DNA of 64,000 nucleotides, taken from assembly GCA_902591925.1 (NCBI GenBank), contig CACJCN010000004.1, forward strand, positions 15,854 through 79,853. The letters run 5' to 3'. Of this stretch, positions 1-64,000 are shown piece after piece. The notes beneath the pieces are model-generated. The model was given only the letters and a program-made list of their open reading frames with translations, was not told where the DNA came from and did no database searches. A program made the translations under genes and the position numbers. The DNA comes from an uncultured SAR86 cluster bacterium. GTDB taxonomy: Bacteria > Pseudomonadota > Gammaproteobacteria > Magnimaribacterales > D2472. Position 1 is the first letter of the stretch. Every line of letters starts with the position of its first letter.

Positions 1-1608
1 AGTTATTCCTGGTTGCATATCTCCCTTAAATCTTACCAACACTGACTCTGGCATATCTAAAGGCATTACACCTAGCGTTGCAGCAAATGCTACTAAACCA
101 GATCCTGCAGGAAAGCTAATTCCTATAGGAAATCTTGTATGACTATCACCACCGGTACCAACTGTATCTGGAAGCAACATTCTATTCATCCAAGAATGGA
201 TAATTCCATCTCCCGGCCTAAGTGATACACCGCCACGATTCATAATAAAGTCAGGTAAGCTGTGTTGAGTTTCAATGTCAACCGGCTTTGGATATGCTGC
301 AGTATGGCAAAATGATTGCATAACAAGATCTGCTGAAAAACCAAGACATGCCAATTCTTTAAGTTCATCTCTCGTCATAGGACCAGTTGTATCTTGTGAT
401 CCAACAGTTGTCATTCTAGGCTCACAGTATGTTCCTGGTCTTACTCCATCAACCCCACAAGCTTTTCCTACCATTTTTTGTGCAAGCGTAAATCCTGATT
501 TACTTTTATCTTTAGCATCTGGTCTTCTGAAAACTTTTGATGTATCTAAACCTAGAGCTTCTCTACTTTTATCTGTAAGTTGTCTACCAATAATTAATGG
601 GATTCTTCCGTTCGCTCTGACCTCATCCAAAAGTACATCAGTCTTTAGCTCAAATTCAGAAATCACTTCATTAGTATTAGCATCTAAAACTCTTCCATTC
701 AATGGTTCTAAAATGATTTCCTGACCCATCAACATTTTTGAAACATCCATCTCAATTGGAAATGCACCTGAATCTTCAAGTGTATTGAAAAATATTGGAG
801 CAATTTTCCCACCAAAACAATAACCACCTTCTTTTTTATTAGGTATATAAGGTATCTCATCTCCCATATGCCATAAAACAGAATTTGTTGCAGATTTTCT
901 GGAAGATCCTGTACCAACAACATCTCCAACAAAGACCAAAGGATTTCCTTTTTCTTTTAATTTTTCGATTGTGCCTAGTGGATCATCTAAACCTGTTCTT
1001 GGCATTTTAAACATAGCCAATGCATGAAGAGGGATGTCTGGTCTAGACCAAGCATCTGGCGCAGGAGATAAATCATCAGTATTTATCTCTCCAGTAACTT
1101 TATAAACTGTAAGTTTTATTTGCTCTTTTATGTCTGTTTTTTCAGTAAACCAAGTTGCATTAGCCCATTCTTCAACAACTTTCTTTGCATGTTCATTTGT
1201 TTTTGATAGTTCAAATATTTCATTAAATGCATCAAAAATTAATAAAGTTCTGCTTAGAACATAAGCAGCTGTTTCAGCTAATTCATTATCTTTTAGACAC
1301 TGAATAAGTGGCTGGATATTATAACCACCAAGCATGGTTCCAAGAATTTTTACAGCATCTATTTTGGTGATATATGGACTAGAAGCTTTACCAGTGGTTA
1401 TATCAGCTAAAAATGCAGCTTTTACATATGCTGCCTGATCAACTCCTGCAGGAACTCTTTCTTTAAGGAGATTTATTAAGAAATCTGATTCTTCATGATC
1501 TTCTTTTAGTAATTCTATAAGCTCAGAAGTTTGATCAGCATCAAGAGGCAAGGGCGGTATGTTTTGTTCTGCCCTCTCTGCAACGTGTTTTTTATAATTT
1601 TCTAACAT
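1..1608 (-). CDS. acnB: Aconitate hydratase B (5' part; runs off the left edge)
   Basis: Manual translation from ATG at 1608: MLENYKKHVAERAEQNIPPLPLDADQ...RVPAGVDQAAYVKAAFL, ending RFKGDMQPGIT at base 1. Absent from the ORF track because no stop lies in the window. Confidence 0.95.
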   Translation of the reverse strand, partial: MLENYKKHVAERAEQNIPPLPLDADQTSELIELLKEDHEESDFLINLLKERVPAGVDQAAYVKAAFLADITTGKASSPYITKIDAVKILGTMLGGYNIQPLIQCLKDNELAETAAYVLSRTLLIFDAFNEIFELSKTNEHAKKVVEEWANATWFTEKTDIKEQIKLTVYKVTGEINTDDLSPAPDAWSRPDIPLHALAMFKMPRTGLDDPLGTIEKLKEKGNPLVFVGDVVGTGSSRKSATNSVLWHMGDEIPYIPNKKEGGYCFGGKIAPIFFNTLEDSGAFPIEMDVSKMLMGQEIILEPLNGRVLDANTNEVISEFELKTDVLLDEVRANGRIPLIIGRQLTDKSREALGLDTSKVFRRPDAKDKSKSGFTLAQKMVGKACGVDGVRPGTYCEPRMTTVGSQDTTGPMTRDELKELACLGFSADLVMQSFCHTAAYPKPVDIETQHSLPDFIMNRGGVSLRPGDGIIHSWMNRMLLPDTVGTGGDSHTRFPIGISFPAGSGLVAFAATLGVMPLDMPESVLVRFKGDMQPGIT

Positions 1609-1713
1609 CGTCTGGTCTCCGATGGGCATATTTTACTCTTATGATTATATATAGCCACTAAATAAATAAAATTAAGGTATGTTTATTTAAAAAATCGGTT
1701 ATTATTTTGCAAT

Positions 1714-2163
1714 ATGCCAAAATTACAAAAAAAACGATCTTCAACACCTTGCTTGGGTATATGCTCTACAACTTTTGGCGACGAAGTTTGTAAAGGATGT
1801 AAGCGTTTTGCTCATGAGATTGTTAGTTGGACAAAATACTCAGAAGAAGAAAGAGAAATCGTAAACAATCGTTTAGAAGAATTTAAAATTAAAATTTTAA
1901 AGCACAGATTTAAGATTACAGATAAAGAATTATTTTCAAATAATCTTGATCAGATGGGAATTAATTTTAATCATTCTTTAGATCCTTTGACCTGGATCTT
2001 TGATTTATTTCGCGCAACTGGATCGCAGGCAATTGAACTTGAAAGATTTGGAATTGAGAGTTTGGAATACTTTGATCCAAAAACTATAAGAGATATTATT
2101 AACAAAGAACTTCTTGATTTATCAGAAGCACACCACGAGAGATATTTTAAAAAAGCTAACTAA
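1714..2163 (+). CDS. DUF1289-family Cys-rich protein
   Basis: TPCLGICSTTFGDEVCKGCKRFAHEIVSW motif; adjacent to acnB as in pseudomonads. Confidence 0.8.
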   Translation: MPKLQKKRSSTPCLGICSTTFGDEVCKGCKRFAHEIVSWTKYSEEEREIVNNRLEEFKIKILKHRFKITDKELFSNNLDQMGINFNHSLDPLTWIFDLFRATGSQAIELERFGIESLEYFDPKTIRDIINKELLDLSEAHHERYFKKAN

Positions 2164-2596
2164 AATCTTTTAGCATTATCTTTAATTCTAATGAATGTTG
2201 TTCCTCTTCTCCGATTTGTGCTCTAGCATATTCCTCTAAATATACAGATTTATTTTCAACACAATTTAAAAGTTTTTTGTATAGACTTAATGCAAAAAGT
2301 TCATGTTCCAAACTTTCTTCCAAAATATCTTTAATAGTATGTCTATTTGTTTCTTCGATCTTTGCAATCTTTTGACTAGGATGTCCGTCCAAACCAGCAA
2401 TTTTTTCTCCAGCAAGTTGAGCATGTAGGAGAGATTCCTCAGCCTGTTCTTTAAGAAATGTAACGATTGGTAATCTATAGGGCCCACTTACCATCATCGA
2501 AGAGTGGGTATACCTAACAACACCTGCAAGTTCATATTCCATTATTTCATTTAAAATATCACAAACCTCTTTAGTATTTATCTCGTTATTTTCCAT
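2156..2596 (-). CDS. Bacterioferritin/ferritin-like protein
   Basis: EYELAGVVRY..EESLLHA..LEHE..EEQH di-iron helix pattern. Start moved to ATG 2596 (GGAG upstream; the predicted promoter overlaps the longer ORF start). Confidence 0.8.
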   Translation of the reverse strand: MENNEINTKEVCDILNEIMEYELAGVVRYTHSSMMVSGPYRLPIVTFLKEQAEESLLHAQLAGEKIAGLDGHPSQKIAKIEETNRHTIKDILEESLEHELFALSLYKKLLNCVENKSVYLEEYARAQIGEEEQHSLELKIMLKDFS

Positions 2597-2632
2597 TACA
2601 ATTTTTCTCCTAGTGTTTGTTAAATTACGCAA

Positions 2633-2660
2633 AGTATAATACTATTATATATATTGTAAA
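2633..2660 (-). promoter_or_regulatory. Predicted sigma70 promoter of the ferritin-like gene
   Basis: Minus strand TTTACA (2660-2655), 16-nt spacer, TATACT (2638-2633). Confidence 0.5.
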
Positions 2661-2683
2661 GTACTGATATAACGTATTTTTTT

Positions 2684-2714
2684 AATGATAATTACTATGA
2701 TTATCATTCTCATT
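2684..2714. promoter_or_regulatory. Extended Fur-box-like site
   Basis: Inverted repeat AATGATAAT-N7-ATTATCATT (2684-2708). Minus strand 2711-2693 GAGAATGATAATCATAGTA matches 15/19 of GATAATGATAATCATTATC. Upstream of an iron-storage gene. Confidence 0.6.
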
Positions 2715-3030
2715 TAGAAAGTAGTTTATATTTATAGAATAATATAAATGCTACTACTGCATAACCAATTTTAGATAGCGTGTAAATCACTGGCAATTTT
2801 ATTATCTTTGCAATCCAAGCATAACCTTTTGTTCTCTCCCAAACATATACAAAGGCATCAACTCCAGATATTTCTGTTCCATTTTCAAATCTAACATGGA
2901 GTTTTTTAAGATATTTATCTCCCATCTCACTGCAATTAACAAAGTTTAGATCCGATCTTTTTTTGTAATGTTTTATTTCAAAATTACATACAGAGCATTT
3001 TTCATTAAATAATATCTTCGACTCATTCAT
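2710..3030 (-). CDS. DCC/DUF393-family thiol-disulfide oxidoreductase-like protein
   Basis: N-terminal FNEKCSVCNFEI (CxxC), LHVRFENG..SGVDAFVYVW. Confidence 0.75.
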   Translation of the reverse strand: MNESKILFNEKCSVCNFEIKHYKKRSDLNFVNCSEMGDKYLKKLHVRFENGTEISGVDAFVYVWERTKGYAWIAKIIKLPVIYTLSKIGYAVVAFILFYKYKLLSK

Positions 3031-3096
3031 TTTTGATTTTAAAAAAATATATAATTTAGAATAATTATACAGTTTAATTTTTTATCGAGGACTTTT

Positions 3097-3339
3097 ATGA
3101 AATTACTATTACCTATAATTTTTTTAATACCAGCATTTTTATTTGCGACAGAAGAAACTGATGAAAGAAAAGTAAGTGACTTATCAATTAATGAGTTAAA
3201 AGAAATTGTTCGTTTGATTGTAGAAGAGAGCATCGAACAATGTACCGTGACAGGGACAATGGAAGGAAGAGCAAAAGTTAATTTAAAAGTTGAGGGAGAG
3301 GTCGTTGCAAAAATGACCTGCGACTTTGAAAAAGAATAA
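3097..3339 (+). CDS. Small secreted hypothetical protein
   Basis: GAGG RBS, signal-peptide-like N-terminus, two Cys. Confidence 0.6.
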   Translation: MKLLLPIIFLIPAFLFATEETDERKVSDLSINELKEIVRLIVEESIEQCTVTGTMEGRAKVNLKVEGEVVAKMTCDFEKE

Positions 3340-3341
3340 AA

Positions 3342-3539
3342 ATGGATAATAAAAAAAATTTCTTTAAATTTTTTGAACATGGCTGGAATAAGATTTTTGG
3401 AAAAGAGGAAGATTCAACATCGTTGAGATCTAAAAGTTTGTATAGAGCAGTAAAAGGTATTCAGAATGTTGGCACACCTCATGACTGGGAAGATTATGAA
3501 AAATATAAAAAAGAATTAGATAAAAATGAAACAGATTAA
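3342..3539 (+). CDS. Small hypothetical protein
   Basis: Tight spacing in a + strand run of three genes. Confidence 0.55.
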   Translation: MDNKKNFFKFFEHGWNKIFGKEEDSTSLRSKSLYRAVKGIQNVGTPHDWEDYEKYKKELDKNETD

Positions 3540-3894
3540 TATTTTTGATGAAGTGATTGAAGAATGTTGTTCAAATCCTATCACTGGTTATTTTAGAGAT
3601 GGGTTTTGTCATACTGACAAGCTTGATAGAGGTCTCCATGTTGTGTGCGCTCAAATAACAGATGAATTTTTAGACTTCTCAAAGAGCAGAGGCAATGATC
3701 TATCTACTCCACGACCTGAATTTGATTTCCCTGGTCTAAAAGAAGGAGATTCTTGGTGTCTATGTGCTGAAAGATGGAAAGAAGCTTATGAATGTGGTTT
3801 TGCGCCTAAAATTTTTTTAAAAAGAACCAATAAAAAAGCTTTAAAAGTTATAGATTTAGATATCCTTAAGGATTTTGCAATAGATTTAGAATAG
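3526..3894 (+). CDS. DUF2237-family protein
   Basis: PITGYFRDGFC..G.HVVCA..FL.FSKSRGNDLSTPRPEFDFPGLKEGDSWCLCA.RW. Confidence 0.9.
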   Translation: MKQINIFDEVIEECCSNPITGYFRDGFCHTDKLDRGLHVVCAQITDEFLDFSKSRGNDLSTPRPEFDFPGLKEGDSWCLCAERWKEAYECGFAPKIFLKRTNKKALKVIDLDILKDFAIDLE

Positions 3895-3910
3895 TTTTAA
3901 AAAACATAAA

Positions 3911-4108
3911 TTATTTGAATATATTAAAAAATATAGAAACGATAATGCTTAAAATAATACATGTAATTATCGGGAACGCAAAGGTGTATTTATCCGTTGA
4001 GTAAAATATGTCACCAGGAAGGCGACCAAGCGGAAGCTTTGATAATAACGGGAAAAAAACTCCTATTAAGAATATTATTGATCCTGTAATAATTAGAATT
4101 TTTTGCAT
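3911..4108 (-). CDS. DUF2905-family small membrane protein
   Basis: LGRLPGDI...FAFPIITCIILS motif. Confidence 0.85.
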   Translation of the reverse strand: MQKILIITGSIIFLIGVFFPLLSKLPLGRLPGDIFYSTDKYTFAFPIITCIILSIIVSIFFNIFK

Positions 4109-4142
4109 TATTGTCGATTATAAACTAATTTAGGTTTTACTA

Positions 4143-4526
4143 ATGAATAAGACATTAAGTAAACTAATATATTTAATACCACTTGTATCAATGTCCTTTT
4201 TTGCTCTTACATCGGAAAGAAATGTTATTGTTCCCTGGTGTGAGAGTGTTGGTGGAGATATTGAGTTTAGGACAAAAGACGGCACCTACGTCGATTGTTT
4301 AACTGATTTATACGCTGTGGAAGCAGAATTTGACTATAAATGGAAAGAAGGTATTGGACAAGCTCTCCATTATGCAGAGTCAACAGATAAAAGAGCTGCA
4401 ATTTTATTCATTAAAAGACCTAAAAGTAGAAAAGATTACTATAATGAAATGATGCGTGTAATAGATAAATACGATTTACCTATAAAAATATTTGTCATAG
4501 ATGAGGAGAAGAAATCAGTTGATTAA
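4143..4526 (+). CDS. Hypothetical protein with signal-like N-terminus and PD-(D/E)xK-like core
   Basis: Hydrophobic N-terminus, then WC..GG.IEF..KDGTYVDCLTD.YAVEAEF..KWKEGIGQALHY. Confidence 0.6.
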   Translation: MNKTLSKLIYLIPLVSMSFFALTSERNVIVPWCESVGGDIEFRTKDGTYVDCLTDLYAVEAEFDYKWKEGIGQALHYAESTDKRAAILFIKRPKSRKDYYNEMMRVIDKYDLPIKIFVIDEEKKSVD

Positions 4527-5940
4527 GTTTTTTAAAAATATTTTTACACCCCGATCTACTCAAACGTCGACTGATAGTCTTTTTGCAGACTGGGATCTAA
4601 TAAGTTACGAACTCTTAATGGAGCACTTCGATGTAAAAGAAGAGGCGACTGAGAGAGGTAAAAATAATGCGCCTGCAACTGCAGCTTCAACACCAGATGA
4701 TTTTCACAATAGCCTAGTTGTTAGATATCAAAAACTTATTGCAACTCGTGTTAAAGAAATATCAAGCAGATTTGAAGGCCTAGAAACAAGGGCTGATAAA
4801 GCTATTGAAAGCATAAATTTTCTAAATGATGCCAAAACTAAGTTCACCAATGAAATAGACATTCAATTAGAGAACTATGAGCCAATAATAACGGATGCTA
4901 ATTCAAGAGTGAGATCTTTAAAAGAAGAGGTTAATGAGTTTAAGGCGAAGAATAACTTAACAAGAGATGCAAGTTATCCAGATTCAAAATTATGGTACTA
5001 TTTTTTACTTTTTGCTTTGCTTGGCTTTGAATCATTTATTAATGGGACTTTATTTGCATCTGGTTCTGCTCAAGGGATCTTTGGTGGTTGGAGCATCGCG
5101 GTTTTAATCTCTGCCGTGAATGTAATTTTTGGTTTTATGGTGGGCGCATTCTGGGGAAAACAAGCTTGGTCAATACACCAACCTTTGAAAACAATAGGTA
5201 TTATTGGCTTTTTATTATGGGTAGCCTTCACGGCGGTATTCAATTTATCGGTTGGACACATTAGATCAATTTATGAAGAGGGTAATATTGCATTAGATTC
5301 TAATCCTTGGACAGAAGGATTTGTAAACTTTTTAAATAATCCGATAGGATTAGTCGATTTTACTTCATGGGTCCTAGTATTTATTGGTATTCTATTTGCT
5401 ATTATTGCTTTATTTGATGGCATTCGAATTGATGATAAATATCCAGGTTATGGAGCCATTGTAAGGAAACTTAAAGATACTCAAGCTGAACTTCATCAGG
5501 AAGTTGATGACCTAAAAGAGAGCGCAAATGAGCTTTATGATTATTATCTTAATACCGGAGATGAAGCAATCAAAAAATTAGGCCAAGAGTCTATTGAGCT
5601 TAGAGAAGGGCATGATTTTATAAAAGAGCGAGTGCGCAATGAATATCCAAAATATTGCAGCTATTACTCTGATAATTTTAGACGCCTCATAGGTTCTTAT
5701 AGAAATTATAATCTTGAAGCTAGAAGCGATGAGGCACCTGCATATTTTAAAGAAGAAATTACTTTTGATTGGGACACAGATAATAGAGATGATCAACTTC
5801 GAGGCTTAAGCTCAAAAATTGATGATATTGGGATTAAACTTGGAGAACAAACTGGTTTATGGGCGGCTAATAGAAAAGAATTAGATGATATTAAAATTAA
5901 GTTTTTAGAAAAAATTAGGTCATATGATTCAATCAGCTAG
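4501..5940 (+). CDS. 4-TM inner-membrane protein with N- and C-terminal coiled coils
   Basis: Four hydrophobic segments between helical heptad-rich regions, DDKYPGYG after TM4. True start uncertain. Confidence 0.75.
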   Translation: MRRRNQLIKFFKNIFTPRSTQTSTDSLFADWDLISYELLMEHFDVKEEATERGKNNAPATAASTPDDFHNSLVVRYQKLIATRVKEISSRFEGLETRADKAIESINFLNDAKTKFTNEIDIQLENYEPIITDANSRVRSLKEEVNEFKAKNNLTRDASYPDSKLWYYFLLFALLGFESFINGTLFASGSAQGIFGGWSIAVLISAVNVIFGFMVGAFWGKQAWSIHQPLKTIGIIGFLLWVAFTAVFNLSVGHIRSIYEEGNIALDSNPWTEGFVNFLNNPIGLVDFTSWVLVFIGILFAIIALFDGIRIDDKYPGYGAIVRKLKDTQAELHQEVDDLKESANELYDYYLNTGDEAIKKLGQESIELREGHDFIKERVRNEYPKYCSYYSDNFRRLIGSYRNYNLEARSDEAPAYFKEEITFDWDTDNRDDQLRGLSSKIDDIGIKLGEQTGLWAANRKELDDIKIKFLEKIRSYDSIS

Positions 5941-6790
5941 ACAGAGAAGAAAAAAGCGTCAAGATCTTATGGGCATCATTGGCATCATTGCATTATTTAT
6001 AATTTTTGGAGGCGGTTACTATTTTCTCCAATCTACTAATGATCCTTTGGATGAATTTAAGTGTTCAATCAAAAATGGACCTAATGCAGTTACGGCAATC
6101 ATATTTGATAAATCTCAAAGATATACAAATGATCAGGTAACCGATATTAAGACTTCTTTCAATTTATGGCTTGCAGGAAATGAGGCAACTACAAAAAATA
6201 GAAGGATTGACTTAGATTTTTTTCAAGAGGGTAATCTTGTCCAGCTATATGTTACAGATGAAAATTCACTTAGCCAGCCAGATGGATTAAAGCCAAGAGC
6301 TGAACTATGTGTTCCTAAAGATTTCCGAGATGCCAATCAGTGGATTGAAAATCCAGCATTTTTAAAAGCTGATTATGATGATTTTATATCCAAATTTAGT
6401 TCAATTATTGAAGGGTTACTTGAAGAAGCAGAGGGTACAAGTCCAATCATGGAGACATTGATAAGAATTTCTAACTCAGAATCTTTTCAGAAACATCCAA
6501 ATGTAAGCCACAATATCTTTATTGTCTCTGATATGATCCAGTACTCTGATAACTGGAGCCATTATCCTGGAAGAAATCAAGGTCCTGATTGGGATAAGTT
6601 TAGCACTCAAATGGCGGGATCAGTTTATATGCGACCAAGACTTAATCAGGTACAGGTTCAAGTTTTTTATGCAAAAAGACAAGGTGATCGCGAAAAATCA
6701 ATTCAGAAAAGATCTCATGTTGAGTTTTGGGAGGAATTCTTTTTCAATGCAAATGCAAAAATATCTGGTTGGATAAATATAGATGGTTGA
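5924..6790 (+). CDS. Membrane-anchored vWA-like domain protein
   Basis: Single N-terminal TM; AIIFDKSQR (DxSxS-like), TSPIMETL and NIFIVSDMIQ match the three MIDAS positions. Confidence 0.6.
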   Translation: MIQSARQRRKKRQDLMGIIGIIALFIIFGGGYYFLQSTNDPLDEFKCSIKNGPNAVTAIIFDKSQRYTNDQVTDIKTSFNLWLAGNEATTKNRRIDLDFFQEGNLVQLYVTDENSLSQPDGLKPRAELCVPKDFRDANQWIENPAFLKADYDDFISKFSSIIEGLLEEAEGTSPIMETLIRISNSESFQKHPNVSHNIFIVSDMIQYSDNWSHYPGRNQGPDWDKFSTQMAGSVYMRPRLNQVQVQVFYAKRQGDREKSIQKRSHVEFWEEFFFNANAKISGWINIDG

Positions 6791-7820
6791 TAAAGAAGAT
6801 CCTTGGAAATCGAAGTCAAAGCCAATTAGTCCAACAAATTTATTTGGATTCTCAATTTTTGGTGGAATTACAGCAATACTCTTAGGTACTTGGTTAAACA
6901 GCTTTCTTTTAAATATTATTATTCCTATAGGAATAATGCTCTACTATGCTTACACGGTAAACAAAGATAAATCTGACTCTTTATCCATTGAACAAAAGGC
7001 AGATAGTGTTTATTACATGGGATTTATCTTAACGTTAGTTGCAATGACTGCCTCTTTAGTTGCTTTGGCAAATGATGGTGAATTAGGGTTTAATGCTGTT
7101 GTCATAAATTTTGGTTTAGCATTGGCAACAACGATATTGGGTTTGGCAATAAGGATTATTTGGATTCAATTATCTTCAAAAAGTCTTTCAGATGCTGAAT
7201 CTATCTTAAAAGAAAGGATTATAAGAAGATCACAAGATCTACAAGATCAAACAGAAAAAGTTGTTGGATCCATGACAGCTTTATCAAATCAACTTTCTAA
7301 AGTCGCCGAACCTCTTCAAAGTAATTTTGAAAGGTTAACAAAAACTATGGATATTAATGAAGGCATAAATAATAAACTTCGCTTACTGGATCAATCTGCA
7401 GACACTGCAGCTCAAAGTTTACGAATTATTGCTAGCCTTACTGAGAGTATGGCAGTAAGTACTCTTGAGTTAAAAAAGAACATTGATGAAGGCGCTTTGG
7501 AAAATATTAAAAATTTAAATACATCTGCAAATCAAGCTAGACCAAAGATAAATGAGCTGAATAGTGAGATAACAAACTCAATTGATTCAATTCACCAATC
7601 ATTAGAATTGCTTCAAAAAAATATTAAAAAGACAGACGAAATGATTGCATTTAGCCAAGCAAATTTAGAGAAGAATTCTATTTTTAAAAGAGCTTACTCA
7701 AAGCTAAAAGACTTTAGAGCTTATACAAAGCTAAAAAATTTTATTGCTTTAAATAATTTAAAGTATAGAAAAATACAAAAAAGGTTTTCTAATGATAAAG
7801 AAGACCCTTGGAAATCATAG
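6783..7820 (+). CDS. MotA/ExbB/TolQ/ZorA-like membrane subunit with ~210-aa helical tail
   Basis: TM YYMGFILTLVAMTASLVAL and NFGLALATTILGLAIRII, followed by a long helical C-terminus. Confidence 0.65.
   Translation: MVDKEDPWKSKSKPISPTNLFGFSIFGGITAILLGTWLNSFLLNIIIPIGIMLYYAYTVNKDKSDSLSIEQKADSVYYMGFILTLVAMTASLVALANDGELGFNAVVINFGLALATTILGLAIRIIWIQLSSKSLSDAESILKERIIRRSQDLQDQTEKVVGSMTALSNQLSKVAEPLQSNFERLTKTMDINEGINNKLRLLDQSADTAAQSLRIIASLTESMAVSTLELKKNIDEGALENIKNLNTSANQARPKINELNSEITNSIDSIHQSLELLQKNIKKTDEMIAFSQANLEKNSIFKRAYSKLKDFRAYTKLKNFIALNNLKYRKIQKRFSNDKEDPWKS
6788..6811 (+). repeat. 24-bp direct repeat, copy 1
   Basis: TGATAAAGAAGATCCTTGGAAATC; 23/24 identical to 7793-7816. Confidence 0.9.
7689..7742 (+). 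repeat. 27-bp in-frame tandem duplication
   Basis: RAYSKLKDF / RAYTKLKNF, 23/27 nt identical. Confidence 0.85.
7793..7816 (+). repeat. 24-bp direct repeat, copy 2
   Basis: TGATAAAGAAGACCCTTGGAAATC; same frame, encodes DKEDPWKS again. Confidence 0.9.
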
Positions 7821-7874
7821 AGTAGTAATATTTTTATATGTCTATGACTGAGCAAAAAATTGAGAAATTAATTA

Positions 7875-9038
7875 ATGTCAAAATCTTCTAGAGAGGGAAT
7901 ATTTGGAATAACACTAACCGAATTAGTGATAATTTTATTTTTCATAATGCTCTTATTGGCTTTGTTTAACATTGAAAGAGTAAATGAAGAGCTTGAAGAA
8001 ACTCAAAAGCTTGTACCGGAGTCCTCCGAAGATATCATTCCAATGTCAACAATAATTACTTGGCTTTTCCCTGATGGCGAAATTGACTCAGATTTAGTAC
8101 CGGTAAAAGTCATTGAAGATGAAATTAGAGAACTACAAAAGGCTCAAAATGACTTTAAAAAATTAACTGAAGAATCATCTGAAGGTGATGGTGATTGTAG
8201 AGAGGGTTATTGGATCACGCAAAAATGCGCTGATCATTGTTGGGAAATTAATTCAGACGAGTATTCAAGACAATATGACTATTTAATTGATATTGGTGTA
8301 TGCAAATCTTCGGTTGTAGTTCAAAGGTCAAAATGGCTTCAAAAATCTGAATCTGATTTTTTGTTAGTTGACGGAGCATTAGCTTTAACTGAGCAAAAAT
8401 TTATGAAAGCATCTCAACTTTATGATTATTTAGATGTCATAAAGGAACCAGGATACGTACAACTTCCAAAACAGTGTTTTCATTCAGTTAATGTTATTGA
8501 TCTCGATGGGGTATCAGCAGCCAGATTTGACCCTATTGAACTAGCTATTGGCGATAGAGTAAACAGAAGACCGTTAACAAATCCTAATTCTCGATCTTAT
8601 TCAGAAATCAAGGAAAGATTTCCTCAAGATATCTGTGATATTTATTTAGAGGATGAAAAAGATACAAATAAAAATATATCTCAAAATCAACCAGATTCCT
8701 CAATTGAATCAGAAGCAAGCACTGTAAACATTGTTAGAGCAAAATTAGATTTAAATTCATTTGTTGACGCATTTACAGATGAATGTTCAAATTCACGGCC
8801 GACAAGAAATAAAAGTATTGTTCTTAATTATCAGGTTTCACTATCAAATACTGGAGAGGTTGTAGATGTTGAATCTCTTTCTGAAGACGAATTGATTAAC
8901 TCTTATCTTAAGAGATTAGACACTATGGCTACAAGAGCTCTAAGAAAATCTAAATTCACTCCTGAGTATCTCGAGGGAGTTCCGGTACCATCTAATTTAT
9001 TACAAAAAGTGCCTTTTGGTGAAAATGCTTGCAAATAA
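7875..9038 (+). CDS. MotB/ExbD/ZorB-like TM protein with Cys-rich region and TonB-C-like C-terminal domain
   Basis: TM GITLTELVIILFFIMLLLALF; C-terminus VLNYQVSLSNTGEVVDVESL..LDTMATRALRKSKFTPEYLEGVPVPSNLLQKVPF follows the TonB_C pattern. Confidence 0.6.
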   Translation: MSKSSREGIFGITLTELVIILFFIMLLLALFNIERVNEELEETQKLVPESSEDIIPMSTIITWLFPDGEIDSDLVPVKVIEDEIRELQKAQNDFKKLTEESSEGDGDCREGYWITQKCADHCWEINSDEYSRQYDYLIDIGVCKSSVVVQRSKWLQKSESDFLLVDGALALTEQKFMKASQLYDYLDVIKEPGYVQLPKQCFHSVNVIDLDGVSAARFDPIELAIGDRVNRRPLTNPNSRSYSEIKERFPQDICDIYLEDEKDTNKNISQNQPDSSIESEASTVNIVRAKLDLNSFVDAFTDECSNSRPTRNKSIVLNYQVSLSNTGEVVDVESLSEDELINSYLKRLDTMATRALRKSKFTPEYLEGVPVPSNLLQKVPFGENACK

Positions 9039-9050
9039 CTCTTTTACTTA

Positions 9051-9524
9051 TTGACTGTAATGCAAAAATTTGAAATAGATTTCGTAAATTTTTTAACAAA
9101 TAAGGAACCGGACTTTAATAATAGATTTCTTCAAGATATATGGGAATATTCTGATATTGAGATCGAACATACTCATGACTTTATTCAGATATTGTTTCCT
9201 CTTAACGAAGAAAGCAATGCGGTATCTCATGGCATATTTCTTGATTCTGAGGAAATTATAAGAAATATTAAAAATAATGAGGCTGTCAAAAATAATATTA
9301 TTAAATCATCAAAATGGTTCCTTTCATTTTTGGCTAGGAACTCACATTGGAAAAGAAAACATGATCATAACTATTTCAGAGTAACTAGAATTATTAAATC
9401 ATTAAGATTATTAGTATCTGATCAGGAAGCAAATAAATTTTATGAATCATTTATGCAACTTGTTGACGAAAATCTCAAATCAAAAATTAATTCAACAACA
9501 CTCACTTACTGGGAAAATGCTTAA
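9051..9524 (+). CDS. Opioid growth factor receptor (OGFr) conserved-domain protein
   Basis: EIEHTHDFIQILFPLNE.S and HNYFRVTRIIKSLRLL motifs. Confidence 0.75.
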   Translation: MTVMQKFEIDFVNFLTNKEPDFNNRFLQDIWEYSDIEIEHTHDFIQILFPLNEESNAVSHGIFLDSEEIIRNIKNNEAVKNNIIKSSKWFLSFLARNSHWKRKHDHNYFRVTRIIKSLRLLVSDQEANKFYESFMQLVDENLKSKINSTTLTYWENA

Positions 9525-9865
9525 TCACAAGAATCAAAATCAAAACAACTTACTCCATGTTCTTTTTCAAAAGCCCATTTTCGTAAATCATTATTTTTTT
9601 CTAATAATTGGTTAATTTGGTTTAAGTGTTCATTTAAAATCCTTTGTTGAAACCTCAGCTCAGCTCTCTTTTGTTTAGATTTATGAAAGCGTATTGCATG
9701 TTTTAATCTTAGAGCACTAAACTCTAACCTGCTCTCTAACTCCCTCAACATAAAATAAATGTCCCATACATGAAAGCTTATTTTGGTGAACTCTGATGAA
9801 TCTTTATACCATTTAGGCCACATACCGCCTCTTAAAGTTCGATACTTATTTAATTTTTTTATCAT
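9521..9865 (-). CDS. Hypothetical helical protein abutting umuC
   Basis: ATG immediately follows the umuC stop; 114-aa ORF. Confidence 0.55.
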   Translation of the reverse strand: MIKKLNKYRTLRGGMWPKWYKDSSEFTKISFHVWDIYFMLRELESRLEFSALRLKHAIRFHKSKQKRAELRFQQRILNEHLNQINQLLEKNNDLRKWAFEKEHGVSCFDFDSCD

Positions 9866-11128
9866 TTAATTTACCTTTGGTAAGTCATACCAATTAGTTG
9901 TGTATTTAGGTGAGGTCATGTTCTGTTTCATAGGCGACCACTTTTTTGTATTTTGTGATGCATAGTAAATCTGAGTTTCATAGGAATTCATTTGATCAAG
10001 ATATTTCATTAGTTTTGTATTTTGTTTAGGGTCATTGGGATCTTTAAACAAAGAATGTTGTTTAACGTGCTCGTTAGTAAATTTATTTAAGATTATTCCT
10101 GCTTTTGCATAATCATACCCAGGTCTGAAGATAGGCAATAATCCCTTTTTTGCCGCTGTAAGAATATCTCTAGTATCGTTTGTAGGTGTAATTAGTCCGA
10201 TTGTTCTCAGATCTGAGTGTTGAGGTTTATTTTTATTAAAAGGGCTGGTTCTTACAAAGACAGACACTTGAGAGCATTTTTGTCTTTCACTTCTTAACTT
10301 TTCTGCTGCTCTAACAGCAAAATTACTAACTATAGGTTTTAACGTTTCTAAATTAGAAACTCTTTCACCAAAGCTTCTACTCACAACAATTTGTTTTTTT
10401 GACGAAATGTCATCTTCAATATTAAGACATCTTTCACCCCTTAATTCCCGAACAGTTCTTTCCAAAACCACACTAAATTTTTTTCTAATATTTTGAGGAT
10501 TAACGTTTGCAAGATCTAACGCTGTATTGATACCAGCATTATTTAAGTGATCATTTAATCTTCTTCCAACTCCCCATACTTTGCCTACTGGAGTATGTTG
10601 CAAGGCAATTTCAATTTGTTTTCTATTTGATAGATCAATTACTGAGGTCGGTATATTTTTTCTTTTAATTTCATTTATAGCAATCTTACTTAAAGTTTTG
10701 TTTGGAGCTATTCCTATTCGAACTGGAATTCCTGTCCATTGCCTTACCAAAGATCTTATGTGACAACCAAAATCATATAAATTATAGTTTTGCTTCAAAG
10801 TGTCTAAGTCTAGAAAGGCCTCATCGATACTATATATTTCAACTCTTGGAACAAACCCCTCAAGAATATTCATTACTCTGGCCGATATATCTCCATAAAA
10901 TGTAAAATTTGATGAAAACACTTTTCCATTTTGCTTCAGAAAAGATTCTCTAACCTTAAACCATGGAACACCCATTGCGATTCCCATTTTTTTTGCTTCC
11001 GTACTTCTTGCTATAACACAGCCATCATTATTAGAAAGTACAACAATAGGAACGTTCTTTAGGTCTGGACGAAAAATTCTTTCACAGGAAGCATAAAAAC
11101 TTTCACAGTCAACAAGAGCAAAAGCCAT
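9866..11128 (-). CDS. umuC: DNA polymerase V subunit UmuC (Y-family)
   Basis: ALVDCESFYASCE, VVLSNNDGCVIARS, YSIDEAF, C-terminal SPKYTTNWYDLP. Confidence 0.95.
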   Translation of the reverse strand: MAFALVDCESFYASCERIFRPDLKNVPIVVLSNNDGCVIARSTEAKKMGIAMGVPWFKVRESFLKQNGKVFSSNFTFYGDISARVMNILEGFVPRVEIYSIDEAFLDLDTLKQNYNLYDFGCHIRSLVRQWTGIPVRIGIAPNKTLSKIAINEIKRKNIPTSVIDLSNRKQIEIALQHTPVGKVWGVGRRLNDHLNNAGINTALDLANVNPQNIRKKFSVVLERTVRELRGERCLNIEDDISSKKQIVVSRSFGERVSNLETLKPIVSNFAVRAAEKLRSERQKCSQVSVFVRTSPFNKNKPQHSDLRTIGLITPTNDTRDILTAAKKGLLPIFRPGYDYAKAGIILNKFTNEHVKQHSLFKDPNDPKQNTKLMKYLDQMNSYETQIYYASQNTKKWSPMKQNMTSPKYTTNWYDLPKVN

Positions 11129-11556
11129 TAGAATTTATTAATTGCTGCGGTTACAGTTCCTACTATTTCTAATTCTTGTCCGCTATTAATGAAGATAGGA
11201 GGGTACTCAGGATTTTCAGGCATTAAACACATTCTTGGTTTGAGCTTTAATCTTTTACATACAAATTCGCCATCTATAGTTGCTACCACAATACTGTTGT
11301 GAGAAGGCTTTATACTTCTATCGACGATCAAGACTGCTTGATCGGTAATGCCAGAACCAACCATGGATTGTCCCTGCGCTCTAACCAGAAAAGTTGCAGC
11401 ACCATTTTTTATTAGGTGTTTATTTAAGTCTATTGGACTTTCAATATAGTCGCTTGCCGGACTGGGGAATCCGGCATGGACTGATTCAAGAAAATAGGGC
11501 ACAAATATTGCCGGCAGATTTTCTTCAGAAATTTTTCCGATATAGTCAACTTTCAT
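11128..11556 (-). CDS. umuD: DNA polymerase V subunit UmuD (S24 peptidase)
   Basis: AGFPSPA cleavage site, GQSM catalytic Ser, VCKRL Lys; TAATG overlap with umuC. Confidence 0.95.
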   Translation of the reverse strand: MKVDYIGKISEENLPAIFVPYFLESVHAGFPSPASDYIESPIDLNKHLIKNGAATFLVRAQGQSMVGSGITDQAVLIVDRSIKPSHNSIVVATIDGEFVCKRLKLKPRMCLMPENPEYPPIFINSGQELEIVGTVTAAINKF

Positions 11557-11563
11557 GGGTTAA

Positions 11564-11583
11564 TACTGTATATATATACAGTA
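11564..11583. promoter_or_regulatory. LexA (SOS) box
   Basis: TACTGTATATATATACAGTA, a perfect match to the E. coli-type consensus, 8 nt upstream of the umuD ATG. Confidence 0.92.
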
Positions 11584-11607
11584 TATTTAAATCTAATTAT
11601 TTGTAAA
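11580..11607 (-). promoter_or_regulatory. Predicted sigma70 promoter of umuDC
   Basis: TTTACA (11607-11602), N16, TATACT (11585-11580); the -10 overlaps the LexA box. Confidence 0.6.
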
Positions 11608-11615
11608 GTAGTTAA

Positions 11616-12329
11616 TCAAGCAATAGAAAATCTTTCTAAATTATATGATTCATCGTCAAGACGAAGATACCAACCAAAGTCATCCCAATCGCCAAGAACA
11701 ATACGTTTTGAGGATGCATATTCATGAATATTAGGTCTGTGAGTGTGACCATGAATAAATATGTCAGGAGAGTAATCGTCAATAATTTTTTTGACCGATG
11801 ACTCGTTAACATCAGTGATTTCTATGGATTTATCTTGGGTTGCATCATTGCTATCACTTCTTAGTTTTGATGCAATTTCACTTCTTTCTTCAATTGACTT
11901 ACTCAAAAAATTATCTTGCCAGGCTTTATCTCTAACCTGATTTCTAAAATTAATGTAATCAACGTCATCAGTACACAAGAAGTCTCCATGACTTAAGAGA
12001 ACTTTTTTATTATGCATAGTTATTTCAAATGGATCGGGAAGAAGTTTAATACCAGTATCAGTCAAAAATTTCTCACTTATTAAAAAATCTCTATTACCAT
12101 GCATAAGAAAGGTATCTGGTCCATTAGTTGTAAACTTTAAAAGTTCAGATTTTATGTTGTTTATAAAACTTGTTTCATAATCATCACCAATCCAAACTTC
12201 AAATAGGTCTCCAAGAATAAAAAGTTGCGAGCAAGATTCTTTAGAATCTTTAAGAAAATTTATAAAAGCAGCAGATAGTTTATTATTACTTTCGCTTAAA
12301 TGTATGTCCGATATAAAAAAGGATGTCAT
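11616..12329 (-). CDS. lpxH: UDP-2,3-diacylglucosamine diphosphatase
   Basis: [41 protein letters not shown]; follows ppiB. Confidence 0.93.
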
Positions 12330-12934
12330 TCAGAGATAGTAACTGACTCAATAGTTATCACTTCTTCAGGAACATCTTGATAGGCTCCAGATGATCCAGT
12401 TGCAACTTCTGCTATTTGATCAACAACATCCATACCTTCAGTAACCATACCAAATACAGCATATCCCCATCCTTGAGATGTTTCACCAGTATGATTTAAA
12501 AATGCATTGTCCTTGTGATTAATAAAGAACTGACTTGTAGCTGAGTGTGGATCCATCGTTCTGGCCATTGCAATAGTACCTCTGTCATTTGGCAATCCAT
12601 TATTAGCTTCATTTTGTATAGGACCAGTTCCACTAGACTTATTACTCATATCAGCAGTTAATCCACCGCCTTGAATCATGAAACCATTTATAACTCTATG
12701 AAATATTGTTCCTTCATAATATCCACTTGAAGCAATAGTTTTAAAATTTTCAACTGTTATAGGTGCTTTATCGTCATTAAGTTCAAGTTGAATGTCTCCA
12801 ACAGATGTTTTTATTATTACTTGTGTCATTTTATTCTCCATAAGATTATTAGCTTCATCATTTTCAATAACATCCACACATGAGGTTAATGCGACTAAAA
12901 GAGGTATAAAGATTTTAAAGTTTCTAGTTTTCAA
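12326..12934 (-). CDS. ppiB: Cyclophilin-type peptidyl-prolyl isomerase with lipoprotein-like N-terminal extension
   Basis: [34 protein letters not shown]; ppiB-lpxH synteny; TTG start, lipobox LTSC. Confidence 0.88.
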
Positions 12935-12968
12935 TGATTCGCCTTAGATATTAATATTGATTTTATCA

Positions 12969-14087
12969 TCAAAATTCATATTTCATCATGTAGTTTTTAA
13001 AACAGTCTTTAACTTTAGCTTCGTTTAAACCAAATTCTTCTATTGAATATGAATGCTTTTCTTTTTTTAACTTACTCTGATTTATTAGATAGTTTTTAAT
13101 TTTATTTTCGGTTTCAATATCCATATCAAATTCAAAGTTTTGGTATATATCTTTCAAAATGTTTAAAGGATCATCTATAAAATTGCTATAACTAATATCA
13201 ATGATTTGATCTGAGGAAAGGTTTTCTTTAGCTTGGATGCCTTTTTGAAGACTGTGTTGCCAAAAGTCTAAAATAACTTCACCAATTTGCTCTGGATTCA
13301 CATTCTTTGAGAAGGCAGATCTTATATTTTTTGCAAGGCTGCAAAAAGATGCTACCGATTCCATAGGATCTCTATGTATATTTATAAATTTTGCATTTGG
13401 ATAGGTGGTTAATATTTCTGGAATGTGGCCTATGTGACTTGGGTCTTTAAGTAACCATCTTTTAGGCCTTCCATTAATTTCTAGGACTTGAAAAAATCGT
13501 TTATGCCATTTAAAAACAGAATCAAAGCTACAGTCTTTTAGATACTCTACGTATTCAGGAACATTTGCCATACACATATAGACAAAACTTCTTACATTTA
13601 TGGTTGCAAGGAGTTCACATTCTTCTGGTGAGTTTGCTCTTATATGATGCATGTTTCTTAATTTAGGAATAATTGTTCTCGCAAACTTTAATTCAGCATT
13701 GATCTTCCATTCCCGTCTTTTAATATCAAATTTATTTTTAACTAGTGGCATCAAGGACATTATTTCCCAATATCTAGGAGACCTATGACTATTATCAAGA
13801 GCAAGTAAATTAAAAAGAAAAGTAGTGCCTGACCTTGGAAGGCCAGTTACAAAAACCGGATTAGCTGTTGAGGGGAGATCTCTGTCTTTTACAAAGTTAT
13901 ATAATTTACTTCTCATTTTCAGCCTATCTTTAAGCTGATTTTTAAATGCTATGGAACCAAAAAGATTAAATTCGTTATTTTTATTTGCTGAATTTATTAG
14001 AATTTCAAGTGGCTCAGTATAGTCATCCTCTCCAAGTTTTCCTTCGAGTCCATTTAGCATGCTTTTGACGCTTATTTTATTAATCAC
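12969..14087 (-). CDS. Sulfotransferase family protein
   Basis: VFVTGLPRSGTTFL (PAPS loop), WLLKDPSH, IHRDP.ESVAS. Confidence 0.85.
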   Translation of the reverse strand: MINKISVKSMLNGLEGKLGEDDYTEPLEILINSANKNNEFNLFGSIAFKNQLKDRLKMRSKLYNFVKDRDLPSTANPVFVTGLPRSGTTFLFNLLALDNSHRSPRYWEIMSLMPLVKNKFDIKRREWKINAELKFARTIIPKLRNMHHIRANSPEECELLATINVRSFVYMCMANVPEYVEYLKDCSFDSVFKWHKRFFQVLEINGRPKRWLLKDPSHIGHIPEILTTYPNAKFINIHRDPMESVASFCSLAKNIRSAFSKNVNPEQIGEVILDFWQHSLQKGIQAKENLSSDQIIDISYSNFIDDPLNILKDIYQNFEFDMDIETENKIKNYLINQSKLKKEKHSYSIEEFGLNEAKVKDCFKNYMMKYEF

Positions 14088-14148
14088 TTTTAAAATTATT
14101 TATAATAGATATAAGATAACTCTATATAAGCAAATCTACAATTTATCC

Positions 14149-14568
14149 ATGAATATTCTTTTTTTATGTGTTGGAAATTCTGCTAGAAGTCAGATCGCTG
14201 AAGGTCTTGCTGTTGATATGTTCGGTCACAATCATACTATTAAAAGTGCTGGGTCTGCTCCTGTTGGTGAAGTGCATCCTTGCGCTGTAAAAACGCTAAA
14301 AGATATTGGGATTGATATCAGCAGCAATAAGTCAAAATCTATAAATGATTTAGATAAAGATTTTTTGGATAACCTAGATTTTGCAATAACTTTATGTGCT
14401 GAGGAGATTTGTCCAGTTTTACCAACGGATGCTATTTCTTTACACTGGATAAATGAAGATCCCGCTATAAATAATTTAAACGATGTCCAATTAAATATGG
14501 CTTTTCAAAAAACTAGAGAAAATATTTATAATTTGATGAAAAAATTTATGATTGAGAATAATTTGTGA
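14149..14568 (+). CDS. arsC: Arsenate reductase ArsC / LMW-PTP family
   Basis: MNILFLCVGNSARSQIAEG (CX5R) and LCAEEICP Cys pair; start reset to ATG 14149. Confidence 0.75.
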   Translation: MNILFLCVGNSARSQIAEGLAVDMFGHNHTIKSAGSAPVGEVHPCAVKTLKDIGIDISSNKSKSINDLDKDFLDNLDFAITLCAEEICPVLPTDAISLHWINEDPAINNLNDVQLNMAFQKTRENIYNLMKKFMIENNL

Positions 14569-14575
14569 AGTTAAA

Positions 14576-14650
14576 TGGCTCCTCAGGTTGGGATCGAACC
14601 AACGACCAATTGATTAACAGTCAACTGCTCTACCGCTGAGCTACTGAGGA
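14576..14650 (-). tRNA. tRNA-Asn(GTT)
   Basis: TCCTCAGTAGCTCAGCGGTAGAGCAGTTGACTGTTAATCAATTGGTCGTTGGTTCGATCCCAACCTGAGGAGCCA; cloverleaf with CCA. Confidence 0.95.
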
Positions 14651-14695
14651 ACGCTAATAGCAGAGCATTATAAGTAATTTTTTATATATAAGTAA

Positions 14696-16705
14696 ATGAC
14701 AAAAACATTAAAGGTTGTATCTGATTTTGAGCCAGCTGGATCTCAGCCTGAAGCTATTAATAATTTAGTATCTGGGCTTGAGGATGGATTGCTGCATCAG
14801 ACTCTATTAGGTGTTACTGGATCTGGAAAAACTTACACTATGGCAAAAGTTATTGAGGAGACTCAGAGACCTGCAATTATAATGGCTCACAATAAAACCC
14901 TCGCTGCTCAGCTATATGGTGAATTTAGAGATTTTTTTCCAAATAATTCTGTAGAGTATTTTGTTTCTTATTATGACTATTATCAGCCAGAGGCTTATGT
15001 TCCAACATCTGATACATATATCGCAAAAGATGCTTCGATAAATGAGCATATCGAACAAATGAGACTTTCTGCAACTAAAGCTCTTATAGAAAGAAAAGAT
15101 ACTGTTGTAGTTGCAACTGTCTCATCAATTTATGGTTTAGGTGCACCTGAATCTTATCTAAAAATGGTTGTTCATCTTGATAGAGGAGATATGATTTCTC
15201 AACGTGATCTTGTTTTAAGATTATCTGCGCTTCAATATACAAGAAACGATTTAGATTTTAGGCGAGCAACCTTTAGAGTTAGAGGAGATACTATTGATGT
15301 TTATCCTGCTGACTCAGACAAGGAGGCATTAAGAATTGAATTTTTTGGTGATGAAATTGAAAAATTATCATGGTTTGATCCTCTTACAGGAGTCATTATT
15401 AGCGAGATTCCAAGAGTCACAATTTTTCCTAAAACTCATTACGTAACACCAAAAGATACAGTTACAAATTGTATTCCAGATATAAAAGATGAATTGAAAA
15501 CACGACTTAACTTTCTAAGAGACAATAATAAACTTGTTGAGGCTCAAAGATTAGAAGAGAGAACCAATTATGACATCGAAATGATGCGAGAGCTTGGTTA
15601 TTGTCAGGGTATTGAAAATTATTCAAGATATTTAAGTGGCAGAAAACCTGGAGAGTCGCCACCATGTTTATTTGATTATATTCCAAAGGATGCAATTGTT
15701 TTTATTGATGAATCGCATGTTTCTGTTCCACAAATAGGAGCAATGTATAAAGGTGACAGGTCAAGAAAAGAAACACTAGTTGAATATGGTTTTAGACTTC
15801 CATCAGCTTTAGATAACAGGCCATTAAAATTTGAGGAATGGGAAATGTTGGCACCGCAAAGAATTTATGTATCTGCCACTCCAAGTAAATATGAAAATGA
15901 GAAGCAAGATAATTTAGTCGAGTTGCTTGTAAGACCAACTGGCCTAACAGACCCTGAAGTAGAAATAAGACCTGCCTCGACACAAATTGATGATGTTATA
16001 GGTGAATGTAACGAGAGAGTTGCAATGAAAGAAAGAGTATTAGTGACCACTCTTACAAAAAGAATGGCAGAAGATTTAACAGATTATTTAAATGAAAATA
16101 ATATTTCTGCTAGATACATGCACTCTGATATAGACACAGTAGAGCGTGTTGAAATTATTAGAGATCTTAGATTGGGTAAATTTGATGTTCTTGTTGGCAT
16201 TAATTTATTAAGAGAGGGCTTAGATATTCCTGAGGTAAGTCTCGTTGCAGTTTTAGATGCAGATAAAGAGGGGTTTTTGAGATCTGATACTACTTTGATT
16301 CAAACAATAGGAAGAGCAGCAAGAAATTTGAGGGGGAAGGCTATTTTATATGCAGACAAGGTAACCGGATCAATGCAAAGGGCAATAGATGAAACAGATA
16401 GAAGAAGGTCCATTCAAGAAGAGTTCAATAACAAAAACAATATCACGCCAAAATCTATCTCAACAAAAGTTAAAGATATTATGGAAGGTGCAAGAATAAT
16501 TAAGGGAAATACCAAAAAGAAAAAAGAAGACATTGATAAAATTGTTACCTTTAAGATTAAGGATGATACTGTAGATAACATCACTGAGACTTTGCAAAAA
16601 TTAGAAGATGAGATGTTTGCTTTAGCAAAAAAAATGGAATTCGAAAAAGCTGCAGTTTGTAGAGATAAAATAACTTCGCTTAAAAGAAAGTTAATTGATC
16701 TTTAG
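14696..16705 (+). CDS. uvrB: Excinuclease ABC subunit B
   Basis: [39 protein letters not shown]-terminal UVR domain. Confidence 0.97.
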
Positions 16706-17393
16706 GATTAACACATGCATGAGCACTCATTAGTTGATAATAGCTCTTAACTCTATCAACATAATCTATTGCCTGTTGAGCCCTCGAGTAGGATCCGTTA
16801 TCCATCATATTAAGATCTTCTCCAGTAGTTACTTTGAGTTTTTCTTTTATATCCTCCCAAGTAACGTTTTCAATATTAGAATCTATTTGACCAGCTATTT
16901 TAATGATATTTGTTGGTCCAAGATTATAACTTGCCAATACAATTGATAATTTATCAGCTTCGGAGGGACCGATTTTATTTTTATTTTGAAGCATTGAAAA
17001 ATATTTTGCTCCGCCTTTAATATTTTGTTCAGGATTAAGTCTTTTTTCAACGCCTACTAAGGCTGCAGTCTCTAATGTAACCATCATCATACCTCTAACA
17101 CCCATATTAGATTTTGCTCTTGGATCCCATTGAGATTCTTGAAATGAGATTGCTGCTAAAAGATTTTTTTCAATATTTGTTTCTCTAGATGCAGATGCAA
17201 ACATCTCGTCGAATTGAGGATATCTATTTTCGAGTAAGTCTTTAAATTTATTTTTTTCAAAGTTGTTTAATGAAGACTCTTCATAAGAATTATTTAGAAT
17301 TTCTTCACAACTCATTTCTTTGTTAAAGAAAGAACAACCTACCAAAAAGACCGCAATGGCTGAAAATAAAAAAAATCTAAAGATATTCCCCAT
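16680..17393 (-). CDS. mltF: MltF-like lytic transglycosylase, SLT domain only, lipoprotein
   Basis: [41 protein letters not shown]; divergent from purL like mltF; lipobox LVGC. Confidence 0.7.
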
Positions 17394-17461
17394 TTTTAAT
17401 TATTTAATTCATAAAGACTTTATAATTAGTATGTTATATACAATATTTCAGACTTAAAGAA

Positions 17462-20400
17462 GTGTCAAAGACTAAAAACTTTATATTTAAGGGCAAGCAA
17501 AGTTTTTCAAGTTCTAAGCTTGATCAGATCAAGCACCAATTCTCAAATTCAAACAAAATCAATGCAAAAATATCGTCTAATGAGATTTATTTGGTTCAAT
17601 CTAAATCTGAAAAAATTAATCATGAGGGTCTTCAAGACATTCTTGCTGCAAAAGAAAATGACGCAGAGTTTTCTTTTTATGTAGGACCAAGATTGGGAAC
17701 AATTTCACCATGGTCATCGAAAACAGAGGACATTATCAGAAACGTTGGTTTTGATAATATTGAAAGAGTTGAAAGACTTTATGGATTTAATCTTGAATGT
17801 GATTATGAAATTAATGCACTAGATCTCTCGATGTTTTTCGATCGAATGACTCAATCGATTTATAACAATAAAGATGATTTTAAGAATCTTTTTAAATCAG
17901 ATATACCCAGATCCTTGAATCACATCAACATATTAGAAGAGGGTAAATCAGAGCTTGAAAGAGCAAACAAGTCATTTGGGTTTGCAATGAGCGATCAAGA
18001 AATAGATTACTTGTATGATTTTTATAATAAAGAAAAAAGAAATCCCACCGATGCAGAATTGATGATGTTTGCTCAAGCTAATTCTGAGCATTGTAGACAC
18101 AAAATATTTAATGCTAAATGGAATGTAGACGGTTCTCAAAAAAATAATACGTTATTTGATTTAATAAAAGAGACAAGCAAATCATCTCCAGATGGAATCA
18201 TTTCAGCATACAAAGATAACGCAGCTATTGTCGAGGGATCAAAAGTTGAGAGATTGAACTTAAATGAATCCAATGAATATGAATTTAAAGAGGATAATTT
18301 AAATTCAACTATTAAAGTCGAAACTCATAACCATCCAACAGCAATTTCACCATATCCAGGAGCTTCAACAGGATCTGGTGGAGAAATTCGAGATGAAGGA
18401 GCTACAGGAAGGGGTGCAAAACCTAAAATTGGGTTGGTTGGTTTTAATGTTTCTAATTTAAGAATTCCAAACCTTTTGAGAAGCTGGGAAAAGAATGAGC
18501 TTAAACCATCAAGAATTGCATCCCCGCTAGATATTATGATTGAAGCCCCGATCGGAGCAGCTGCTTTTAATAATGAATTTGGGAGACCATCAACCCTTGG
18601 ATATTTTAGATGTTTTGAAACCGACTTTGACAATAACAAAGCCTTTGGATATCACAAACCAATAATGCTTGCTGGAGGTATAGGTGAAGTAAGGGATGTA
18701 AATAACTTTAAATTACAAATTAAAGAAGATTATTTAGTTGTTGTTTTAGGAGGACCTGCAATGCTTATTGGTCTTGGTGGAGGTGCTGCATCATCAGTTT
18801 CATCAGGAGATAGCGACGAAGATTTAGATTTTGCTTCCGTTCAAAGAGACAATGCTGAAATGGAAAGAAGATGCCAAGAGGTCATTAATAAATGTTCATC
18901 ACAAGAAAATAGCTTTATTGAGTTTATTCACGATGTTGGTGCTGGTGGACTATCCAATGCAATTCCTGAATTAGCTAAAGATTCTAATCTGGGTGTGTAT
19001 ATTGAATTATCAAAAATTCCAAATGCAGATAAGTCCATGTCACCTATGGAAATTTGGTCTAATGAATCTCAAGAAAGGTATGTATTAGCAATTCATAAAG
19101 ATAATAAAAATGCTTTTGAAAAGATATGTCAAAGAGAGAGATGTGAATATGCAATTGTTGGACATACAACAAAAGAAATGTCTGTAAAACTTTATGATGA
19201 GCAAAACAAAAACTATCCAGTTGATGTGCCATTATCAATGCTATTCGGCGATCTTCCAATTACAGAAATGGAAGTTAAAGAAGAATCTGTTGAAACACTT
19301 AATGAAGATAATTCAGAAGATATTGATCTAAGTGATTCAATTACTAAAGTTCTTCAACATCCGACTGTTTCATCAAAATCTTTCTTAATAACAATTGGTG
19401 ATAGAACAGTAAGTGGAATGGTTGCAAGAGATCAGTTAGTGGGGCCATATCAAGTTCCTGTTTCTGACTATTCACTAAGCTTAAGATCTTATACATCAAA
19501 TAATGGAGAAGTTCTCAGTATTGGAGAAAAGCCTACCATTGCTCTTATAAACCCTGCCGCATCTATGAGAATGGCTCTTGGCGAAGCTTTAACCAATATG
19601 TCAGGGGTTGTCATTAAAGGATTAAATAATGTTCAAGTGTCTGCAAATTGGATGGCAGCATCTGGAGAAAATTCAGACGACTTTGCCTTGAGGTCTGGAG
19701 TTGAGGCTTTATCAAAAATTGCGGTCGATTTAAAAGTTTCTATTCCTGTCGGAAAAGATTCTTTATCTATGAGAACTAAGTGGTCAGAAAATAACTCAGA
19801 TTATGAAGTATCAAGTCCCTTGTCTGGAGTTATTACAGCAATGGCACCAGTAGATGATGTTACTGAGTCAGTTACTCCAGAATTAAACACTTCTGATGAT
19901 ACAAGCATTCTTTTGATTAAGTTAAATAATAAAAATAGGTTGGCTGGATCAATATTCTCAGAAATCACTGAAACAAAATATCAACATACCCCAGACATAG
20001 ATGATATTGAGGTATTCGAAAAACTGTTTTCAGGTATTCAAAATCTTTTGAAAAGTAAAAAGATACTAGCAATGCATGATATTTCTGATGGAGGTCTTAT
20101 AACAACATTGCTAGAAATGTGCTTTACCAAAAAAGTCGGTATGAGAATGGATTTAGATGATTCATCAGGCGTCAATGAATTCCTTTTCTCTGAAGAAATT
20201 GGCTTTGCAATTCAAATTAAGAAAAATAATCTTGATGAAGTTACAAAGAATCTAACGAATGAAAATATTTTTGTAAAAAATATAGCTGAAATAATAGATG
20301 ATGAGCAATTTTCAATTTTTAAAAATGATTCAGAGCTTTTTAGTAAGTCAGTTATTGAATTAGAAAAAAATTGGCGAGAGACTTCTCATGCTATTCAATC

Positions 20401-21304
20401 TATAAGAGATAACAAAGAAATTGCAAACTCTGAACTAAGTTTACTTTATGATAGAAATTTTCAAGGACTTAAAAGCAATATCTCGTTTGATGAAAATGAG
20501 CTTAAGCATATTAATATCAAAAGAACAAAGCCTAAAGTAGCAATTTTAAGAGAACAGGGCGTAAATGGACAAAACGAAATGGCAGCTGCTTTTACGCTTG
20601 CAGGCTTTAATGCTTTTGATGTTCATATGCAAGACCTTCTTGATGGAAACACAAATTTAAAGGACTTTCAGGGCTTGGCAGTATGTGGTGGTTTCTCATA
20701 CGGTGATGTTCTGGGTGCTGGAGGAGGCTGGTCAAAAACTATTTTGTACAACAATCTTGTTAAAGATCAATTTCAAGAATTTTTCAATGATGAAAAAGTT
20801 TTCACATTAGGTGTATGTAACGGATGCCAGATGCTCTCAAATTTAAAAGATATTATTCCAGGAGCTGAATTTTGGCCAAGTTTTGAAAGAAATTTATCAG
20901 ATCAATTTGAAGCCCGTTTGGCTCAAGTAAAAATATCAAAAACAGAGTCGGTTCTCTTAGATGGAATGGAGGATTGGATGATACCGGTTGCATCAGCTCA
21001 TGGAGAAGGAAGAGCTCATTTTAATAATAATGATCTTCAGGAATTAGAAAAATCCAATCAAATAGCTATGCATTTTGTTGATTCATCAGAAAACACATCT
21101 GAAATGTATCCTATTAACCCAAACGGCTCACCTAATGGCATAACAGGTATTACAGCTTCTAATGGGAGAGTTACCATTATGATGCCTCATCCAGAAAGAG
21201 TTTTTAGAAAAGTTCAACTAAGTTGGCACAGAAAAGACTGGAAAGAGTACTCTCCTTGGATGCAAATTTTTATAAATGCAAAAAAATTTAGCGATAAGAA
21301 TTAA
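17462..21304 (+). CDS. purL: Phosphoribosylformylglycinamidine synthase (large fused type)
   Basis: ELMMFAQANSEHCRHKIFN, KVETHNHPTA, LGVCNGCQM, MMPHPER. Confidence 0.97.
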   Translation: MSKTKNFIFKGKQSFSSSKLDQIKHQFSNSNKINAKISSNEIYLVQSKSEKINHEGLQDILAAKENDAEFSFYVGPRLGTISPWSSKTEDIIRNVGFDNIERVERLYGFNLECDYEINALDLSMFFDRMTQSIYNNKDDFKNLFKSDIPRSLNHINILEEGKSELERANKSFGFAMSDQEIDYLYDFYNKEKRNPTDAELMMFAQANSEHCRHKIFNAKWNVDGSQKNNTLFDLIKETSKSSPDGIISAYKDNAAIVEGSKVERLNLNESNEYEFKEDNLNSTIKVETHNHPTAISPYPGASTGSGGEIRDEGATGRGAKPKIGLVGFNVSNLRIPNLLRSWEKNELKPSRIASPLDIMIEAPIGAAAFNNEFGRPSTLGYFRCFETDFDNNKAFGYHKPIMLAGGIGEVRDVNNFKLQIKEDYLVVVLGGPAMLIGLGGGAASSVSSGDSDEDLDFASVQRDNAEMERRCQEVINKCSSQENSFIEFIHDVGAGGLSNAIPELAKDSNLGVYIELSKIPNADKSMSPMEIWSNESQERYVLAIHKDNKNAFEKICQRERCEYAIVGHTTKEMSVKLYDEQNKNYPVDVPLSMLFGDLPITEMEVKEESVETLNEDNSEDIDLSDSITKVLQHPTVSSKSFLITIGDRTVSGMVARDQLVGPYQVPVSDYSLSLRSYTSNNGEVLSIGEKPTIALINPAASMRMALGEALTNMSGVVIKGLNNVQVSANWMAASGENSDDFALRSGVEALSKIAVDLKVSIPVGKDSLSMRTKWSENNSDYEVSSPLSGVITAMAPVDDVTESVTPELNTSDDTSILLIKLNNKNRLAGSIFSEITETKYQHTPDIDDIEVFEKLFSGIQNLLKSKKILAMHDISDGGLITTLLEMCFTKKVGMRMDLDDSSGVNEFLFSEEIGFAIQIKKNNLDEVTKNLTNENIFVKNIAEIIDDEQFSIFKNDSELFSKSVIELEKNWRETSHAIQSIRDNKEIANSELSLLYDRNFQGLKSNISFDENELKHINIKRTKPKVAILREQGVNGQNEMAAAFTLAGFNAFDVHMQDLLDGNTNLKDFQGLAVCGGFSYGDVLGAGGGWSKTILYNNLVKDQFQEFFNDEKVFTLGVCNGCQMLSNLKDIIPGAEFWPSFERNLSDQFEARLAQVKISKTESVLLDGMEDWMIPVASAHGEGRAHFNNNDLQELEKSNQIAMHFVDSSENTSEMYPINPNGSPNGITGITASNGRVTIMMPHPERVFRKVQLSWHRKDWKEYSPWMQIFINAKKFSDKN

Positions 21305-21841
21305 TTACCAAAGTTTTATATCTTCTTCTCTAAAAATAAAATCGCCTTTTTTGAGATCCTTAATATAGTACTCAAGTGTTTTTTTAACAGTAGGGAAGGC
21401 TATTTCATCCCATAAAATTTCATCAATATCAAATAGCCTCACATCTGAACTTTCAAAAGTTGGACCATAGTTATCATCTAAAAGATCAGCTAAAAAAAAC
21501 ATATGCACTTGATTGATATGAGGCAGACTAAACATTGAATATGCCATTTTAATTTTTGCCTTTGAACCAGTTTCTTCAAAAGTTTCTCTAATAGCACCTT
21601 CTTGAAGAGTTTCAGCATTTTCCATAAAACCAGCAGGTAGTGTCCATAAACCTTTACGAGGATTTATATCTCTTTTTGCCATTAGTATTTTGTTATCTCT
21701 TATACATAAGGCGCCAACAACATTGTTTGGGTTAGTGTAGAAGATTGAATCACAATCTTGGCAGCAATATCTTTTAATATTGTCATGTTCTGGAATCATA
21801 AATTCCAGGTTTGAGCTGCCGCAGTTAGAACAATATTTCAA
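21305..21841 (-). CDS. NUDIX hydrolase with N-terminal zinc ribbon
   Basis: CSNCG..CQDC, PAGFMENAET..EGAIRETFEETG. Confidence 0.9.
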   Translation of the reverse strand: MKYCSNCGSSNLEFMIPEHDNIKRYCCQDCDSIFYTNPNNVVGALCIRDNKILMAKRDINPRKGLWTLPAGFMENAETLQEGAIRETFEETGSKAKIKMAYSMFSLPHINQVHMFFLADLLDDNYGPTFESSDVRLFDIDEILWDEIAFPTVKKTLEYYIKDLKKGDFIFREEDIKLW

Positions 21842-21893
21842 TTTCCTTCCTTATTTAAAGATTATAGATACTTTAGACGTTAAAATTATCCGT

Positions 21894-22493
21894 ATGATTA
21901 ACAGCATAAAGCAAAAACTTGAACAAATAAATCTCATTGATACTACTGATCATAAAAAAGCTGGTGTGATGATTATTCTTTTACAAAATGATAATGATAG
22001 CGACATCAAAATTTTATTTACTAAACGGTCTTCAAGTCTGTCAACTCACTCTGGTGAGGTAAGTTTTCCTGGAGGCAAGTGGGAGGAAAGCGATAAAAAC
22101 CTTTATGAAACTGCTTTAAGAGAAAGTAACGAGGAAATAAATTTAGATACAAAGAATTTAAAAAAATTAGGTGCACTTAATTATTTGATATCGCGACATA
22201 AGATCGAAGTTCATCCATATGTAGGGCATCTTATAAAGAATCAAGATTTCAAGGGAAATTATGAGATAGATGAGATATTTACAGTACCTTTAGAATTTCT
22301 AATGGAACCTCAAAACATCACCTATAACGAATTTAAAAAAAATGATTTAAAACTATATATTCCAAGTTGGGTTTATAATGGTAATAAAATTTGGGGCCTC
22401 ACAGCCATGATAGCAGCGGATTTTTTGAATATTTGTTTTGATGCTGCCATAAAAACTGACTTTGATTTAATAAGAAAATACGATGGAAATTAA
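21894..22493 (+). CDS. CoA pyrophosphatase (NudL/PCD1-like NUDIX)
   Basis: TKRSSSLSTHSGEVSFPGGK, ALRESNEEI, IWGLTA; start reset to ATG 21894. Confidence 0.85.
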   Translation: MINSIKQKLEQINLIDTTDHKKAGVMIILLQNDNDSDIKILFTKRSSSLSTHSGEVSFPGGKWEESDKNLYETALRESNEEINLDTKNLKKLGALNYLISRHKIEVHPYVGHLIKNQDFKGNYEIDEIFTVPLEFLMEPQNITYNEFKKNDLKLYIPSWVYNGNKIWGLTAMIAADFLNICFDAAIKTDFDLIRKYDGN

Positions 22494-23013
22494 TCTGGGT
22501 GACAAAAAAATTAAAACTGAGGGAGATGACTTTTGGATTGCTCCAAACGCAACTGTTATTGGAGACATAATCCTAAAAAAAGATGCAAGTATATGGTTCA
22601 ATGCAGTTTTAAGAGGCGACAATGAACCAATTGAAATTGGTGAGGGTTCTAACGTTCAGGATGGGGCAATTTTACATACAGATCCTGGATTTAAGTGTAC
22701 TATCGGCAAGATGGTAACTGTTGGACACATGGCTATGCTACATGGATGCACTATTGGTGACGGAAGTTTGATCGGAATTGGTTCTGTAGTTTTAAACGGA
22801 GCTAAAATAGGAAAAAATTGCATTATCGGGTCCAAGGCACTAGTTACAGAAGGCATGGAAGTACCTGATGGTTCAATGGTTTTAGGCATTCCAGGAAAAA
22901 TTAAAAAGGTTCTTAGCGAAGAAGAACAAAGCGTTGTTTCTATTGGTGCTTCTCATTACGTAGAAAATTACAAAAAATATAAGCAAATAATGAATTCAGA
23001 TGAAAACAAGTGA
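22483..23013 (+). CDS. Gamma carbonic anhydrase family hexapeptide protein
   Basis: AVLRGDNEPIEIG.GSNVQDG..LH, TVGH.A.LHGC. Confidence 0.9.
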   Translation: MEINLGDKKIKTEGDDFWIAPNATVIGDIILKKDASIWFNAVLRGDNEPIEIGEGSNVQDGAILHTDPGFKCTIGKMVTVGHMAMLHGCTIGDGSLIGIGSVVLNGAKIGKNCIIGSKALVTEGMEVPDGSMVLGIPGKIKKVLSEEEQSVVSIGASHYVENYKKYKQIMNSDENK

Positions 23014-25576
23014 TATTAGAAAAGCTTTTTTAGATTTTTTTAATTCAAAGAATCATGAAGTTGTTGCTTCAAGCTCTCTAGTTCCATCAAATGATGAAAC
23101 TCTATTATTTACAAATGCAGGAATGGTGCAGTTTAAAGATGTTTTCTTAGGTACTGAGACTAAAAATTTTAAACGAGCTGCAACCTCACAAAGATGTATT
23201 AGAGCTGGAGGCAAGCATAATGATCTAGAAAATGTTGGTTATACCTTAAGACACCATACATTTTTTGAAATGTTAGGTAATTTTAGTTTTGGAGATTATT
23301 TTAAAGAAGATGCTATTAAATTCGCATGGGAATTTTTAACAGAGGAACTTAAGCTAGATAAAGAAAAGTTATGGATCACTGTTTATAAAGACGATGATGA
23401 GGCTGAAGAAATTTGGAAAAATATTATTGGAATTGATCCAGGCAGAATAGCTAGATTAGGTGATGATGATAATTTTTGGTCTATGGGTGATACAGGACCA
23501 TGTGGACCATGCTCTGAAATATTTTATGACCATGGAGAACACATTGATGGAACACCTCCAGGGGCCGAAGGTGATGAAGGTGATAGATTTATCGAAATAT
23601 GGAATCTTGTCTTTATGCAATTTAATAGAGATGAAAGTGGAAAAATGGAACCACTTCCAAAACCATCTGTTGATACTGGAATGGGATTAGAAAGAATTGC
23701 AGCGGTTCTACAGAGCGTTAATTCAAATTATGAAACGGATGTTTTTAAAGATTTAATCAATGCTTCAGAAAAAATACTTGGCAGCGAAGGAAGTACATCT
23801 CACAAAGTTATTGCTGATCATATTCGATCAAGTGTTTTTTTAATATCTGATGGAGTAATTCCTGAAAAAGAAGGAAGAGGCTATGTCTTGAGAAGAATAA
23901 TGAGAAGAGGCATCAGACATGGATATAAAATTGGTGCCAAAAAACCATTTATGCATTTACTTGTAAAAGATTTAATAAAACTAATGAATTCTGCTTACCC
24001 AGAATTAAAGAAAAAACAAAAAGATATTATTGAATTAATTAAGAATGAAGAGATTAAATTCTTTGAAACGCTTGAGACAGGAATAGAAATACTTGAAGAC
24101 ACTATTTCCAATATGAAAAATAAAACTCTGTCTGGCGATGTAGTTTTTAAATTACATGACACTTATGGTTTTCCATTTGATTTGACTGCAGATATTGCAA
24201 GAGAAAAACAGCTTGATATTGACGAAGAAAGATTCAATGAGTGCATGAATCAACAAAAACAAACCTCGAAAGCATCAAGCAGTTTTGTATCTTCGCTCCC
24301 AGCAGCATCTGGAATTGAAGAGACTAAATTTTTAGGTTACGAAAATTTAGAGTCTGATTCAAAAATTTTGGTTATTTGGAAAGATCAGGAAAGAATAGAT
24401 GCAGCTAAGAATAAAGAGGAAATATTTTTTGCATGTAATCAAACACCTTTTTATGCTGAAGCTGGTGGACAAATTGGAGATAAAGGAAAATTTGCATCTC
24501 AATCGTCAACTGGTAGTATTTTAGATTGTAAGAAACAAGGTAAAGTATATATTCATAAAGCAATTGTTGATAAAGGAAGCATTAAAACTGGTGACGTTAT
24601 TAAAATGAGTGTTGAAAAAGAAAAAAGGTCTGCAATTGCTATACATCATTCTTCAACTCATTTAGTTCATGCAGCATTAAGAGCGGTTTTGGGTGATCAT
24701 GTTCAACAAAAGGGGTCCTTGGTTGACGAAAATAAACTTAGATTTGATTTTTCTCACACTAAACCACTTACGAAAGAAGAAATTACTAAGATTGAGGATA
24801 TTGTTAATAAAGAGGCTCTAAAAAATCTGGAAGTAAAAACTGAATTAATGAAATTAGATGATGCTCTTAAGTCTGGAGCTATGGCATTGTTTGGAGAAAA
24901 ATATGATGATGATGTAAGAGTTCTTACTATGGGAGAAAACTCATATTCGGTAGAACTATGTGGTGGAACTCATGTCAATCGAACAGGAGATATAGGATTT
25001 TTTGTAATTACAAACCAATCAAGTGTTGCTTCAGGAATTAGAAGAATTGAAGCATTGGCAGGGTCAAAGTCTATTGAGCATGTTAAAAAATTAAGGGACG
25101 TTAATTTATCTTTACAAAATTCTCTTAACGTATCAGCTGATGAACTTCAAGAAAAGGTAAATTCTTTGATTGAAGAGAATAAGAAATTAAAGAAATCTTC
25201 AAAGAGCAAAAGTGCCAAGAAATCAGTAATTTCATCAGAAATGCATGAATTTGGCGATTGGAAATTAATTGTTGAGCAAGTAGATGTTGAGGATACAAAA
25301 GATTTAAGATTTCTTGCTGATGAACAGAAAAATACAAATGAAAAATTATGCGTAGTTATTTTTACAGAGTCATCAAATAAAATTGCTTTGGTCTGTGGAG
25401 TTACAAAAAATCTATCTGAATCTTTATCTGCGAAGGAAGTTGTGTCTGAATTATCTAATCAAATTAATGGAAAGGGTGGAGGTAGATCTGATTTTGCCCA
25501 AGGTGCTGGCGAAACAGATAACATTAAAGATTTCGTGACTTCTATACCAAATTCAGTAAAATCCCTCGCAAAATAA
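23000..25576 (+). CDS. alaS: Alanine--tRNA ligase
   Basis: LLFTNAGMVQFK, RHHTFFEMLGNFSFGDYFK, HxxxH and ELCGGTH editing motifs. Confidence 0.97.
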   Translation: MKTSDIRKAFLDFFNSKNHEVVASSSLVPSNDETLLFTNAGMVQFKDVFLGTETKNFKRAATSQRCIRAGGKHNDLENVGYTLRHHTFFEMLGNFSFGDYFKEDAIKFAWEFLTEELKLDKEKLWITVYKDDDEAEEIWKNIIGIDPGRIARLGDDDNFWSMGDTGPCGPCSEIFYDHGEHIDGTPPGAEGDEGDRFIEIWNLVFMQFNRDESGKMEPLPKPSVDTGMGLERIAAVLQSVNSNYETDVFKDLINASEKILGSEGSTSHKVIADHIRSSVFLISDGVIPEKEGRGYVLRRIMRRGIRHGYKIGAKKPFMHLLVKDLIKLMNSAYPELKKKQKDIIELIKNEEIKFFETLETGIEILEDTISNMKNKTLSGDVVFKLHDTYGFPFDLTADIAREKQLDIDEERFNECMNQQKQTSKASSSFVSSLPAASGIEETKFLGYENLESDSKILVIWKDQERIDAAKNKEEIFFACNQTPFYAEAGGQIGDKGKFASQSSTGSILDCKKQGKVYIHKAIVDKGSIKTGDVIKMSVEKEKRSAIAIHHSSTHLVHAALRAVLGDHVQQKGSLVDENKLRFDFSHTKPLTKEEITKIEDIVNKEALKNLEVKTELMKLDDALKSGAMALFGEKYDDDVRVLTMGENSYSVELCGGTHVNRTGDIGFFVITNQSSVASGIRRIEALAGSKSIEHVKKLRDVNLSLQNSLNVSADELQEKVNSLIEENKKLKKSSKSKSAKKSVISSEMHEFGDWKLIVEQVDVEDTKDLRFLADEQKNTNEKLCVVIFTESSNKIALVCGVTKNLSESLSAKEVVSELSNQINGKGGGRSDFAQGAGETDNIKDFVTSIPNSVKSLAK

Positions 25577-25584
25577 AAAATACT

Positions 25585-26799
25585 ATGTCTGAAATTGTTG
25601 TTCAAAAATTTGGAGGTACATCTGTTGGAACAGTCGACAGAATAGATTCTGTGGCTGAGATAATTAAAAATGCCTCTAAATCTAATCAAATAGTTGTTGT
25701 TGTCTCAGCAATGGGTGGAGAGACAAACAGACTTGTTGATTTAGCTAAAGCGTTTGGAGATGATCCAGATAAAAGAGAATTCGACGCCTTAGTATCTACA
25801 GGAGAGACTGTGAGCTCTGCTCTATTAACTATGGCACTACATTCCAAAGGTATTAAAGCAAAGTCATTTTCAGCGTCTCAAATTTCTATGAGAACCACTA
25901 GCTCATACTCAAAAGCAAAAATTCTTGATGTAGATGCTAAAAAAATACTGGATGTTATTGATAGTGATACGATCCCAATCATCACAGGCTTTCAAGGAGT
26001 GACAGAGGGTGGTGATGTAACAACTCTTGGCAGAGGAGGATCTGATACAACTGCAGTAGCTATAGCAGCTCAAATAGATGCAGTCAGATGTGATATATAC
26101 ACAGATGTTGATGGAATTTTTACTACAGATCCTGGTGTAGTTCCTAATGCAAAAAAATTAGATTCAATTACAATGGAAGAGATGCTTGAGCTTGCAGGTC
26201 AGGGTGCAAAAGTCGTGCAAACTAGAGCAGTAGAATTTGCTAATAAATATAAGGTTCCAGTGAGAGTTTTGTCGAGCTTTAATGACGGGAATGGAACTTT
26301 AATTTCATTAAAGGATGAAAGTATGGAGAATGCATTAGTATCTGGTATAGCATTTCAAAAAGATCAGGTAAAGTTCACCCTGCATAGTGTTGGTGATATT
26401 CCTGGAACAGCTTTTAAGATACTTGGACCTATAAGTGATGCAGAGATAGAGGTTGATGTTATTGTTCAAAACGTAAGCATTGATGATAAAACAGACTTTA
26501 CTTTTACCGTTTCAAATGAAGATAGTGACTCAGTTGAAAAGATACTTGAAGACCTTAAAACTGAAGTTGACTATAAAAAGTTAATAATTAATTCCGACAT
26601 TGCTAAAGTGTCTCTTGTTGGAACGGGAATGAGATCTCAAGCTGGTGTTGCAAGTAAGGCTTTTAGAGCTCTGTCAGAAAATAATGTAAACATTCAAATT
26701 ATTTCCACATCTGAGATTAAAATTACAATGGTTATAGATGAATCTTTGATTGATAAGGCTGTAAATGTTCTTCATGAAGAGTTTGAACTTGAAAAATAA
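25585..26799 (+). CDS. lysC: Aspartate kinase
   Basis: VQKFGGTSV, TLGRGGSDTTA, two ACT domains. Confidence 0.95.
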   Translation: MSEIVVQKFGGTSVGTVDRIDSVAEIIKNASKSNQIVVVVSAMGGETNRLVDLAKAFGDDPDKREFDALVSTGETVSSALLTMALHSKGIKAKSFSASQISMRTTSSYSKAKILDVDAKKILDVIDSDTIPIITGFQGVTEGGDVTTLGRGGSDTTAVAIAAQIDAVRCDIYTDVDGIFTTDPGVVPNAKKLDSITMEEMLELAGQGAKVVQTRAVEFANKYKVPVRVLSSFNDGNGTLISLKDESMENALVSGIAFQKDQVKFTLHSVGDIPGTAFKILGPISDAEIEVDVIVQNVSIDDKTDFTFTVSNEDSDSVEKILEDLKTEVDYKKLIINSDIAKVSLVGTGMRSQAGVASKAFRALSENNVNIQIISTSEIKITMVIDESLIDKAVNVLHEEFELEK

Positions 26800-28134
26800 A
26801 TGTACGACATAATTTTAAAAAATTGCAGCATTGTTAATGAAAATCAGATTAAAGAATCTGATATTGCAATCAAAAATCAAAGAATAGAATTAATTTCAAG
26901 TTCCATAGATTCTGAAGCTAGAGAAGTAATAGATTTAAATGGTAGATATGTAATACCAGGATTGATTGATGATCAGGTCCATTTTAGAGAACCTGGATTA
27001 ACTCATAAAGGTGATATAGCAACAGAATCAAAGGCAGGTCTTGCTGGAGGGGTGACTAGTTTCTTTGAAATGCCAAATGTAAATCCAACTACTACTACAA
27101 ATGAAAATCTAACAAAGAAGTTTGAATTGGCTAGTACCAGAGCTCTTTCTAATTACTCTTTTCATCTTGGAGCAAGCAATACAAACATTGAAGAAATTAA
27201 AAGAGTTGATATCAATCAGGCATCAGCACTTAAAGTTTTTATGGGAGCTTCTTTTGGAGAAATGCTTGTTGATGATATAGATGCACTTGATGATATTTTT
27301 AACTACTCACCATTGATAGTTGTAACGCATTGTGAAGACCAAAAAACTGTGAAGAAAAATGAAGAGATATATTCAAATAAATATGGAGAAGATTTGTGCG
27401 CTGAACATCATCATTTAATTAGAGATGTTGATAGTTGTTATTTATCAAGTTCATTGGCAGTTGATTTAGCTAAAAAATATGATTCTGACCTTCACGTATT
27501 CCATTTAACAACAGAGAAAGAAATGGAATTATTCACTCCAGGTAAAATTGATGGCAAAAAAATTACTGCAGAGGTATGCGTTCACCACATGTACTTTAAT
27601 GAATCTAGATATGCAGATCTTGGCAACCAGATAAAATGTAATCCATCAATAAAATTTGAGTCTGACAGGCTTGCGCTTATAGACGCATTGCTTGAGGATA
27701 AGATTGATATTATTGCAACCGATCATGCTCCTCATACTTGGGAGGAAAAAAATCAAAACTATTCGAAGGCACCTGCTGGACTTCCTCTTGTACAACACGG
27801 CATGCAAATACTAATGGATTTTTATCATCAAGATATTTTGTCGCTTGAAACAATAGTTCAGAAAACAAGTCACAACGTTGCTAACAGATTTCAAGTCAAA
27901 GACAGAGGTTATATTAGAGAAGGATATTATGCTGACATAGCAGTCTTAGATTTAGATACTCCATATACAGTATCTAAAGATAACATTTTGTATAAATGTG
28001 GCTGGTCTCCATTTGATGGACACACATTTAAATCTTCAATATTTATGACTATTGTTAATGGTTATGTTGCTTTTAAAGATGGTAAAGTTGAAGAAAACTT
28101 ACCAAACGGTATGCAAATAGAATTCGATAGATAA
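26800..28134 (+). CDS. pyrC: Dihydroorotase (long, allantoinase-like type)
   Basis: IDDQVHFREPG, IKCNP, IATDHAPH, YKCGWSPF. Confidence 0.88.
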   Translation: MYDIILKNCSIVNENQIKESDIAIKNQRIELISSSIDSEAREVIDLNGRYVIPGLIDDQVHFREPGLTHKGDIATESKAGLAGGVTSFFEMPNVNPTTTTNENLTKKFELASTRALSNYSFHLGASNTNIEEIKRVDINQASALKVFMGASFGEMLVDDIDALDDIFNYSPLIVVTHCEDQKTVKKNEEIYSNKYGEDLCAEHHHLIRDVDSCYLSSSLAVDLAKKYDSDLHVFHLTTEKEMELFTPGKIDGKKITAEVCVHHMYFNESRYADLGNQIKCNPSIKFESDRLALIDALLEDKIDIIATDHAPHTWEEKNQNYSKAPAGLPLVQHGMQILMDFYHQDILSLETIVQKTSHNVANRFQVKDRGYIREGYYADIAVLDLDTPYTVSKDNILYKCGWSPFDGHTFKSSIFMTIVNGYVAFKDGKVEENLPNGMQIEFDR

Positions 28135-28189
28135 TTTAGTTATCTTTATATTTTCAAAGAGTTATAATCCCTCTTCTTAAATACAAATA

Positions 28190-28279
28190 GGAGAGTTGGC
28201 TGAGTGGTCGAAAGCGCCTCCCTGCTAAGGAGGTAACTGGGCAACTGGTTCGAGGGTTCGAATCCCTCACTCTCCGCCA
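28190..28279 (+). tRNA. tRNA-Ser(GCT)
   Basis: GGAGAGTTGGCTGAGTGGTCGAAAGCG..CTGCTAA..long variable arm..GGTTCGAATCC..CTCTCCGCCA. Confidence 0.95.
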
Positions 28280-28299
28280 GATATATGGTTTAATAAGTT

Positions 28300-29154
28300 A
28301 TGAGTAGTGAAGCAATTAAAAAATTCTTAGATGGTTTTTCTGTTGAAGTAACACCAAAGGCTGCATCTAAAATAGAAAATTTTGAAGATTATATTCCTTC
28401 AGGGACTCTTGTATATATTGCACATATCGAAGGGACTCCGATTGAAGAGATGGTTGCAACAGCTAAGAAAATTAATGATCAAGGTTTTTGTGCAATGCCT
28501 CATTTTCCTGCAAGAATTATTAAGGACAAGAATGTGCTTCAAGACTGGATTTCTAGATATAAAAATGAAGCTAATGTTTCAAATGCGCTCTTAATTGCTG
28601 GCGGTGCAAATAAACCATACGGAGAATATGATTCTTCAATTCAGCTAATAGAATCTGAACTATTTGATAAAGCAAATTTTAATAATCTTCATATTGCTGG
28701 ACATCCTGAAGGTAGCATGGATATTGATCCAGATGGATCAACAACCAATGTTGATCAAGCGTTGTCTTGGAAAAATGAATTTAGTAAGCGGACTGATGCA
28801 AATATGGCAATTACTACACAGTTTAGTTTTGATGCAAGTTCTGTAATAAATTGGGCAAATAACATAAAAGACGCTGGTATTGATATCCCAGTTCATATTG
28901 GTATAGCTGGCCCTGCAAAATTACAGACACTTCTTAGATATTCGATTGAATGTGGAGTTGGAGCTTCTATTAAAATTATACAAAAACGTGCAAAGGATTT
29001 AACTAAATTGCTTTTGCCATATAAGCCAACGAATATCATTACTGAATTAGCAACTTATAAAGCCAATAATCCCTCATTTAATATTGAAAAGGTTCATTTC
29101 TTCCCGCTAGGTGGAATCAAACAAGTATCAGATTTCGTAAAAGAAGCCTGTTAA
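28300..29154 (+). CDS. Methylenetetrahydrofolate reductase-like flavoprotein
   Basis: FSVEVTP, PHFPARII, IAGHPEG, ITTQFSF, HFFPLGG. Confidence 0.75.
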   Translation: MSSEAIKKFLDGFSVEVTPKAASKIENFEDYIPSGTLVYIAHIEGTPIEEMVATAKKINDQGFCAMPHFPARIIKDKNVLQDWISRYKNEANVSNALLIAGGANKPYGEYDSSIQLIESELFDKANFNNLHIAGHPEGSMDIDPDGSTTNVDQALSWKNEFSKRTDANMAITTQFSFDASSVINWANNIKDAGIDIPVHIGIAGPAKLQTLLRYSIECGVGASIKIIQKRAKDLTKLLLPYKPTNIITELATYKANNPSFNIEKVHFFPLGGIKQVSDFVKEAC

Positions 29155-29179
29155 TTATGTAAATAAAATTTACATAATT
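29153..29179. repeat. Perfect 12-bp inverted repeat (operator or weak terminator)
   Basis: AATTATGTAAAT-AAA-ATTTACATAATT. Confidence 0.6.
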
Positions 29180-29244
29180 TATGGATGACATTAATTAAAT
29201 TCCAGTAATATATAAATTCATTTAAATTATAAGGGAGAAATTAT

Positions 29245-29649
29245 ATGGAAATGGAAATATGGAATGTTTGGGCAACAAACAGAATTCCAGGAGCAATTGG
29301 TGGTCTTACAACCATAATTGCTATATGGGTTGCAGCTAGATTTTCAAGTGTTGCTTCTGAACAATCAGAGGAAAATAAAACTGTATTAGGTAAAGTGATA
29401 CTTACTTTGTTTGGCGGATCTGTAATTCTATGGGGTATTCAAATAAATCTAATGGCACAAGCTAATTGGTCTATAACAGCTAATGCATTTAAATCAATGA
29501 ATGAGGCTGGAATGGAAGTAAGCGATGGTGCTATGAGATTTGCAGAGACATGGAGTGCTGAACCAAGCTTGCTTAATCAACCTGTAGCAATAGTTTTCTA
29601 TTTGACGGCTTTTTTAATTATTCTTTTCCCAATTTGGTTTAAGAAGTAA
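29245..29649 (+). CDS. Hypothetical 3-TM membrane protein
   Basis: GGGAG RBS, three hydrophobic segments, downstream terminator. Confidence 0.7.
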   Translation: MEMEIWNVWATNRIPGAIGGLTTIIAIWVAARFSSVASEQSEENKTVLGKVILTLFGGSVILWGIQINLMAQANWSITANAFKSMNEAGMEVSDGAMRFAETWSAEPSLLNQPVAIVFYLTAFLIILFPIWFKK

Positions 29650-29671
29650 GCGTTGAAATATTGAATCTATG

Positions 29672-29696
29672 AGGAGGGGCAACCCTCCTTTTTTTT
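29672..29696 (+). terminator. Rho-independent terminator
   Basis: AGGAGGG-GCAA-CCCTCCT followed by a T-run. Confidence 0.85.
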
Positions 29697-30591
29697 AGAA
29701 TAACTCAGTAAGCATGCATCGGGCGGATCCACCACCGTATTTTTCGATGGTTGGTATATCAGAATAAATAATTTCTTTATAACTAGTTAGTAGTGAGTCA
29801 ATTTGATCTTTATTTAGAGCATTATAAGCCGTTGATGAAATGATCAAAAATAGTTCATTTTTCTCATTTTTTGCTTCAATTGCATTACCACAAAAACTTT
29901 GGATTTGATCTGAGGTTAATTCAACCACTTTATGATTTGCATTTACTTTTTCCTTAACGAAATCTCTATGCTCAGGCTTAATTACATCTAGACATATCCC
30001 AATTATGTCTGTCCCAACATACATTAGAACATCAGTGTGATAGATAGGCGAGCCTTTATGACTTTCTGTCTCAAACAAAACAAGTTCATAATTATTATTT
30101 CTACACCAAAGGATTAGTTGAACAGCATTAGTCCTTGGAGATATTCCGCCATAAACAATTCTATTTACCCTATCAAAGACCATGCTGCTTGTTGACTCTA
30201 AAAACACCTCTTTTTCCTCTAAATGAGACATGTCATCAGTTAGTTCATATGATTCTGTCAGGTGTTGAATCATGTGAGCTTTCTTTTCTTCTCTTCTATT
30301 TGGAGCCATCATGCTAAATATTTGCATTGTTTTATCATCAAATGTCATAAACCAATTTGGAAAAATATGATCTGGACAATCTCTAGAACCTAATAAGCTA
30401 GTTACTTTAATTCCTCTTTCTTCAATTGCATTTTTTAGACCATGAAATTCAGCTAGCGCTTTTTCAGCAATATCGTCTGCTGATTCATTAGTGACTTCTT
30501 TTTGATAGTGGTTTGTGAATGCGGTTTGTTCATTCGAATAGAACTCTACAGGTTCTATCATAAATAAATGTGTTGTTGATTGTTGATGCAT
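29695..30591 (-). CDS. Amidinotransferase-family protein (CtlX-like citrulline hydrolase)
   Basis: PDHIFPNW, LESTSSMVFDR, IYHTDV, IEKYGGGSARCMLTELF; start reset to ATG 30591. Confidence 0.8.
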   Translation of the reverse strand: MHQQSTTHLFMIEPVEFYSNEQTAFTNHYQKEVTNESADDIAEKALAEFHGLKNAIEERGIKVTSLLGSRDCPDHIFPNWFMTFDDKTMQIFSMMAPNRREEKKAHMIQHLTESYELTDDMSHLEEKEVFLESTSSMVFDRVNRIVYGGISPRTNAVQLILWCRNNNYELVLFETESHKGSPIYHTDVLMYVGTDIIGICLDVIKPEHRDFVKEKVNANHKVVELTSDQIQSFCGNAIEAKNEKNELFLIISSTAYNALNKDQIDSLLTSYKEIIYSDIPTIEKYGGGSARCMLTELF

Positions 30592-30632
30592 CCCTATCTT
30601 GTGGAAAAAAACTATGCGAGTAAAATACACCC

Positions 30633-31880
30633 ATGTCATCAAGTTTACAAGACAATTATATAAAAAAAGAATCATTATATGGGGCTCAAAACTACTCACC
30701 TTTATCAGTAGTTATTGAGCAGGGTGAAGGAGCATACCTTTGGGATGTTGATGGCAATAAATATCTTGATATGGTCTCAGCATATTCAGCGGTAAGTCAT
30801 GGACATTCTCATCCAGAGCTTATTAAAACTCTTCAAAGTCAATCAACTAAGCTTGCTATAACATCAAGAGCATTTTATACCGAACCTTTTGCAACTTTTT
30901 TAGAAAAATTATCTAATATTTCAGGTTTTGAATCTGTGCTGACGATGAATACTGGAGCTGAAGCAGTCGAGACGTCTATAAAAGCAGCAAGAAGATGGGG
31001 ATATTTTTCTAAAGGAATTCCTGAAGACAATGCCGAAATAATTGTTGCAAATGGAAACTTTCATGGAAGGACAACAACTATTGTCAGCTTTTCATCAGAC
31101 TCATCATATAAAGATGGTTTTGGTCCTTTCACTCCTGGATTTAAAACAGCAGATTATTGCGGATCATGTAATTGTGAATCTATTGAAAATTGCTTATCAA
31201 TTGAATCTTTTGAAAAAAAAATTAATAAAAATACATGTGCAATTTTAGTAGAACCAATTCAAGGAGAGGCTGGTATAAGGGTTCCAACTGAAGGCTGGCT
31301 AACAAAATTAAGGGAATTATGTGATGCAAAAAATATTCTTCTGATTTTAGATGAAATCCAGTCTGGATTGGGCAGAACTGGAAAATTATTTGCATTCCAA
31401 CATGAAAATATCATGCCTGATGGATTAATTCTTGGCAAAGCACTTGGTGGAGCCTTATTGCCAATTTCTGCATTTTTAAGTTCAAAAGAAGTTATGGATC
31501 ATTTTAAACCTGGATCACATGGATCAACTTTTGGTGGAAACCCTCTGGCATCAAAAGTGGCATCAAAGGCCATAGATCTTTTGTTCGAAGATAAATTAAT
31601 TGAAAATAGTAAAAATATGGGAGAATATTTCTTATCAAAACTTAGGCAAATAGACTCTAAAATTGTCAAAGAAGTAAGAGGTAAAGGACTTTGGATTGGA
31701 GTGGAATTAAATGAGTCAGAAGTTAATGCAAAAGATTTATGCCTAATGCTCCTTAACGAGGGCCTGTTATGCAAAGAAACTCACAAAACAGTCATAAGAT
31801 TTGCACCGCCTCTAATGATCTCCAAAAAAGATTTAGATTGGGCTATTGACAAAATTACGAAAGTTTTTAAAACAATTTAA
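30633..31880 (+). CDS. rocD: Ornithine aminotransferase
   Basis: GAQNYSPL, MNTGAEAVET..KAARRWGY, DEIQSGLGRTG, LGKALGG. Confidence 0.9.
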   Translation: MSSSLQDNYIKKESLYGAQNYSPLSVVIEQGEGAYLWDVDGNKYLDMVSAYSAVSHGHSHPELIKTLQSQSTKLAITSRAFYTEPFATFLEKLSNISGFESVLTMNTGAEAVETSIKAARRWGYFSKGIPEDNAEIIVANGNFHGRTTTIVSFSSDSSYKDGFGPFTPGFKTADYCGSCNCESIENCLSIESFEKKINKNTCAILVEPIQGEAGIRVPTEGWLTKLRELCDAKNILLILDEIQSGLGRTGKLFAFQHENIMPDGLILGKALGGALLPISAFLSSKEVMDHFKPGSHGSTFGGNPLASKVASKAIDLLFEDKLIENSKNMGEYFLSKLRQIDSKIVKEVRGKGLWIGVELNESEVNAKDLCLMLLNEGLLCKETHKTVIRFAPPLMISKKDLDWAIDKITKVFKTI

Positions 31881-32147
31881 ATGATAATTAATTCAAATTT
31901 TAAGAATTTGGTGTTTGAACAAATTGAAAAAATTCCATATGGTAATACAAAAACATATAAAGAAGTTGCAACCGCAATTGGAAAACCTAATGCATACAGG
32001 GCTGTTGCAAATGCTTGTGGGAAAAATCCAATACCAATTATTAGACCTTGCCATAGAGTAATTTGTTCTGATGGCTCTATAGGAGGTTATAGCGGACCAG
32101 GCGGTGCAAAATTAAAAAAACTATTGCTAAAGCTAGAGTCTTCTTAA
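31881..32147 (+). CDS. Minimal methylated-DNA--protein-cysteine methyltransferase
   Basis: IPYG..TY..VA..IGKPNAYRAVANAC..NP.P..RPCHRV..GGY. Confidence 0.85.
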   Translation: MIINSNFKNLVFEQIEKIPYGNTKTYKEVATAIGKPNAYRAVANACGKNPIPIIRPCHRVICSDGSIGGYSGPGGAKLKKLLLKLESS

Positions 32148-32149
32148 AG

Positions 32150-34684
32150 CTACTTATTTTTAAAGAAATTATTAACGTTGAAATAAATTAAATCAAAATG
32201 ATTAGATTTGAATCTATATTGCTTGCTGAAGTCAAGAATATCTTTTAAAGCAGAATAAACTGCTGCTTTTGAAATATCATCATACTCTGCTTCATTAAAG
32301 CCATCGATGAGAAGCTGTACATAAGTCGACTGTAAATTCTTTTTGAAAGTATCAGGCTTTTCACCCATTACAAAAATTGCTCCATTTAAATCTGAAAGTA
32401 CTTCATCTGGCATATATTTATTTCCATATAGAGAGCTGTTAACCAATCTTCTCATCACGGCGGGATGCAGTATATTTCTTAAAATATTGTTCTGACTTGC
32501 CAAAACCAGCGAATGAAAATCTGGATCATTATTATCTCCATAAGTTGCATAGAAGCTATCAATATCTCGTTCATATATTAAATTAGCAAGGATTTTTGGA
32601 TCATAGTTCATGGCTCCGTTAGAGAATACTTCTTTTTTTAGAAGCTCAAATGCTTGTTTTTGTTTTTCGTATGGTACAGGCTCTAAAGATTCAAAATTTG
32701 TTTGGCTGGATGCAATTTTGTTTATGTATACTCCGCCTATTTGTTGTGCAACTGTTTCAAGGAATCTTCCTTTAGTTCTTATAAGTCTATAAAAGGAATT
32801 AGTATAGTTATTGAACCCTTCTTCGTCTGCAAAAATCTCAGGTAATTCACTTATCTTTTGATCAACGATCTTAACTATGTCTTCTGCATATGTAATGGGA
32901 TCATTGCTCATATCATATCTTTTTGTTCTAGGATCAATATTATTACCAGGATATGACATAGCTTCATCGTCTGTTCCAAAAGTTAGTTCTTTTTTAATAG
33001 ATTCACGAAGTAATTCCGCTCTTTCTTCATCGCTTAAATTTGGTGTATATCCAAATTTTATAGCCCATTTATCATAAACTCCTGGTTCTGTTGAAAAGAA
33101 AATACCTTGTTCAGTTCCTTCAGGAGCCACATTTATTGGATCATAATCCATTACAGAATTCATAAGTGTATTCCCAGTAATTTCTTTATTATGAATCTCT
33201 TCAGGACTATAGAGATAACTACCTCTAAAATTATGTCTCAAACCTAAAACGTGTCCAACCTCATGCAGAGTAAGATTTGTAATATATTGCATAAGAGGAT
33301 CATTATCTTCTGTATAGCCATAAAGCTTTCTGTAGTTGTAACCAATTTTTACAGCTAGCAGCTTGTTAACAACGTCTGCAGAAATTATTTCGCCAGTTAG
33401 TGGATTGCTTACGCTTGGGCCAATCCCCAGCAAACCACCATCAGGTTCTGAGGACCATCTAACAACATTATAATCATAATCTGCAGCATCCCAATCCGCA
33501 TCTTCAGGTTGGATTTTTGCAACAACTGCATTTATAAAACCAGCTTCCTCAAATGCAATGTTCCAGTTTTCAATACCTGCAATTACAGCAGGAACTATTT
33601 CCTTCGGAGTCGAATTTTCAACCCAAAATACAATAGGCTCTTCGGGCTCTGACATTTCAGCATCAGGATTCTTTTTAATTAGCCTCCATTTATTGATAAG
33701 AGCAAAATTTGCAAAGTTCTCATATGAAGTCAAATCCGTAGATCTGTTTACAAAATATCCAATTCTATGATCATTTACTCTAGGCTCAAATCTGTCATCT
33801 GGCATTTTGATAAAAATATGTCTAGCTGTTACTGATAAATATCTTGGATCTGTTACAGCTGAAACCCTATATGCTCTGGGATTAGGAGCTTGATTTTCGT
33901 ATGCAAATGTAACTTCAAAAGCAGTATTAGTTTCATTATTAAAAACATTTTTTACAAATGTTTTTGATTCATTTGGCCTGCCATAATTAACAGCTATTCT
34001 CTCTCTATACTCACCTGGAACATAACTTAAAGAATCTAATTTTTCAGATAATAAAATACTATTTACATTGATTAATACTGATTCATCTGTCTTGGCTGAT
34101 GGTTTAAATACCTCAACAAATGCTTCAGTAATATTTGTAATAGTAGATTTAGAAATGTTATTTGTTTCATCTCCATTTATATAATTAGTATTTATTTGAT
34201 AAAGACCAATACTGTCTTTCTTAAAATTCCTAAATTCTAAAACTCTTCCGTCTGATGGAAGGCCACCAGTTAATGGACTGCCTTGAGGAGCGTTCATGAT
34301 GTATGAAAAATATAAAAATTGTGAATTTAAATCTGCAGCATCAAGTTGCAGGTAATATTCTGAGTTATCATCATTTGTAAATATTTTCAAATAACCTTCT
34401 ATTAATGTAAGTTCTTCTTCTTCAATAAATTCATCTATAGTTTTCATGAATTTTTTTTCACAATCTTTTGCATCTTTTTTACTATTAGCTTGCATCTTGC
34501 ACTCTTTAAGATTTTTTGGATCTGCTTTTTCTTCGTTTAAGTTATCAGTTGATTCAGATGCAGTTTCATCAGCACCTTGTTCCTCCATGTCTGGATAAGC
34601 ATGAACTGTGTCAATAACAAATAGAAATGTGATAACAAAAATGAAAGCTAAATATTTGTTAAAAAATTTATTTTTAAAAAGCAT
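32150..34684 (-). CDS. Secreted zinc metalloprotease (EcxA-like, DUF5117/DUF4953-type)
   Basis: Signal peptide, HEVGHVLGLRH, Met-turn SVMDY. Confidence 0.85.
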   Translation of the reverse strand: MLFKNKFFNKYLAFIFVITFLFVIDTVHAYPDMEEQGADETASESTDNLNEEKADPKNLKECKMQANSKKDAKDCEKKFMKTIDEFIEEEELTLIEGYLKIFTNDDNSEYYLQLDAADLNSQFLYFSYIMNAPQGSPLTGGLPSDGRVLEFRNFKKDSIGLYQINTNYINGDETNNISKSTITNITEAFVEVFKPSAKTDESVLINVNSILLSEKLDSLSYVPGEYRERIAVNYGRPNESKTFVKNVFNNETNTAFEVTFAYENQAPNPRAYRVSAVTDPRYLSVTARHIFIKMPDDRFEPRVNDHRIGYFVNRSTDLTSYENFANFALINKWRLIKKNPDAEMSEPEEPIVFWVENSTPKEIVPAVIAGIENWNIAFEEAGFINAVVAKIQPEDADWDAADYDYNVVRWSSEPDGGLLGIGPSVSNPLTGEIISADVVNKLLAVKIGYNYRKLYGYTEDNDPLMQYITNLTLHEVGHVLGLRHNFRGSYLYSPEEIHNKEITGNTLMNSVMDYDPINVAPEGTEQGIFFSTEPGVYDKWAIKFGYTPNLSDEERAELLRESIKKELTFGTDDEAMSYPGNNIDPRTKRYDMSNDPITYAEDIVKIVDQKISELPEIFADEEGFNNYTNSFYRLIRTKGRFLETVAQQIGGVYINKIASSQTNFESLEPVPYEKQKQAFELLKKEVFSNGAMNYDPKILANLIYERDIDSFYATYGDNNDPDFHSLVLASQNNILRNILHPAVMRRLVNSSLYGNKYMPDEVLSDLNGAIFVMGEKPDTFKKNLQSTYVQLLIDGFNEAEYDDISKAAVYSALKDILDFSKQYRFKSNHFDLIYFNVNNFFKNK

Positions 34685-34770
34685 TTGATTTTACCTATTA
34701 AGATTGTTTAATTATATGAAAATAGCATGTAATTCTATCTCAATCTTTCTCATACTGGTAGTATATAGTC

Positions 34771-35565
34771 ATGAAAAATTCATATGCATTAATAACAGGG
34801 GCATCATCAGGGATAGGTGAAGAGATTGCAAAAAATCTCGCAAAAAAGGGCTATAACTTAATACTGACTGCAAGAAGAGAAGATCTACTTGATAAGTTAG
34901 CTCAAGATTTAAGGAAAAAATATAATATTGATGTATCCGTAATTGCAAAAGATTTAAGTAAATATGAAACTCCTAAAGAAATTTTGAGTTTTTGCGAAAA
35001 AAATAATTATAGAGTAGATCTATTAGTCAACAATGCTGGTTATGGAATAAAAACTTCTTTTCATGAAACAAGTTTAGAGGATGAGGAAGATTTTATAAGA
35101 GTTCTGGGAACTTCGGTAATAATGTTAACAAAACTATTTCTTCCAAAAATGATTTCAAATGGTGAAGGAAAAATTATGATTGTCTCTTCAACTGCTGCTT
35201 TTGCTCCCCCATCAGCTATTCAGCCTCTTTATGGACCAATCAAAACGTTTGTTAATAGATTTAGTGACAGCATAAATATTAATTATAAAAACAAAGGGAT
35301 AACATCGACTGCCGTTTGTCCAGGATTCACTGTTACAGGATTTCATACAGCTAGTGGAGTTCAAGAACAAATGGACAGAGTACCTGATTTTTTAGTATTT
35401 TCTGCTAAAAGAATAGCTGATGAGGCAGTTCAAGCAACACTTGCAGGTAAAAGTTTATGTGTGCCTACAAAAACGTATAAATTTTTAGTTTTTATGTTAA
35501 AAATTTTACCTCATACGATTCTTTCTTTTCTTGGAAAAATTCTTGCTCCCGGAAGGTATGATTAA
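34771..35565 (+). CDS. Short-chain dehydrogenase/reductase
   Basis: TGASSGIG, NNAG, YGPIK (YxxxK). Confidence 0.9.
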   Translation: MKNSYALITGASSGIGEEIAKNLAKKGYNLILTARREDLLDKLAQDLRKKYNIDVSVIAKDLSKYETPKEILSFCEKNNYRVDLLVNNAGYGIKTSFHETSLEDEEDFIRVLGTSVIMLTKLFLPKMISNGEGKIMIVSSTAAFAPPSAIQPLYGPIKTFVNRFSDSININYKNKGITSTAVCPGFTVTGFHTASGVQEQMDRVPDFLVFSAKRIADEAVQATLAGKSLCVPTKTYKFLVFMLKILPHTILSFLGKILAPGRYD

Positions 35566-35572
35566 AATTAGA

Positions 35573-36217
35573 TTAACCTAAAGCTGAGTCTGAAACAAAA
35601 GGATTGCTCTCTCTTTCAACTTTGAATGTAGATGAAGGACCATGACCCGGTATAAAATATATATTATCACCTAGAGGCCATAACTTATTTTTAACGGAAT
35701 TAATAAGTTGTTCATAATTGCCACCCGGTAGATCTGTTCTTCCAATAGAACCATTGAATAGAACATCTCCAACTATTGCCAAATTACTTTTTTTGTTGAA
35801 AAAAATTATATGGCCTGGAGTGTGTCCTGGGCAAAAATATACATCAAGTTCCTCATTGCCGATTGTGACAACATCACCTTCATCCAACCATTTATCTGGA
35901 TTACAATTTTTTGATTGCAATCCAAACATTTCACCTTGTTTTTGAAGCTCATCTAACAAAAATTTATCATTAACATGAGGCCCATGAATTTCTACATTTA
36001 AAATTTCTGATATCTCAGTTGCTCCTCCAGCGTGATCAATATGACCATGTGTCAACAAGATTTTTTCTGGTAATAACTCTTTTTCTTTAGCAAGATTAAG
36101 TAATATTTCTATATCACCTCCAGGATCAACAATTGCGCATTTTTTTGTTTCGTCACAAAAAATTATTGAAGCATTCTGTTCAAAAAGAGTTACAGGTTGA
36201 ATTAAAGCTTTGAGCAT
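35573..36217 (-). CDS. MBL-fold hydrolase (YcbL/GloC-like)
   Basis: THGHIDHAGG, PGHTPGH, GSIGRTDLPGG, PGHG. Confidence 0.9.
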   Translation of the reverse strand: MLKALIQPVTLFEQNASIIFCDETKKCAIVDPGGDIEILLNLAKEKELLPEKILLTHGHIDHAGGATEISEILNVEIHGPHVNDKFLLDELQKQGEMFGLQSKNCNPDKWLDEGDVVTIGNEELDVYFCPGHTPGHIIFFNKKSNLAIVGDVLFNGSIGRTDLPGGNYEQLINSVKNKLWPLGDNIYFIPGHGPSSTFKVERESNPFVSDSALG

Positions 36218-36259
36218 AATGATTTACAATATATTAAAAAATTTAATTGTAAATATATT

Positions 36260-37972
36260 ATGACTGAACAAACTAATGAATCTTTTTTAAGTCTAAGGAT
36301 TCCAACTAATGAGAAGGATGAAAAATTCATCTCAGGTATAAACTCCTCTTATGAGGCGGCAAAATTAAGGAGCGCCTCAAGAGATGCCAAAGCTTCTGAG
36401 TATCATTCACCAGTAAAATTTTCCTGGAAAGATTTTTGGAAAACAATGATATACGAAAATCTTCCCCCTGTTATTTTTTCACCAATAGCCGCTTTGATTC
36501 TTGAAAAATCAATAAGCAGAGCTTGGCATGTAAGTCAGAACAGAATGTTAATAGCTATATCTCCAAAACATCACTCAATTGGAGAAATTGTTCAAATGTG
36601 GTTAATAGTCTATCCAGGATCATGGCTTATGAATATTGGACTTTTTCTTGCTCTTTTTAGTGAAAGTTCCTTAATTTTAAATATTGATCCATTTCATATG
36701 ATTCTTGCATACTTATTGTTGTTTATGCGTAGACTAATTATTTCAACAAAATATGGATATTTCAGACCTGAAGATAATGAAAGGCTTTGCTTGCCTGCTC
36801 CTGATTGGGATAGGAATAAAACAAATAGACGTCTAGTTGGACAAGGCTGGCTTCAACCTTGGCTCTACCCAGGATTAATTGAAGATGAGTTGACAGTTGC
36901 AATGGATGAAAATGACATTTGTTTACAAGGAATTCCTTTAGAAATTGATGAAAATACTGAAAAAAAATTTCTAGAAGAAGACTCTAGCGAACTTTTTCCA
37001 GCAAAAACTAGCGCTTCATCAAAAAATGAAGTTGCGTCAGGTTTTGTTCTTTTCAATATAATTAAATCTGTTTACAGCAGTCCTACTATGAACAACTTTA
37101 GGACTATTCTGCTTATAACAGTTCTATCTCTATCTGTTACTCCGTTTTTGGTTAAGTTTTTATATGGCACTCCATTATTTGGAATGACACTAAATGAAAA
37201 AATTATATCTGCTGCGACCCTCATTGGATTACTTAACGGCTTTCAATTAATTATGTTTGGACTCGTATGCTCTGTGGACTATGAAAGAAGATATAGATGT
37301 TCAAAAAAATTGGGTGACCTGGTCGCATTCCCAGGCTTAAATTTTAAAAATATGTTTAGTTCAACCTCTGAGCCAGATAACATTCATGTAGATTTACAGA
37401 AAAGATTAAATGTATTTAGTTGGATGAATATGAGAAAAGTGCTTCGATCTTTTGGCGAGGCCTTTTATTTACGTATTCAAAGCTATACCTCAATATTAAT
37501 ATTTTATTCCTTATTTTGCGTAGCTATCTTAAATTTGATCGTTTGGACAGAGTTGAGACATCACATATCCACAATGTATTTAATATGCGTAGTAATATTT
37601 TTTGTTTCATCAATCAGCTTATATGCAATCTACAAAGCGATTAAACTTCAATCACTAAGCGCAGAACATAGAGATTTTATAAGAAATGAAATATTCATTA
37701 TTGAAGAGGAAATATGGGAATTAAAGCTTAAAAATGGTGATAAAGATAGAATTATAGATCTTACAAGCGCTAAGGCACTTTTGGAACAAGTTGATGAATC
37801 CATCAACTATAAAGAGCTAATATATAAACCAACAACTATACTAGGATATGCTGCAAATAATGGTGTGATTGGATCAGTTTTAGGCCTTGTATTGACAGGA
37901 TGTTTGTTTGCAGTTCAAGGATTTGTATCAACTGGAATTGAGTATGATTTAAATGGTTGGTTTAATTTTTAG
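36260..37972 (+). CDS. Large multi-pass membrane protein of unknown function
   Basis: 570-aa ORF with several hydrophobic segments; no family recognised. Confidence 0.7.
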   Translation: MTEQTNESFLSLRIPTNEKDEKFISGINSSYEAAKLRSASRDAKASEYHSPVKFSWKDFWKTMIYENLPPVIFSPIAALILEKSISRAWHVSQNRMLIAISPKHHSIGEIVQMWLIVYPGSWLMNIGLFLALFSESSLILNIDPFHMILAYLLLFMRRLIISTKYGYFRPEDNERLCLPAPDWDRNKTNRRLVGQGWLQPWLYPGLIEDELTVAMDENDICLQGIPLEIDENTEKKFLEEDSSELFPAKTSASSKNEVASGFVLFNIIKSVYSSPTMNNFRTILLITVLSLSVTPFLVKFLYGTPLFGMTLNEKIISAATLIGLLNGFQLIMFGLVCSVDYERRYRCSKKLGDLVAFPGLNFKNMFSSTSEPDNIHVDLQKRLNVFSWMNMRKVLRSFGEAFYLRIQSYTSILIFYSLFCVAILNLIVWTELRHHISTMYLICVVIFFVSSISLYAIYKAIKLQSLSAEHRDFIRNEIFIIEEEIWELKLKNGDKDRIIDLTSAKALLEQVDESINYKELIYKPTTILGYAANNGVIGSVLGLVLTGCLFAVQGFVSTGIEYDLNGWFNF

Positions 37973-38017
37973 AAAAATACTATAGAATAGGCACTTTTAA
38001 CATTATTGGACTAAAAA

Positions 38018-38662
38018 ATGAGTAAAAATGTATCAAAAGATGAAGCTTTAAAAGCTGTAAAGACCATTACTGATGAAATTTCTAAGAGTTCTCTTGAAAA
38101 AGAGGCGCTTGAAGCGGTAAAGACATTAATCCTTTGGGCTGGAGACGATCCTGAAAGAGAGGGCCTTGTTGATACACCTAAAAGAGTTGTTAAAGCTTAC
38201 AAAGAATTTTTTTCAGGCTACGAGGAAGATCCAGAAGAAATTTTAAGCAGAACCTTTGAAGAAGTTGAGGGGTATGATGACGCTGTTATTGTAAGAAATA
38301 TAAGAGTTGAGTCTCATTGTGAACATCACATGGTTCCAATTGTTGGAGTTGCTCACATCGGATATATACCCAGAAAAAGAGTTGTTGGAATTAGTAAATT
38401 AGCTAGATTAGTGGATTTATTTGGAAAAAGACTTCAGACTCAGGAAACTATGACCGCACAGATTGCAGACACTATTGATAAAGTTCTGCAGCCAAAGGGA
38501 GTTGCAGTTGTTATAGACGCTAATCACCAATGTATGAGCACAAGAGGTGTTCATAAAACAGAGTCGAGCACGATTACTTCCAGGATGTTAGGTACATTTA
38601 GATCCGATAACAAAGCTAGAGAAGAATTTATAAGTCTTATTCACTCACCTAAAAAGTATTAG
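38018..38662 (+). CDS. folE: GTP cyclohydrolase I
   Basis: REGLVDTPKRV, SHCEHH, GISKLARLV, HQCM..RGV. Confidence 0.95.
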   Translation: MSKNVSKDEALKAVKTITDEISKSSLEKEALEAVKTLILWAGDDPEREGLVDTPKRVVKAYKEFFSGYEEDPEEILSRTFEEVEGYDDAVIVRNIRVESHCEHHMVPIVGVAHIGYIPRKRVVGISKLARLVDLFGKRLQTQETMTAQIADTIDKVLQPKGVAVVIDANHQCMSTRGVHKTESSTITSRMLGTFRSDNKAREEFISLIHSPKKY

Positions 38663-39286
38663 ATGACTAGATCTCTGGATTATTCCAGTATCAAGCCAAA
38701 AGTTTCTATTATTCTCGCTTCTGGTTCAGAGAGTAGAAAGCTCATGCTTGAAGAAGCTGGCATTGCTTTTGACGTCATCATTTCACCAACCGATGAAGAT
38801 TTAATTAAAAATAAAATATCATCTCTTCCATATAGCGAACAGGTTGTTCATCTCGCTAAAGCAAAAGCAGAGCCAGTAAGTGAGGAAAATACTGAATCAA
38901 TTGTAATAGGAGGTGATCAGATGTGTGTTCTAAATGATAATCTGCTTCATAAACCTGGTTCAAGAGATAAAGCTATAGAGAGTCTAAAACTTTTAGCTAA
39001 TCAAAAACATTTTCAACACAGCGGTGTGTGTATTTATAAAAATAATGAATGCTTATGGGAATATTCAGAAACAGTTGAATTAAAAATGCATGATTTAACT
39101 GAAAAGGAAATTATTAATTATGTTGATATTGAAAATCCAATAAATGCAGCAGGAGCATACAAATTTGAATCATTAGGATGCAATCTTTTTTCTTATGTAA
39201 ATGGCTCATCTCATACCGTGAGAGGAATGCCACTACTACCGTTGTTAAATGCATTAAGAGATTTAAATATAATTGATTTAGAATAA
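38663..39286 (+). CDS. maf: Maf family nucleotide pyrophosphatase
   Basis: IILASGSESR, VIGGDQ, HKPG, AGAY..E.LG. Confidence 0.88.
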   Translation: MTRSLDYSSIKPKVSIILASGSESRKLMLEEAGIAFDVIISPTDEDLIKNKISSLPYSEQVVHLAKAKAEPVSEENTESIVIGGDQMCVLNDNLLHKPGSRDKAIESLKLLANQKHFQHSGVCIYKNNECLWEYSETVELKMHDLTEKEIINYVDIENPINAAGAYKFESLGCNLFSYVNGSSHTVRGMPLLPLLNALRDLNIIDLE

Positions 39287-39289
39287 ATT

Positions 39290-40672
39290 ATGAACAGTAA
39301 ACAACCATTTCAATTGTTTAATACTTTAAGTGGTATCAAAGAGAGATTAGAGGCAATTGATCCAAAACATTTAAAAATTTATGCATGCGGACCAACTGTT
39401 TATAATTATGCACATATTGGTAACGCTAGAATGGCTGTTGTCTTTGATACTTTAGTTAGAACTCTTCGACTAATTTATCCGAAGGTCACATACGTATCTA
39501 ATATTACTGATATTGACGATAAAATCATCGAAGCAGCTAAAGAACAAAATGTTGAAATAACATCAATCACTGAAAAATACACTAAGATTTATAATGATGA
39601 TATGTTAAAACTAAATGTTTTAGCTCCCGATATTCAACCAAAAGCTACTGAGTACATACCTGAAATGATTGAACTCATAGTTGAACTAATTGAAAAGGAT
39701 TTTGCTTATGAAAAAGAAGGGCATGTGCTTTTTCACGTACCAACTTATCAAAATTATGGAAAGCTTTCTAAGAGAAATAGGGATGAGCAAATTGCTGGAA
39801 GCCGAGTAGAAGTAGCACCATTCAAGAAGGATCCTGCTGACTTTGTATTATGGAAACCTAGCACAGATGAACAGCCTGGTTGGGAATCGCCATGGGGAGT
39901 TGGAAGACCTGGTTGGCACACAGAGTGTTCAGCAATGTCAAAAAAAACTTTAGGACTTCCATTTGACATTCATGGTGGTGGAAGAGATCTTATCTTCCCT
40001 CATCACGAAAATGAAATTGCTCAAAGCTGTTGTACATCCGCAAATGTTGAAGAACCTGATTCTTACGCAAAGTACTGGATGCATAATGGTTTTGTAACAA
40101 TTAATGGTGAAAAAATGGCCAAATCTCTGGGAAATATAATTTTAGTAAAGGATTTAGCTGAAAATTATCACGGTGAAGTAATAAGGCTTGCTTTACTGTC
40201 ATCACACTACAGACAAGGACTAGATTGGAATGAAAAAGTTATCCATCAAGCAAAAAAATTAATTAATAAGTTATATCAAATTAAAGATGAATTGGATGAT
40301 GTAACAATCTCTAATAAAAATGAGAATAATTTAGATGCCATATCAATTCTAATGGATGACTTAAATACTCCAGGTTTAATAACAGAGTTGAATAACATCG
40401 TAAAAGAATATAATTCTTCTAATAGTGATAAAGAAAATTTAAAAAGTAGACTTAGCATAATTAGTTCAGTCCTAGGGATTCTTGAAGATAAAACTTTTAA
40501 AGAAATTCCTGAAGAATTAAAAAATAAAATTAATGAAATGATTTTAAAAAGATCCGAAGCTAAAAATAATAAAGATTTTAAAACAGCTGATGCCATTAGA
40601 GATCAATTAATTGAGCTGGGAGTTGAAATAAATGATTCCAGTGATGGTACTCAGTGGAATCTCAAATCATGA
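39290..40672 (+). CDS. cysS: Cysteine--tRNA ligase
   Basis: CGPTVY..AHIGN, GRPGWHTECS, KMAKSLGN. Confidence 0.96.
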   Translation: MNSKQPFQLFNTLSGIKERLEAIDPKHLKIYACGPTVYNYAHIGNARMAVVFDTLVRTLRLIYPKVTYVSNITDIDDKIIEAAKEQNVEITSITEKYTKIYNDDMLKLNVLAPDIQPKATEYIPEMIELIVELIEKDFAYEKEGHVLFHVPTYQNYGKLSKRNRDEQIAGSRVEVAPFKKDPADFVLWKPSTDEQPGWESPWGVGRPGWHTECSAMSKKTLGLPFDIHGGGRDLIFPHHENEIAQSCCTSANVEEPDSYAKYWMHNGFVTINGEKMAKSLGNIILVKDLAENYHGEVIRLALLSSHYRQGLDWNEKVIHQAKKLINKLYQIKDELDDVTISNKNENNLDAISILMDDLNTPGLITELNNIVKEYNSSNSDKENLKSRLSIISSVLGILEDKTFKEIPEELKNKINEMILKRSEAKNNKDFKTADAIRDQLIELGVEINDSSDGTQWNLKS

Positions 40673-41268
40673 CAAATCAAAGCAAATTTAATTTACCAGA
40701 AGTTTATTCAACTTTGGAGGAAACGCTTGAGAGTGCAGAAAAGATTTTAATAGCTGCGGTAAACGATGCCAAAACATTGTTTCATACCCCTGTTGTTTCA
40801 TCATTTAATGATAATCAGATAACTTCAAGAGTCATGGTGCTAAGAGAATTTAGTCTTAAAGATCGTAAAATGCGGTTTCATACTGATCATCGCGCAGCCA
40901 AGATAAATCATTTCAATAAAATATCAACTGCTTCGGTTATAGGCTACGATCCGGAGCTAAAAATACAAATTAAATTACAGGGAAATATATCAACTCATTA
41001 TGATGATGAAATCACTAAGACTGCTTGGGAACAATCCACATCAAGATCAAAAAAATGTTATTCAGTTAAAGGTGGATCCTCAAAAGAAATTACAAATCCT
41101 GAAGATTACGATATAAAAGATTTTGAAGTTGAGTCAGGCTATAAAAATTTTTCAGTTTTAGTATTTAACTTTAACTCACTTGAATTTTTATATCTAAAAA
41201 GTTCTGGACATAGAAGAGCTATTCATAAATGGGATGATGAATATCAATCAACATGGTTGGTTCCATAA
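40669..41268 (+). CDS. Pyridoxamine 5'-phosphate oxidase-like FMN-binding protein
   Basis: SRVMVLR..FHTD.R..K..QIKLQG; ATGA overlap with cysS. Confidence 0.75.
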   Translation: MTNQSKFNLPEVYSTLEETLESAEKILIAAVNDAKTLFHTPVVSSFNDNQITSRVMVLREFSLKDRKMRFHTDHRAAKINHFNKISTASVIGYDPELKIQIKLQGNISTHYDDEITKTAWEQSTSRSKKCYSVKGGSSKEITNPEDYDIKDFEVESGYKNFSVLVFNFNSLEFLYLKSSGHRRAIHKWDDEYQSTWLVP

Positions 41269-41271
41269 TTT

Positions 41272-41346
41272 TGGTGCCCTCTGCAGGAATCGAACCTGCA
41301 ACTAATCCTTAGGAGGGATTCGTTATATCCATTTAACTAAGAAGGC
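41272..41346 (-). tRNA. tRNA-Arg(CCT)
   Basis: GCCTTCTTAGTTAAATGGATATAACGAATCCCTCCTAAGGATTAGTTGCAGGTTCGATTCCTGCAGAGGGCACCA. Confidence 0.93.
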
Positions 41347-41370
41347 ATTAGAATATTTTAATTTTAAATC

Positions 41371-43224
41371 ATGATGAAATTTATAAAAGTACACAGATTT
41401 CTCTTAAGCTGTTTAACAATAATTTTTCTATCAAGCTTTATTGCATCAATAGTTCAATCAAGTTTTACAAAGGTTGAAATAGATTTAAAAGAATTAAGGA
41501 CAGATGATGGCCAGTCTTTAGTATATGATTTATATAAACCAAAGATAGCTAAAGAAGACAACAAAGTTCCTTTTGTAGTGGTTGTGCCTGGTTTTCAAAG
41601 ATCAAAAGAGGCTTTATCAAATATTGCCATTGAGTTATCTAGACGAGGTATGGTTGTAGCTTTAATAGATCCATATGCCCAAGGCATGTCGTCTTCTTCA
41701 ACTAGTAGAATTGCAGCAACTACTCAGGGATATGGAATGTTTGCACTTGTTGATTATGCACATGATGGAAATTTTCCATTTGTTGATATTAGCAAAATCG
41801 CCTCAACTGGTCACTCCATGGGTGGAAATGCTGCTATTAGGGGGGCTGATTTTTTTGGAAAGGAAGCTATAAATGAAAAGAGAAAAAGTAAACTACATTC
41901 TGTATATGTTTCAGGTTATGTATTGACACTCAGAGATGAAATTTTACGAGACTCAAGATCAAACATGGGAGTCAGTTACGCTCTATATGACGAAGGTGCT
42001 TTTAGAAATGAATTGGAAGGTTGGGATTCTGGAAATATGGAAATCGCTCCCGAATCATTAAGACTTATTAATAATGTTTTACCAGATGAAAACAAAGTAA
42101 ATAAGGTTGAGTTAGGAAAATATTATGGAAATAAAAATGAAAATACGCTAAGAGTCGTTTTCAATGAAAAGCTTTTGCATCCTTTCCAACCATATAATAG
42201 AGAGGCCACAGCCAATCAACTTGATTATTTTGAGAGAGTCATAGGTTTTCCAATTAAAATTGATTCGTCAAATCAAATTTGGCAGCTTAAAGAATTCTTT
42301 ACTCTATTGAACATGGTGATTTCTTTAATAATGTTAGTGCCTCTAACAAGGTTTTTTTTAAACATAACTTTTTTTAGAACGCTAATTAACCCTATTCCAT
42401 CTGCACTACCAAAGCAGACTCGAGAGGGAAAACTTGTTTTTTGGACAATTTTTGTCGTAAGTGCTGCCATTGCATGTATATCTTTTATTCCGATGGTAGA
42501 TTTAGCAAAAATTCTTTTTACTGATGCTGCCAATAGAGAACTTACATGGTTTTTCCCTCAGAGAATGAATAATTCTGTAATGTTATGGGCTGCGCTAAAT
42601 GGAACTATTGGCCTAATTATTTTTCTTTTATCTTATCTCTTGTTTGGTCGTTATCATGGGACAAAAAGAGAATCTTGGGGATTAAATATTTCTTTATTAG
42701 ATTTTGGCAAGACTTTCCTTCTTGGAATTTCAATCTTTACTGCATATTATTTGATTTTATTTATTGTTTATAATTTTTTTCACGTTGACTATAGATTCTG
42801 GTTTATGGGAGTTAGAGTATTTCAACCTGAAATGTTATTAGTATTAATGATGTATTTTCCATTATTTTTTATTTTCTTTTTTTCAAATTCTCTTCGGATA
42901 AATGGTTCAATGAGATTTGAAGGTCAGGCCGAATGGAAATCTAGACTTATCGGTGGCTTTGCTAATTCTCTTGGACTAATTTTTATAATTATTATTCACT
43001 ATTCAGTTTTTGCTGCAACAGGAAGAGTGTATTGGAGCTCTAATTCTACTGATTGGCTAAGCATCAATCTTTTATTTGGCATAGTCCCTATGATGTTTGT
43101 ATTGCCATATTTTAATAGAATATTTTTTCAGATGACTGGAAGAGTATACCTAGGACCGATTATAACTTGTTTAATATTCATTATGATTCTATCAACCAAT
43201 ACGGTTGTTTATCTGCCGATATAA
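41371..43224 (+). CDS. Alpha/beta hydrolase with multi-pass C-terminal membrane domain
   Basis: VVVPGF oxyanion region, GHSMGG nucleophile elbow, many C-terminal TM segments. Confidence 0.75.
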   Translation: MMKFIKVHRFLLSCLTIIFLSSFIASIVQSSFTKVEIDLKELRTDDGQSLVYDLYKPKIAKEDNKVPFVVVVPGFQRSKEALSNIAIELSRRGMVVALIDPYAQGMSSSSTSRIAATTQGYGMFALVDYAHDGNFPFVDISKIASTGHSMGGNAAIRGADFFGKEAINEKRKSKLHSVYVSGYVLTLRDEILRDSRSNMGVSYALYDEGAFRNELEGWDSGNMEIAPESLRLINNVLPDENKVNKVELGKYYGNKNENTLRVVFNEKLLHPFQPYNREATANQLDYFERVIGFPIKIDSSNQIWQLKEFFTLLNMVISLIMLVPLTRFFLNITFFRTLINPIPSALPKQTREGKLVFWTIFVVSAAIACISFIPMVDLAKILFTDAANRELTWFFPQRMNNSVMLWAALNGTIGLIIFLLSYLLFGRYHGTKRESWGLNISLLDFGKTFLLGISIFTAYYLILFIVYNFFHVDYRFWFMGVRVFQPEMLLVLMMYFPLFFIFFFSNSLRINGSMRFEGQAEWKSRLIGGFANSLGLIFIIIIHYSVFAATGRVYWSSNSTDWLSINLLFGIVPMMFVLPYFNRIFFQMTGRVYLGPIITCLIFIMILSTNTVVYLPI

Positions 43225-43254
43225 AAAATTGCATAACCAATCTATAATATTAAT

Positions 43255-45186
43255 ATGAAAATAACATTACCAGATAATAGTTCACGTGAACTTCCAGAGG
43301 GATCTTCAGGATATGACCTTGCGAAAGATATTGGTCCTGGATTAGCAAAATCTGCTGTTGCAGTATCTGTTGATGGTGTTCAAAGAGATTTGCATGATGT
43401 AATTGAAGGTGACGCATCTGTATCAATAATTACGATTGATTCTGATCAGGGCATTGAAATAATGAGACATACTCTTACCGCTCAAGTTCTTGCTAGAGCT
43501 ATTAAGAATCTTTATCCAAAGTCAAAATTAGCAATTGGACCAACAATCGATGATGGTTTTTATTACGATGTTGAATCTGAAAAGAGCATATCATCTGATG
43601 ATCTATCTAAGATTGAAGATGAAATGAAAAAAATTATTAAAACAAAGTCTTCAATAACTAAAAAATTAGTTTCAAAATCTGAAGCATTAAAGGTTTTTAA
43701 AGAAAACAAAGAATCATATAAAGAGATTATCGTTAATGAGTCCAAACAAAAAGACAATTTCCAACTTTATTATCAAGACGACAAAAAGTTTGTAGATCTG
43801 TGTCGCGGCCCACATTTGCCAAATTTAGAATTTATTGGCTCTTTTAAACTTACAAAAGTTTCTGGTGCATATTGGAAAGGCGATTCTGCCAATGCAATGC
43901 TCACAAGAATTTATGGAACTGCATTTAATAATGAAAAAGATCTTCAAAGTCATTTAGATAATCTTGAAGAAGCTTTGAAGAGAGATCATAGAAAGCTTGG
44001 CAAAGAAATGGATTTATTTCACTTTCAAGATGAAGCACCTGGAATGGTTTTTTGGCATCAAAATGGCTGGTCAATCTATCGAAAGCTTAGAAATTTCATT
44101 CGAGGAAGGCTTAAAGAAAATGATTATATTGAGGTGAATACTCCTCAAGTAATCGATAGAAAATTGTGGGAGGCCTCAGGTCATTGGGATAAATATAGAG
44201 AAAATATGTTTATAACAGAAATCGATGAAGAACATGCAAATGAAAAAAGAGTTAATGCTCTTAAGCCAATGAATTGTCCTGGCCATGTTCAAATTTACAA
44301 TCAAGGAATAAAGTCTTACAAAGATTTGCCTCTCAGATATGCTGAATTCGGTTTATGTCATAGATACGAACCTTCGGGGACTATGCATGGCTTGATGAGA
44401 GTTAGAGCATTTACTCAGGATGATGGCCATATTTTTTGTACTGAAGATCAAATAGAATCAGAAACTGGCTTATTTATAAAGTTCTTATCTGATATATATG
44501 CTGACTTAGGGTTCAAAAATTTTGATATTAAACTATCTACGAGACCTGAAATGAGGGTTGGATCTGATGAAACATGGGACAAAGCAGAGGAAGCATTAGA
44601 AGCTGCTATAAAGAATCTTGGATATCCATACAGAATCGATGAGGGAGATGGAGCTTTTTATGGGCCAAAATTAGATTTTGTTCTTACTGATGCAATTGGA
44701 AGGGAATGGCAATGCGGTACTTTTCAACTAGATTTCAATTTAGCTGAAAGACTAGATGCGACATATGTTGGTGAGGATGGTCAAAAACATACACCGGTTA
44801 TGATACATAGGGCAGTCTTGGGATCATTTGAAAGATTTATTGGAATTTTAATTGAAAATTATGCTGGTAAGCTTCCATTTTGGCTTGCACCTCAGCAAGT
44901 TGTTGTAGCTTCAATAATTTCTGATGTAAATGATTATTCATTAGAAATAATGGATTTATTAAATAAAGAAGGCATCAGGGCAGAAGTCGATTTAAGAAAT
45001 GAGAAGATCAGCTATAAAGTAAGAGAACATAGCTCAAAAAAAGTACCAGTTATTTTTGCAATTGGAAATAAGGAAAAAATTGATAGGACTGTTTCTGTTA
45101 GAAGAATTGGCAGTACTGATACTAAAGTATTAGATCTAGAAAAAGCTTTAAATGATTTAAAACAAGAAAATAGAGAATTAAATTAA
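43255..45186 (+). CDS. thrS: Threonine--tRNA ligase
   Basis: TGS domain, [43 protein letters not shown]. Confidence 0.97.
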
Positions 45187-45377
45187 TGATTGCAAAGATA
45201 TTTATATTACCAATAAGATTTTATAGATATTTCATATCACCTATGTTTCCTCCCAGTTGCAGATTTCATCCTACTTGCTCAGCTTATGCCATTGAAGTGA
45301 TTCTAAAATATGGTATTTTTAAAGGAACATACCTAGCAATAGTTAGAATTAGCAAATGTCATCCATGGCACGAGTAG
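45186..45377 (+). CDS. yidD: Membrane protein insertion efficiency factor
   Basis: YRYFISP...[10 protein letters not shown]...RISKCHPW. Confidence 0.9.
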
Positions 45378-45523
45378 TATTAAGAACCCTTTAAAAACGC
45401 CTTTTAAATAATATATTTAAATAAAATATATATTTTTATACATAAATTTACCTAATTAAGTTGTCCTTGAGGCTATTTTAGGCATAAAATAGTTAATTAC
45501 ATTCCAAATATTGGGGGATATTT

Positions 45524-48361
45524 ATGTCAAACGTTAATATTACAAACAAATTATTTTTAAGTTTTTTCTTAATTTTTTCTTTTTCATTTTCAGCATTTGC
45601 TCAAGAAGTAGAAGAAGTTGTGGTTACTGCCACGAAGAAAGAAGAGTCCATTCAGGACATTGCTGTATCTATTCAAGCTTTTGATGCTGATAGTCTTGCT
45701 GCTGAACAAATATATGACTTATCTGATTTAGCAGAAGTAGTTCCTGGCTTTGGTGTTTCCAAAACAATAGGCTCAGGATCAGCCTTTCTCGTAAGAGGAA
45801 TAGGTTCTTTTGGTATTGGTGCCGGCGTTACAGCTTCTATTGTGGCAGCAATTAACGGCCATAGTGTTAGCGAGAGCGTCATGAATGATTTGGGCTTTAT
45901 TGATTTAGAAAGAGTTGAGGTTTTAAAAGGTCCACAGGGCACAAAGTTTGGAAGAAATTCAGTTGCAGGTGTTATTAACCTTGTTACAGCAAGGCCTACT
46001 GACGAATTAGGTGGATACGTTGATTATGAAGTTGGCTCACTAGACAGAAATCTTATTAAAGGAGCTATAAACGTACCAATTTCAAATGATGTAAGAATGA
46101 GACTTGCATTTGCTTCGAATACAAGAGAAGGAATCGTGACCAATGAAGCGATAAAAGATTATTTTGTTCAAGACACTACTGAAGCCACATTTGATGATAG
46201 GAATGATCAGGCTATAAGACTTTCTTTAGATTGGGACATTAACGACATCACAGAACTTAAATTTACTTATTCTGGTCAAAAAAGTGAAGATAGCAGACCT
46301 CAGGAGGAAGTATCTTTTTGTCAACCTGATCAATTTTTTGGTTGCTCACCCTGGGAAAGAGGGCCTATGAATGCATCAGCTGATAGCAGAGGTATCGGTG
46401 CAGGATTTTTTGGGTTTTTTGCAGCACTTTATCCAACGTCAATTACTAATGGTTATGCAAATTCCCCACGTAGTACAGATTTTGGAAGTCAGTACTTAAA
46501 TAGAGTACCAATGCATTACCAAGAGGCTGAATTCACTAACTTACAACTAGATAGACAGCTTAATGATAATTTACTTTTAACAGCTAAATATACATATGAA
46601 ACAAGAAGATTTATGCAAATGAATGACAATGATGGTTCTATTTCTGTAGATCCTTTACTTGGTGCTGCGCAATCTTTAGGCCAGCCTCCAATAGTTGCCG
46701 ATTTATGTTTTGGTACACCAAACTTTGGATTTTGTGAGAGCGTTGATTCAGATAGATCATATGATTTTTCTGATGTTTTCTCGAATGGTTCTAATGCTGA
46801 AATCAATATAATTTCTGATTACGATGGACCATTTAACTTCACAGCTGGTCTATATTTCTATGATAATAGAAACGATAACGAGTACAGAGTTCAAACAACT
46901 GGTACTCAATTCATTGGTAGTTTTGCTACCCATCCATATTATCCAGTAGTTACTAATCTTCTAGGCATTGATTTTGGTGGTAAAGGTGGTGTTCCTTTCT
47001 ATCAAGGCTTATTACCTGTTGTTGCATTAGCACAAGATGCTTTAACCGCTCAAGCAATGTTGCAGATGGGATTACCAATCTCAGCAGTTCAACAAGCACA
47101 ACTTGAAGCTTTTGGAGAAGGTGTTGCTGCACTTCGAGCTTTACCTGATGTAATTGTACCCTTTGATATAAGAGGTACTTTAAGTGATCAGCACGTTAGA
47201 ACTTATTCAAGGGCACTTTATGGTGAGATGTATTATGACTTAAATGATACTACTAAATTAACTCTTGGCTTACGTTTTGACATGCTTGGTAATAAGACAG
47301 CAACTTACGATGGTGGCATTTTATCTGGTGACTGGTTGAGAGCTGGTGGGTTCTTATATGAAAATCGTATGGATGTCCCAGGATTAGTTACTGCAGTGAA
47401 ACAAGAGGAAGATACTGTAAACGGAATGATAGCTATTCAAAAATACTTACAAGATGACGTGATGGTTTATGGTAGTTATACCACTGCTTCAAAAAGTGCA
47501 GGATTAAATGCTGGTAATAATCCTGTGCCTTACGATAAAGAAGAAACAAGCGTTCTTGATCTCGGTCTGAGAGCTAAGTTTCTTGACGGTGCAATGCTAC
47601 TAAACATGAATGTCTTCAAAAACGATAACAAAGGAATGTTAGTTGCAACTATAAGAGACACTCAATCTTTTAACAATAATGTTGATGCGGAGATTACTGG
47701 TTTTGAAGGTGAGATGAACGTATTTTTATCTGATACAACTCAGTTACAATTTTCATGGTTGCTTGTTGATGCAGAAATTACTGATGCACCAGCTGTTATC
47801 AATTATCTCAACCCATTGAATGCCAATAGTGTTCTGCAGTATCTAGGCGCGGTAGATGGTGCTGGTGCGGGTTTTGTAACTGGTGCAGTCATGGACAATG
47901 GACAGCAATTATTTAAATCAGCTGGATTCAATTGTACTTCACCATTTTTTGCTCCTGCTGGTGGAGTTGCTTGCCCAGCAACTTTAGGAGTTCCGGTAAG
48001 TATCGCAGGAAATCCTTTACCTGCAACATCTGACTTAGAATACAGCTTATCTTTAACTCAACTGTATCCTACTGAAAACGGTGTTACATCTGCAAGACTT
48101 TCATACAGATACAGAGATGAAACTAACTCAGATCCATTTAATTATTCTAGATTTGATATCCCTGAACAAAAAACATGGGACGGATTAGTTAAATTTACTC
48201 CGAATAATGCAGATTGGCATCTCGGACTATATGTTAAAAACATTGCTGACGATCAGATTTTGAGTTACTTAAGATCTGGTAGTAACATTCAAGGTGGTCA
48301 ACTATATGGAAACTTTACTGAACCAAGAACGTTTGGACTTCAGTTTGGTATGTCTTTCTAA
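45524..48361 (+). CDS. TonB-dependent receptor
   Basis: Signal peptide, EEVVVTATKKEES, ERVEVLKGPQGT.FGRN..AGVIN, terminal Phe. Confidence 0.93.
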   Translation: MSNVNITNKLFLSFFLIFSFSFSAFAQEVEEVVVTATKKEESIQDIAVSIQAFDADSLAAEQIYDLSDLAEVVPGFGVSKTIGSGSAFLVRGIGSFGIGAGVTASIVAAINGHSVSESVMNDLGFIDLERVEVLKGPQGTKFGRNSVAGVINLVTARPTDELGGYVDYEVGSLDRNLIKGAINVPISNDVRMRLAFASNTREGIVTNEAIKDYFVQDTTEATFDDRNDQAIRLSLDWDINDITELKFTYSGQKSEDSRPQEEVSFCQPDQFFGCSPWERGPMNASADSRGIGAGFFGFFAALYPTSITNGYANSPRSTDFGSQYLNRVPMHYQEAEFTNLQLDRQLNDNLLLTAKYTYETRRFMQMNDNDGSISVDPLLGAAQSLGQPPIVADLCFGTPNFGFCESVDSDRSYDFSDVFSNGSNAEINIISDYDGPFNFTAGLYFYDNRNDNEYRVQTTGTQFIGSFATHPYYPVVTNLLGIDFGGKGGVPFYQGLLPVVALAQDALTAQAMLQMGLPISAVQQAQLEAFGEGVAALRALPDVIVPFDIRGTLSDQHVRTYSRALYGEMYYDLNDTTKLTLGLRFDMLGNKTATYDGGILSGDWLRAGGFLYENRMDVPGLVTAVKQEEDTVNGMIAIQKYLQDDVMVYGSYTTASKSAGLNAGNNPVPYDKEETSVLDLGLRAKFLDGAMLLNMNVFKNDNKGMLVATIRDTQSFNNNVDAEITGFEGEMNVFLSDTTQLQFSWLLVDAEITDAPAVINYLNPLNANSVLQYLGAVDGAGAGFVTGAVMDNGQQLFKSAGFNCTSPFFAPAGGVACPATLGVPVSIAGNPLPATSDLEYSLSLTQLYPTENGVTSARLSYRYRDETNSDPFNYSRFDIPEQKTWDGLVKFTPNNADWHLGLYVKNIADDQILSYLRSGSNIQGGQLYGNFTEPRTFGLQFGMSF

Positions 48362-48376
48362 GATCACATAACTTTT

Positions 48377-48406
48377 AAAGCCCAGTATTACACTGGGCTT
48401 TTTTTT
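48377..48406 (+). terminator. Rho-independent terminator
   Basis: AAAGCCCAGT-ATTAC-ACTGGGCTTT plus T-run. Confidence 0.88.
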
Positions 48407-48421
48407 ATTTATAATTTAGCT

Positions 48422-48901
48422 ATGAAAGCATTTCCATATATTCATAATTCAATCTTGGTTACTGAAAAAATGTGTGATCATAATGGTCACATGAATGTTA
48501 ACTATTACTATAAACTTTTTGATAGTGTTTATACTTCATTTTATATAGATGAATTGGGTTTTGGAGAGGATTATCTAAAAAGTGGTTTTTCTACATTTAC
48601 TCTTGAAGATAGTATTAGATATTTAAATGAATTTACACTTGGTGAGTTGGTATATCCATCTTTTACTCTTTATAAAGCTAACAAGAAACTATTGCACTTT
48701 GTTGGCATTTTACAAAATGCTGATTCAGATCTTGCAGCCATATTTGAGACAGTTCTTGCTCATATTGATCTTAATAAAAGGAAAGTTGTTAATTTTTCAG
48801 ATGAAAAAATCAAACATTTACAAAATGTTTACTTGGAACAAAGAAAAATGATAGATATTCCTTTTGAAATCAAGCTTCATATAAAAGATATAAATGAATA
48901 A
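48422..48901 (+). CDS. Thioesterase (hot-dog fold, 4HBT-like)
   Basis: CDHNGHMNVNYY..LFD. Confidence 0.8.
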   Translation: MKAFPYIHNSILVTEKMCDHNGHMNVNYYYKLFDSVYTSFYIDELGFGEDYLKSGFSTFTLEDSIRYLNEFTLGELVYPSFTLYKANKKLLHFVGILQNADSDLAAIFETVLAHIDLNKRKVVNFSDEKIKHLQNVYLEQRKMIDIPFEIKLHIKDINE

Positions 48902-49898
48902 TTTCATAAAGACATTTTTACTTTTATTTTTAATAGTGCCTACCACAAGTTTTGGATATGAATTTAGTGCTATGACATTAAATGTAGATAATTTATTTGA
49001 TACTTTAGATGATGTAAAAAAAGACGACAAAGCATATCTTCCAATTGAATTTAAACAATCGGAAGCTCATAAAAAATCATGTAATAGAATACCAGTAAAC
49101 TCGTGGAAAAATGAATGTTTATATCTAGATTGGAATGAAGAAACAAAAAATGCCAAGTTAAGAAATATTGCAAACAGTATCATTTCTTATGGTCAAAACG
49201 GACCAGATATAATTGCTCTTCAGGAAGTTGAAAATACTAATATTCTTAGTCAATTATTAAACTTACTAAAGCCCTATGGATATATTGATTCAGTTTTAAT
49301 AGAAGGAAAGGATTACAGAGGCATTGATACTGCTTTAATTAGTAGGTTCAACATAATTGATTCTAAGTTGCACTATATAAAGTTTTCAGGTGAGTTTGAG
49401 GGTAGGGATACCAGACCAATTCTTGATGCAACTTTAGAAATAAATGGAGAGAAGTTAAAAATATACAACGTTCATTTTCCTTCTGGATTTCACGATGTAT
49501 CAATGAGAATTGATTCCTTGGATGTTCTGTCTGGATTACTTAATAGACATAATTACCCAACTATTGCTCTTGGTGATTTTAATGTAAATACAAAAGAGGA
49601 CAACAAACTAAATATATATAAATCTCAAGAAGTTTTCTGGAGTGTTGCTCATATTTATGCATGTGATGATTGTAAAGGCTCTTATTATTACAACTATGGC
49701 AAAACATGGGAGTTTTTGGATACTATATTTTTGTCTAAGGGCAGAGGAATTTCATACATCGAAGACACAATAGAAATATATCGAACAAAATCTAATTCCT
49801 ATAATGATACTGGCAAACCAATTAATTTTAATCCTACAAAAAAATACGGCATTTCAGATCATCTGCCGATGGTAGCAAGATTTGAGATTTTTAATTAG
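48894..49898 (+). CDS. Secreted endonuclease/exonuclease/phosphatase family protein
   Basis: Signal peptide, NVDNLFD, DIIALQEVEN, LGDFN, SDHLP. Confidence 0.88.
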   Translation: MNNFIKTFLLLFLIVPTTSFGYEFSAMTLNVDNLFDTLDDVKKDDKAYLPIEFKQSEAHKKSCNRIPVNSWKNECLYLDWNEETKNAKLRNIANSIISYGQNGPDIIALQEVENTNILSQLLNLLKPYGYIDSVLIEGKDYRGIDTALISRFNIIDSKLHYIKFSGEFEGRDTRPILDATLEINGEKLKIYNVHFPSGFHDVSMRIDSLDVLSGLLNRHNYPTIALGDFNVNTKEDNKLNIYKSQEVFWSVAHIYACDDCKGSYYYNYGKTWEFLDTIFLSKGRGISYIEDTIEIYRTKSNSYNDTGKPINFNPTKKYGISDHLPMVARFEIFN

Positions 49899-50304
49899 AT
49901 GTTAAGTTATCGTGACAATCACATTCTATTTGCTTACAAATGCTGTGATTTTTATAGTGAGCGTATGCAACAATCATTGAGCCTATCAAAGTAAGAGCTC
50001 TTTCTCCAGCTTCACCAAATAATGTATCCGAGAACAAAACTGCTGAAATCAATAACATCAATCCTGTAATTCCAATTATGAAATATGATGTTTCTTTATG
50101 ATTTTTATATCCAAGCCCTAAAGCAAGAATGCTAATTGGTAATGCAAAAAGCAAGATCAAATAATGAACTAATTCGCTATCAACAGAGAAGGATAAAAAA
50201 CTGTATGACAATACAATTAATGACGGAGCAAAAAAACAATGAATTAAGCAAGCTGTTGATAGTCCAACAGCTAATTTATCAGAATTCATTTGTGCTTTAA
50301 GCAT
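49891..50304 (-). CDS. MerC-domain membrane protein
   Basis: DKLAVGLSTACLIHC, H..H, AH..N. Confidence 0.8.
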   Translation of the reverse strand: MLKAQMNSDKLAVGLSTACLIHCFFAPSLIVLSYSFLSFSVDSELVHYLILLFALPISILALGLGYKNHKETSYFIIGITGLMLLISAVLFSDTLFGEAGERALTLIGSMIVAYAHYKNHSICKQIECDCHDNLTSN

Positions 50305-50703
50305 TTATTTTCTCCAGCCACCTCTATCGAATATCCTTAGATAGGTTAATTGATCATGTTCAGAATCATTAACAACTTTACAATAGTCACCGGACTCTAC
50401 TAAAACCACGTCACCAGCCGAAAGCTCATAGGAGTCTTTATGTTCTATGCCATAGGAAGGATTTGACCCATGGCCTTCATCAGAATTCATGTATTCTACT
50501 ATTTCCATAGTACCTCGACCGTTAGTGATTACGTATACGACGTCAGAATCTATTAACTTATGACCAATAGTTGATTTACCAGGCTGAATAACAGTTTTAC
50601 TTGCAATAACTCTTTGAAGTAAATCATTTGTCCATACTGTGTAGTCATCAGTAACCTTTGATGGCGAGCCACCAATTCTAAAATTTGTGTATTTTTTGGC
50701 CAT
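50305..50703 (-). CDS. Cupin-domain protein
   Basis: PGKSTIGH....VYVI.NGRG.M and AGDVVLVESG cupin strands. Confidence 0.7.
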   Translation of the reverse strand: MAKKYTNFRIGGSPSKVTDDYTVWTNDLLQRVIASKTVIQPGKSTIGHKLIDSDVVYVITNGRGTMEIVEYMNSDEGHGSNPSYGIEHKDSYELSAGDVVLVESGDYCKVVNDSEHDQLTYLRIFDRGGWRK

Positions 50704-50835
50704 AATTTAATTTCCTTCGCTAATTATAATTATTTGATATCAATATACCAGTATATATCCAAATAAGGGTGTTGTTATATATGAATATTTACTATACTTA
50801 TTGAACTATATTTTTTTGAAAGAGGAGCATAAATA

Positions 50836-52128
50836 ATGAGCAAAACATATACTAATCCTGAAACTATTGGACTTCATGCAGGATGGAGAAAAGATGATTC
50901 AACTAATTCTGTTGCTGTGCCGATTCATCAAACATCCAGTTTTCAGTTTGATGATTGTGATCATGCCGCCAATTTATTTGCATTATCAGAATTAGGTAAT
51001 ATTTATTCAAGGATTATGAATCCTACATGCGCTGTTCTTGAAGATAGAATTGCAGCACTTGAGGGTGGAGTAGGTGCTTTAGCTGTAGCTTCTGGTCAAG
51101 CAGCATCCGCCTATGCTATTCAAAACATTGCAAGAAAAGGGGACAACATTGTCGCTTCATCTCATTTATATGGAGGAACTTATAACCAATTTAAAAACCC
51201 TATGTCAGATATGGGAATTGAAGTTAGATTCGTAGATCCTGCTGATCCAAATAATTTTGCAGAAGCCACTGATGAAAACACAAGGGCATATTATGGCGAG
51301 GTCCTTCCAAATCCTAGTTTTGAAGTTTTTCCTATAAGCGAGGTTGCTGAAATAGGCAGACCACTTGGAATTCCTTTAATTGTTGACAATACTGCGGCAC
51401 CAGTAATTTGTAAACCATTTGATCATGGTGCTGCAGCTTTGATTCATTCGACCACTAAATTCATTGGAGGACACGGAACTTCGATTGGAGGTATTATTGT
51501 TGATAGTGGTAATTTTGATTGGGAAGCTTTCCCAGAAAGACAACCTGCATTAAATTCACCTGATCCGTCTTATGGTGGTGCTGTATGGACTGAAGCTGTA
51601 AAACCTTTGGGGCCAATTGCATATATTCTCAAAGCAAGAACAACAATCTTAAGAGATATGGGAGCAGCAATGAGCCCATTTAATGCTTTTATGTTTATTC
51701 AAGGGCTAGAAACCCTAGCTCTAAGAATGAGAGAGCATTCTGCAAATGCTGAGGTAATTGCTAAGTATCTATCAGAGCATGATTCTGTTGAAAGAGTTAT
51801 TTATCCATCCGTAATGGAAGGTTATGCAAAGGATAGAGCTGATAAGTATCTTACGCGTGGTAACGGAGGCCTAATGGGTTTTGAGATTAAAGGCGGAAGA
51901 GAGTCAGGTGAAAAGTTTATTAACGCTCTTGAAATGGTTTACCATGTTGCAAACATTGGCGATTCAAGAAGCTTAGCCATTCATCCAGGTAGTACAACCC
52001 ATAGTCAATTATCAGAGGAAGAATTATTATCTGCCGGTATAACACCTGGTTTTGTAAGGCTTTCAATTGGACTTGAGCATACTGATGATATTATTGCTGA
52101 CTTCGAGCAAGCTTTATCGAAAATTTAA
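50836..52128 (+). CDS. metY: O-acetylhomoserine aminocarboxypropyltransferase
   Basis: GNIYSRIMNPT, HSTTKFIGGHG, HVANIGDSRSLAIHP.STTH.QL. Confidence 0.9.
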   Translation: MSKTYTNPETIGLHAGWRKDDSTNSVAVPIHQTSSFQFDDCDHAANLFALSELGNIYSRIMNPTCAVLEDRIAALEGGVGALAVASGQAASAYAIQNIARKGDNIVASSHLYGGTYNQFKNPMSDMGIEVRFVDPADPNNFAEATDENTRAYYGEVLPNPSFEVFPISEVAEIGRPLGIPLIVDNTAAPVICKPFDHGAAALIHSTTKFIGGHGTSIGGIIVDSGNFDWEAFPERQPALNSPDPSYGGAVWTEAVKPLGPIAYILKARTTILRDMGAAMSPFNAFMFIQGLETLALRMREHSANAEVIAKYLSEHDSVERVIYPSVMEGYAKDRADKYLTRGNGGLMGFEIKGGRESGEKFINALEMVYHVANIGDSRSLAIHPGSTTHSQLSEEELLSAGITPGFVRLSIGLEHTDDIIADFEQALSKI

Positions 52129-52134
52129 TAAATT

Positions 52135-52644
52135 TTGAGCCAAGGGTTAGTAACTTACATAGTTCTTGGCTCTAAAGAGAGGCTGAAGACATTAAAGCTT
52201 CCCGTTTCTAATAGAGAGGAAGAGTATTTATTTGCGAATTTTTCAAATAATGTTTCATGTGAAAAAAAATTAGATCAATTGGTAACTAATTCATGTGGAA
52301 ATTTAATAGTATTCTTACCGCCCTCTGCATTCCCAAACCTAAAAGCTAAAAATGCATTAAAGAAGATAGCAATGCTAGATCTTTCAGCTTGGGGTTGGTT
52401 TCGATTTAAGGAGAAAAAGAATTTTTTACAAAATATAAAAAAAATATCTACAACTCTAAGAAACATACCGAAATTAGAACAAGGAATTTTTTTTAGTAAA
52501 AGGCTATATTTTTCAGTTGGTGGAATTGGAGATTTTGGCTCAGATCCTTTTAAAGAAATCTCAAAAAGATTTTATACAAGAATTGATCCACAAAATCCCT
52601 TACCAGCACTTATAATAAGGACTACAAATCTTGAAATATTCTAA
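52135..52644 (+). CDS. Degenerate GT2-like hypothetical protein
   Basis: WGWFRF and EQGIFF..RLY.SVGG resemble TIGR04283-type transferases, but LPPS replaces LHAD. Confidence 0.45.
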   Translation: MSQGLVTYIVLGSKERLKTLKLPVSNREEEYLFANFSNNVSCEKKLDQLVTNSCGNLIVFLPPSAFPNLKAKNALKKIAMLDLSAWGWFRFKEKKNFLQNIKKISTTLRNIPKLEQGIFFSKRLYFSVGGIGDFGSDPFKEISKRFYTRIDPQNPLPALIIRTTNLEIF

Positions 52645-53222
52645 TGAATAAAAATTCTTTAATAGTTGCACAAAATATTGGTTATAAAATTAATGAAAAT
52701 AAGCTTTTTCACAACATTTCTTTCGATATAAATCAAGGAGAGGCGCTACATATTAAGGGTAGAAATGGATCGGGTAAATCTACATTAATTAGAATAATTT
52801 TAGGAATTACCGAACCAGTAAAAGGAACTTTAGAAAATAAATCAACAAAAGAGATATGCTATTTAGGGCATAAAAATGCTTTAAAAACTTACTTAACTCT
52901 TGACGATAACATTAACTTAATGCAACTAGATAACTCTGAAATGCTAAAATCCTATCTTGATAAACTAGAACTTAATAAATATAGAGATGTCACAGTTTCT
53001 AATTTATCATTTGGACAACAAAAAAAGTTAGCTTTGTTAAGAGTATTTCTAAATAATTCTGATTTAATAATATTGGATGAACCTTTTGTGGGGTTAGATG
53101 ATGATGCGCTCTCAATACTTACTTCATTTTTAAATAATGAATTAAATAAGAATAAGTCATTGGTTTTTACTTCACATATTCCTTGTAACATAAACTCTAA
53201 AATTTTAGAGATGCCAAAATAA
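52644..53222 (+). CDS. ccmA: Heme export ABC ATPase
   Basis: GRNGSGKST, LSFGQQKK, LDEPF; first gene of the ccm run. Confidence 0.9.
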   Translation: MNKNSLIVAQNIGYKINENKLFHNISFDINQGEALHIKGRNGSGKSTLIRIILGITEPVKGTLENKSTKEICYLGHKNALKTYLTLDDNINLMQLDNSEMLKSYLDKLELNKYRDVTVSNLSFGQQKKLALLRVFLNNSDLIILDEPFVGLDDDALSILTSFLNNELNKNKSLVFTSHIPCNINSKILEMPK

Positions 53223-53229
53223 AATAAAT

Positions 53230-53871
53230 ATGTTTGAGCTAGAATTTTTAAAATTAAGAAAGAAAACAAGAAGCTGGCTAGGTCCGATTTTAGTTTTCTG
53301 GTTAATTATGCTTGCATATCCTTTAACTGTTGAATTCCTTCAAGATAAACTAGAAATAGGATTTTTTTCTGTGCTATGGATTGCCATACTAATATCAATG
53401 ATGTTAGCTACAGAGGATATTTTTTCTGAAGATTATAACGATGGATCTCTTGAACAAACCCTAATTAAAAACCCTTCATTTTCTTTTATCATCGTTACTA
53501 AAATATTCACATATTGGCTTTTAATAGGATTGCCTATTTCAATCTTAAGTTTTGTTTTTTCTCTAGGTACTTCAGAGGATTTATCTTTAAGTTTATCAAT
53601 TTTTCCTCTAGCAATAATAAGTTCCTATATTTTCTTAAATTTATTTGTTTTAGGTAATGCACTTAGTTTAAATAAAGGTTCTGTTCTCGGAGCATTAGTC
53701 ACAATGCCTTTAGCACTACCTGTTTTGATCGTATTAGGAAAAGGACTAATTGCAATTCAGTTAGATATAAATTATCAAAGTTTTATTTTTTTATTATTGG
53801 GAAGCTTATCTATTATAATAGTAACTATACCCATAGTAGTATCCTATGTTATTAAGGCTCATTTGGAATAA
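53230..53871 (+). CDS. ccmB: Heme exporter permease B
   Basis: F.EDY.DGSLEQ, L..P..LPVLI. Confidence 0.88.
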   Translation: MFELEFLKLRKKTRSWLGPILVFWLIMLAYPLTVEFLQDKLEIGFFSVLWIAILISMMLATEDIFSEDYNDGSLEQTLIKNPSFSFIIVTKIFTYWLLIGLPISILSFVFSLGTSEDLSLSLSIFPLAIISSYIFLNLFVLGNALSLNKGSVLGALVTMPLALPVLIVLGKGLIAIQLDINYQSFIFLLLGSLSIIIVTIPIVVSYVIKAHLE

Positions 53872-53892
53872 AGTCTTTCAGTACAAAACAAA

Positions 53893-54624
53893 GTGATTAA
53901 AAAATTTATACATCAATTTGCATCTCCAAAAACATACCTATATCAGGTAGGCAGGTTTTATAAATATATTTTTTACTTCTCTTTGGTAATTTACATTATG
54001 TCTATTATTTGGGGTCTTTTTTTTACACCAGAAGATTTTGTTCAAGGAAATTCATATAGAATTATCTATCTGCATGTTCCTGCCTCGTTTTTATCTCAGA
54101 CATTATATTTAGCAATGGCAATATCCAGCGTCACTTATTTAATTTGGAGAGTTAAGCTTGCAGCATACTTAATCATTGCGATTGCGCCTATTGGAGCCAT
54201 GACAACATTTATTGCATTAATATCAGGATCTATATGGGGAATACCCACTTGGGGTACTTGGTGGCAATGGGACGCAAGAATAACATCGACATTAATTTTA
54301 TTTATTATGTATTTAGGTTTAATATCGCTTCATAATTCATTCAGCAATCATGAAAAAGCAGATAAATTGCTGTCATGGTTAGTAATTGTCGGAGCTGCAA
54401 ACATTCCTATCATTAAAAAATCAGTTGATTGGTGGAGCACACTCCATCAGTCTGCATCCATAACATTAACTGATAAGCCCAGTATTGATCCAGTGATGTT
54501 GTATCCTCTGATAGGCTCAATTATAGGATTTTTTGGCTTGATGATTTGTTTAGTTCTACTTTCATCAAAATATCAAATACTCCATAGAGAAAAAAATAAA
54601 TCTTGGGTGAGAGATTATGTTTAA
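53893..54624 (+). CDS. ccmC: Heme exporter protein C
   Basis: YRIIYLHVP, WGIPTWGTWWQWDARITS, VDWWSTLHQ. Confidence 0.95.
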   Translation: MIKKFIHQFASPKTYLYQVGRFYKYIFYFSLVIYIMSIIWGLFFTPEDFVQGNSYRIIYLHVPASFLSQTLYLAMAISSVTYLIWRVKLAAYLIIAIAPIGAMTTFIALISGSIWGIPTWGTWWQWDARITSTLILFIMYLGLISLHNSFSNHEKADKLLSWLVIVGAANIPIIKKSVDWWSTLHQSASITLTDKPSIDPVMLYPLIGSIIGFFGLMICLVLLSSKYQILHREKNKSWVRDYV

Positions 54625-54784
54625 TTTTGCATTTAATTCTTTGTATGAGGCCTTATATATGAATGGTCACGGATTATATGTTTGGAGCGTAGTAATACTA
54701 GTTTTTATTAGTTTATTAGGCTTTTTTATAGGATACACTGTAAAAATTAAAAAAATTAAAGATAAATTAAATGAACCCAATTAG
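54617..54784 (+). CDS. ccmD: Heme exporter protein D
   Basis: Manual translation, 55 aa: MFNFAFNSLYEALYMNGHGLYVWSVV..., TM plus basic tail, between ccmC and ccmE; below the ORF-track cutoff. Confidence 0.85.
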   Translation: MFNFAFNSLYEALYMNGHGLYVWSVVILVFISLLGFFIGYTVKIKKIKDKLNEPN

Positions 54785-55181
54785 AAAGAAACGAATATAC
54801 AGCATTCTTTTTGTATTTTTATTTTCAGTTTCAGGTATTTCACTAATTCTTTACTCATTAAACTCTAATTTAGATTATTTTTTTACGCCAACCGAACTAA
54901 AAGATAGAAATATTCCGGCTGATAAAAGAATTAAGGTTGGAGGTATGGTTTTAAGTGGATCAGTAGAAAGAATTTCATCTTCAATTTCTTTTGTCATCAC
55001 TGATTATGAAAACTCAATTAAAGTTGAATATGAGGGCATAGTCCCAGACTTATTTAAAGAAGATAGCGGTGTTGTCGTTTTAGGAAATTTAAGAGATAAA
55101 ATATTGTATGCAGAAGAAGTTTTAGCTAAGCATGATGAAAACTATATGCCTCCAAATATTGAGTTAAGTAATGATAATTGA
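54771..55181 (+). CDS. ccmE: Cytochrome c maturation heme chaperone
   Basis: FFTPTE, GIVPDLFKE..G.VV.G, LAKHDENYMPP. Confidence 0.95.
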   Translation: MNPIRKKRIYSILFVFLFSVSGISLILYSLNSNLDYFFTPTELKDRNIPADKRIKVGGMVLSGSVERISSSISFVITDYENSIKVEYEGIVPDLFKEDSGVVVLGNLRDKILYAEEVLAKHDENYMPPNIELSNDN

Positions 55182-57066
55182 AATCTCTCATTTTTTATCA
55201 ATTTTAGCTACCGGCTTATTTTTGCTCGTTGGTTATTTCTCTATGCTTACTCCTTCATCAAATTCTAGGTACATATCAAACTTGATTGTTAGAACATATT
55301 CGCATGGATTCTTTTTTCTTCTGTCCTCATTTTTAATATATGTTTGGCTAGCAATTACAGATAATTTTAGTGTTCAATATATTGCAAATCACTCAAATAC
55401 AGCACTTCCGATTTTTTATAAAATTTCTTCGATATGGAGTGCACATGAAGGCTCAATGTTTCTATGGATTGTTTTCTTGTCTTTATGGGGATTTTTATTC
55501 AATATTAGGGTTAAAAATAGTGAAGTTTTAAAGCCTAAAACTATGGGAGTAATTTCTTTAATATTGGTTGGATTTTTAATATTCTTGTTAGCAACATCAA
55601 ATCCTTTTGAAACAATACTTCCAATTCCACCTTTAAATGGAGCTGATATTAATCCAGTCTTGCAAGATCCTGCCTTAGCAATTCATCCCCCAACTCTTTA
55701 TTTGGGATACGTCGGATTTGTAATTCCGTTTGCTTGCTCAATTGCTTTTTTGCTCTATGGCGATTCCAAAATAAACTGGGAAGCTTTAGTAAAAACATGG
55801 TCTGTTTCTGCATGGGTTTTTCTCACAGTTGGTATAACTCTAGGAAGTTGGTGGGCTTATTATGAATTGGGTTGGGGAGGATATTGGTTTTGGGATCCTG
55901 TTGAAAATGTTGCATTAATGCCATGGCTAGCGGCTACTGCATTTATTCATTCGCTTGGAGTATCAATAAAATCATCGCAGCTTAGAATTTGGACAATTTT
56001 ATTATCAATTCTAGTGTTCTCTCTCAGTTTGTTTGGTGCTTTTATTGTTAGATCTGGAATTATTGATAGCGTTCATGCATTTGCAAATGATCCTGATAGA
56101 GGCCTATATCTTCTTGGATTTATTGGAATAATTGTCTTCATATCAGTTTTTTTGTTTATTTTGAGATTATCAAGCATTCAATCCTTGTCGAGAATTAAGA
56201 AATTTTCGAAACAATCATTTATTTCTATAAATAATATTCTTTTTGGAGCTCTTATCTTTTCGGTGATGTTGGGCGTCACTTACCCATTAATTTATGAATT
56301 TTTATTTGATCAAAAAATTAGTGTTGGCGCGCCATTTTATAATGCAATTTTTATCCCAATAGTTGTTTTAGCTGCAATTTTTTTATTTTTCTCAGTTGAT
56401 TCAAAATGGTCAAGAAGCATTAACTTCAAATTTATTTCAGCGCCTATATCATTTTCAATTTTATTATCATTAGCGTTTACTTTATTTATTATGCAATATT
56501 TTGAGTCTCAGAGTATTTCAGTACTTGCTTCGATATTTGCAGGCTCATTGATTATATTTAGATACATATATGAAATTATTAACTCAATTTTTAGTAAGAA
56601 ATTTATAAATCCTTTCAGTGTAATAGCGCATATATCACTTGGATTACTTTTAATATCTATTTCATTCAATAGTCTTTTGAGCACTGAAAGAGCTTTAAGT
56701 ATTGGCTTGAATAGTACTGAGGCATACAAAGACTTAAAAATAAGTTTTAAAGATATTGGTGTGGAAAATAATACTAATTATGATTCAATAAAAGCAACAT
56801 TTCTTGTAGAAGATCAAACCGGTAGAACATTTAATCTTAAGCCAGAAAAAAGAAGATATTTTACTAGAGGTCAAATCACTACAGAAACAGCAATTCATGT
56901 AACACTTTTGAGAGATATCTACATAACAATTGGTGATCAGCTTGATGATGGAAGTTGGATTGTGAATATTCAAATTAACTATTTAATAAGATGGATTTGG
57001 TTATCAGCATTATTGATGGGTTTAGCTGGAGTAGTATTAGTTTTTTCAAATAGGGTCAAAACATGA
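55171..57066 (+). CDS. ccmF: Cytochrome c heme lyase subunit
   Basis: HEGSM, LNPxLQ-like INPVLQD..IHPP, WAYYELGWGGYWFWDPVEN. Confidence 0.95.
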   Translation: MIIEISHFLSILATGLFLLVGYFSMLTPSSNSRYISNLIVRTYSHGFFFLLSSFLIYVWLAITDNFSVQYIANHSNTALPIFYKISSIWSAHEGSMFLWIVFLSLWGFLFNIRVKNSEVLKPKTMGVISLILVGFLIFLLATSNPFETILPIPPLNGADINPVLQDPALAIHPPTLYLGYVGFVIPFACSIAFLLYGDSKINWEALVKTWSVSAWVFLTVGITLGSWWAYYELGWGGYWFWDPVENVALMPWLAATAFIHSLGVSIKSSQLRIWTILLSILVFSLSLFGAFIVRSGIIDSVHAFANDPDRGLYLLGFIGIIVFISVFLFILRLSSIQSLSRIKKFSKQSFISINNILFGALIFSVMLGVTYPLIYEFLFDQKISVGAPFYNAIFIPIVVLAAIFLFFSVDSKWSRSINFKFISAPISFSILLSLAFTLFIMQYFESQSISVLASIFAGSLIIFRYIYEIINSIFSKKFINPFSVIAHISLGLLLISISFNSLLSTERALSIGLNSTEAYKDLKISFKDIGVENNTNYDSIKATFLVEDQTGRTFNLKPEKRRYFTRGQITTETAIHVTLLRDIYITIGDQLDDGSWIVNIQINYLIRWIWLSALLMGLAGVVLVFSNRVKT

Positions 57067-57584
57067 ATTTATTATTAAGATTAATAGTTTTCACAGTCCC
57101 AACAACTTTCATATTATTATTTTTTATGATTTTAACAAATGAAGATACATATCCTGGAGCTGACTATGATCAATTTCAGGTCCCTGAATTTGAATTAAAA
57201 GTTCTTGATAATTCAATTTCAGTCAAAAGTGACTTTTTAAATGGTGATTACGTCTTAAATGTATGGGCGAGCTGGTGTGTAACTTGCATCATAGAACATC
57301 CATACCTAACAAGCTTAAGCAAAAATGGCATACCTATTATTGGATTAAATTACAAAGATGAACAAGAAGATGCCATCATTTGGTTAAAAAAATATGGCAA
57401 TCCGTATCAAACAATATTGCATGATTATCAGGGAAATTTGGCACTTGATTTAGGTGTGACAGGAGCACCAGAAACATTTTTGATTAACGATGGTAAAGTT
57501 ATCGCTCATTATCAAGGTGAGGTAAACGATCAAATATGGAATGATGTTTTTTTGCCAGTTATAAAAGATAGGAAAATGTTTTAG
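57063..57584 (+). CDS. ccmG: Thiol:disulfide interchange protein DsbE/CcmG
   Basis: NVWASWCVTC..EHP, LGVTGAPETF. Confidence 0.92.
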   Translation: MNLLLRLIVFTVPTTFILLFFMILTNEDTYPGADYDQFQVPEFELKVLDNSISVKSDFLNGDYVLNVWASWCVTCIIEHPYLTSLSKNGIPIIGLNYKDEQEDAIIWLKKYGNPYQTILHDYQGNLALDLGVTGAPETFLINDGKVIAHYQGEVNDQIWNDVFLPVIKDRKMF

Positions 57585-57953
57585 ATGAGATATTTATATA
57601 TATTTTTATTGTTCTCATCATTAAACATCTCATCAGATAACTTATATTATTTTGAAGATGAGCAAGATGAAAATAGATTTAACAATTTAATAAAAGATAT
57701 CAGATGCCCTAAGTGTACTTCTGGTTCTTTATCAAGTTCAAATGCTCCAATATCTGAAGATTTAAAAATTAAGATTGCAGAAATGATCAATGAAAACAAA
57801 ACTGATCAAGAAATCAAAGACTATGTTTCGTCAAGATTTGGACAAGATTCTTTATATAAACCTGAGTTAAATAACTCAACCTATATTTTATGGTATTCTC
57901 CTTTTGCTTTTTTACTTTTAGCTTTTTTAATTTTTTTCTTTAGAAAAAAATAA
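57585..57953 (+). CDS. ccmH: Cytochrome c biogenesis protein CcmH
   Basis: IRCPKC..SL..SNAPIS.DL, RFG...LYKP. Confidence 0.9.
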   Translation: MRYLYIFLLFSSLNISSDNLYYFEDEQDENRFNNLIKDIRCPKCTSGSLSSSNAPISEDLKIKIAEMINENKTDQEIKDYVSSRFGQDSLYKPELNNSTYILWYSPFAFLLLAFLIFFFRKK

Positions 57954-58738
57954 TGTTTATTTTTTATCTATTAACAACATTAGCAGCTTTGCCAATAATT
58001 GCTTATGTTTTGGCTCAGAAAACGATAAATAAGGGGTTAATTCTTGGATCATCATTGTTAATCCTTTCCTTATGCCTGTTTATGTTTATAAGTAAATTTG
58101 CATTTATTGGTTCATTTGAAAAACAAACACTAAATAATAAAATTTTTGATGAAATTTATATTGATTCAGCAATACCTGTTGAATATTTTATACAACTAGA
58201 AAATATTCTTGATGAAGATGAATTGAAGAATTGGCTAGTAGGCCTAATTGGCAAATCAATAGATTTGAAAAAACTCAAGTCAGCCGAGAGTTTGGTAGCT
58301 TTTTCAGAGAGATTTTTTATATCAAATAATGAAAAGCTTATCTTTTATAACTTATATTCTGCTTTAAGAGATGAGAAATTTCCTAAATTTAAGAACTCTA
58401 GTTTTAAGATAGACCCTAGCTCATTGTATCCATGCTCTATAAAAAATGGAGAAGTTACTCTTTTCATAGCAAATGGTCCTGAAATACCAATTGCAAGAAA
58501 AGAATTCAAAAACAAAGATAATATTTTATTAAATAATCTAGATAGTGTGATACCTGGATTTGATTTAGCATCTGCATATTTAAACCAAGAATCTATTGAG
58601 GTAAAAATTAAAATTAATTGTTTGGATGATCGGCAAACATTTTTTATGCAAAATACAATAGTTATTAATCAAAATACATCTTCTAATTCATACATAATTA
58701 ATTTAAATGAATGGTTTAAAACCCCACAAGAGTTATAA
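57953..58738 (+). CDS. Divergent CcmI/CycH-like membrane protein
   Basis: Position after ccmH; two N-terminal TMs; C-terminal VTLFIA..GP.IPIA resembles the CycH C-terminal domain. Confidence 0.5.
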   Translation: MFIFYLLTTLAALPIIAYVLAQKTINKGLILGSSLLILSLCLFMFISKFAFIGSFEKQTLNNKIFDEIYIDSAIPVEYFIQLENILDEDELKNWLVGLIGKSIDLKKLKSAESLVAFSERFFISNNEKLIFYNLYSALRDEKFPKFKNSSFKIDPSSLYPCSIKNGEVTLFIANGPEIPIARKEFKNKDNILLNNLDSVIPGFDLASAYLNQESIEVKIKINCLDDRQTFFMQNTIVINQNTSSNSYIINLNEWFKTPQEL

Positions 58739-58763
58739 TAGTTCTATTAAATTGATTCTTTAA

Positions 58764-60962
58764 ATGCAGCTTAAACATATAAAACTCTCAGGTTTTAAAA
58801 GTTTCGTTGATCCAACGAAGATATCTTTTCCAACAAATATGGTCGGCGTTGTAGGTCCTAACGGTTGTGGAAAATCAAATGTAATTGATGCTGTTAGATG
58901 GGTGCTTGGTGAATTATCAGCAAAAAATCTTAGAGGTGAATCAATGGTGGACGTCATCTTCAACGGCTCAGAGAACAGAAAAGCTTCTGGGCAATGCAGT
59001 ATCGAGCTTTTATTTGATAATTCGAGTGCCAAAATAGGAGGAGAGTACGCTTCATTTAATGAGGTATCAATTAAAAGAGTTATGACAAGAGACGCTCAGT
59101 CTGATTATTTTATAAATAATACAAAATGTAGAAGGAAAGATGTACAAGATATATTCCTTGGAACTGGCCTTGGACCAAGCTCTTATGCAATTATTGAACA
59201 AGGGATGGTCAGTAAGCTTGTTAGTGCTAAACCGGATGAGCTAAGAACGCATATTGAAGAGGCTGCAGGAGTTTCAAAGTATAGAGAAAGAAGAAGAGAA
59301 ACAGAATCTAGAATTAAAAGAACTAGAGAGAATTTATCTCGAGTAAAAGATATTAGAGATGAAATTGGAAGATTAATAAAAAGACTTGAGAATCAGGCAA
59401 AAGCTGCTGAAAAATATAATGTACTTAAAAAAGATAAAGCAAAACTTGAACTGGATAAGGCCATTCTGTTTTCTATTGAAGCCAAAAGTAGCAGAGATGA
59501 TCTTCAAAAAAAATTAGATTCATTAAACAGAGACTTACAGATAAAAAATGCTGAATCTGAAACTATACAATCTCAAATAGATCAATTTAGAACCGAAAAT
59601 GAATCAGTTCTTAGCGAATATGAAGACGCTCAAAAGAATTTTTATGCTGTTGGTGCAGAAATAGCTAAAAGGGAAGCAAACCTTCAAAACATCAATAAAA
59701 ATGAACAAGAAACAAAGTCTAATTTAGAAAAAGTAAAACAAAACTACGAAAAAGCCAAGGAGACTGAAAAGAATTTTGAAGAGTTAAGTCCTAGTGAAAA
59801 GGCAATGCATATCCTTGATAGCATGATAAATACAATCGAGAAATATGGAATAAATAATGAAAATATCAGAGAAAAAGCTATTGAATTAAAAAGCTTGCTT
59901 ACAGATATACTTAATATAGCAACTGCCCAATCCAAGACATTAACTGAGGAGTATTTATCAAGACAAAATGATTTAGAAGACCAAATTGTAAATGCTGAAA
60001 AACTGAAAAAGTCTATCGAAGATGAAATGAAAGACTTTGTAGATAAAAGTTCTAGTGCTGAATCAGTTTTGATTTCCCTAAGGCAAAAACAATCTAAATT
60101 TAATGAAGAGTTGAGAGAGTTTGAAAATAAAAAATCTATTACAGATTTAGATGCTAGAACAATTTCTGAAAAGATCACAAATATAAGAATTGAGCAAAAA
60201 ACATATGAAATTAATTTAGATAATTCAAACAAAAAAATTAAAGAAGCTGGAATAGACATAGATAAAATAGATTTTTCTGAATATGAAGATATGACTACGG
60301 ATGAGCTTGAAGATAAGCTGGTCAATATTGAGACAAAAATAATAAAATTAGGAGCCATTAATTTAGCTGCGCCAGAGGAAATAGAAGAGGAATCAAAAAG
60401 AAAAGAAGAGCTAGATGAACAATATAATGACTTAACAGAAGCTTTAGAAAAACTTACTGGAGCAATAAAAAAGATAGATCAAGAAACCAAAACAATTTTT
60501 AAGGAAAGCTTTGATTCTGTTAATTCAAAACTAAATGAGATGTTTCCAAAACTCTTTGGTGGTGGGGTAGCTGAATTAACCTTGACTGAGGAGGATGCCT
60601 TAAATGCTGGTGTGATTTTAATGGCAAGACCTCCTGGAAAGAAAAATTCATCAATATCTCAATTATCAGGTGGTGAAAAAGCCTTGACTGCATTGGCCTT
60701 AGTTTTTGCAATTTTTGACTTAAATCCAGCACCTTTTTGTTTGCTAGATGAAGTAGATGCTCCTCTAGATGACTTGAATACATTAAGATTCATAAATATG
60801 GTCGAGGAGATGTCAAAAACTGTTCAGTTTATATTTATAACTCATAATAAAGTTTCAATGGAAAGAAGTGACTACCTTATGGGTGTAACAATGCAAGAGG
60901 CTGGAGTTTCGAGAATGGTATCGGTGGATGTTAATCAAGCTCTCGAATTGGCTGAATCCTAA
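58764..60962 (+). CDS. smc: Short SMC-family chromosome segregation ATPase (732 aa, no recognisable hinge)
   Basis: GPNGCGKSN, EEAAG, LGAINLAAPEE, LSGGEKALTAL, LDEVDAPLD; smc-zipA synteny. Confidence 0.9.
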   Translation: MQLKHIKLSGFKSFVDPTKISFPTNMVGVVGPNGCGKSNVIDAVRWVLGELSAKNLRGESMVDVIFNGSENRKASGQCSIELLFDNSSAKIGGEYASFNEVSIKRVMTRDAQSDYFINNTKCRRKDVQDIFLGTGLGPSSYAIIEQGMVSKLVSAKPDELRTHIEEAAGVSKYRERRRETESRIKRTRENLSRVKDIRDEIGRLIKRLENQAKAAEKYNVLKKDKAKLELDKAILFSIEAKSSRDDLQKKLDSLNRDLQIKNAESETIQSQIDQFRTENESVLSEYEDAQKNFYAVGAEIAKREANLQNINKNEQETKSNLEKVKQNYEKAKETEKNFEELSPSEKAMHILDSMINTIEKYGINNENIREKAIELKSLLTDILNIATAQSKTLTEEYLSRQNDLEDQIVNAEKLKKSIEDEMKDFVDKSSSAESVLISLRQKQSKFNEELREFENKKSITDLDARTISEKITNIRIEQKTYEINLDNSNKKIKEAGIDIDKIDFSEYEDMTTDELEDKLVNIETKIIKLGAINLAAPEEIEEESKRKEELDEQYNDLTEALEKLTGAIKKIDQETKTIFKESFDSVNSKLNEMFPKLFGGGVAELTLTEEDALNAGVILMARPPGKKNSSISQLSGGEKALTALALVFAIFDLNPAPFCLLDEVDAPLDDLNTLRFINMVEEMSKTVQFIFITHNKVSMERSDYLMGVTMQEAGVSRMVSVDVNQALELAES

Positions 60963-61586
60963 ATGAGTGTAAATTCTGAGATATATCTAATAGGACTCGC
61001 TATTTTGATATTTCTTATAATTACTTTTTTATTCATAAGAAAAGTCTCAAATAACGGTAAGTTAAAAGTTAAAATTGAGAAAGTTCAAGATTCATCAGAT
61101 TTAAATATTTCAGATGAGCCACATAAAAATCAACAATCTTTTGATTTTGATATAAATCAGTCAAAAGAGCAGGAATTAGTAATACTAAATCTAATTTCTA
61201 TGGATAGATCTATGTTTGATATGGATCAATTATTTGGTTTTTTATCAAATTATGGAGCAAAAACTTTGAATAATTATTTTGCTTTTTATCAAGATAATAA
61301 AACAGAAAAATTTCGGGTTATAAACGCTTTAAAACCAGGAACTTTTGAAGATGAAACTAAATCATTTGCTATCGCAGTCGTATCTGATTTAAATGTTGTA
61401 GATGACCCTTTAAATACAGTGAAACAAATGATCGAATTTTCAATTAATTTTGCAGAAAAATTTTATGCAACACTTTGTGATCAAGACAGAACTCCAATGA
61501 CAAAACAAATGATTTCACATATTGAGTCTAGAGCTCAAGATATAGCAAGATTAAAACAATTAAATATTTCTGATACGGAAAAATAA
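60963..61586 (+). CDS. zipA: Compact ZipA (TM plus FtsZ-binding domain)
   Basis: N-terminal TM, then LVILNL..NALKPGTF..M......F...L.D..R..MT.Q; follows smc. Confidence 0.7.
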   Translation: MSVNSEIYLIGLAILIFLIITFLFIRKVSNNGKLKVKIEKVQDSSDLNISDEPHKNQQSFDFDINQSKEQELVILNLISMDRSMFDMDQLFGFLSNYGAKTLNNYFAFYQDNKTEKFRVINALKPGTFEDETKSFAIAVVSDLNVVDDPLNTVKQMIEFSINFAEKFYATLCDQDRTPMTKQMISHIESRAQDIARLKQLNISDTEK

Positions 61587-61590
61587 ATAA

Positions 61591-62877
61591 ATGATAGAAC
61601 CTTGGAAGATTATTGAAGAACTTGAAAGTGATAACAGTCGATTATTTAAAGAAGGAGTAATAGAAAAGCATCTTAACGATAAAACTTTCCAAGAGGGACT
61701 TGTTATGTGTTTAGATCCTTTGACTACATTTGGAGTAAAACAAGTACCTGAATGTATTGAAGATGGGGCCGGTCTTGATTGGAGTGATTTTAAAAAAGCT
61801 GCAAACCAATTAATAGATAGAGAAAAAACTGGCCATGCTGCAAGAGATTTGATTATTGAATTAATTGAATCATCAAAGACAGATCAGTGGAATGATTGGT
61901 ATAGAAGAATCCTTATAAAGGACCTCAGGTGTGGAGTAAGTGAAAAGACGGTAAACAATGTTGCAAAAAAAATGGATTTAGAATTTAGAGTTCCTATTTT
62001 TTCTTGTATGTTAGCTCATGATGGCGCTAAACATCCAAAAAAAATTAAGGGTGATTGTTTAGTAGAGTATAAATATGATGGTGTAAGAGTTGTTGCCATT
62101 GTTAAAAATGGAAGAGCAACTTTATACAGCCGAAATGGAAAAATATTTAATAATTTTCCCCACATAGAAAGTGCTCTTAGTAAAAAAGAATTTAATAATC
62201 TTGTTTTTGATGGAGAAGTGATGAGCGATGATTTTCAGGCTTTAATGAAACAAGTTTATAGAAAATCAGGAGCAAAAACTGACGATGCTTATCTCGCTTT
62301 GTTTGACATTCTTCCTCTAAAAGAATTTAACAATGGAAAAAGTAGACTAAATTCAATTAATAGAAAAGAACAACTTAATAAATTGGCTCAATCTTTTGAT
62401 GATTCAATTAAGCTAGTAGATTATGAAATTATCAACTTTGATAATGATGATGGGCAAGCTAAATTTTCTAACATGAATAAAGAAGCACTTGAAAAAGGTT
62501 TTGAGGGTTTAATGATTAAACCTTGCAACAATTTTTATGAATGTAAAAGAAGTCATGCTTGGTTGAAAATAAAACCATTTATTGAAGTTACTTTGAAGGT
62601 AATCAAAATTCAAGAAGGAACTGGAAAGCATGAGGGCAAGTTAGGTGCTTTTCATGTTGAAGGTAATGATGATGGGAAGTTTTTTTCATTAAGTGTTGGA
62701 AGTGGGCTTACTGATGATGATAGAGAAAAATTTTGGGCTGCAAAAGATAAGCTTATTGGTAGAATGATCGAAATACGAGCAGATGCTATAACTCAAAGTA
62801 TTGAGGGCGAGCACTATAGCTTAAGATTTCCAAGATTTAAAAACTTTAGAGGATTTAAAGAGGATGAAAAGATTTAA
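61591..62877 (+). CDS. ATP-dependent DNA ligase
   Basis: KYDG (K161), SRNGK, FDGE, EGLMIK, KRSHAWLKIK, OB-fold VGSG and SLRFPRF; no LigA motifs or BRCT domain. Confidence 0.93.
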   Translation: MIEPWKIIEELESDNSRLFKEGVIEKHLNDKTFQEGLVMCLDPLTTFGVKQVPECIEDGAGLDWSDFKKAANQLIDREKTGHAARDLIIELIESSKTDQWNDWYRRILIKDLRCGVSEKTVNNVAKKMDLEFRVPIFSCMLAHDGAKHPKKIKGDCLVEYKYDGVRVVAIVKNGRATLYSRNGKIFNNFPHIESALSKKEFNNLVFDGEVMSDDFQALMKQVYRKSGAKTDDAYLALFDILPLKEFNNGKSRLNSINRKEQLNKLAQSFDDSIKLVDYEIINFDNDDGQAKFSNMNKEALEKGFEGLMIKPCNNFYECKRSHAWLKIKPFIEVTLKVIKIQEGTGKHEGKLGAFHVEGNDDGKFFSLSVGSGLTDDDREKFWAAKDKLIGRMIEIRADAITQSIEGEHYSLRFPRFKNFRGFKEDEKI

Positions 62878-63469
62878 ATATAGCTATTTATTATTATTAA
62901 TATTAATCATTCAATCTTGTGCAACTAGGCCTCCAGAAAATCCAGATAACATATGCTTAATTTTCAAAGAAAAAAAAAGTTGGTATAAAGCGGTAATTAG
63001 AAGTGAAAAAAGATGGAAAATACCACCTTACGTATTAATGTCATTTGTTTATCAAGAATCAAGTTTTCAGGCAGATGCCAGACCTGAAAGAGAAAAATTA
63101 TTAGGTTTTATTCCATGGTTTAGACCATCTTCAGCTGTAGGATATTCACAGGCTTTAACAAAAACTTGGGAAGATTATAAAGATGAAACTGGCAATACAA
63201 GAGCAAGTAGAAAAGATTTTGGAGACTCAGCTGATTTTATTGGCTGGTATGCTAGTAAGGGATACTATCAAGGTTTTGAAAAAACTGACGCACGTTCTTT
63301 ATATTTAGCATATCACGAAGGTTATGGAGGATTTGAAAAAAAGACATATAGGAAAAAGCAGTGGTTAATAAAAGTTGCTGACAGAGTTCAGGATAGATCT
63401 GCAAAATATCAAAAACAGTATTGGGGTTGTGCGAAAGAGTTGAAAAGGAAGAAATTTATATTTTTTTAA
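62864..63469 (+). CDS. SLT-like transglycosylase lipoprotein
   Basis: Lipobox IQSC, VYQESSF...A, SSAVGYSQAL..TW, YLAYHEG. Confidence 0.8.
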   Translation: MKRFKYSYLLLLILIIQSCATRPPENPDNICLIFKEKKSWYKAVIRSEKRWKIPPYVLMSFVYQESSFQADARPEREKLLGFIPWFRPSSAVGYSQALTKTWEDYKDETGNTRASRKDFGDSADFIGWYASKGYYQGFEKTDARSLYLAYHEGYGGFEKKTYRKKQWLIKVADRVQDRSAKYQKQYWGCAKELKRKKFIFF

Positions 63470-64000
63470 CTAGATGTTTTTAATTTCAAAATTCATTTTT
63501 TTCATTTCATCAATATAATTTTTTCCAGCTATTACAGATTTTTTAGATTCATTGAATAAATATTTTTGTGAAACATTAATTAAATCATTTAATGTTAAGT
63601 TCTTAACTAATGATCTCATCTCTAGTCTTTTTTCTAAATCTTTTTTATCAAGGTTCATTGAAAAATCACTCATTGCTTCACCAAAAGGTGATAACGGTTT
63701 ATCTATACTTGAAACTATTCCCAAGATTCCTTCGTCAAGTTGATCTTGCGTAATGTTTTTAAGTGACCATTCTCTAGATTTTTTAAATTCTTGAAATGTT
63801 TGAGAACATTTAGGATCACGATATGAGAAGAATTTAAAAATCTTGTTATTAGAGTCCTGCATCGCACCAGAACCATAGGCACCACCTTTTTCTCTTATAG
63901 CTGAATGTAAATATCCATTTCTAAGAACAGCACCAAGAACACTTAGTGCAGGAGCGTCTTTATGAAAAAAATCAACGGTTGGAAAAGCCTCAGCACAATA
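63470..64000 (-). CDS. Insulinase/presequence protease (M16C) C-terminal part; runs off the right edge
   Basis: Manual translation from base 64000: YCAEAFPTV..APALSVLG..L.NGYLHSAIREKGGAYG, then FFSYRDP. Confidence 0.85.
   Translation of the reverse strand, partial: YCAEAFPTVDFFHKDAPALSVLGAVLRNGYLHSAIREKGGAYGSGAMQDSNNKIFKFFSYRDPKCSQTFQEFKKSREWSLKNITQDQLDEGILGIVSSIDKPLSPFGEAMSDFSMNLDKKDLEKRLEMRSLVKNLTLNDLINVSQKYLFNESKKSVIAGKNYIDEMKKMNFEIKNI

What the first reader, a model, noticed from the sequence alone, without database searches (positions are those of the whole stretch)
58764..60962. Naturally hinge-less, half-length SMC at the canonical smc locus
Seen: an uninterrupted 732-aa ORF with intact SMC head motifs. 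The N-arm spans about residues 170-340, a ~55-aa helical apex starting LSPSEK covers about 341-395, and the C-arm runs to about 595. There are no hinge Gly motifs and no CxxC zinc hook. Established: bacterial Smc is ~1150-1190 aa and dimerises through a globular hinge needed for ring formation and loop extrusion; arm length is constrained. Inference: about 440 aa centred on the hinge were removed nearly symmetrically, which argues for an evolved mini-condensin that dimerises through a new apex (RecN-like) or acts without a closed ring.
Basis: partly seen in the sequence, partly recalled or inferred. Interest (0 to 1): 0.85.

Follow-up and report, generated by a model that had tools for sequence, protein, structure and literature searches.

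The report
Hinge-less half-length SMC in SAR86
One of the ocean's most abundant bacterial groups (SAR86) organises its chromosome with a conserved SMC "condensin" protein that has lost the hinge domain and half of each arm, which makes it a natural test of which parts of this universal DNA-folding motor are needed.

Summary
Window 58764-60962 (+) encodes a 732-aa protein that scores as the bacterial Smc equivalog and has every ATPase motif intact. It has no hinge by Pfam, no beta-strands anywhere between the heads in a confident AlphaFold2 model, and no CxxC hook. It is not an assembly artefact. More than 120 variants from single-cell genomes, MAGs, Tara scaffolds and a polished 502-kb contig are all exactly 732 aa. 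Selection on the gene is strongly purifying, with dN/dS 0.03-0.05 overall and 0.01-0.03 in the apex.

The organism is SAR86 (Gammaproteobacteria). Every SAR86 length class (727, 732, 736, 810, 827, 995/996 aa) lacks the hinge and sits in the same ccm-smc-zipA-ligase locus. Hinge-bearing Porticoccus (1166 aa) shares that locus.

New points:
- The 995/996-aa forms are short forms whose arms were re-lengthened by two internal duplications.
- A second gammaproteobacterial lineage has a 905/906-aa hinge-less Smc next to scpA-scpB.
- SAR86-labelled genomes keep scpA-scpB elsewhere in the genome.

Prior art exists: a 2025 paper reported abundant oceanic hinge-less SMCs but assigned them to Actinobacteria. 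How the two protomers are joined at the apex remains untested.

The parts
58764..60962 (+). smc gene encoding the hinge-less 732-aa Smc ortholog
   Evidence: ORF; TIGR02168 813 bits, above the 567 cut-off; SMC_N only, no hinge; dN/dS 0.03-0.05
58764..59273 (+). N-terminal half of the ATPase head (aa 1-170), with Walker A at aa 31-38 and Q-loop Q146
   Evidence: PDB Smc heads 5xg3 and 3zgx match at E~1e-105
59274..59783 (+). N-arm, one continuous helix (aa 171-340, about 25 nm); includes the conserved neck and the joint-like segment at aa 286-300
   Evidence: AF2 H171-340; invariant neck residues; conservation profile
59784..59858 (+). Apex (aa 341-365): LSPS break, a 16-aa amphipathic cap helix (EKAMHILDSMINTIEK) and a loop; replaces the hinge and the distal arms
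   Evidence: AF2; clade-specific motif LSP[SK]EKA[ML]H[IL]; no similarity to the ancestral hinge; dN/dS 0.014-0.027 for aa 341-400
59859..60557 (+). C-arm strand (aa 366-598): H366-494, loop 495-511, H512-529, junction LGAINLAAPEE at 529-539, H536-598
   Evidence: AF2; junction motif is single-copy in 92 of 96 SMCs
60558..60962 (+). C-terminal half of the ATPase head (aa 599-732): signature LSGGE 634-638, Walker B/D-loop 658-669, H-loop H694; followed by the stop codon
60963..61586 (+). zipA (207 aa); its start codon directly abuts the smc stop codon
   Evidence: PF04354 ZipA_C; conserved position in all SAR86 loci
61591..62877 (+). ATP-dependent DNA ligase occupying the slot where NAD+-dependent LigA sits in other SAR86 genomes and other gammaproteobacteria
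   Evidence: Pfam; synteny comparison; PDB 6RAR/6RAS/6RAU at E~1e-132
52644..58738 (+). Upstream ccmA-B-C-(D)-E-F-G-H genes plus a 261-aa membrane ORF (57953-58738, no Pfam hit). They serve as a synteny anchor for orthology and are not part of the SMC system.

Best explanation
This is the orthologous Smc (condensin ATPase) of a SAR86 bacterium. An ancestor of the SAR86-type clade lost the globular hinge and the distal half of both arm strands. What remains is the complete ABC ATPase head, the kleisin-binding neck, the joint region and an arm of about 170 aa (about 25 nm). The arm is closed by a short, lineage-specific helical cap.

Shown: orthology, absence of the hinge, an all-helical short hairpin architecture, intact catalytic motifs, fixed length across deep divergence, and strong purifying selection that includes the apex.

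Inferred: the protein still works as the ATPase of an Smc-ScpAB-type complex. ATP engages two heads and one ScpA bridges them, binding the neck of one protomer and the cap of the other. The distal ends are then either held together by a new apex-apex helical contact or kept aligned only by arm-arm zipping. The hinge fold itself is dispensable. This fits the B. subtilis result that an unrelated dimeriser (a Rad50 zinc hook) can replace the hinge.
For: Identity: TIGR02168 equivalog score is above its cut-off, and all motifs are intact.

Orthology: the locus ccmFGH-smc-zipA-ligase-SLT_4 is shared by all SAR86 length classes and by hinge-bearing Porticoccus. In the head-domain tree the hinge-less SAR86 forms group together next to the full-length gammaproteobacterial Smc proteins.

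No hinge: Pfam is negative with a working positive control. The AF2 model has no strands between the heads. No separate hinge ORF exists in the window or the SAR86 loci.

Functional: more than 120 variants are all 732 aa. dN/dS is 0.026-0.049 for the whole gene, 0.044-0.080 for arms plus apex, and 0.014-0.027 for the apex. Neck residues are invariant across 96 Smc proteins, including full-length ones.

Partners: a 271-aa ScpA radiation with adjacent ScpB has Porticoccaceae as its nearest outgroup. It contains clusters of 448-873 members and includes NCBI records named 'SAR86 cluster bacterium' (MDA9608802.1, MDA9636598.1). One record sits in the context nadE-scpA-scpB-rluB in GCA_028135785.1. 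A separate 905/906-aa hinge-less Smc lineage has scpA-scpB immediately downstream.

Against: - Dimerisation at the apex is untested, and the AF2 confidence there is low (pLDDT 45-63).
- Across SAR86 the apex is no better conserved than the arms (pairwise identity 0.34-0.56). It also differs in length and sequence between the 727/732, 736 and 810/827 classes.
- ScpAB was not shown in the very genome that the window comes from. None lies in the 64-kb window or within 10 kb of smc.
- parB/parS, MksBEF or a second SMC could not be surveyed genome-wide.
- In B. subtilis most engineered arm lengths were non-functional (PMC5344682), so function at about 170 aa is not guaranteed by analogy.
Confidence: 0.7

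Rival explanations
1. Open-armed complex. The protein works with ScpAB but the apices do not dimerise. Only the ATP-engaged heads and the kleisin hold two protomers together, so the complex forms a small head-kleisin compartment rather than a full tripartite ring, and the arms act as levers or spacers.
For: The apex is short (about 25 aa), is predicted with low confidence, and varies among SAR86 classes. ScpA can in principle bridge two heads without a hinge (established Smc-ScpAB architecture; own knowledge).
Against: Between close relatives the apex is under purifying selection as strong as that on the heads (dN/dS 0.014-0.027). It also carries a conserved amphipathic motif within the 727/732/995 clade. 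A sublineage re-grew its arms by duplication and kept a terminal apex copy, which suggests that the distal end matters.
Confidence: 0.3
2. Neofunctionalised SMC-like ATPase. After losing the hinge the protein no longer acts as condensin but as a RecN- or Rad50-like DNA-repair or tethering factor, or in another head-only role. Chromosome organisation in these tiny slow-growing cells would then manage without loop extrusion.
For: The hinge is considered important for dimerisation and DNA loading in canonical SMCs. smc phenotypes are mild in many bacteria under slow growth (abstract of PMC3919155). The architecture resembles RecN in having a short coiled coil and no hinge (own knowledge).
Against: The equivalog-level Smc score contrasts with RecN at 37 bits and Rad50 at no more than 54 bits. 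The smc locus is retained. The invariant neck is retained. ScpA/ScpB persist in SAR86-labelled genomes and are linked to the other hinge-less lineage. Foldseek's best matches are Smc head, coiled coil and joint structures.
Confidence: 0.12
3. Artefact or decaying gene: a misassembled, chimeric or pseudogenised smc.
For: Nothing beyond the unusual length.
Against: The 732-aa length is identical in more than 120 variants and in single-cell genomes, MAGs, Tara scaffolds, a polished 502-kb contig and a 1.37-Mb contig. There are no stops or frameshifts. dN/dS is well below 1 in every region. Length classes stay fixed across 62-100% identity.
Confidence: 0.01

Closest known systems
Canonical bacterial Smc of the Smc-ScpAB complex (NCBIfam TIGR02168; e.g. 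B. subtilis Smc, and the gammaproteobacterial orthologs of 1156-1169 aa)
   Same: Same ATPase head, neck, joint-like segment, arm-head junction motif and genomic locus. It is an ortholog by synteny and phylogeny. ScpA/ScpB are present in SAR86-labelled genomes.
   Different: There is no hinge domain (PF06470), and the arms are about 170 aa rather than about 330-340 aa. The total length is 732 aa against about 1165 aa.
'Hinge-less' oceanic SMC clade from OM-RGC/Tara (Environ Microbiome 2025, PMC12153180)
   Same: [quoted passage not shown] Very abundant in ocean metagenomes, and no co-occurring canonical SMC was reported.
   Different: That clade was annotated as class Actinomycetes and placed near actinobacterial seed sequences. 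SAR86 and Gammaproteobacteria are never mentioned, and no sequences are held for a direct comparison. The protein here is firmly gammaproteobacterial. The paper does not report arm re-lengthening, length classes or ScpAB linkage.
Engineered Mini-Smc and Smc(zinc-hook) chimeras of B. subtilis (Burmann et al. 2017, PMC5344682)
   Same: Shortened arms, and a hinge replaced by an unrelated or minimal distal element. These constructs show that the hinge fold is not essential and that arm length is under constraint.
   Different: Those are laboratory constructs that always keep a defined dimerisation domain. Here the change is natural and ancient, and no recognisable dimeriser is present. The paper's natural arm-length survey required a recognisable hinge, so it could not have found these proteins.
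RecN (TIGR00634)
   Same: An SMC-like head with a short coiled coil and no globular hinge. RecN dimerises through its coiled-coil tips (own knowledge), which makes it a possible analogy for how the apex works.
   Different: Not a member: 37.5 bits against a cut-off of 408. The locus and phylogeny also differ.
Rad50/SbcC
   Same: An SMC-like head with a hinge-less coiled coil.
   Different: There is no CxxC zinc hook, the HMM scores are far below the cut-offs, and no Mre11/SbcD partner lies at the locus.

Membership tests
Bacterial Smc (TIGR02168, Smc-ScpAB condensin) | Split ABC ATPase head with Walker A, Q-loop, signature motif, Walker B, D-loop and H-loop | tested here: met
Bacterial Smc (TIGR02168, Smc-ScpAB condensin) | Whole-protein score above the curated equivalog cut-off | tested here: met
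   813.5 bits against 567.35
Bacterial Smc (TIGR02168, Smc-ScpAB condensin) | Orthology: conserved locus and phylogenetic position | tested here: met
   ccm-smc-zipA-lig synteny is shared with hinge-bearing Porticoccus; head-domain NJ tree (no bootstrap)
Bacterial Smc (TIGR02168, Smc-ScpAB condensin) | Two long helical strands forming an intramolecular arm of canonical length (about 340 aa per strand) | tested here: not met
   The strands are present but about half length: H171-340 and H366-529/598. The canonical length is taken from PMC5344682 and from the orthologs.
Bacterial Smc (TIGR02168, Smc-ScpAB condensin) | Globular hinge dimerisation domain (PF06470) | tested here: not met
   No Pfam hit, with a working positive control. 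The AF2 middle region is all-helical. hhalign finds no hinge remnant. No separate hinge ORF exists.
Bacterial Smc (TIGR02168, Smc-ScpAB condensin) | Kleisin ScpA and kite ScpB encoded in the same genome | tested here: inconclusive
   Absent from the window and from within 10 kb of smc. Present as nadE-scpA-scpB-rluB in an NCBI assembly labelled SAR86 and in a very abundant low-GC radiation sister to Porticoccaceae. Co-occurrence in the same genome was not demonstrated.
RecN (TIGR00634) | Score above the equivalog cut-off | tested here: not met
   37.5 bits against 407.85
Rad50/SbcC | CxxC zinc hook at the coiled-coil apex; family HMM above its cut-off | tested here: not met
   Cysteines only at 35, 78, 122 and 659. 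The best Rad50 model scores 53.6 bits against a cut-off of 700.
MukB/MksB | Match to MukB or MksB family models | tested here: not met
   No such family appears among the Pfam hits or the 25 best of 27 NCBIfam hits
Hinge-less oceanic SMC (PMC12153180) | SMC head plus coiled coil, no hinge, no CxxC, abundant in ocean metagenomes | tested here: met
   description
Hinge-less oceanic SMC (PMC12153180) | Membership of that paper's monophyletic cluster (annotated Actinomycetes) | not testable with these tools
   No sequences are held in the paper or its supplements. The present protein is gammaproteobacterial.

The most novel reading that the evidence does not exclude
Nature has repeatedly discarded the SMC hinge in streamlined marine bacterioplankton: in SAR86, in a second gammaproteobacterial lineage with smc-scpA-scpB, and in the published actinobacterial clade. 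In each case heads, neck, joint and ScpAB were kept. This would imply that the conserved motor core does not need a hinge to organise a small chromosome. In one SAR86 sublineage the arms were then rebuilt by duplicating whole arm modules (architecture ABBCCD), a natural experiment suggesting that selection acts on arm length or geometry rather than on the hinge.
Probability: 0.4. Interest if true: 0.8.

Novelty: new member of a known kind. Interest (0 to 1): 0.66.

Why it matters
Current loop-extrusion and DNA-loading models give the hinge specific jobs: constitutive dimerisation, DNA binding, acting as an entry gate, and hinge-head communication along an arm of tuned length (own knowledge; PMC5344682).

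SAR86 makes up about 2-6% of the surface-ocean microbial community (PMC11582366). If it runs on a hinge-less Smc with arms of about 25 nm together with ScpAB, then a minimal natural SMC motor exists that can be expressed, imaged and tested in single-molecule assays.

The length series offers ready-made natural variants for asking what arm length and the distal element contribute. It comprises the 727/732, 736, 810/827, 905/906 and re-lengthened 995/996 forms.

The finding also corrects annotation. These genes are often labelled 'AAA family ATPase' or 'hypothetical protein'.

Tried and rejected
- Misassembly or pseudogene: rejected.
- Hinge encoded as a separate ORF: tblastn with five ancestral hinge and distal-arm queries against the window and 17 SAR86 loci gave nothing below E=0.1.
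- Apex as a hinge relic: hhalign of the apex profile against the ancestral region 300-860 gave only a 7-column, E=0.72 match at the conserved N-arm proline. MAFFT's placement of the cap helix under the first hinge helix is therefore not supported.
- The 995-aa form as an intermediate in the reduction: rejected. It carries two copies of the apex motif and of the head-proximal junction, and it is nested within the short forms.
- scpA/scpB in the window: none found.
- Tetranucleotide and GC signature for assigning candidate scpA loci to SAR86: not discriminating. r is 0.93-0.99 for many low-GC marine lineages.
- Contig-length fingerprinting: a ScpA scaffold and an SMC scaffold were both 21,203 bp, but they turned out to be different scaffolds.
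- Matching assembly accessions to the SAR86 genome tables of PMC11582366: GCA_902588565.1 (736-aa Smc) is listed. GCA_002705445, GCA_045564135, GCA_028411615, GCA_902595845 and GCA_028135785 are not.
- Marker-gene and KO supplements of that paper: they contain no ScpA, ScpB or SMC entries in the text held.
- The hypothesis that the 905/906-aa lineage is the SAR86 family Magnimaribacteraceae (GC 36.6% and a 1.57-Mb contig both match): not supported, because its single-cell genome GCA_902595845.1 is absent from the SAR86 tables.
- Matching the arm length to the 163-aa minor mode of Burmann et al.: not claimed, because domain boundaries are defined differently there.
Full report
**1. What is in the sequence**

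Window 58764-60962 (+) is an uninterrupted ATG-initiated ORF of 732 aa, in a window whose 2-kb GC values run from 28% to 38%. All catalytic elements of an SMC head are present:
- Walker A GPNGCGKS 31-38
- Q-loop Q146
- signature LSGGE 634-638
- Walker B plus D-loop FCLLDEVDAPLD 658-669
- H-loop H694

Pfam reports SMC_N spanning residues 3-716 and generic AAA families, but no SMC_hinge. NCBIfam scores the protein as the SMC_prok_B equivalog at 813.5 bits, above the 567 cut-off. The match comes in two stretches, the first covering query 2-377 against profile 1-372 of 1181. RecN scores 37.5 bits against a cut-off of 408, and Rad50 models score at most 54 bits against cut-offs of at least 700. The closest solved structures are bacterial Smc heads with their coiled-coil stumps (5xg3, 3zgx; E~1e-105). 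Cysteines occur only at 35, 78, 122 and 659, so there is no zinc hook.

**2. No hinge, by several tests**

- Pfam control: full-length orthologs from Porticoccus (L016, 1166 aa) and Alcanivorax (L041, 1165 aa) show SMC_hinge at about 524-619.
- Alignment: against 14 full-length gammaproteobacterial orthologs of 1156-1169 aa, the window protein lacks roughly reference residues 335-828, a net 434 aa. About 60 residues stand in their place.
- Structure: an AlphaFold2 model built on 76 sequences has mean pLDDT 82.6. It gives one continuous N-arm helix 171-340, a low-confidence break at 341-344 (LSPS), a 16-residue cap helix 345-360, a loop 361-365, then C-strand helices 366-494, 512-529 and 536-598. 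No beta-strand occurs between residues 171 and 598.
- Fold search: Foldseek's best PDB matches are Smc head, coiled coil and joint structures (5xei, 5xns, 5h68).
- Hinge relic: a profile of the apex compared by hhalign with the whole ancestral region gave only a 7-column, E=0.72 match. It falls on the N-arm proline that is conserved in 88% of full-length sequences. The cap is therefore not a recognisable hinge remnant.
- Split gene: no hinge is encoded separately in the window or in 17 SAR86 loci.

**3. Real, fixed and under selection**

The best 120 database hits are all at least 98% identical and exactly 732 aa. They come from ENA, JGI and NCBI, on contigs of up to 1.37 Mb. The same locus recurs in Tara scaffolds, other metagenome assemblies and a polished 502-kb contig.

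For unsaturated comparisons (dS about 0.3), dN/dS is:
- 0.026-0.049 for the whole gene
- 0.044-0.080 for arms plus apex
- 0.014-0.027 for residues 341-400

This excludes both misassembly and decay.

**4. Who carries it, and how widely**

A scan of GTDB species representatives identifies the organism as SAR86-cluster Gammaproteobacteria. Their Smc proteins fall into fixed length classes:
- 732 aa: L001-L004, L007, L009, L013
- 727 aa: L005, L006, L008
- 810 aa: L010
- 995/996 aa: L011, L012

The exhaustive search of 50%-identity clusters adds 736 aa (P0207, whose cluster has 458 members) and 827 aa (P0144). In that search 139 of the 150 best clusters are 1132-1220 aa. None of the short classes has a Pfam hinge.

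The 736-aa gene lies in single-cell genome GCA_902588565.1. That assembly is listed among the SAR86 genomes in PMC11582366.

All classes share the locus ccmF-G-H-(261-aa ORF)-smc-zipA-ligase-SLT_4. Hinge-bearing Porticoccus also has ccm...smc-zipA-ligA, so these genes are orthologs and not paralogs.

In a neighbour-joining tree of head columns, all SAR86-type hinge-less forms group together outside every full-length sequence (no bootstrap). This pattern fits hinge loss at or near the base of the SAR86-type clade. The 810/827-aa forms keep more arm beyond the conserved proline, which suggests stepwise rather than single-step shortening.

**5. The 995/996-aa forms are re-lengthened**

Window-by-window mapping shows L011 = A-B-B'-C'-C-D relative to the 732-aa architecture A-B-C-D. 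Module B is aa 272-390 (distal N-arm plus apex). Module C is aa 398-539 (C-arm plus the head-proximal junction). Both are duplicated in tandem.

The LSPKEK apex motif and the LG.INLA.PEE junction each occur twice. The junction is single-copy in 92 of 96 SMCs and double only in these forms.

The copies pair across L011 and L012 at 44-61% identity. Within one genome they are only 31-36% identical, so the duplications are old.

AF2 (pLDDT 74.7) predicts an all-helical hairpin:
- N-strand 170-449, with a break at 338-343 (the relic first apex)
- true apex at 450-485
- C-strand 486-792, with a break at 615-656 (the relic junction)

The two relic breaks lie at similar distances from the head. Each strand has therefore been extended by about 120-140 aa.

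One thing is unexplained. The head tree and the ligase swap (section 9) both place L011 closer to the window's 732-aa clade than L012 is, which makes the long forms paraphyletic. The possibilities are secondary loss of both duplications, recombination, or tree error.

**6. A second hinge-less lineage linked to scpAB**

A 905/906-aa Smc without a hinge forms another large radiation of fixed length (63-100% identity; clusters of 101-151 members; one member on a 1.57-Mb contig).

Its locus is smc-zipA-(ligA)-scpA-scpB. In lower-GC relatives, scpA begins about 600 nt downstream of smc and scpB follows it (L092, L130, L117, L096, L125, L175).

In the head tree this lineage nests among full-length sequences. 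Its single-cell genome GCA_902595845.1 is absent from the SAR86 genome tables. It is therefore probably an independent hinge loss.

A further 1003-aa lineage (P0208) keeps the hinge but has shortened arms.

**7. Does SAR86 keep the kleisin?**

No scpA or scpB lies in the 64-kb window or within 10 kb of smc.

A metagenome scan for the invariant ScpA motif FEGPLDLLLY in AT-rich codons recovered 96 loci. Among them is a diverse low-GC clade of gamma-type scpA-scpB pairs.

A homology search from the most abundant of these (P0364) shows a radiation of 271-aa ScpA clusters at 60-90% identity, with 448-873 members each. The nearest named outgroup is Porticoccaceae at 52-55%, which mirrors the Smc relationships.

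One cluster contains NCBI records named 'segregation/condensation protein A [SAR86 cluster bacterium]' (MDA9608802.1, MDA9636598.1). In GCA_028135785.1 the context is aroG-nadE-scpA-scpB-rluB-HAD-ubiE, the same as in the abundant loci.

SAR86 genomes therefore encode ScpA and ScpB away from smc. Co-occurrence with the 732-aa gene in one genome is inferred, because every SAR86 Smc seen is hinge-less. It was not demonstrated.

**8. Mechanism**

Shown:
- a complete, selected ATPase head
- a neck whose residues are invariant across 96 Smc proteins
- a conserved joint-like segment at 286-300
- arms of about 170 aa
- a short helical cap carrying a clade-specific amphipathic motif

Inferred: an Smc-ScpAB-type complex in which ATP and ScpA hold two heads together. 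Its distal ends are either joined by a new apex-apex helical contact (RecN-like in principle; own knowledge) or not joined at all.

Precedent: replacing the B. subtilis hinge with a Rad50 zinc hook supports normal growth, and arm length rather than the dimeriser dominates function (PMC5344682). That study's survey of natural arm lengths required a recognisable hinge, so it would have missed these proteins.

I put the 'functional hinge-less Smc working with ScpAB' explanation at 0.7. Within it, apex dimerisation is roughly even odds.

**9. Comparison with what is known, and novelty**

By descent this is Smc. By architecture it fails two defining features, the hinge and the canonical arm length.

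A 2025 paper (PMC12153180) already described an abundant oceanic 'hinge-less SMC' clade found by structure prediction. It assigned the clade to Actinobacteria and did not mention SAR86. The gammaproteobacterial placement here is nevertheless solid.

No paper in the searched library links SAR86 with SMC, hinge or ScpAB, and the SAR86 isolate paper does not mention SMC.

I therefore classify the finding as a new member of a recently recognised kind. The added findings are order-wide distribution with discrete length classes, arm re-lengthening by module duplication, a second gammaproteobacterial hinge loss linked to scpAB, and retention of ScpAB.

Side observation: in the window's subclade (L002, L003, L004, L013 and L011) the NAD+-dependent LigA slot is occupied by an ATP-dependent ligase. 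Other SAR86 lineages keep LigA there. The ligase is a close homolog of PDB 6RAR/6RAS/6RAU (E~1e-132).

**10. Verdict**

Interest is 0.66.

Noticed in passing
window 61591-62877 (+): An ATP-dependent DNA ligase (428 aa; DNA_ligase_A_M plus DNA_ligase_OB_2) sits exactly where NAD+-dependent LigA sits in other SAR86 lineages and other gammaproteobacteria (smc-zipA-ligA). The swap is confined to the subclade WIN/L002/L003/L004/L013 plus L011. The ligase is a close homolog of PDB 6RAR/6RAS/6RAU (E~1e-132) and is about 30-35% identical to phage ligases. Whether LigA persists elsewhere in the genome is unknown.
   Followed up: partly
L011 6001-8985, L012 6001-8988 (SAR86 species representatives): Smc forms of 995/996 aa derive from the short architecture by two tandem duplications of arm modules (ABBCCD), which re-lengthen both strands by about 120-140 aa. 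The head tree and the ligase swap make them paraphyletic to the window's 732-aa clade, and this is unexplained.
   Followed up: yes
L082/L083, L222, L092, L130, L175: A separate, abundant gammaproteobacterial lineage (GC 30-37%, one member on a 1.57-Mb contig) has a fixed 905/906-aa hinge-less Smc followed by zipA-(ligA)-scpA-scpB, or with scpA-scpB beginning about 600 nt downstream of smc. Its taxonomic identity is unresolved, and it is not in the SAR86 genome tables of PMC11582366.
   Followed up: partly
L082 13197-14480 versus L083 9628-11032: In one contig ScpA and ScpB are called as a single 427-aa product carrying both PF02616 and PF04079. In the near-identical sister contig they are two overlapping genes of 272 and 197 aa. 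This is either a real fusion or a frameshift or assembly difference.
   Followed up: no
P0208 (1003 aa; representative search): A marine Smc that keeps a Pfam hinge (residues 444-540) but has arms shortened by about 80 aa per strand. It is the converse of the SAR86 case and another natural arm-length variant.
   Followed up: partly
window 60960-60965: The smc stop codon is directly followed by the zipA ATG with no spacer. In L081 and L222 the two genes overlap or abut in the same way, suggesting co-transcription and translational coupling of smc with the division gene zipA. ZipA here is short (207 aa).
   Followed up: no
window 57953-58738 (+): A 261-aa ORF with N-terminal membrane helices and no Pfam hit lies between ccmH and smc. 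It is conserved at 22-87% identity in the 727/732/995 SAR86 loci but absent in the 736- and 810-aa lineages. It is possibly a CcmI-like protein.
   Followed up: no
P0036: A 99%-identical copy of this SAR86 Smc is deposited as 'hypothetical protein [Prochlorococcus sp.]' on a 227-kb MAG contig, which is probably a mis-binned or mislabelled MAG. Other copies are labelled only 'AAA family ATPase'.
   Followed up: no
A1 alignment column 363 (L016 P354); window aa 343: A proline in the N-arm (L.P.L) is conserved in 88% of full-length gammaproteobacterial Smc proteins. In the multiple alignment it lines up with the apex-initiating proline of the 736-, 810-, 827- and 995-aa forms. For the window's own LSPSEK the correspondence rests on homology with the first LSPK of the 995-aa form and on a 7-column, E=0.72 hhalign match. 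The short N-arm thus appears to end at a pre-existing coiled-coil discontinuity.
   Followed up: partly

Follow-up and report, generated by a model that had tools for sequence, protein, structure and literature searches.

An ATP-Dependent DNA Ligase of Phage Type Occupies the Chromosomal Position of ligA in Low-GC SAR86 Bacteria

NAD-dependent LigA is the near-universal replicative ligase of bacteria, and to our knowledge only high-light Prochlorococcus has so far been proposed as an exception, in a preprint. Here we describe what seems to be a second and apparently independent case of a bacterium replicating with an ATP-dependent ligase. It concerns low-GC members of the SAR86 cluster, a group that accounts for about 2 to 6% of surface-ocean prokaryotes and has at least one cultured representative. 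In the stretch of SAR86 (Magnimaribacterales) DNA that we analyzed (64 kb, 32.5% GC; hereafter the window), a gene for an ATP-dependent ligase lies directly behind smc and zipA, in the position that ligA holds in related lineages. We consider it likely that an ancestor of these low-GC bacteria captured a gp30-type phage ligase, that ligA was replaced once and in place, and that the captured enzyme is now the cell's ligase.

Open reading frame calls and Pfam searches gave the gene order ccmC to ccmI, smc, zipA, ligase, and SLT_4, all on the plus strand. The upstream flank (positions 53893 to 58738) comprises the open reading frames ccmC, ccmE, ccmF, ccmG, and ccmH and a CcmI-like gene. It is followed by a shortened, hinge-less smc (58764 to 60962; 732 amino acids; PF02463, E = 1.5e-56), the product of which showed no match to PF06470 (hinge) in the Pfam search and matched the model TIGR02168 at model positions 1 to 372 and 667 to 1164 alone. 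Next comes a short form of zipA (60963 to 61586; 207 amino acids; PF04354 ZipA_C, E = 2.7e-12), and 4 nucleotides separate its stop codon from the ATG of the ligase gene (61591 to 62877; 428 amino acids). The 3' end of the ligase gene overlaps by 14 nucleotides with the start of a gene for an SLT_4 lytic transglycosylase lipoprotein (62864 to 63469; PF19489, E = 4e-73), and the outer downstream flank holds the 3' end of a gene for a PreP-like peptidase on the minus strand (63470 to 63862; PF22516, E = 1e-9). The initial annotation of this DNA had placed a 428-residue ATP-dependent ligase 4 bp behind smc-zipA, and the open reading frames and the matches to PF01068, ZipA_C, and SMC_N agree with it.

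From its domains and motifs, the product of 61591 to 62877 is identified as an intact three-domain ligase of the ATP-dependent (PF01068) class and of the T4-like, Pmar-Lig (AD-Lig P) type. Its Pfam matches were to PF01068 (E = 3e-23) and, for the OB-2 domain, to PF14743 (E = 6e-12), and all six ligase motifs are intact: I (K161YDGVR), III (FDGEV), IIIa (LALFD), IV (EGLMIK), V (WLKIKP), and VI (RFPRF, residues 412 to 416). Motif I, located by a regular expression on the translation, is encoded at 62071 to 62088 on the plus strand; it contains the active-site lysine that would be adenylated and was invariant in an alignment of the SAR86 ligase, Pmar-Lig, and phage ligases. The closest solved structures are those of the ATP-dependent ligase from Prochlorococcus marinus (6RAU, 6RAS, and 6RAR). 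In a phmmer comparison with 6RAU, ligase residues 6 to 428 aligned to chain residues 10 to 442 (E = 2e-132), and this alignment spans the N-terminal seven-helix DNA-binding domain, which has no Pfam model. The window ligase is 50.5% identical to Pmar-Lig end to end, and from this resemblance to an assayed enzyme we infer that ATP is its cofactor. The N terminus is acidic and hydrophilic (maximum 15-residue Kyte-Doolittle mean, 1.08), so a signal peptide is not expected. The initial annotation had thus read the N-terminal DNA-binding domain, the KYDG motif, the OB fold, and the lack of a signal peptide correctly; it had also pointed to a close resemblance to LigW of high-light Prochlorococcus, of which the resemblance held but the name did not, the homologue being AD-Lig P. 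A search of the protein for clamp-binding motifs (QLxLF and PIP-like patterns) found none.

Other ligase types were considered and rejected. The protein scored far under the curated cutoffs of every NCBIfam ligase model, covering LigD/NHEJ, Lig E, and bacterial LigB types. Lig E, the periplasmic minimal ligase, has a signal peptide and two domains in about 260 to 290 residues and is devoid of a DNA-binding domain, whereas the SAR86 protein has 428 residues, a DNA-binding domain, and an acidic N terminus and reached a score of 76.7 with NF006592 (cutoff, 200). A LigD or other NHEJ ligase was rejected on scores of 93.6 versus a cutoff of 227.75 (TIGR02779) and 79.4 versus 373.2 (TIGR02776); besides, the protein carries no extra domains, be it Ku or LigD type, and its gene is flanked by zipA and SLT_4. 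It also showed no match to PF01653, PF03120, HhH, or BRCT and is therefore not an NAD-dependent LigA, in contrast to the LigA of contig L095 (described below), which matches PF01653, PF03120, and the HhH and BRCT domains. Lig W was rejected because no WGR match was obtained at E ≤ 0.01 and the N terminus aligns to the DNA-binding domain of Pmar-Lig.

When a single genome of every GTDB species was scanned, 28 homologous loci emerged, most of them labeled SAR86 cluster bacterium and the rest generically Gammaproteobacteria or Proteobacteria. The order CcmI-like gene, smc, zipA, ligase, SLT_4, PreP was identical in all 28, none of these loci contained a LigA match, and their ligases were 72 to 96% identical to that of the window. 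The ligases of the 29 SAR86 species have diverged by as much as 33% (identity down to 67%), with 212 of the 428 residues invariant. Between the window and the most distant locus (L024), identity was 72% for the ligase, 56% for SMC, 42% for ZipA, and 66% for SLT_4. The ligase is under strong purifying selection, akin to that on smc and stronger than that on zipA: dN/dS was 0.03 to 0.06 for the ligase, 0.03 for smc, 0.08 to 0.16 for zipA, and 0.13 to 0.27 for the CcmI-like gene. Its GC3 of 0.19 lies within the range of the neighboring genes (0.14 to 0.22). The ligase gene is chromosomal, fixed, and under strong constraint, and its composition resembles that of the host.

In Escherichia coli, zipA lies directly 5' of ligA, and several higher-GC gammaproteobacterial contigs carry smc-zipA-ligA-SLT_4, and a minus-strand PreP is present in some, as seen behind SLT_4 in the ligA-bearing contigs L051 and L054. 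This accords with the conserved smc-zipA-ligA order that had been presupposed for many gammaproteobacteria at the outset. Closer relatives were sought with the window SMC against representatives of 50%-identity clusters and then among contigs encoding low-GC, shortened SMCs. The arrangement smc-zipA-ligA was found in L040 (SMC of 736 residues), L042 (810 residues), L045 (827 residues), and L043/L044 (906 residues). The TARA contig L095 (22 kb, 31.6% GC) carries ccmA-ccmI, smc (810 residues), zipA, ligA, and SLT_4; both of its flanks are the genes of the window, and the slot holds ligA instead of the ATP-dependent ligase. Its LigA has 679 residues with adenylation, OB, HhH, and BRCT domains, and as a query it retrieved abundant LigAs of 677 to 684 residues. 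The arrangement smc (810 residues)-zipA-ligA-SLT_4, followed by acyl-CoA dehydrogenases, was present in the long-read contigs L211 and L212 (1.22 to 1.23 Mb) and in L213 and L214. SLT_4 is located 3' of ligA in L095 and L211 to L214, the ccm block also lies 5' of smc in L095, L211/L212, and L214, and the flanks match the window wherever a contig extends that far. These five contigs and L042 make up the group with an 810-residue SMC.

The ligA-bearing contigs appear to be SAR86-like, as judged by the SMC tree, GC content, genome size, and synteny. A scan of metagenome contigs with the LigA of L042 was unspecific because its peptide patterns are too conserved; it returned mostly unrelated gammaproteobacteria, which served as outgroup synteny, and L095 was the sole close relative. 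Two candidate relatives were dropped, namely, P0225, which has a low-GC but full-length SMC in a different gene context, and the L046 lineage (906-residue SMC; smc-zipA-ligA-scpAB), which falls outside the SAR86-like SMC clade. The P0125 lineage was left out of the comparison of ligase types, its contigs ending inside zipA.

The direction of the exchange was read from a neighbor-joining tree of SMC head domains (100 bootstraps), with 40 full-length gammaproteobacterial SMCs as a comparison. The lineages with the ATP-dependent ligase formed one clade (bootstrap, 97), to which the ligA-bearing L040 was sister (99), and the ligA lineages with SMCs of 810 and 827 residues formed a second clade (97). 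All lineages with a hinge-less SMC were monophyletic (100), with the 906-residue L046 outside. Because of this topology and the presence of ligA in the slot of the hinge-less-SMC sisters, ligA would be ancestral and would have been replaced once, in place. Displacement of ligA in situ by a nonorthologous ligase, which the initial annotation had suspected from the window, is well supported by the comparison: the same slot holds the ATP-dependent ligase in 28 SAR86 species and ligA in L040, L042, L045, L095, and L211 to L214. An intermediate with both ligases was not found among the genomes examined.

In searches of the DNA itself, E. coli LigA gave no tblastn match in the 64-kb window, and with the LigA of L095 as query, the window and the 28 loci (together 612 kb of SAR86 DNA) likewise proved free of ligA remnants. 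The earlier remark on the lack of such a remnant still stands. For whole genomes, the absence of LigA rests on the published CheckM matrix, in which markers are tabulated per SAR86 genome (ISME J 2024; PMC11582366, Tables S1 and S2); 47 of its genome columns, most of them for SAGs or MAGs, were evaluated. In these columns, TIGR00575 (LigA) is scored 1 in the closed HIMB1674 genome, in Ma-G1, CHAB-I-7 CH-G1, and Su-G2, and in each Su-G3 genome that passed the quality filter. It is scored 0 in Su-G10 (SAR86A), whose completeness by family markers is about 97%; in a pair of Su-G9 SAGs, which are 93% and 99% complete; and in five lower-quality genomes of 31 to 34% GC. The ZipA marker is scored present in nearly all of these genomes (PMC11582366). 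As an NAD ligase that is truncated or has diverged strongly, comparable to ND-Lig tr of Prochlorococcus, would escape TIGR00575, the matrix provides good but indirect evidence that only low-GC members of the Suzuki family (GTDB D2472) have lost LigA, in agreement with the SMC tree. Where the SAR86 paper lists missing markers, it does so without remark on the ligase (PMC11582366).

Among isolate phages, 1,821 records of SPO1-like and T4-like phages contained full-length homologues with at most 35% identity, and these phages have the gp30-type ligase among their core genes of replication. The family corresponds to phrog_114. Uncultured viruses came much closer. An exact-peptide scan of IMG/VR returned 10 contigs with the ligase, and an alignment-based scan found the family on at least 536 viral stretches, 80 of which were used; identity reached 63% to the window ligase and, in different contigs, 70% to Pmar-Lig. 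The ligase-bearing viral contigs look like T4-like myoviruses. A polynucleotide kinase, an RNA ligase, and a homing endonuclease adjoin the ligase in L037 (from a 137-kb contig); a phrog_1297 ATPase and phrog_1314 lie beside it both in L150, which is near SAR86, and in L194, which is near Prochlorococcus; L201 carries tail-fiber-like genes, and the phage character of L140 is weakly marked. The smc, zipA, SLT_4, and ccm genes were absent from the viral contigs examined.

In a neighbor-joining (distance-based) tree of the ligases, with the SPO1-like (Spounavirinae) ligases of phages LysYB1 and SPO1 as the root, the SAR86 sequences were monophyletic (100) and nested in successive phage groups (56, 48, 62, and 85), with moderate support at the nodes right around the SAR86 clade (48 to 62). 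Pmar-Lig fell into a separate phage-rich clade (81, 99, and 89). On this tree and the identities above, uncultured marine T4-like phage contigs are identified as the closest relatives of the ligase outside SAR86. The initial annotation had raised a phage origin as a possibility and had proposed a phylogeny with T4-like ligases; the tree, with the SAR86 clade nested among marine T4-like phage sequences, speaks for that origin. The simplest reading, and a fairly probable one, is that SAR86 and Prochlorococcus each drew a ligase independently from the pool present in marine T4-like phages; we do not put it higher because of the moderate node support and the distance method.

On our proposal, an ancestor of the low-GC Suzuki/D2472 lineages would have captured a gp30-type phage ligase, ligA would then have been replaced once and in place, and transcription of the new gene would proceed in the operon context of smc-zipA, as that of ligA once did. 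As deduced from the structures and assays of Pmar-Lig, ATP would adenylate Lys-161, the AMP would move on to the 5' phosphate of the nick, and attack by the 3' OH would seal it, with the DNA encircled by the helical DNA-binding, nucleotidyltransferase, and OB domains. Because LigA is reported absent, the enzyme would seal both Okazaki fragments and repair nicks, and it is presumed to be the sole and replicative ligase.

Auxiliary ATP-dependent ligases are common in bacteria (PMC7470946), and SAGs and MAGs are incomplete, so one may ask whether the enzyme is an accessory repair ligase that lies beside zipA by coincidence while a normal replicative ligA resides elsewhere. We regard this as quite unlikely. 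TIGR00575 is scored 0 in all low-GC Suzuki genomes among the 47 columns evaluated, some of them 93 to 99% complete, and ligA directly follows zipA in every SAR86-like lineage examined; a ligA elsewhere would need a translocation plus an insertion. Furthermore, the protein has no Ku or LigD-type domains, scores with NHEJ models are far under the cutoffs, and selection on the ligase is as strong as on smc. It is scarcely conceivable that the gene is a passenger of a prophage or genomic island without host function, phage-typical though its protein family (phrog_114) is, because the synteny is identical in 29 species with ligases down to 67% identity, the flanks hold no phage genes, dN/dS is only 0.03 to 0.06, and the composition is host-like.

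The direction of transfer also has to be weighed. Phages often acquire host genes, the bootstrap values around the SAR86 node are moderate (48 to 62), and some viral contigs, such as L140, are weakly marked as phage; an old SAR86 gene, or another cellular gene, might thus have been taken up later by marine phages. Such a transfer from host to phage is nevertheless unlikely. The family occurs on at least 536 viral stretches and is far more diverse there than the SAR86 clade, which is a single tight group (100) several nodes deep among phages, and the gp30-type ligase belongs to the core replication genes of T4-like and SPO1-like phages. The ligase has the same neighbors in phage contigs near SAR86 and near Prochlorococcus, which points to vertical inheritance within phages, and the ligA-bearing sisters indicate that SAR86 originally had ligA. 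Very unlikely, in turn, is one acquisition common to SAR86 and high-light Prochlorococcus through direct transfer between the bacteria, despite their shared surface-ocean habitat and a full-length identity of 50.5% that no isolate phage ligase approaches (none above 35%). Each of the two enzymes is closer to ligases of uncultured phages (identity up to 63% for SAR86 and up to 70% for Pmar-Lig) than to the other, and in the tree they are set apart by bootstraps of 85 (SAR86 side) and 89 to 99 (Prochlorococcus side). Since each ligase has closer phage relatives of its own, convergence would explain the resemblance better than a shared acquisition.

Capture of a phage ligase followed by a single replacement of ligA in place thus remains our preferred explanation. 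The phenomenon as such is already known from Prochlorococcus (preprint); new are the apparently independent SAR86 case, the ligA-bearing sisters, and an identifiable phage donor pool, and our literature search found no earlier report of a ligase swap in SAR86. We lean somewhat toward the wider view that two streamlined bacteria that rank among the most abundant in the surface ocean, high-light Prochlorococcus and the low-GC Suzuki subclade of SAR86, replaced their NAD ligase in place and independently of each other, drawing on different branches of marine T4-like phage ligases. If this is true, a recurrent selective driver may act in sunlit, nutrient-poor water, e.g., sparing of NAD+, a smaller gene, or more nick sealing under UV damage, and one bacterial family would offer natural ligA+ and ligA- sisters in which to test why bacteria normally use NAD+. 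As to the motive for the swap in SAR86, it is speculative that the gain lay in a gene shorter by about 750 bp, in spared NAD+, or in higher activity, as in the Prochlorococcus homologue. A second, phylogenetically independent case in the abundant SAR86 would turn a curiosity into a pattern, with phage replication genes indicated as the donor pool. TIGR00575 is a standard marker of completeness and phylogeny, and its systematic absence would therefore bias the quality estimates for these SAR86 genomes. The carriers of the ATP-dependent ligase are the SAR86 lineages with the smallest genomes and the lowest GC content, and SAR86 overall peaks in the surface layer.

Compared with known systems, the SAR86 ligase shares with NAD-dependent LigA (TIGR00575) its position and operon context, after zipA and before SLT_4, and presumably its cellular job. 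In contrast, its domains are unrelated (Ia, Zn finger, HhH, and BRCT are all missing), its cofactor class is another, and with 428 residues it is about 250 residues shorter than the LigAs of SAR86-like relatives (677 to 684 residues). Lig W of Prochlorococcus is likewise of the ATP-dependent class with an OB-2 domain, but it has an N-terminal WGR domain and is found in a genomic island of few strains (10.1101/2020.05.11.089284; PMC7470946), whereas the SAR86 ligase matches Pmar-Lig. With the T4 gp30-type ligases (phrog_114; T4 ligase, PDB 6DT1) it has the family and the domain order in common, at full-length identities of 30 to 35% for isolate phages and 55 to 63% for uncultured marine T4-like phage contigs; unlike phage gp30, the SAR86 gene is chromosomal, fixed in its clade, of host composition, and located in a host operon.

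The closest parallel is AD-Lig P, i.e., Pmar-Lig, a T4-ligase-like enzyme of three domains with a seven-helix DNA-binding domain (PMC7470946), for which the structures 6RAU, 6RAS, 6RAR, and 6RCE are available (Williamson and Leiros 2019). In high-light Prochlorococcus, AD-Lig P is reported to lie where the full-length NAD ligase would be, to be ATP dependent by assay, and to have about 10 times the activity, or more, of the NAD ligase of low-light Prochlorococcus (Hjerde et al., 10.1101/2020.05.11.089284). The two enzymes agree in their DNA-binding, nucleotidyltransferase, and OB-2 domains, in lacking a signal peptide, and in occupying precisely the place on the chromosome that belongs to the full-length NAD ligase. 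Their hosts are alike as well, SAR86 being streamlined, low in GC, at home in the surface ocean, and, going by the reported marker scores, probably devoid of full-length LigA, and the split of ligase types within SAR86 resembles that between high-light and low-light Prochlorococcus. They differ in that one host belongs to the Gammaproteobacteria and the other to the Cyanobacteria, and in that the SAR86 slot is smc-zipA-X-SLT_4, whereas that of Prochlorococcus lies near recA between two small hypothetical genes. Finally, the SAR86 enzyme and AD-Lig P are not sister sequences, each appearing nearer to a different group of marine phage ligases.

Synonymous divergence was compared between window positions 60963 to 63469 and the corresponding regions of the closest relatives, three SAR86 loci that also carry an ATP-dependent ligase gene after zipA (L002, L004, and L027). 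The CcmI-like gene, smc, and zipA had dS values of 0.16 to 0.33. The ligase gene had a dS of about 0.5, and SLT_4, a lytic transglycosylase lipoprotein gene, had values of 1.5 to 1.8. Because dS jumps across the locus in this way, the sequence comparison suggests a homologous-recombination breakpoint close to the zipA/ligase boundary.

Two uncultured marine T4-like phage contigs (L150, positions 3191 to 5730, and L194, 7886 to 10402) jointly covered both ligase subclades, that near the SAR86 ligases and that near the Prochlorococcus ligases, respectively. In both, genes for a CobS/MoxR-like ATPase (phrog_1297) and for a protein of phrog_1314 were found near the gp30-type ligase gene, upstream of it in L150 and downstream of it in L194, and the three genes look like a conserved phage gene neighborhood.

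The most divergent SAR86 ATP-dependent ligase (L024) is carried by CP097973.1 (D2474-A1-1), which is labeled "complete genome." In Supplementary Table 8 and text of the SAR86 isolate paper (PMC11582366), this sequence is one of nine composite genomes, for which multiple misassemblies are reported; thus, CP097973.1 should not be used as a gold-standard closed genome for judging the absence of ligA.

The smc gene of the window (58764 to 60962, forward strand) encodes a protein of 732 aa that lacks the hinge domain: PF06470 was not matched by a Pfam search, and TIGR02168 model positions of about 373 to 666 had no counterpart. Shortened SMC proteins, of 728, 732, 736, 810, 827, or 995 aa, occurred in all SAR86-like lineages (e.g., L024, 7219 to 9405; L020, 6363 to 9350; and the ligA-bearing relative L095, 6751 to 9183), and the hinge match was absent from those scanned against Pfam or having precomputed hits. 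These proteins formed one clade with a bootstrap value of 100. In a related low-GC lineage, two independent contigs (L049, 2621 to 5611; L050, 1546 to 4536) had smc called as two ORFs, one of 303 aa and one of 639 aa, which could be either a true split SMC or a frameshift common to both contigs. The SMC of another contig, L046 (906 aa), was placed outside the SAR86-like clade; there, queF, smc, zipA, ligA, scpA, and scpB are consecutive (6799 to 13404), so that one cluster unites ligA with condensin subunit genes. The L046 lineage is abundant, low in GC, marine, and distinct from the SAR86-like lineages.

ZipA of the window (60963 to 61586, forward strand) is also unusually short: its 207 aa hold a membrane anchor, the ZipA_C domain that binds FtsZ, and little else, and most SAR86-like relatives have ZipA proteins of 196 to 224 aa, compared with 328 aa in E. 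coli.
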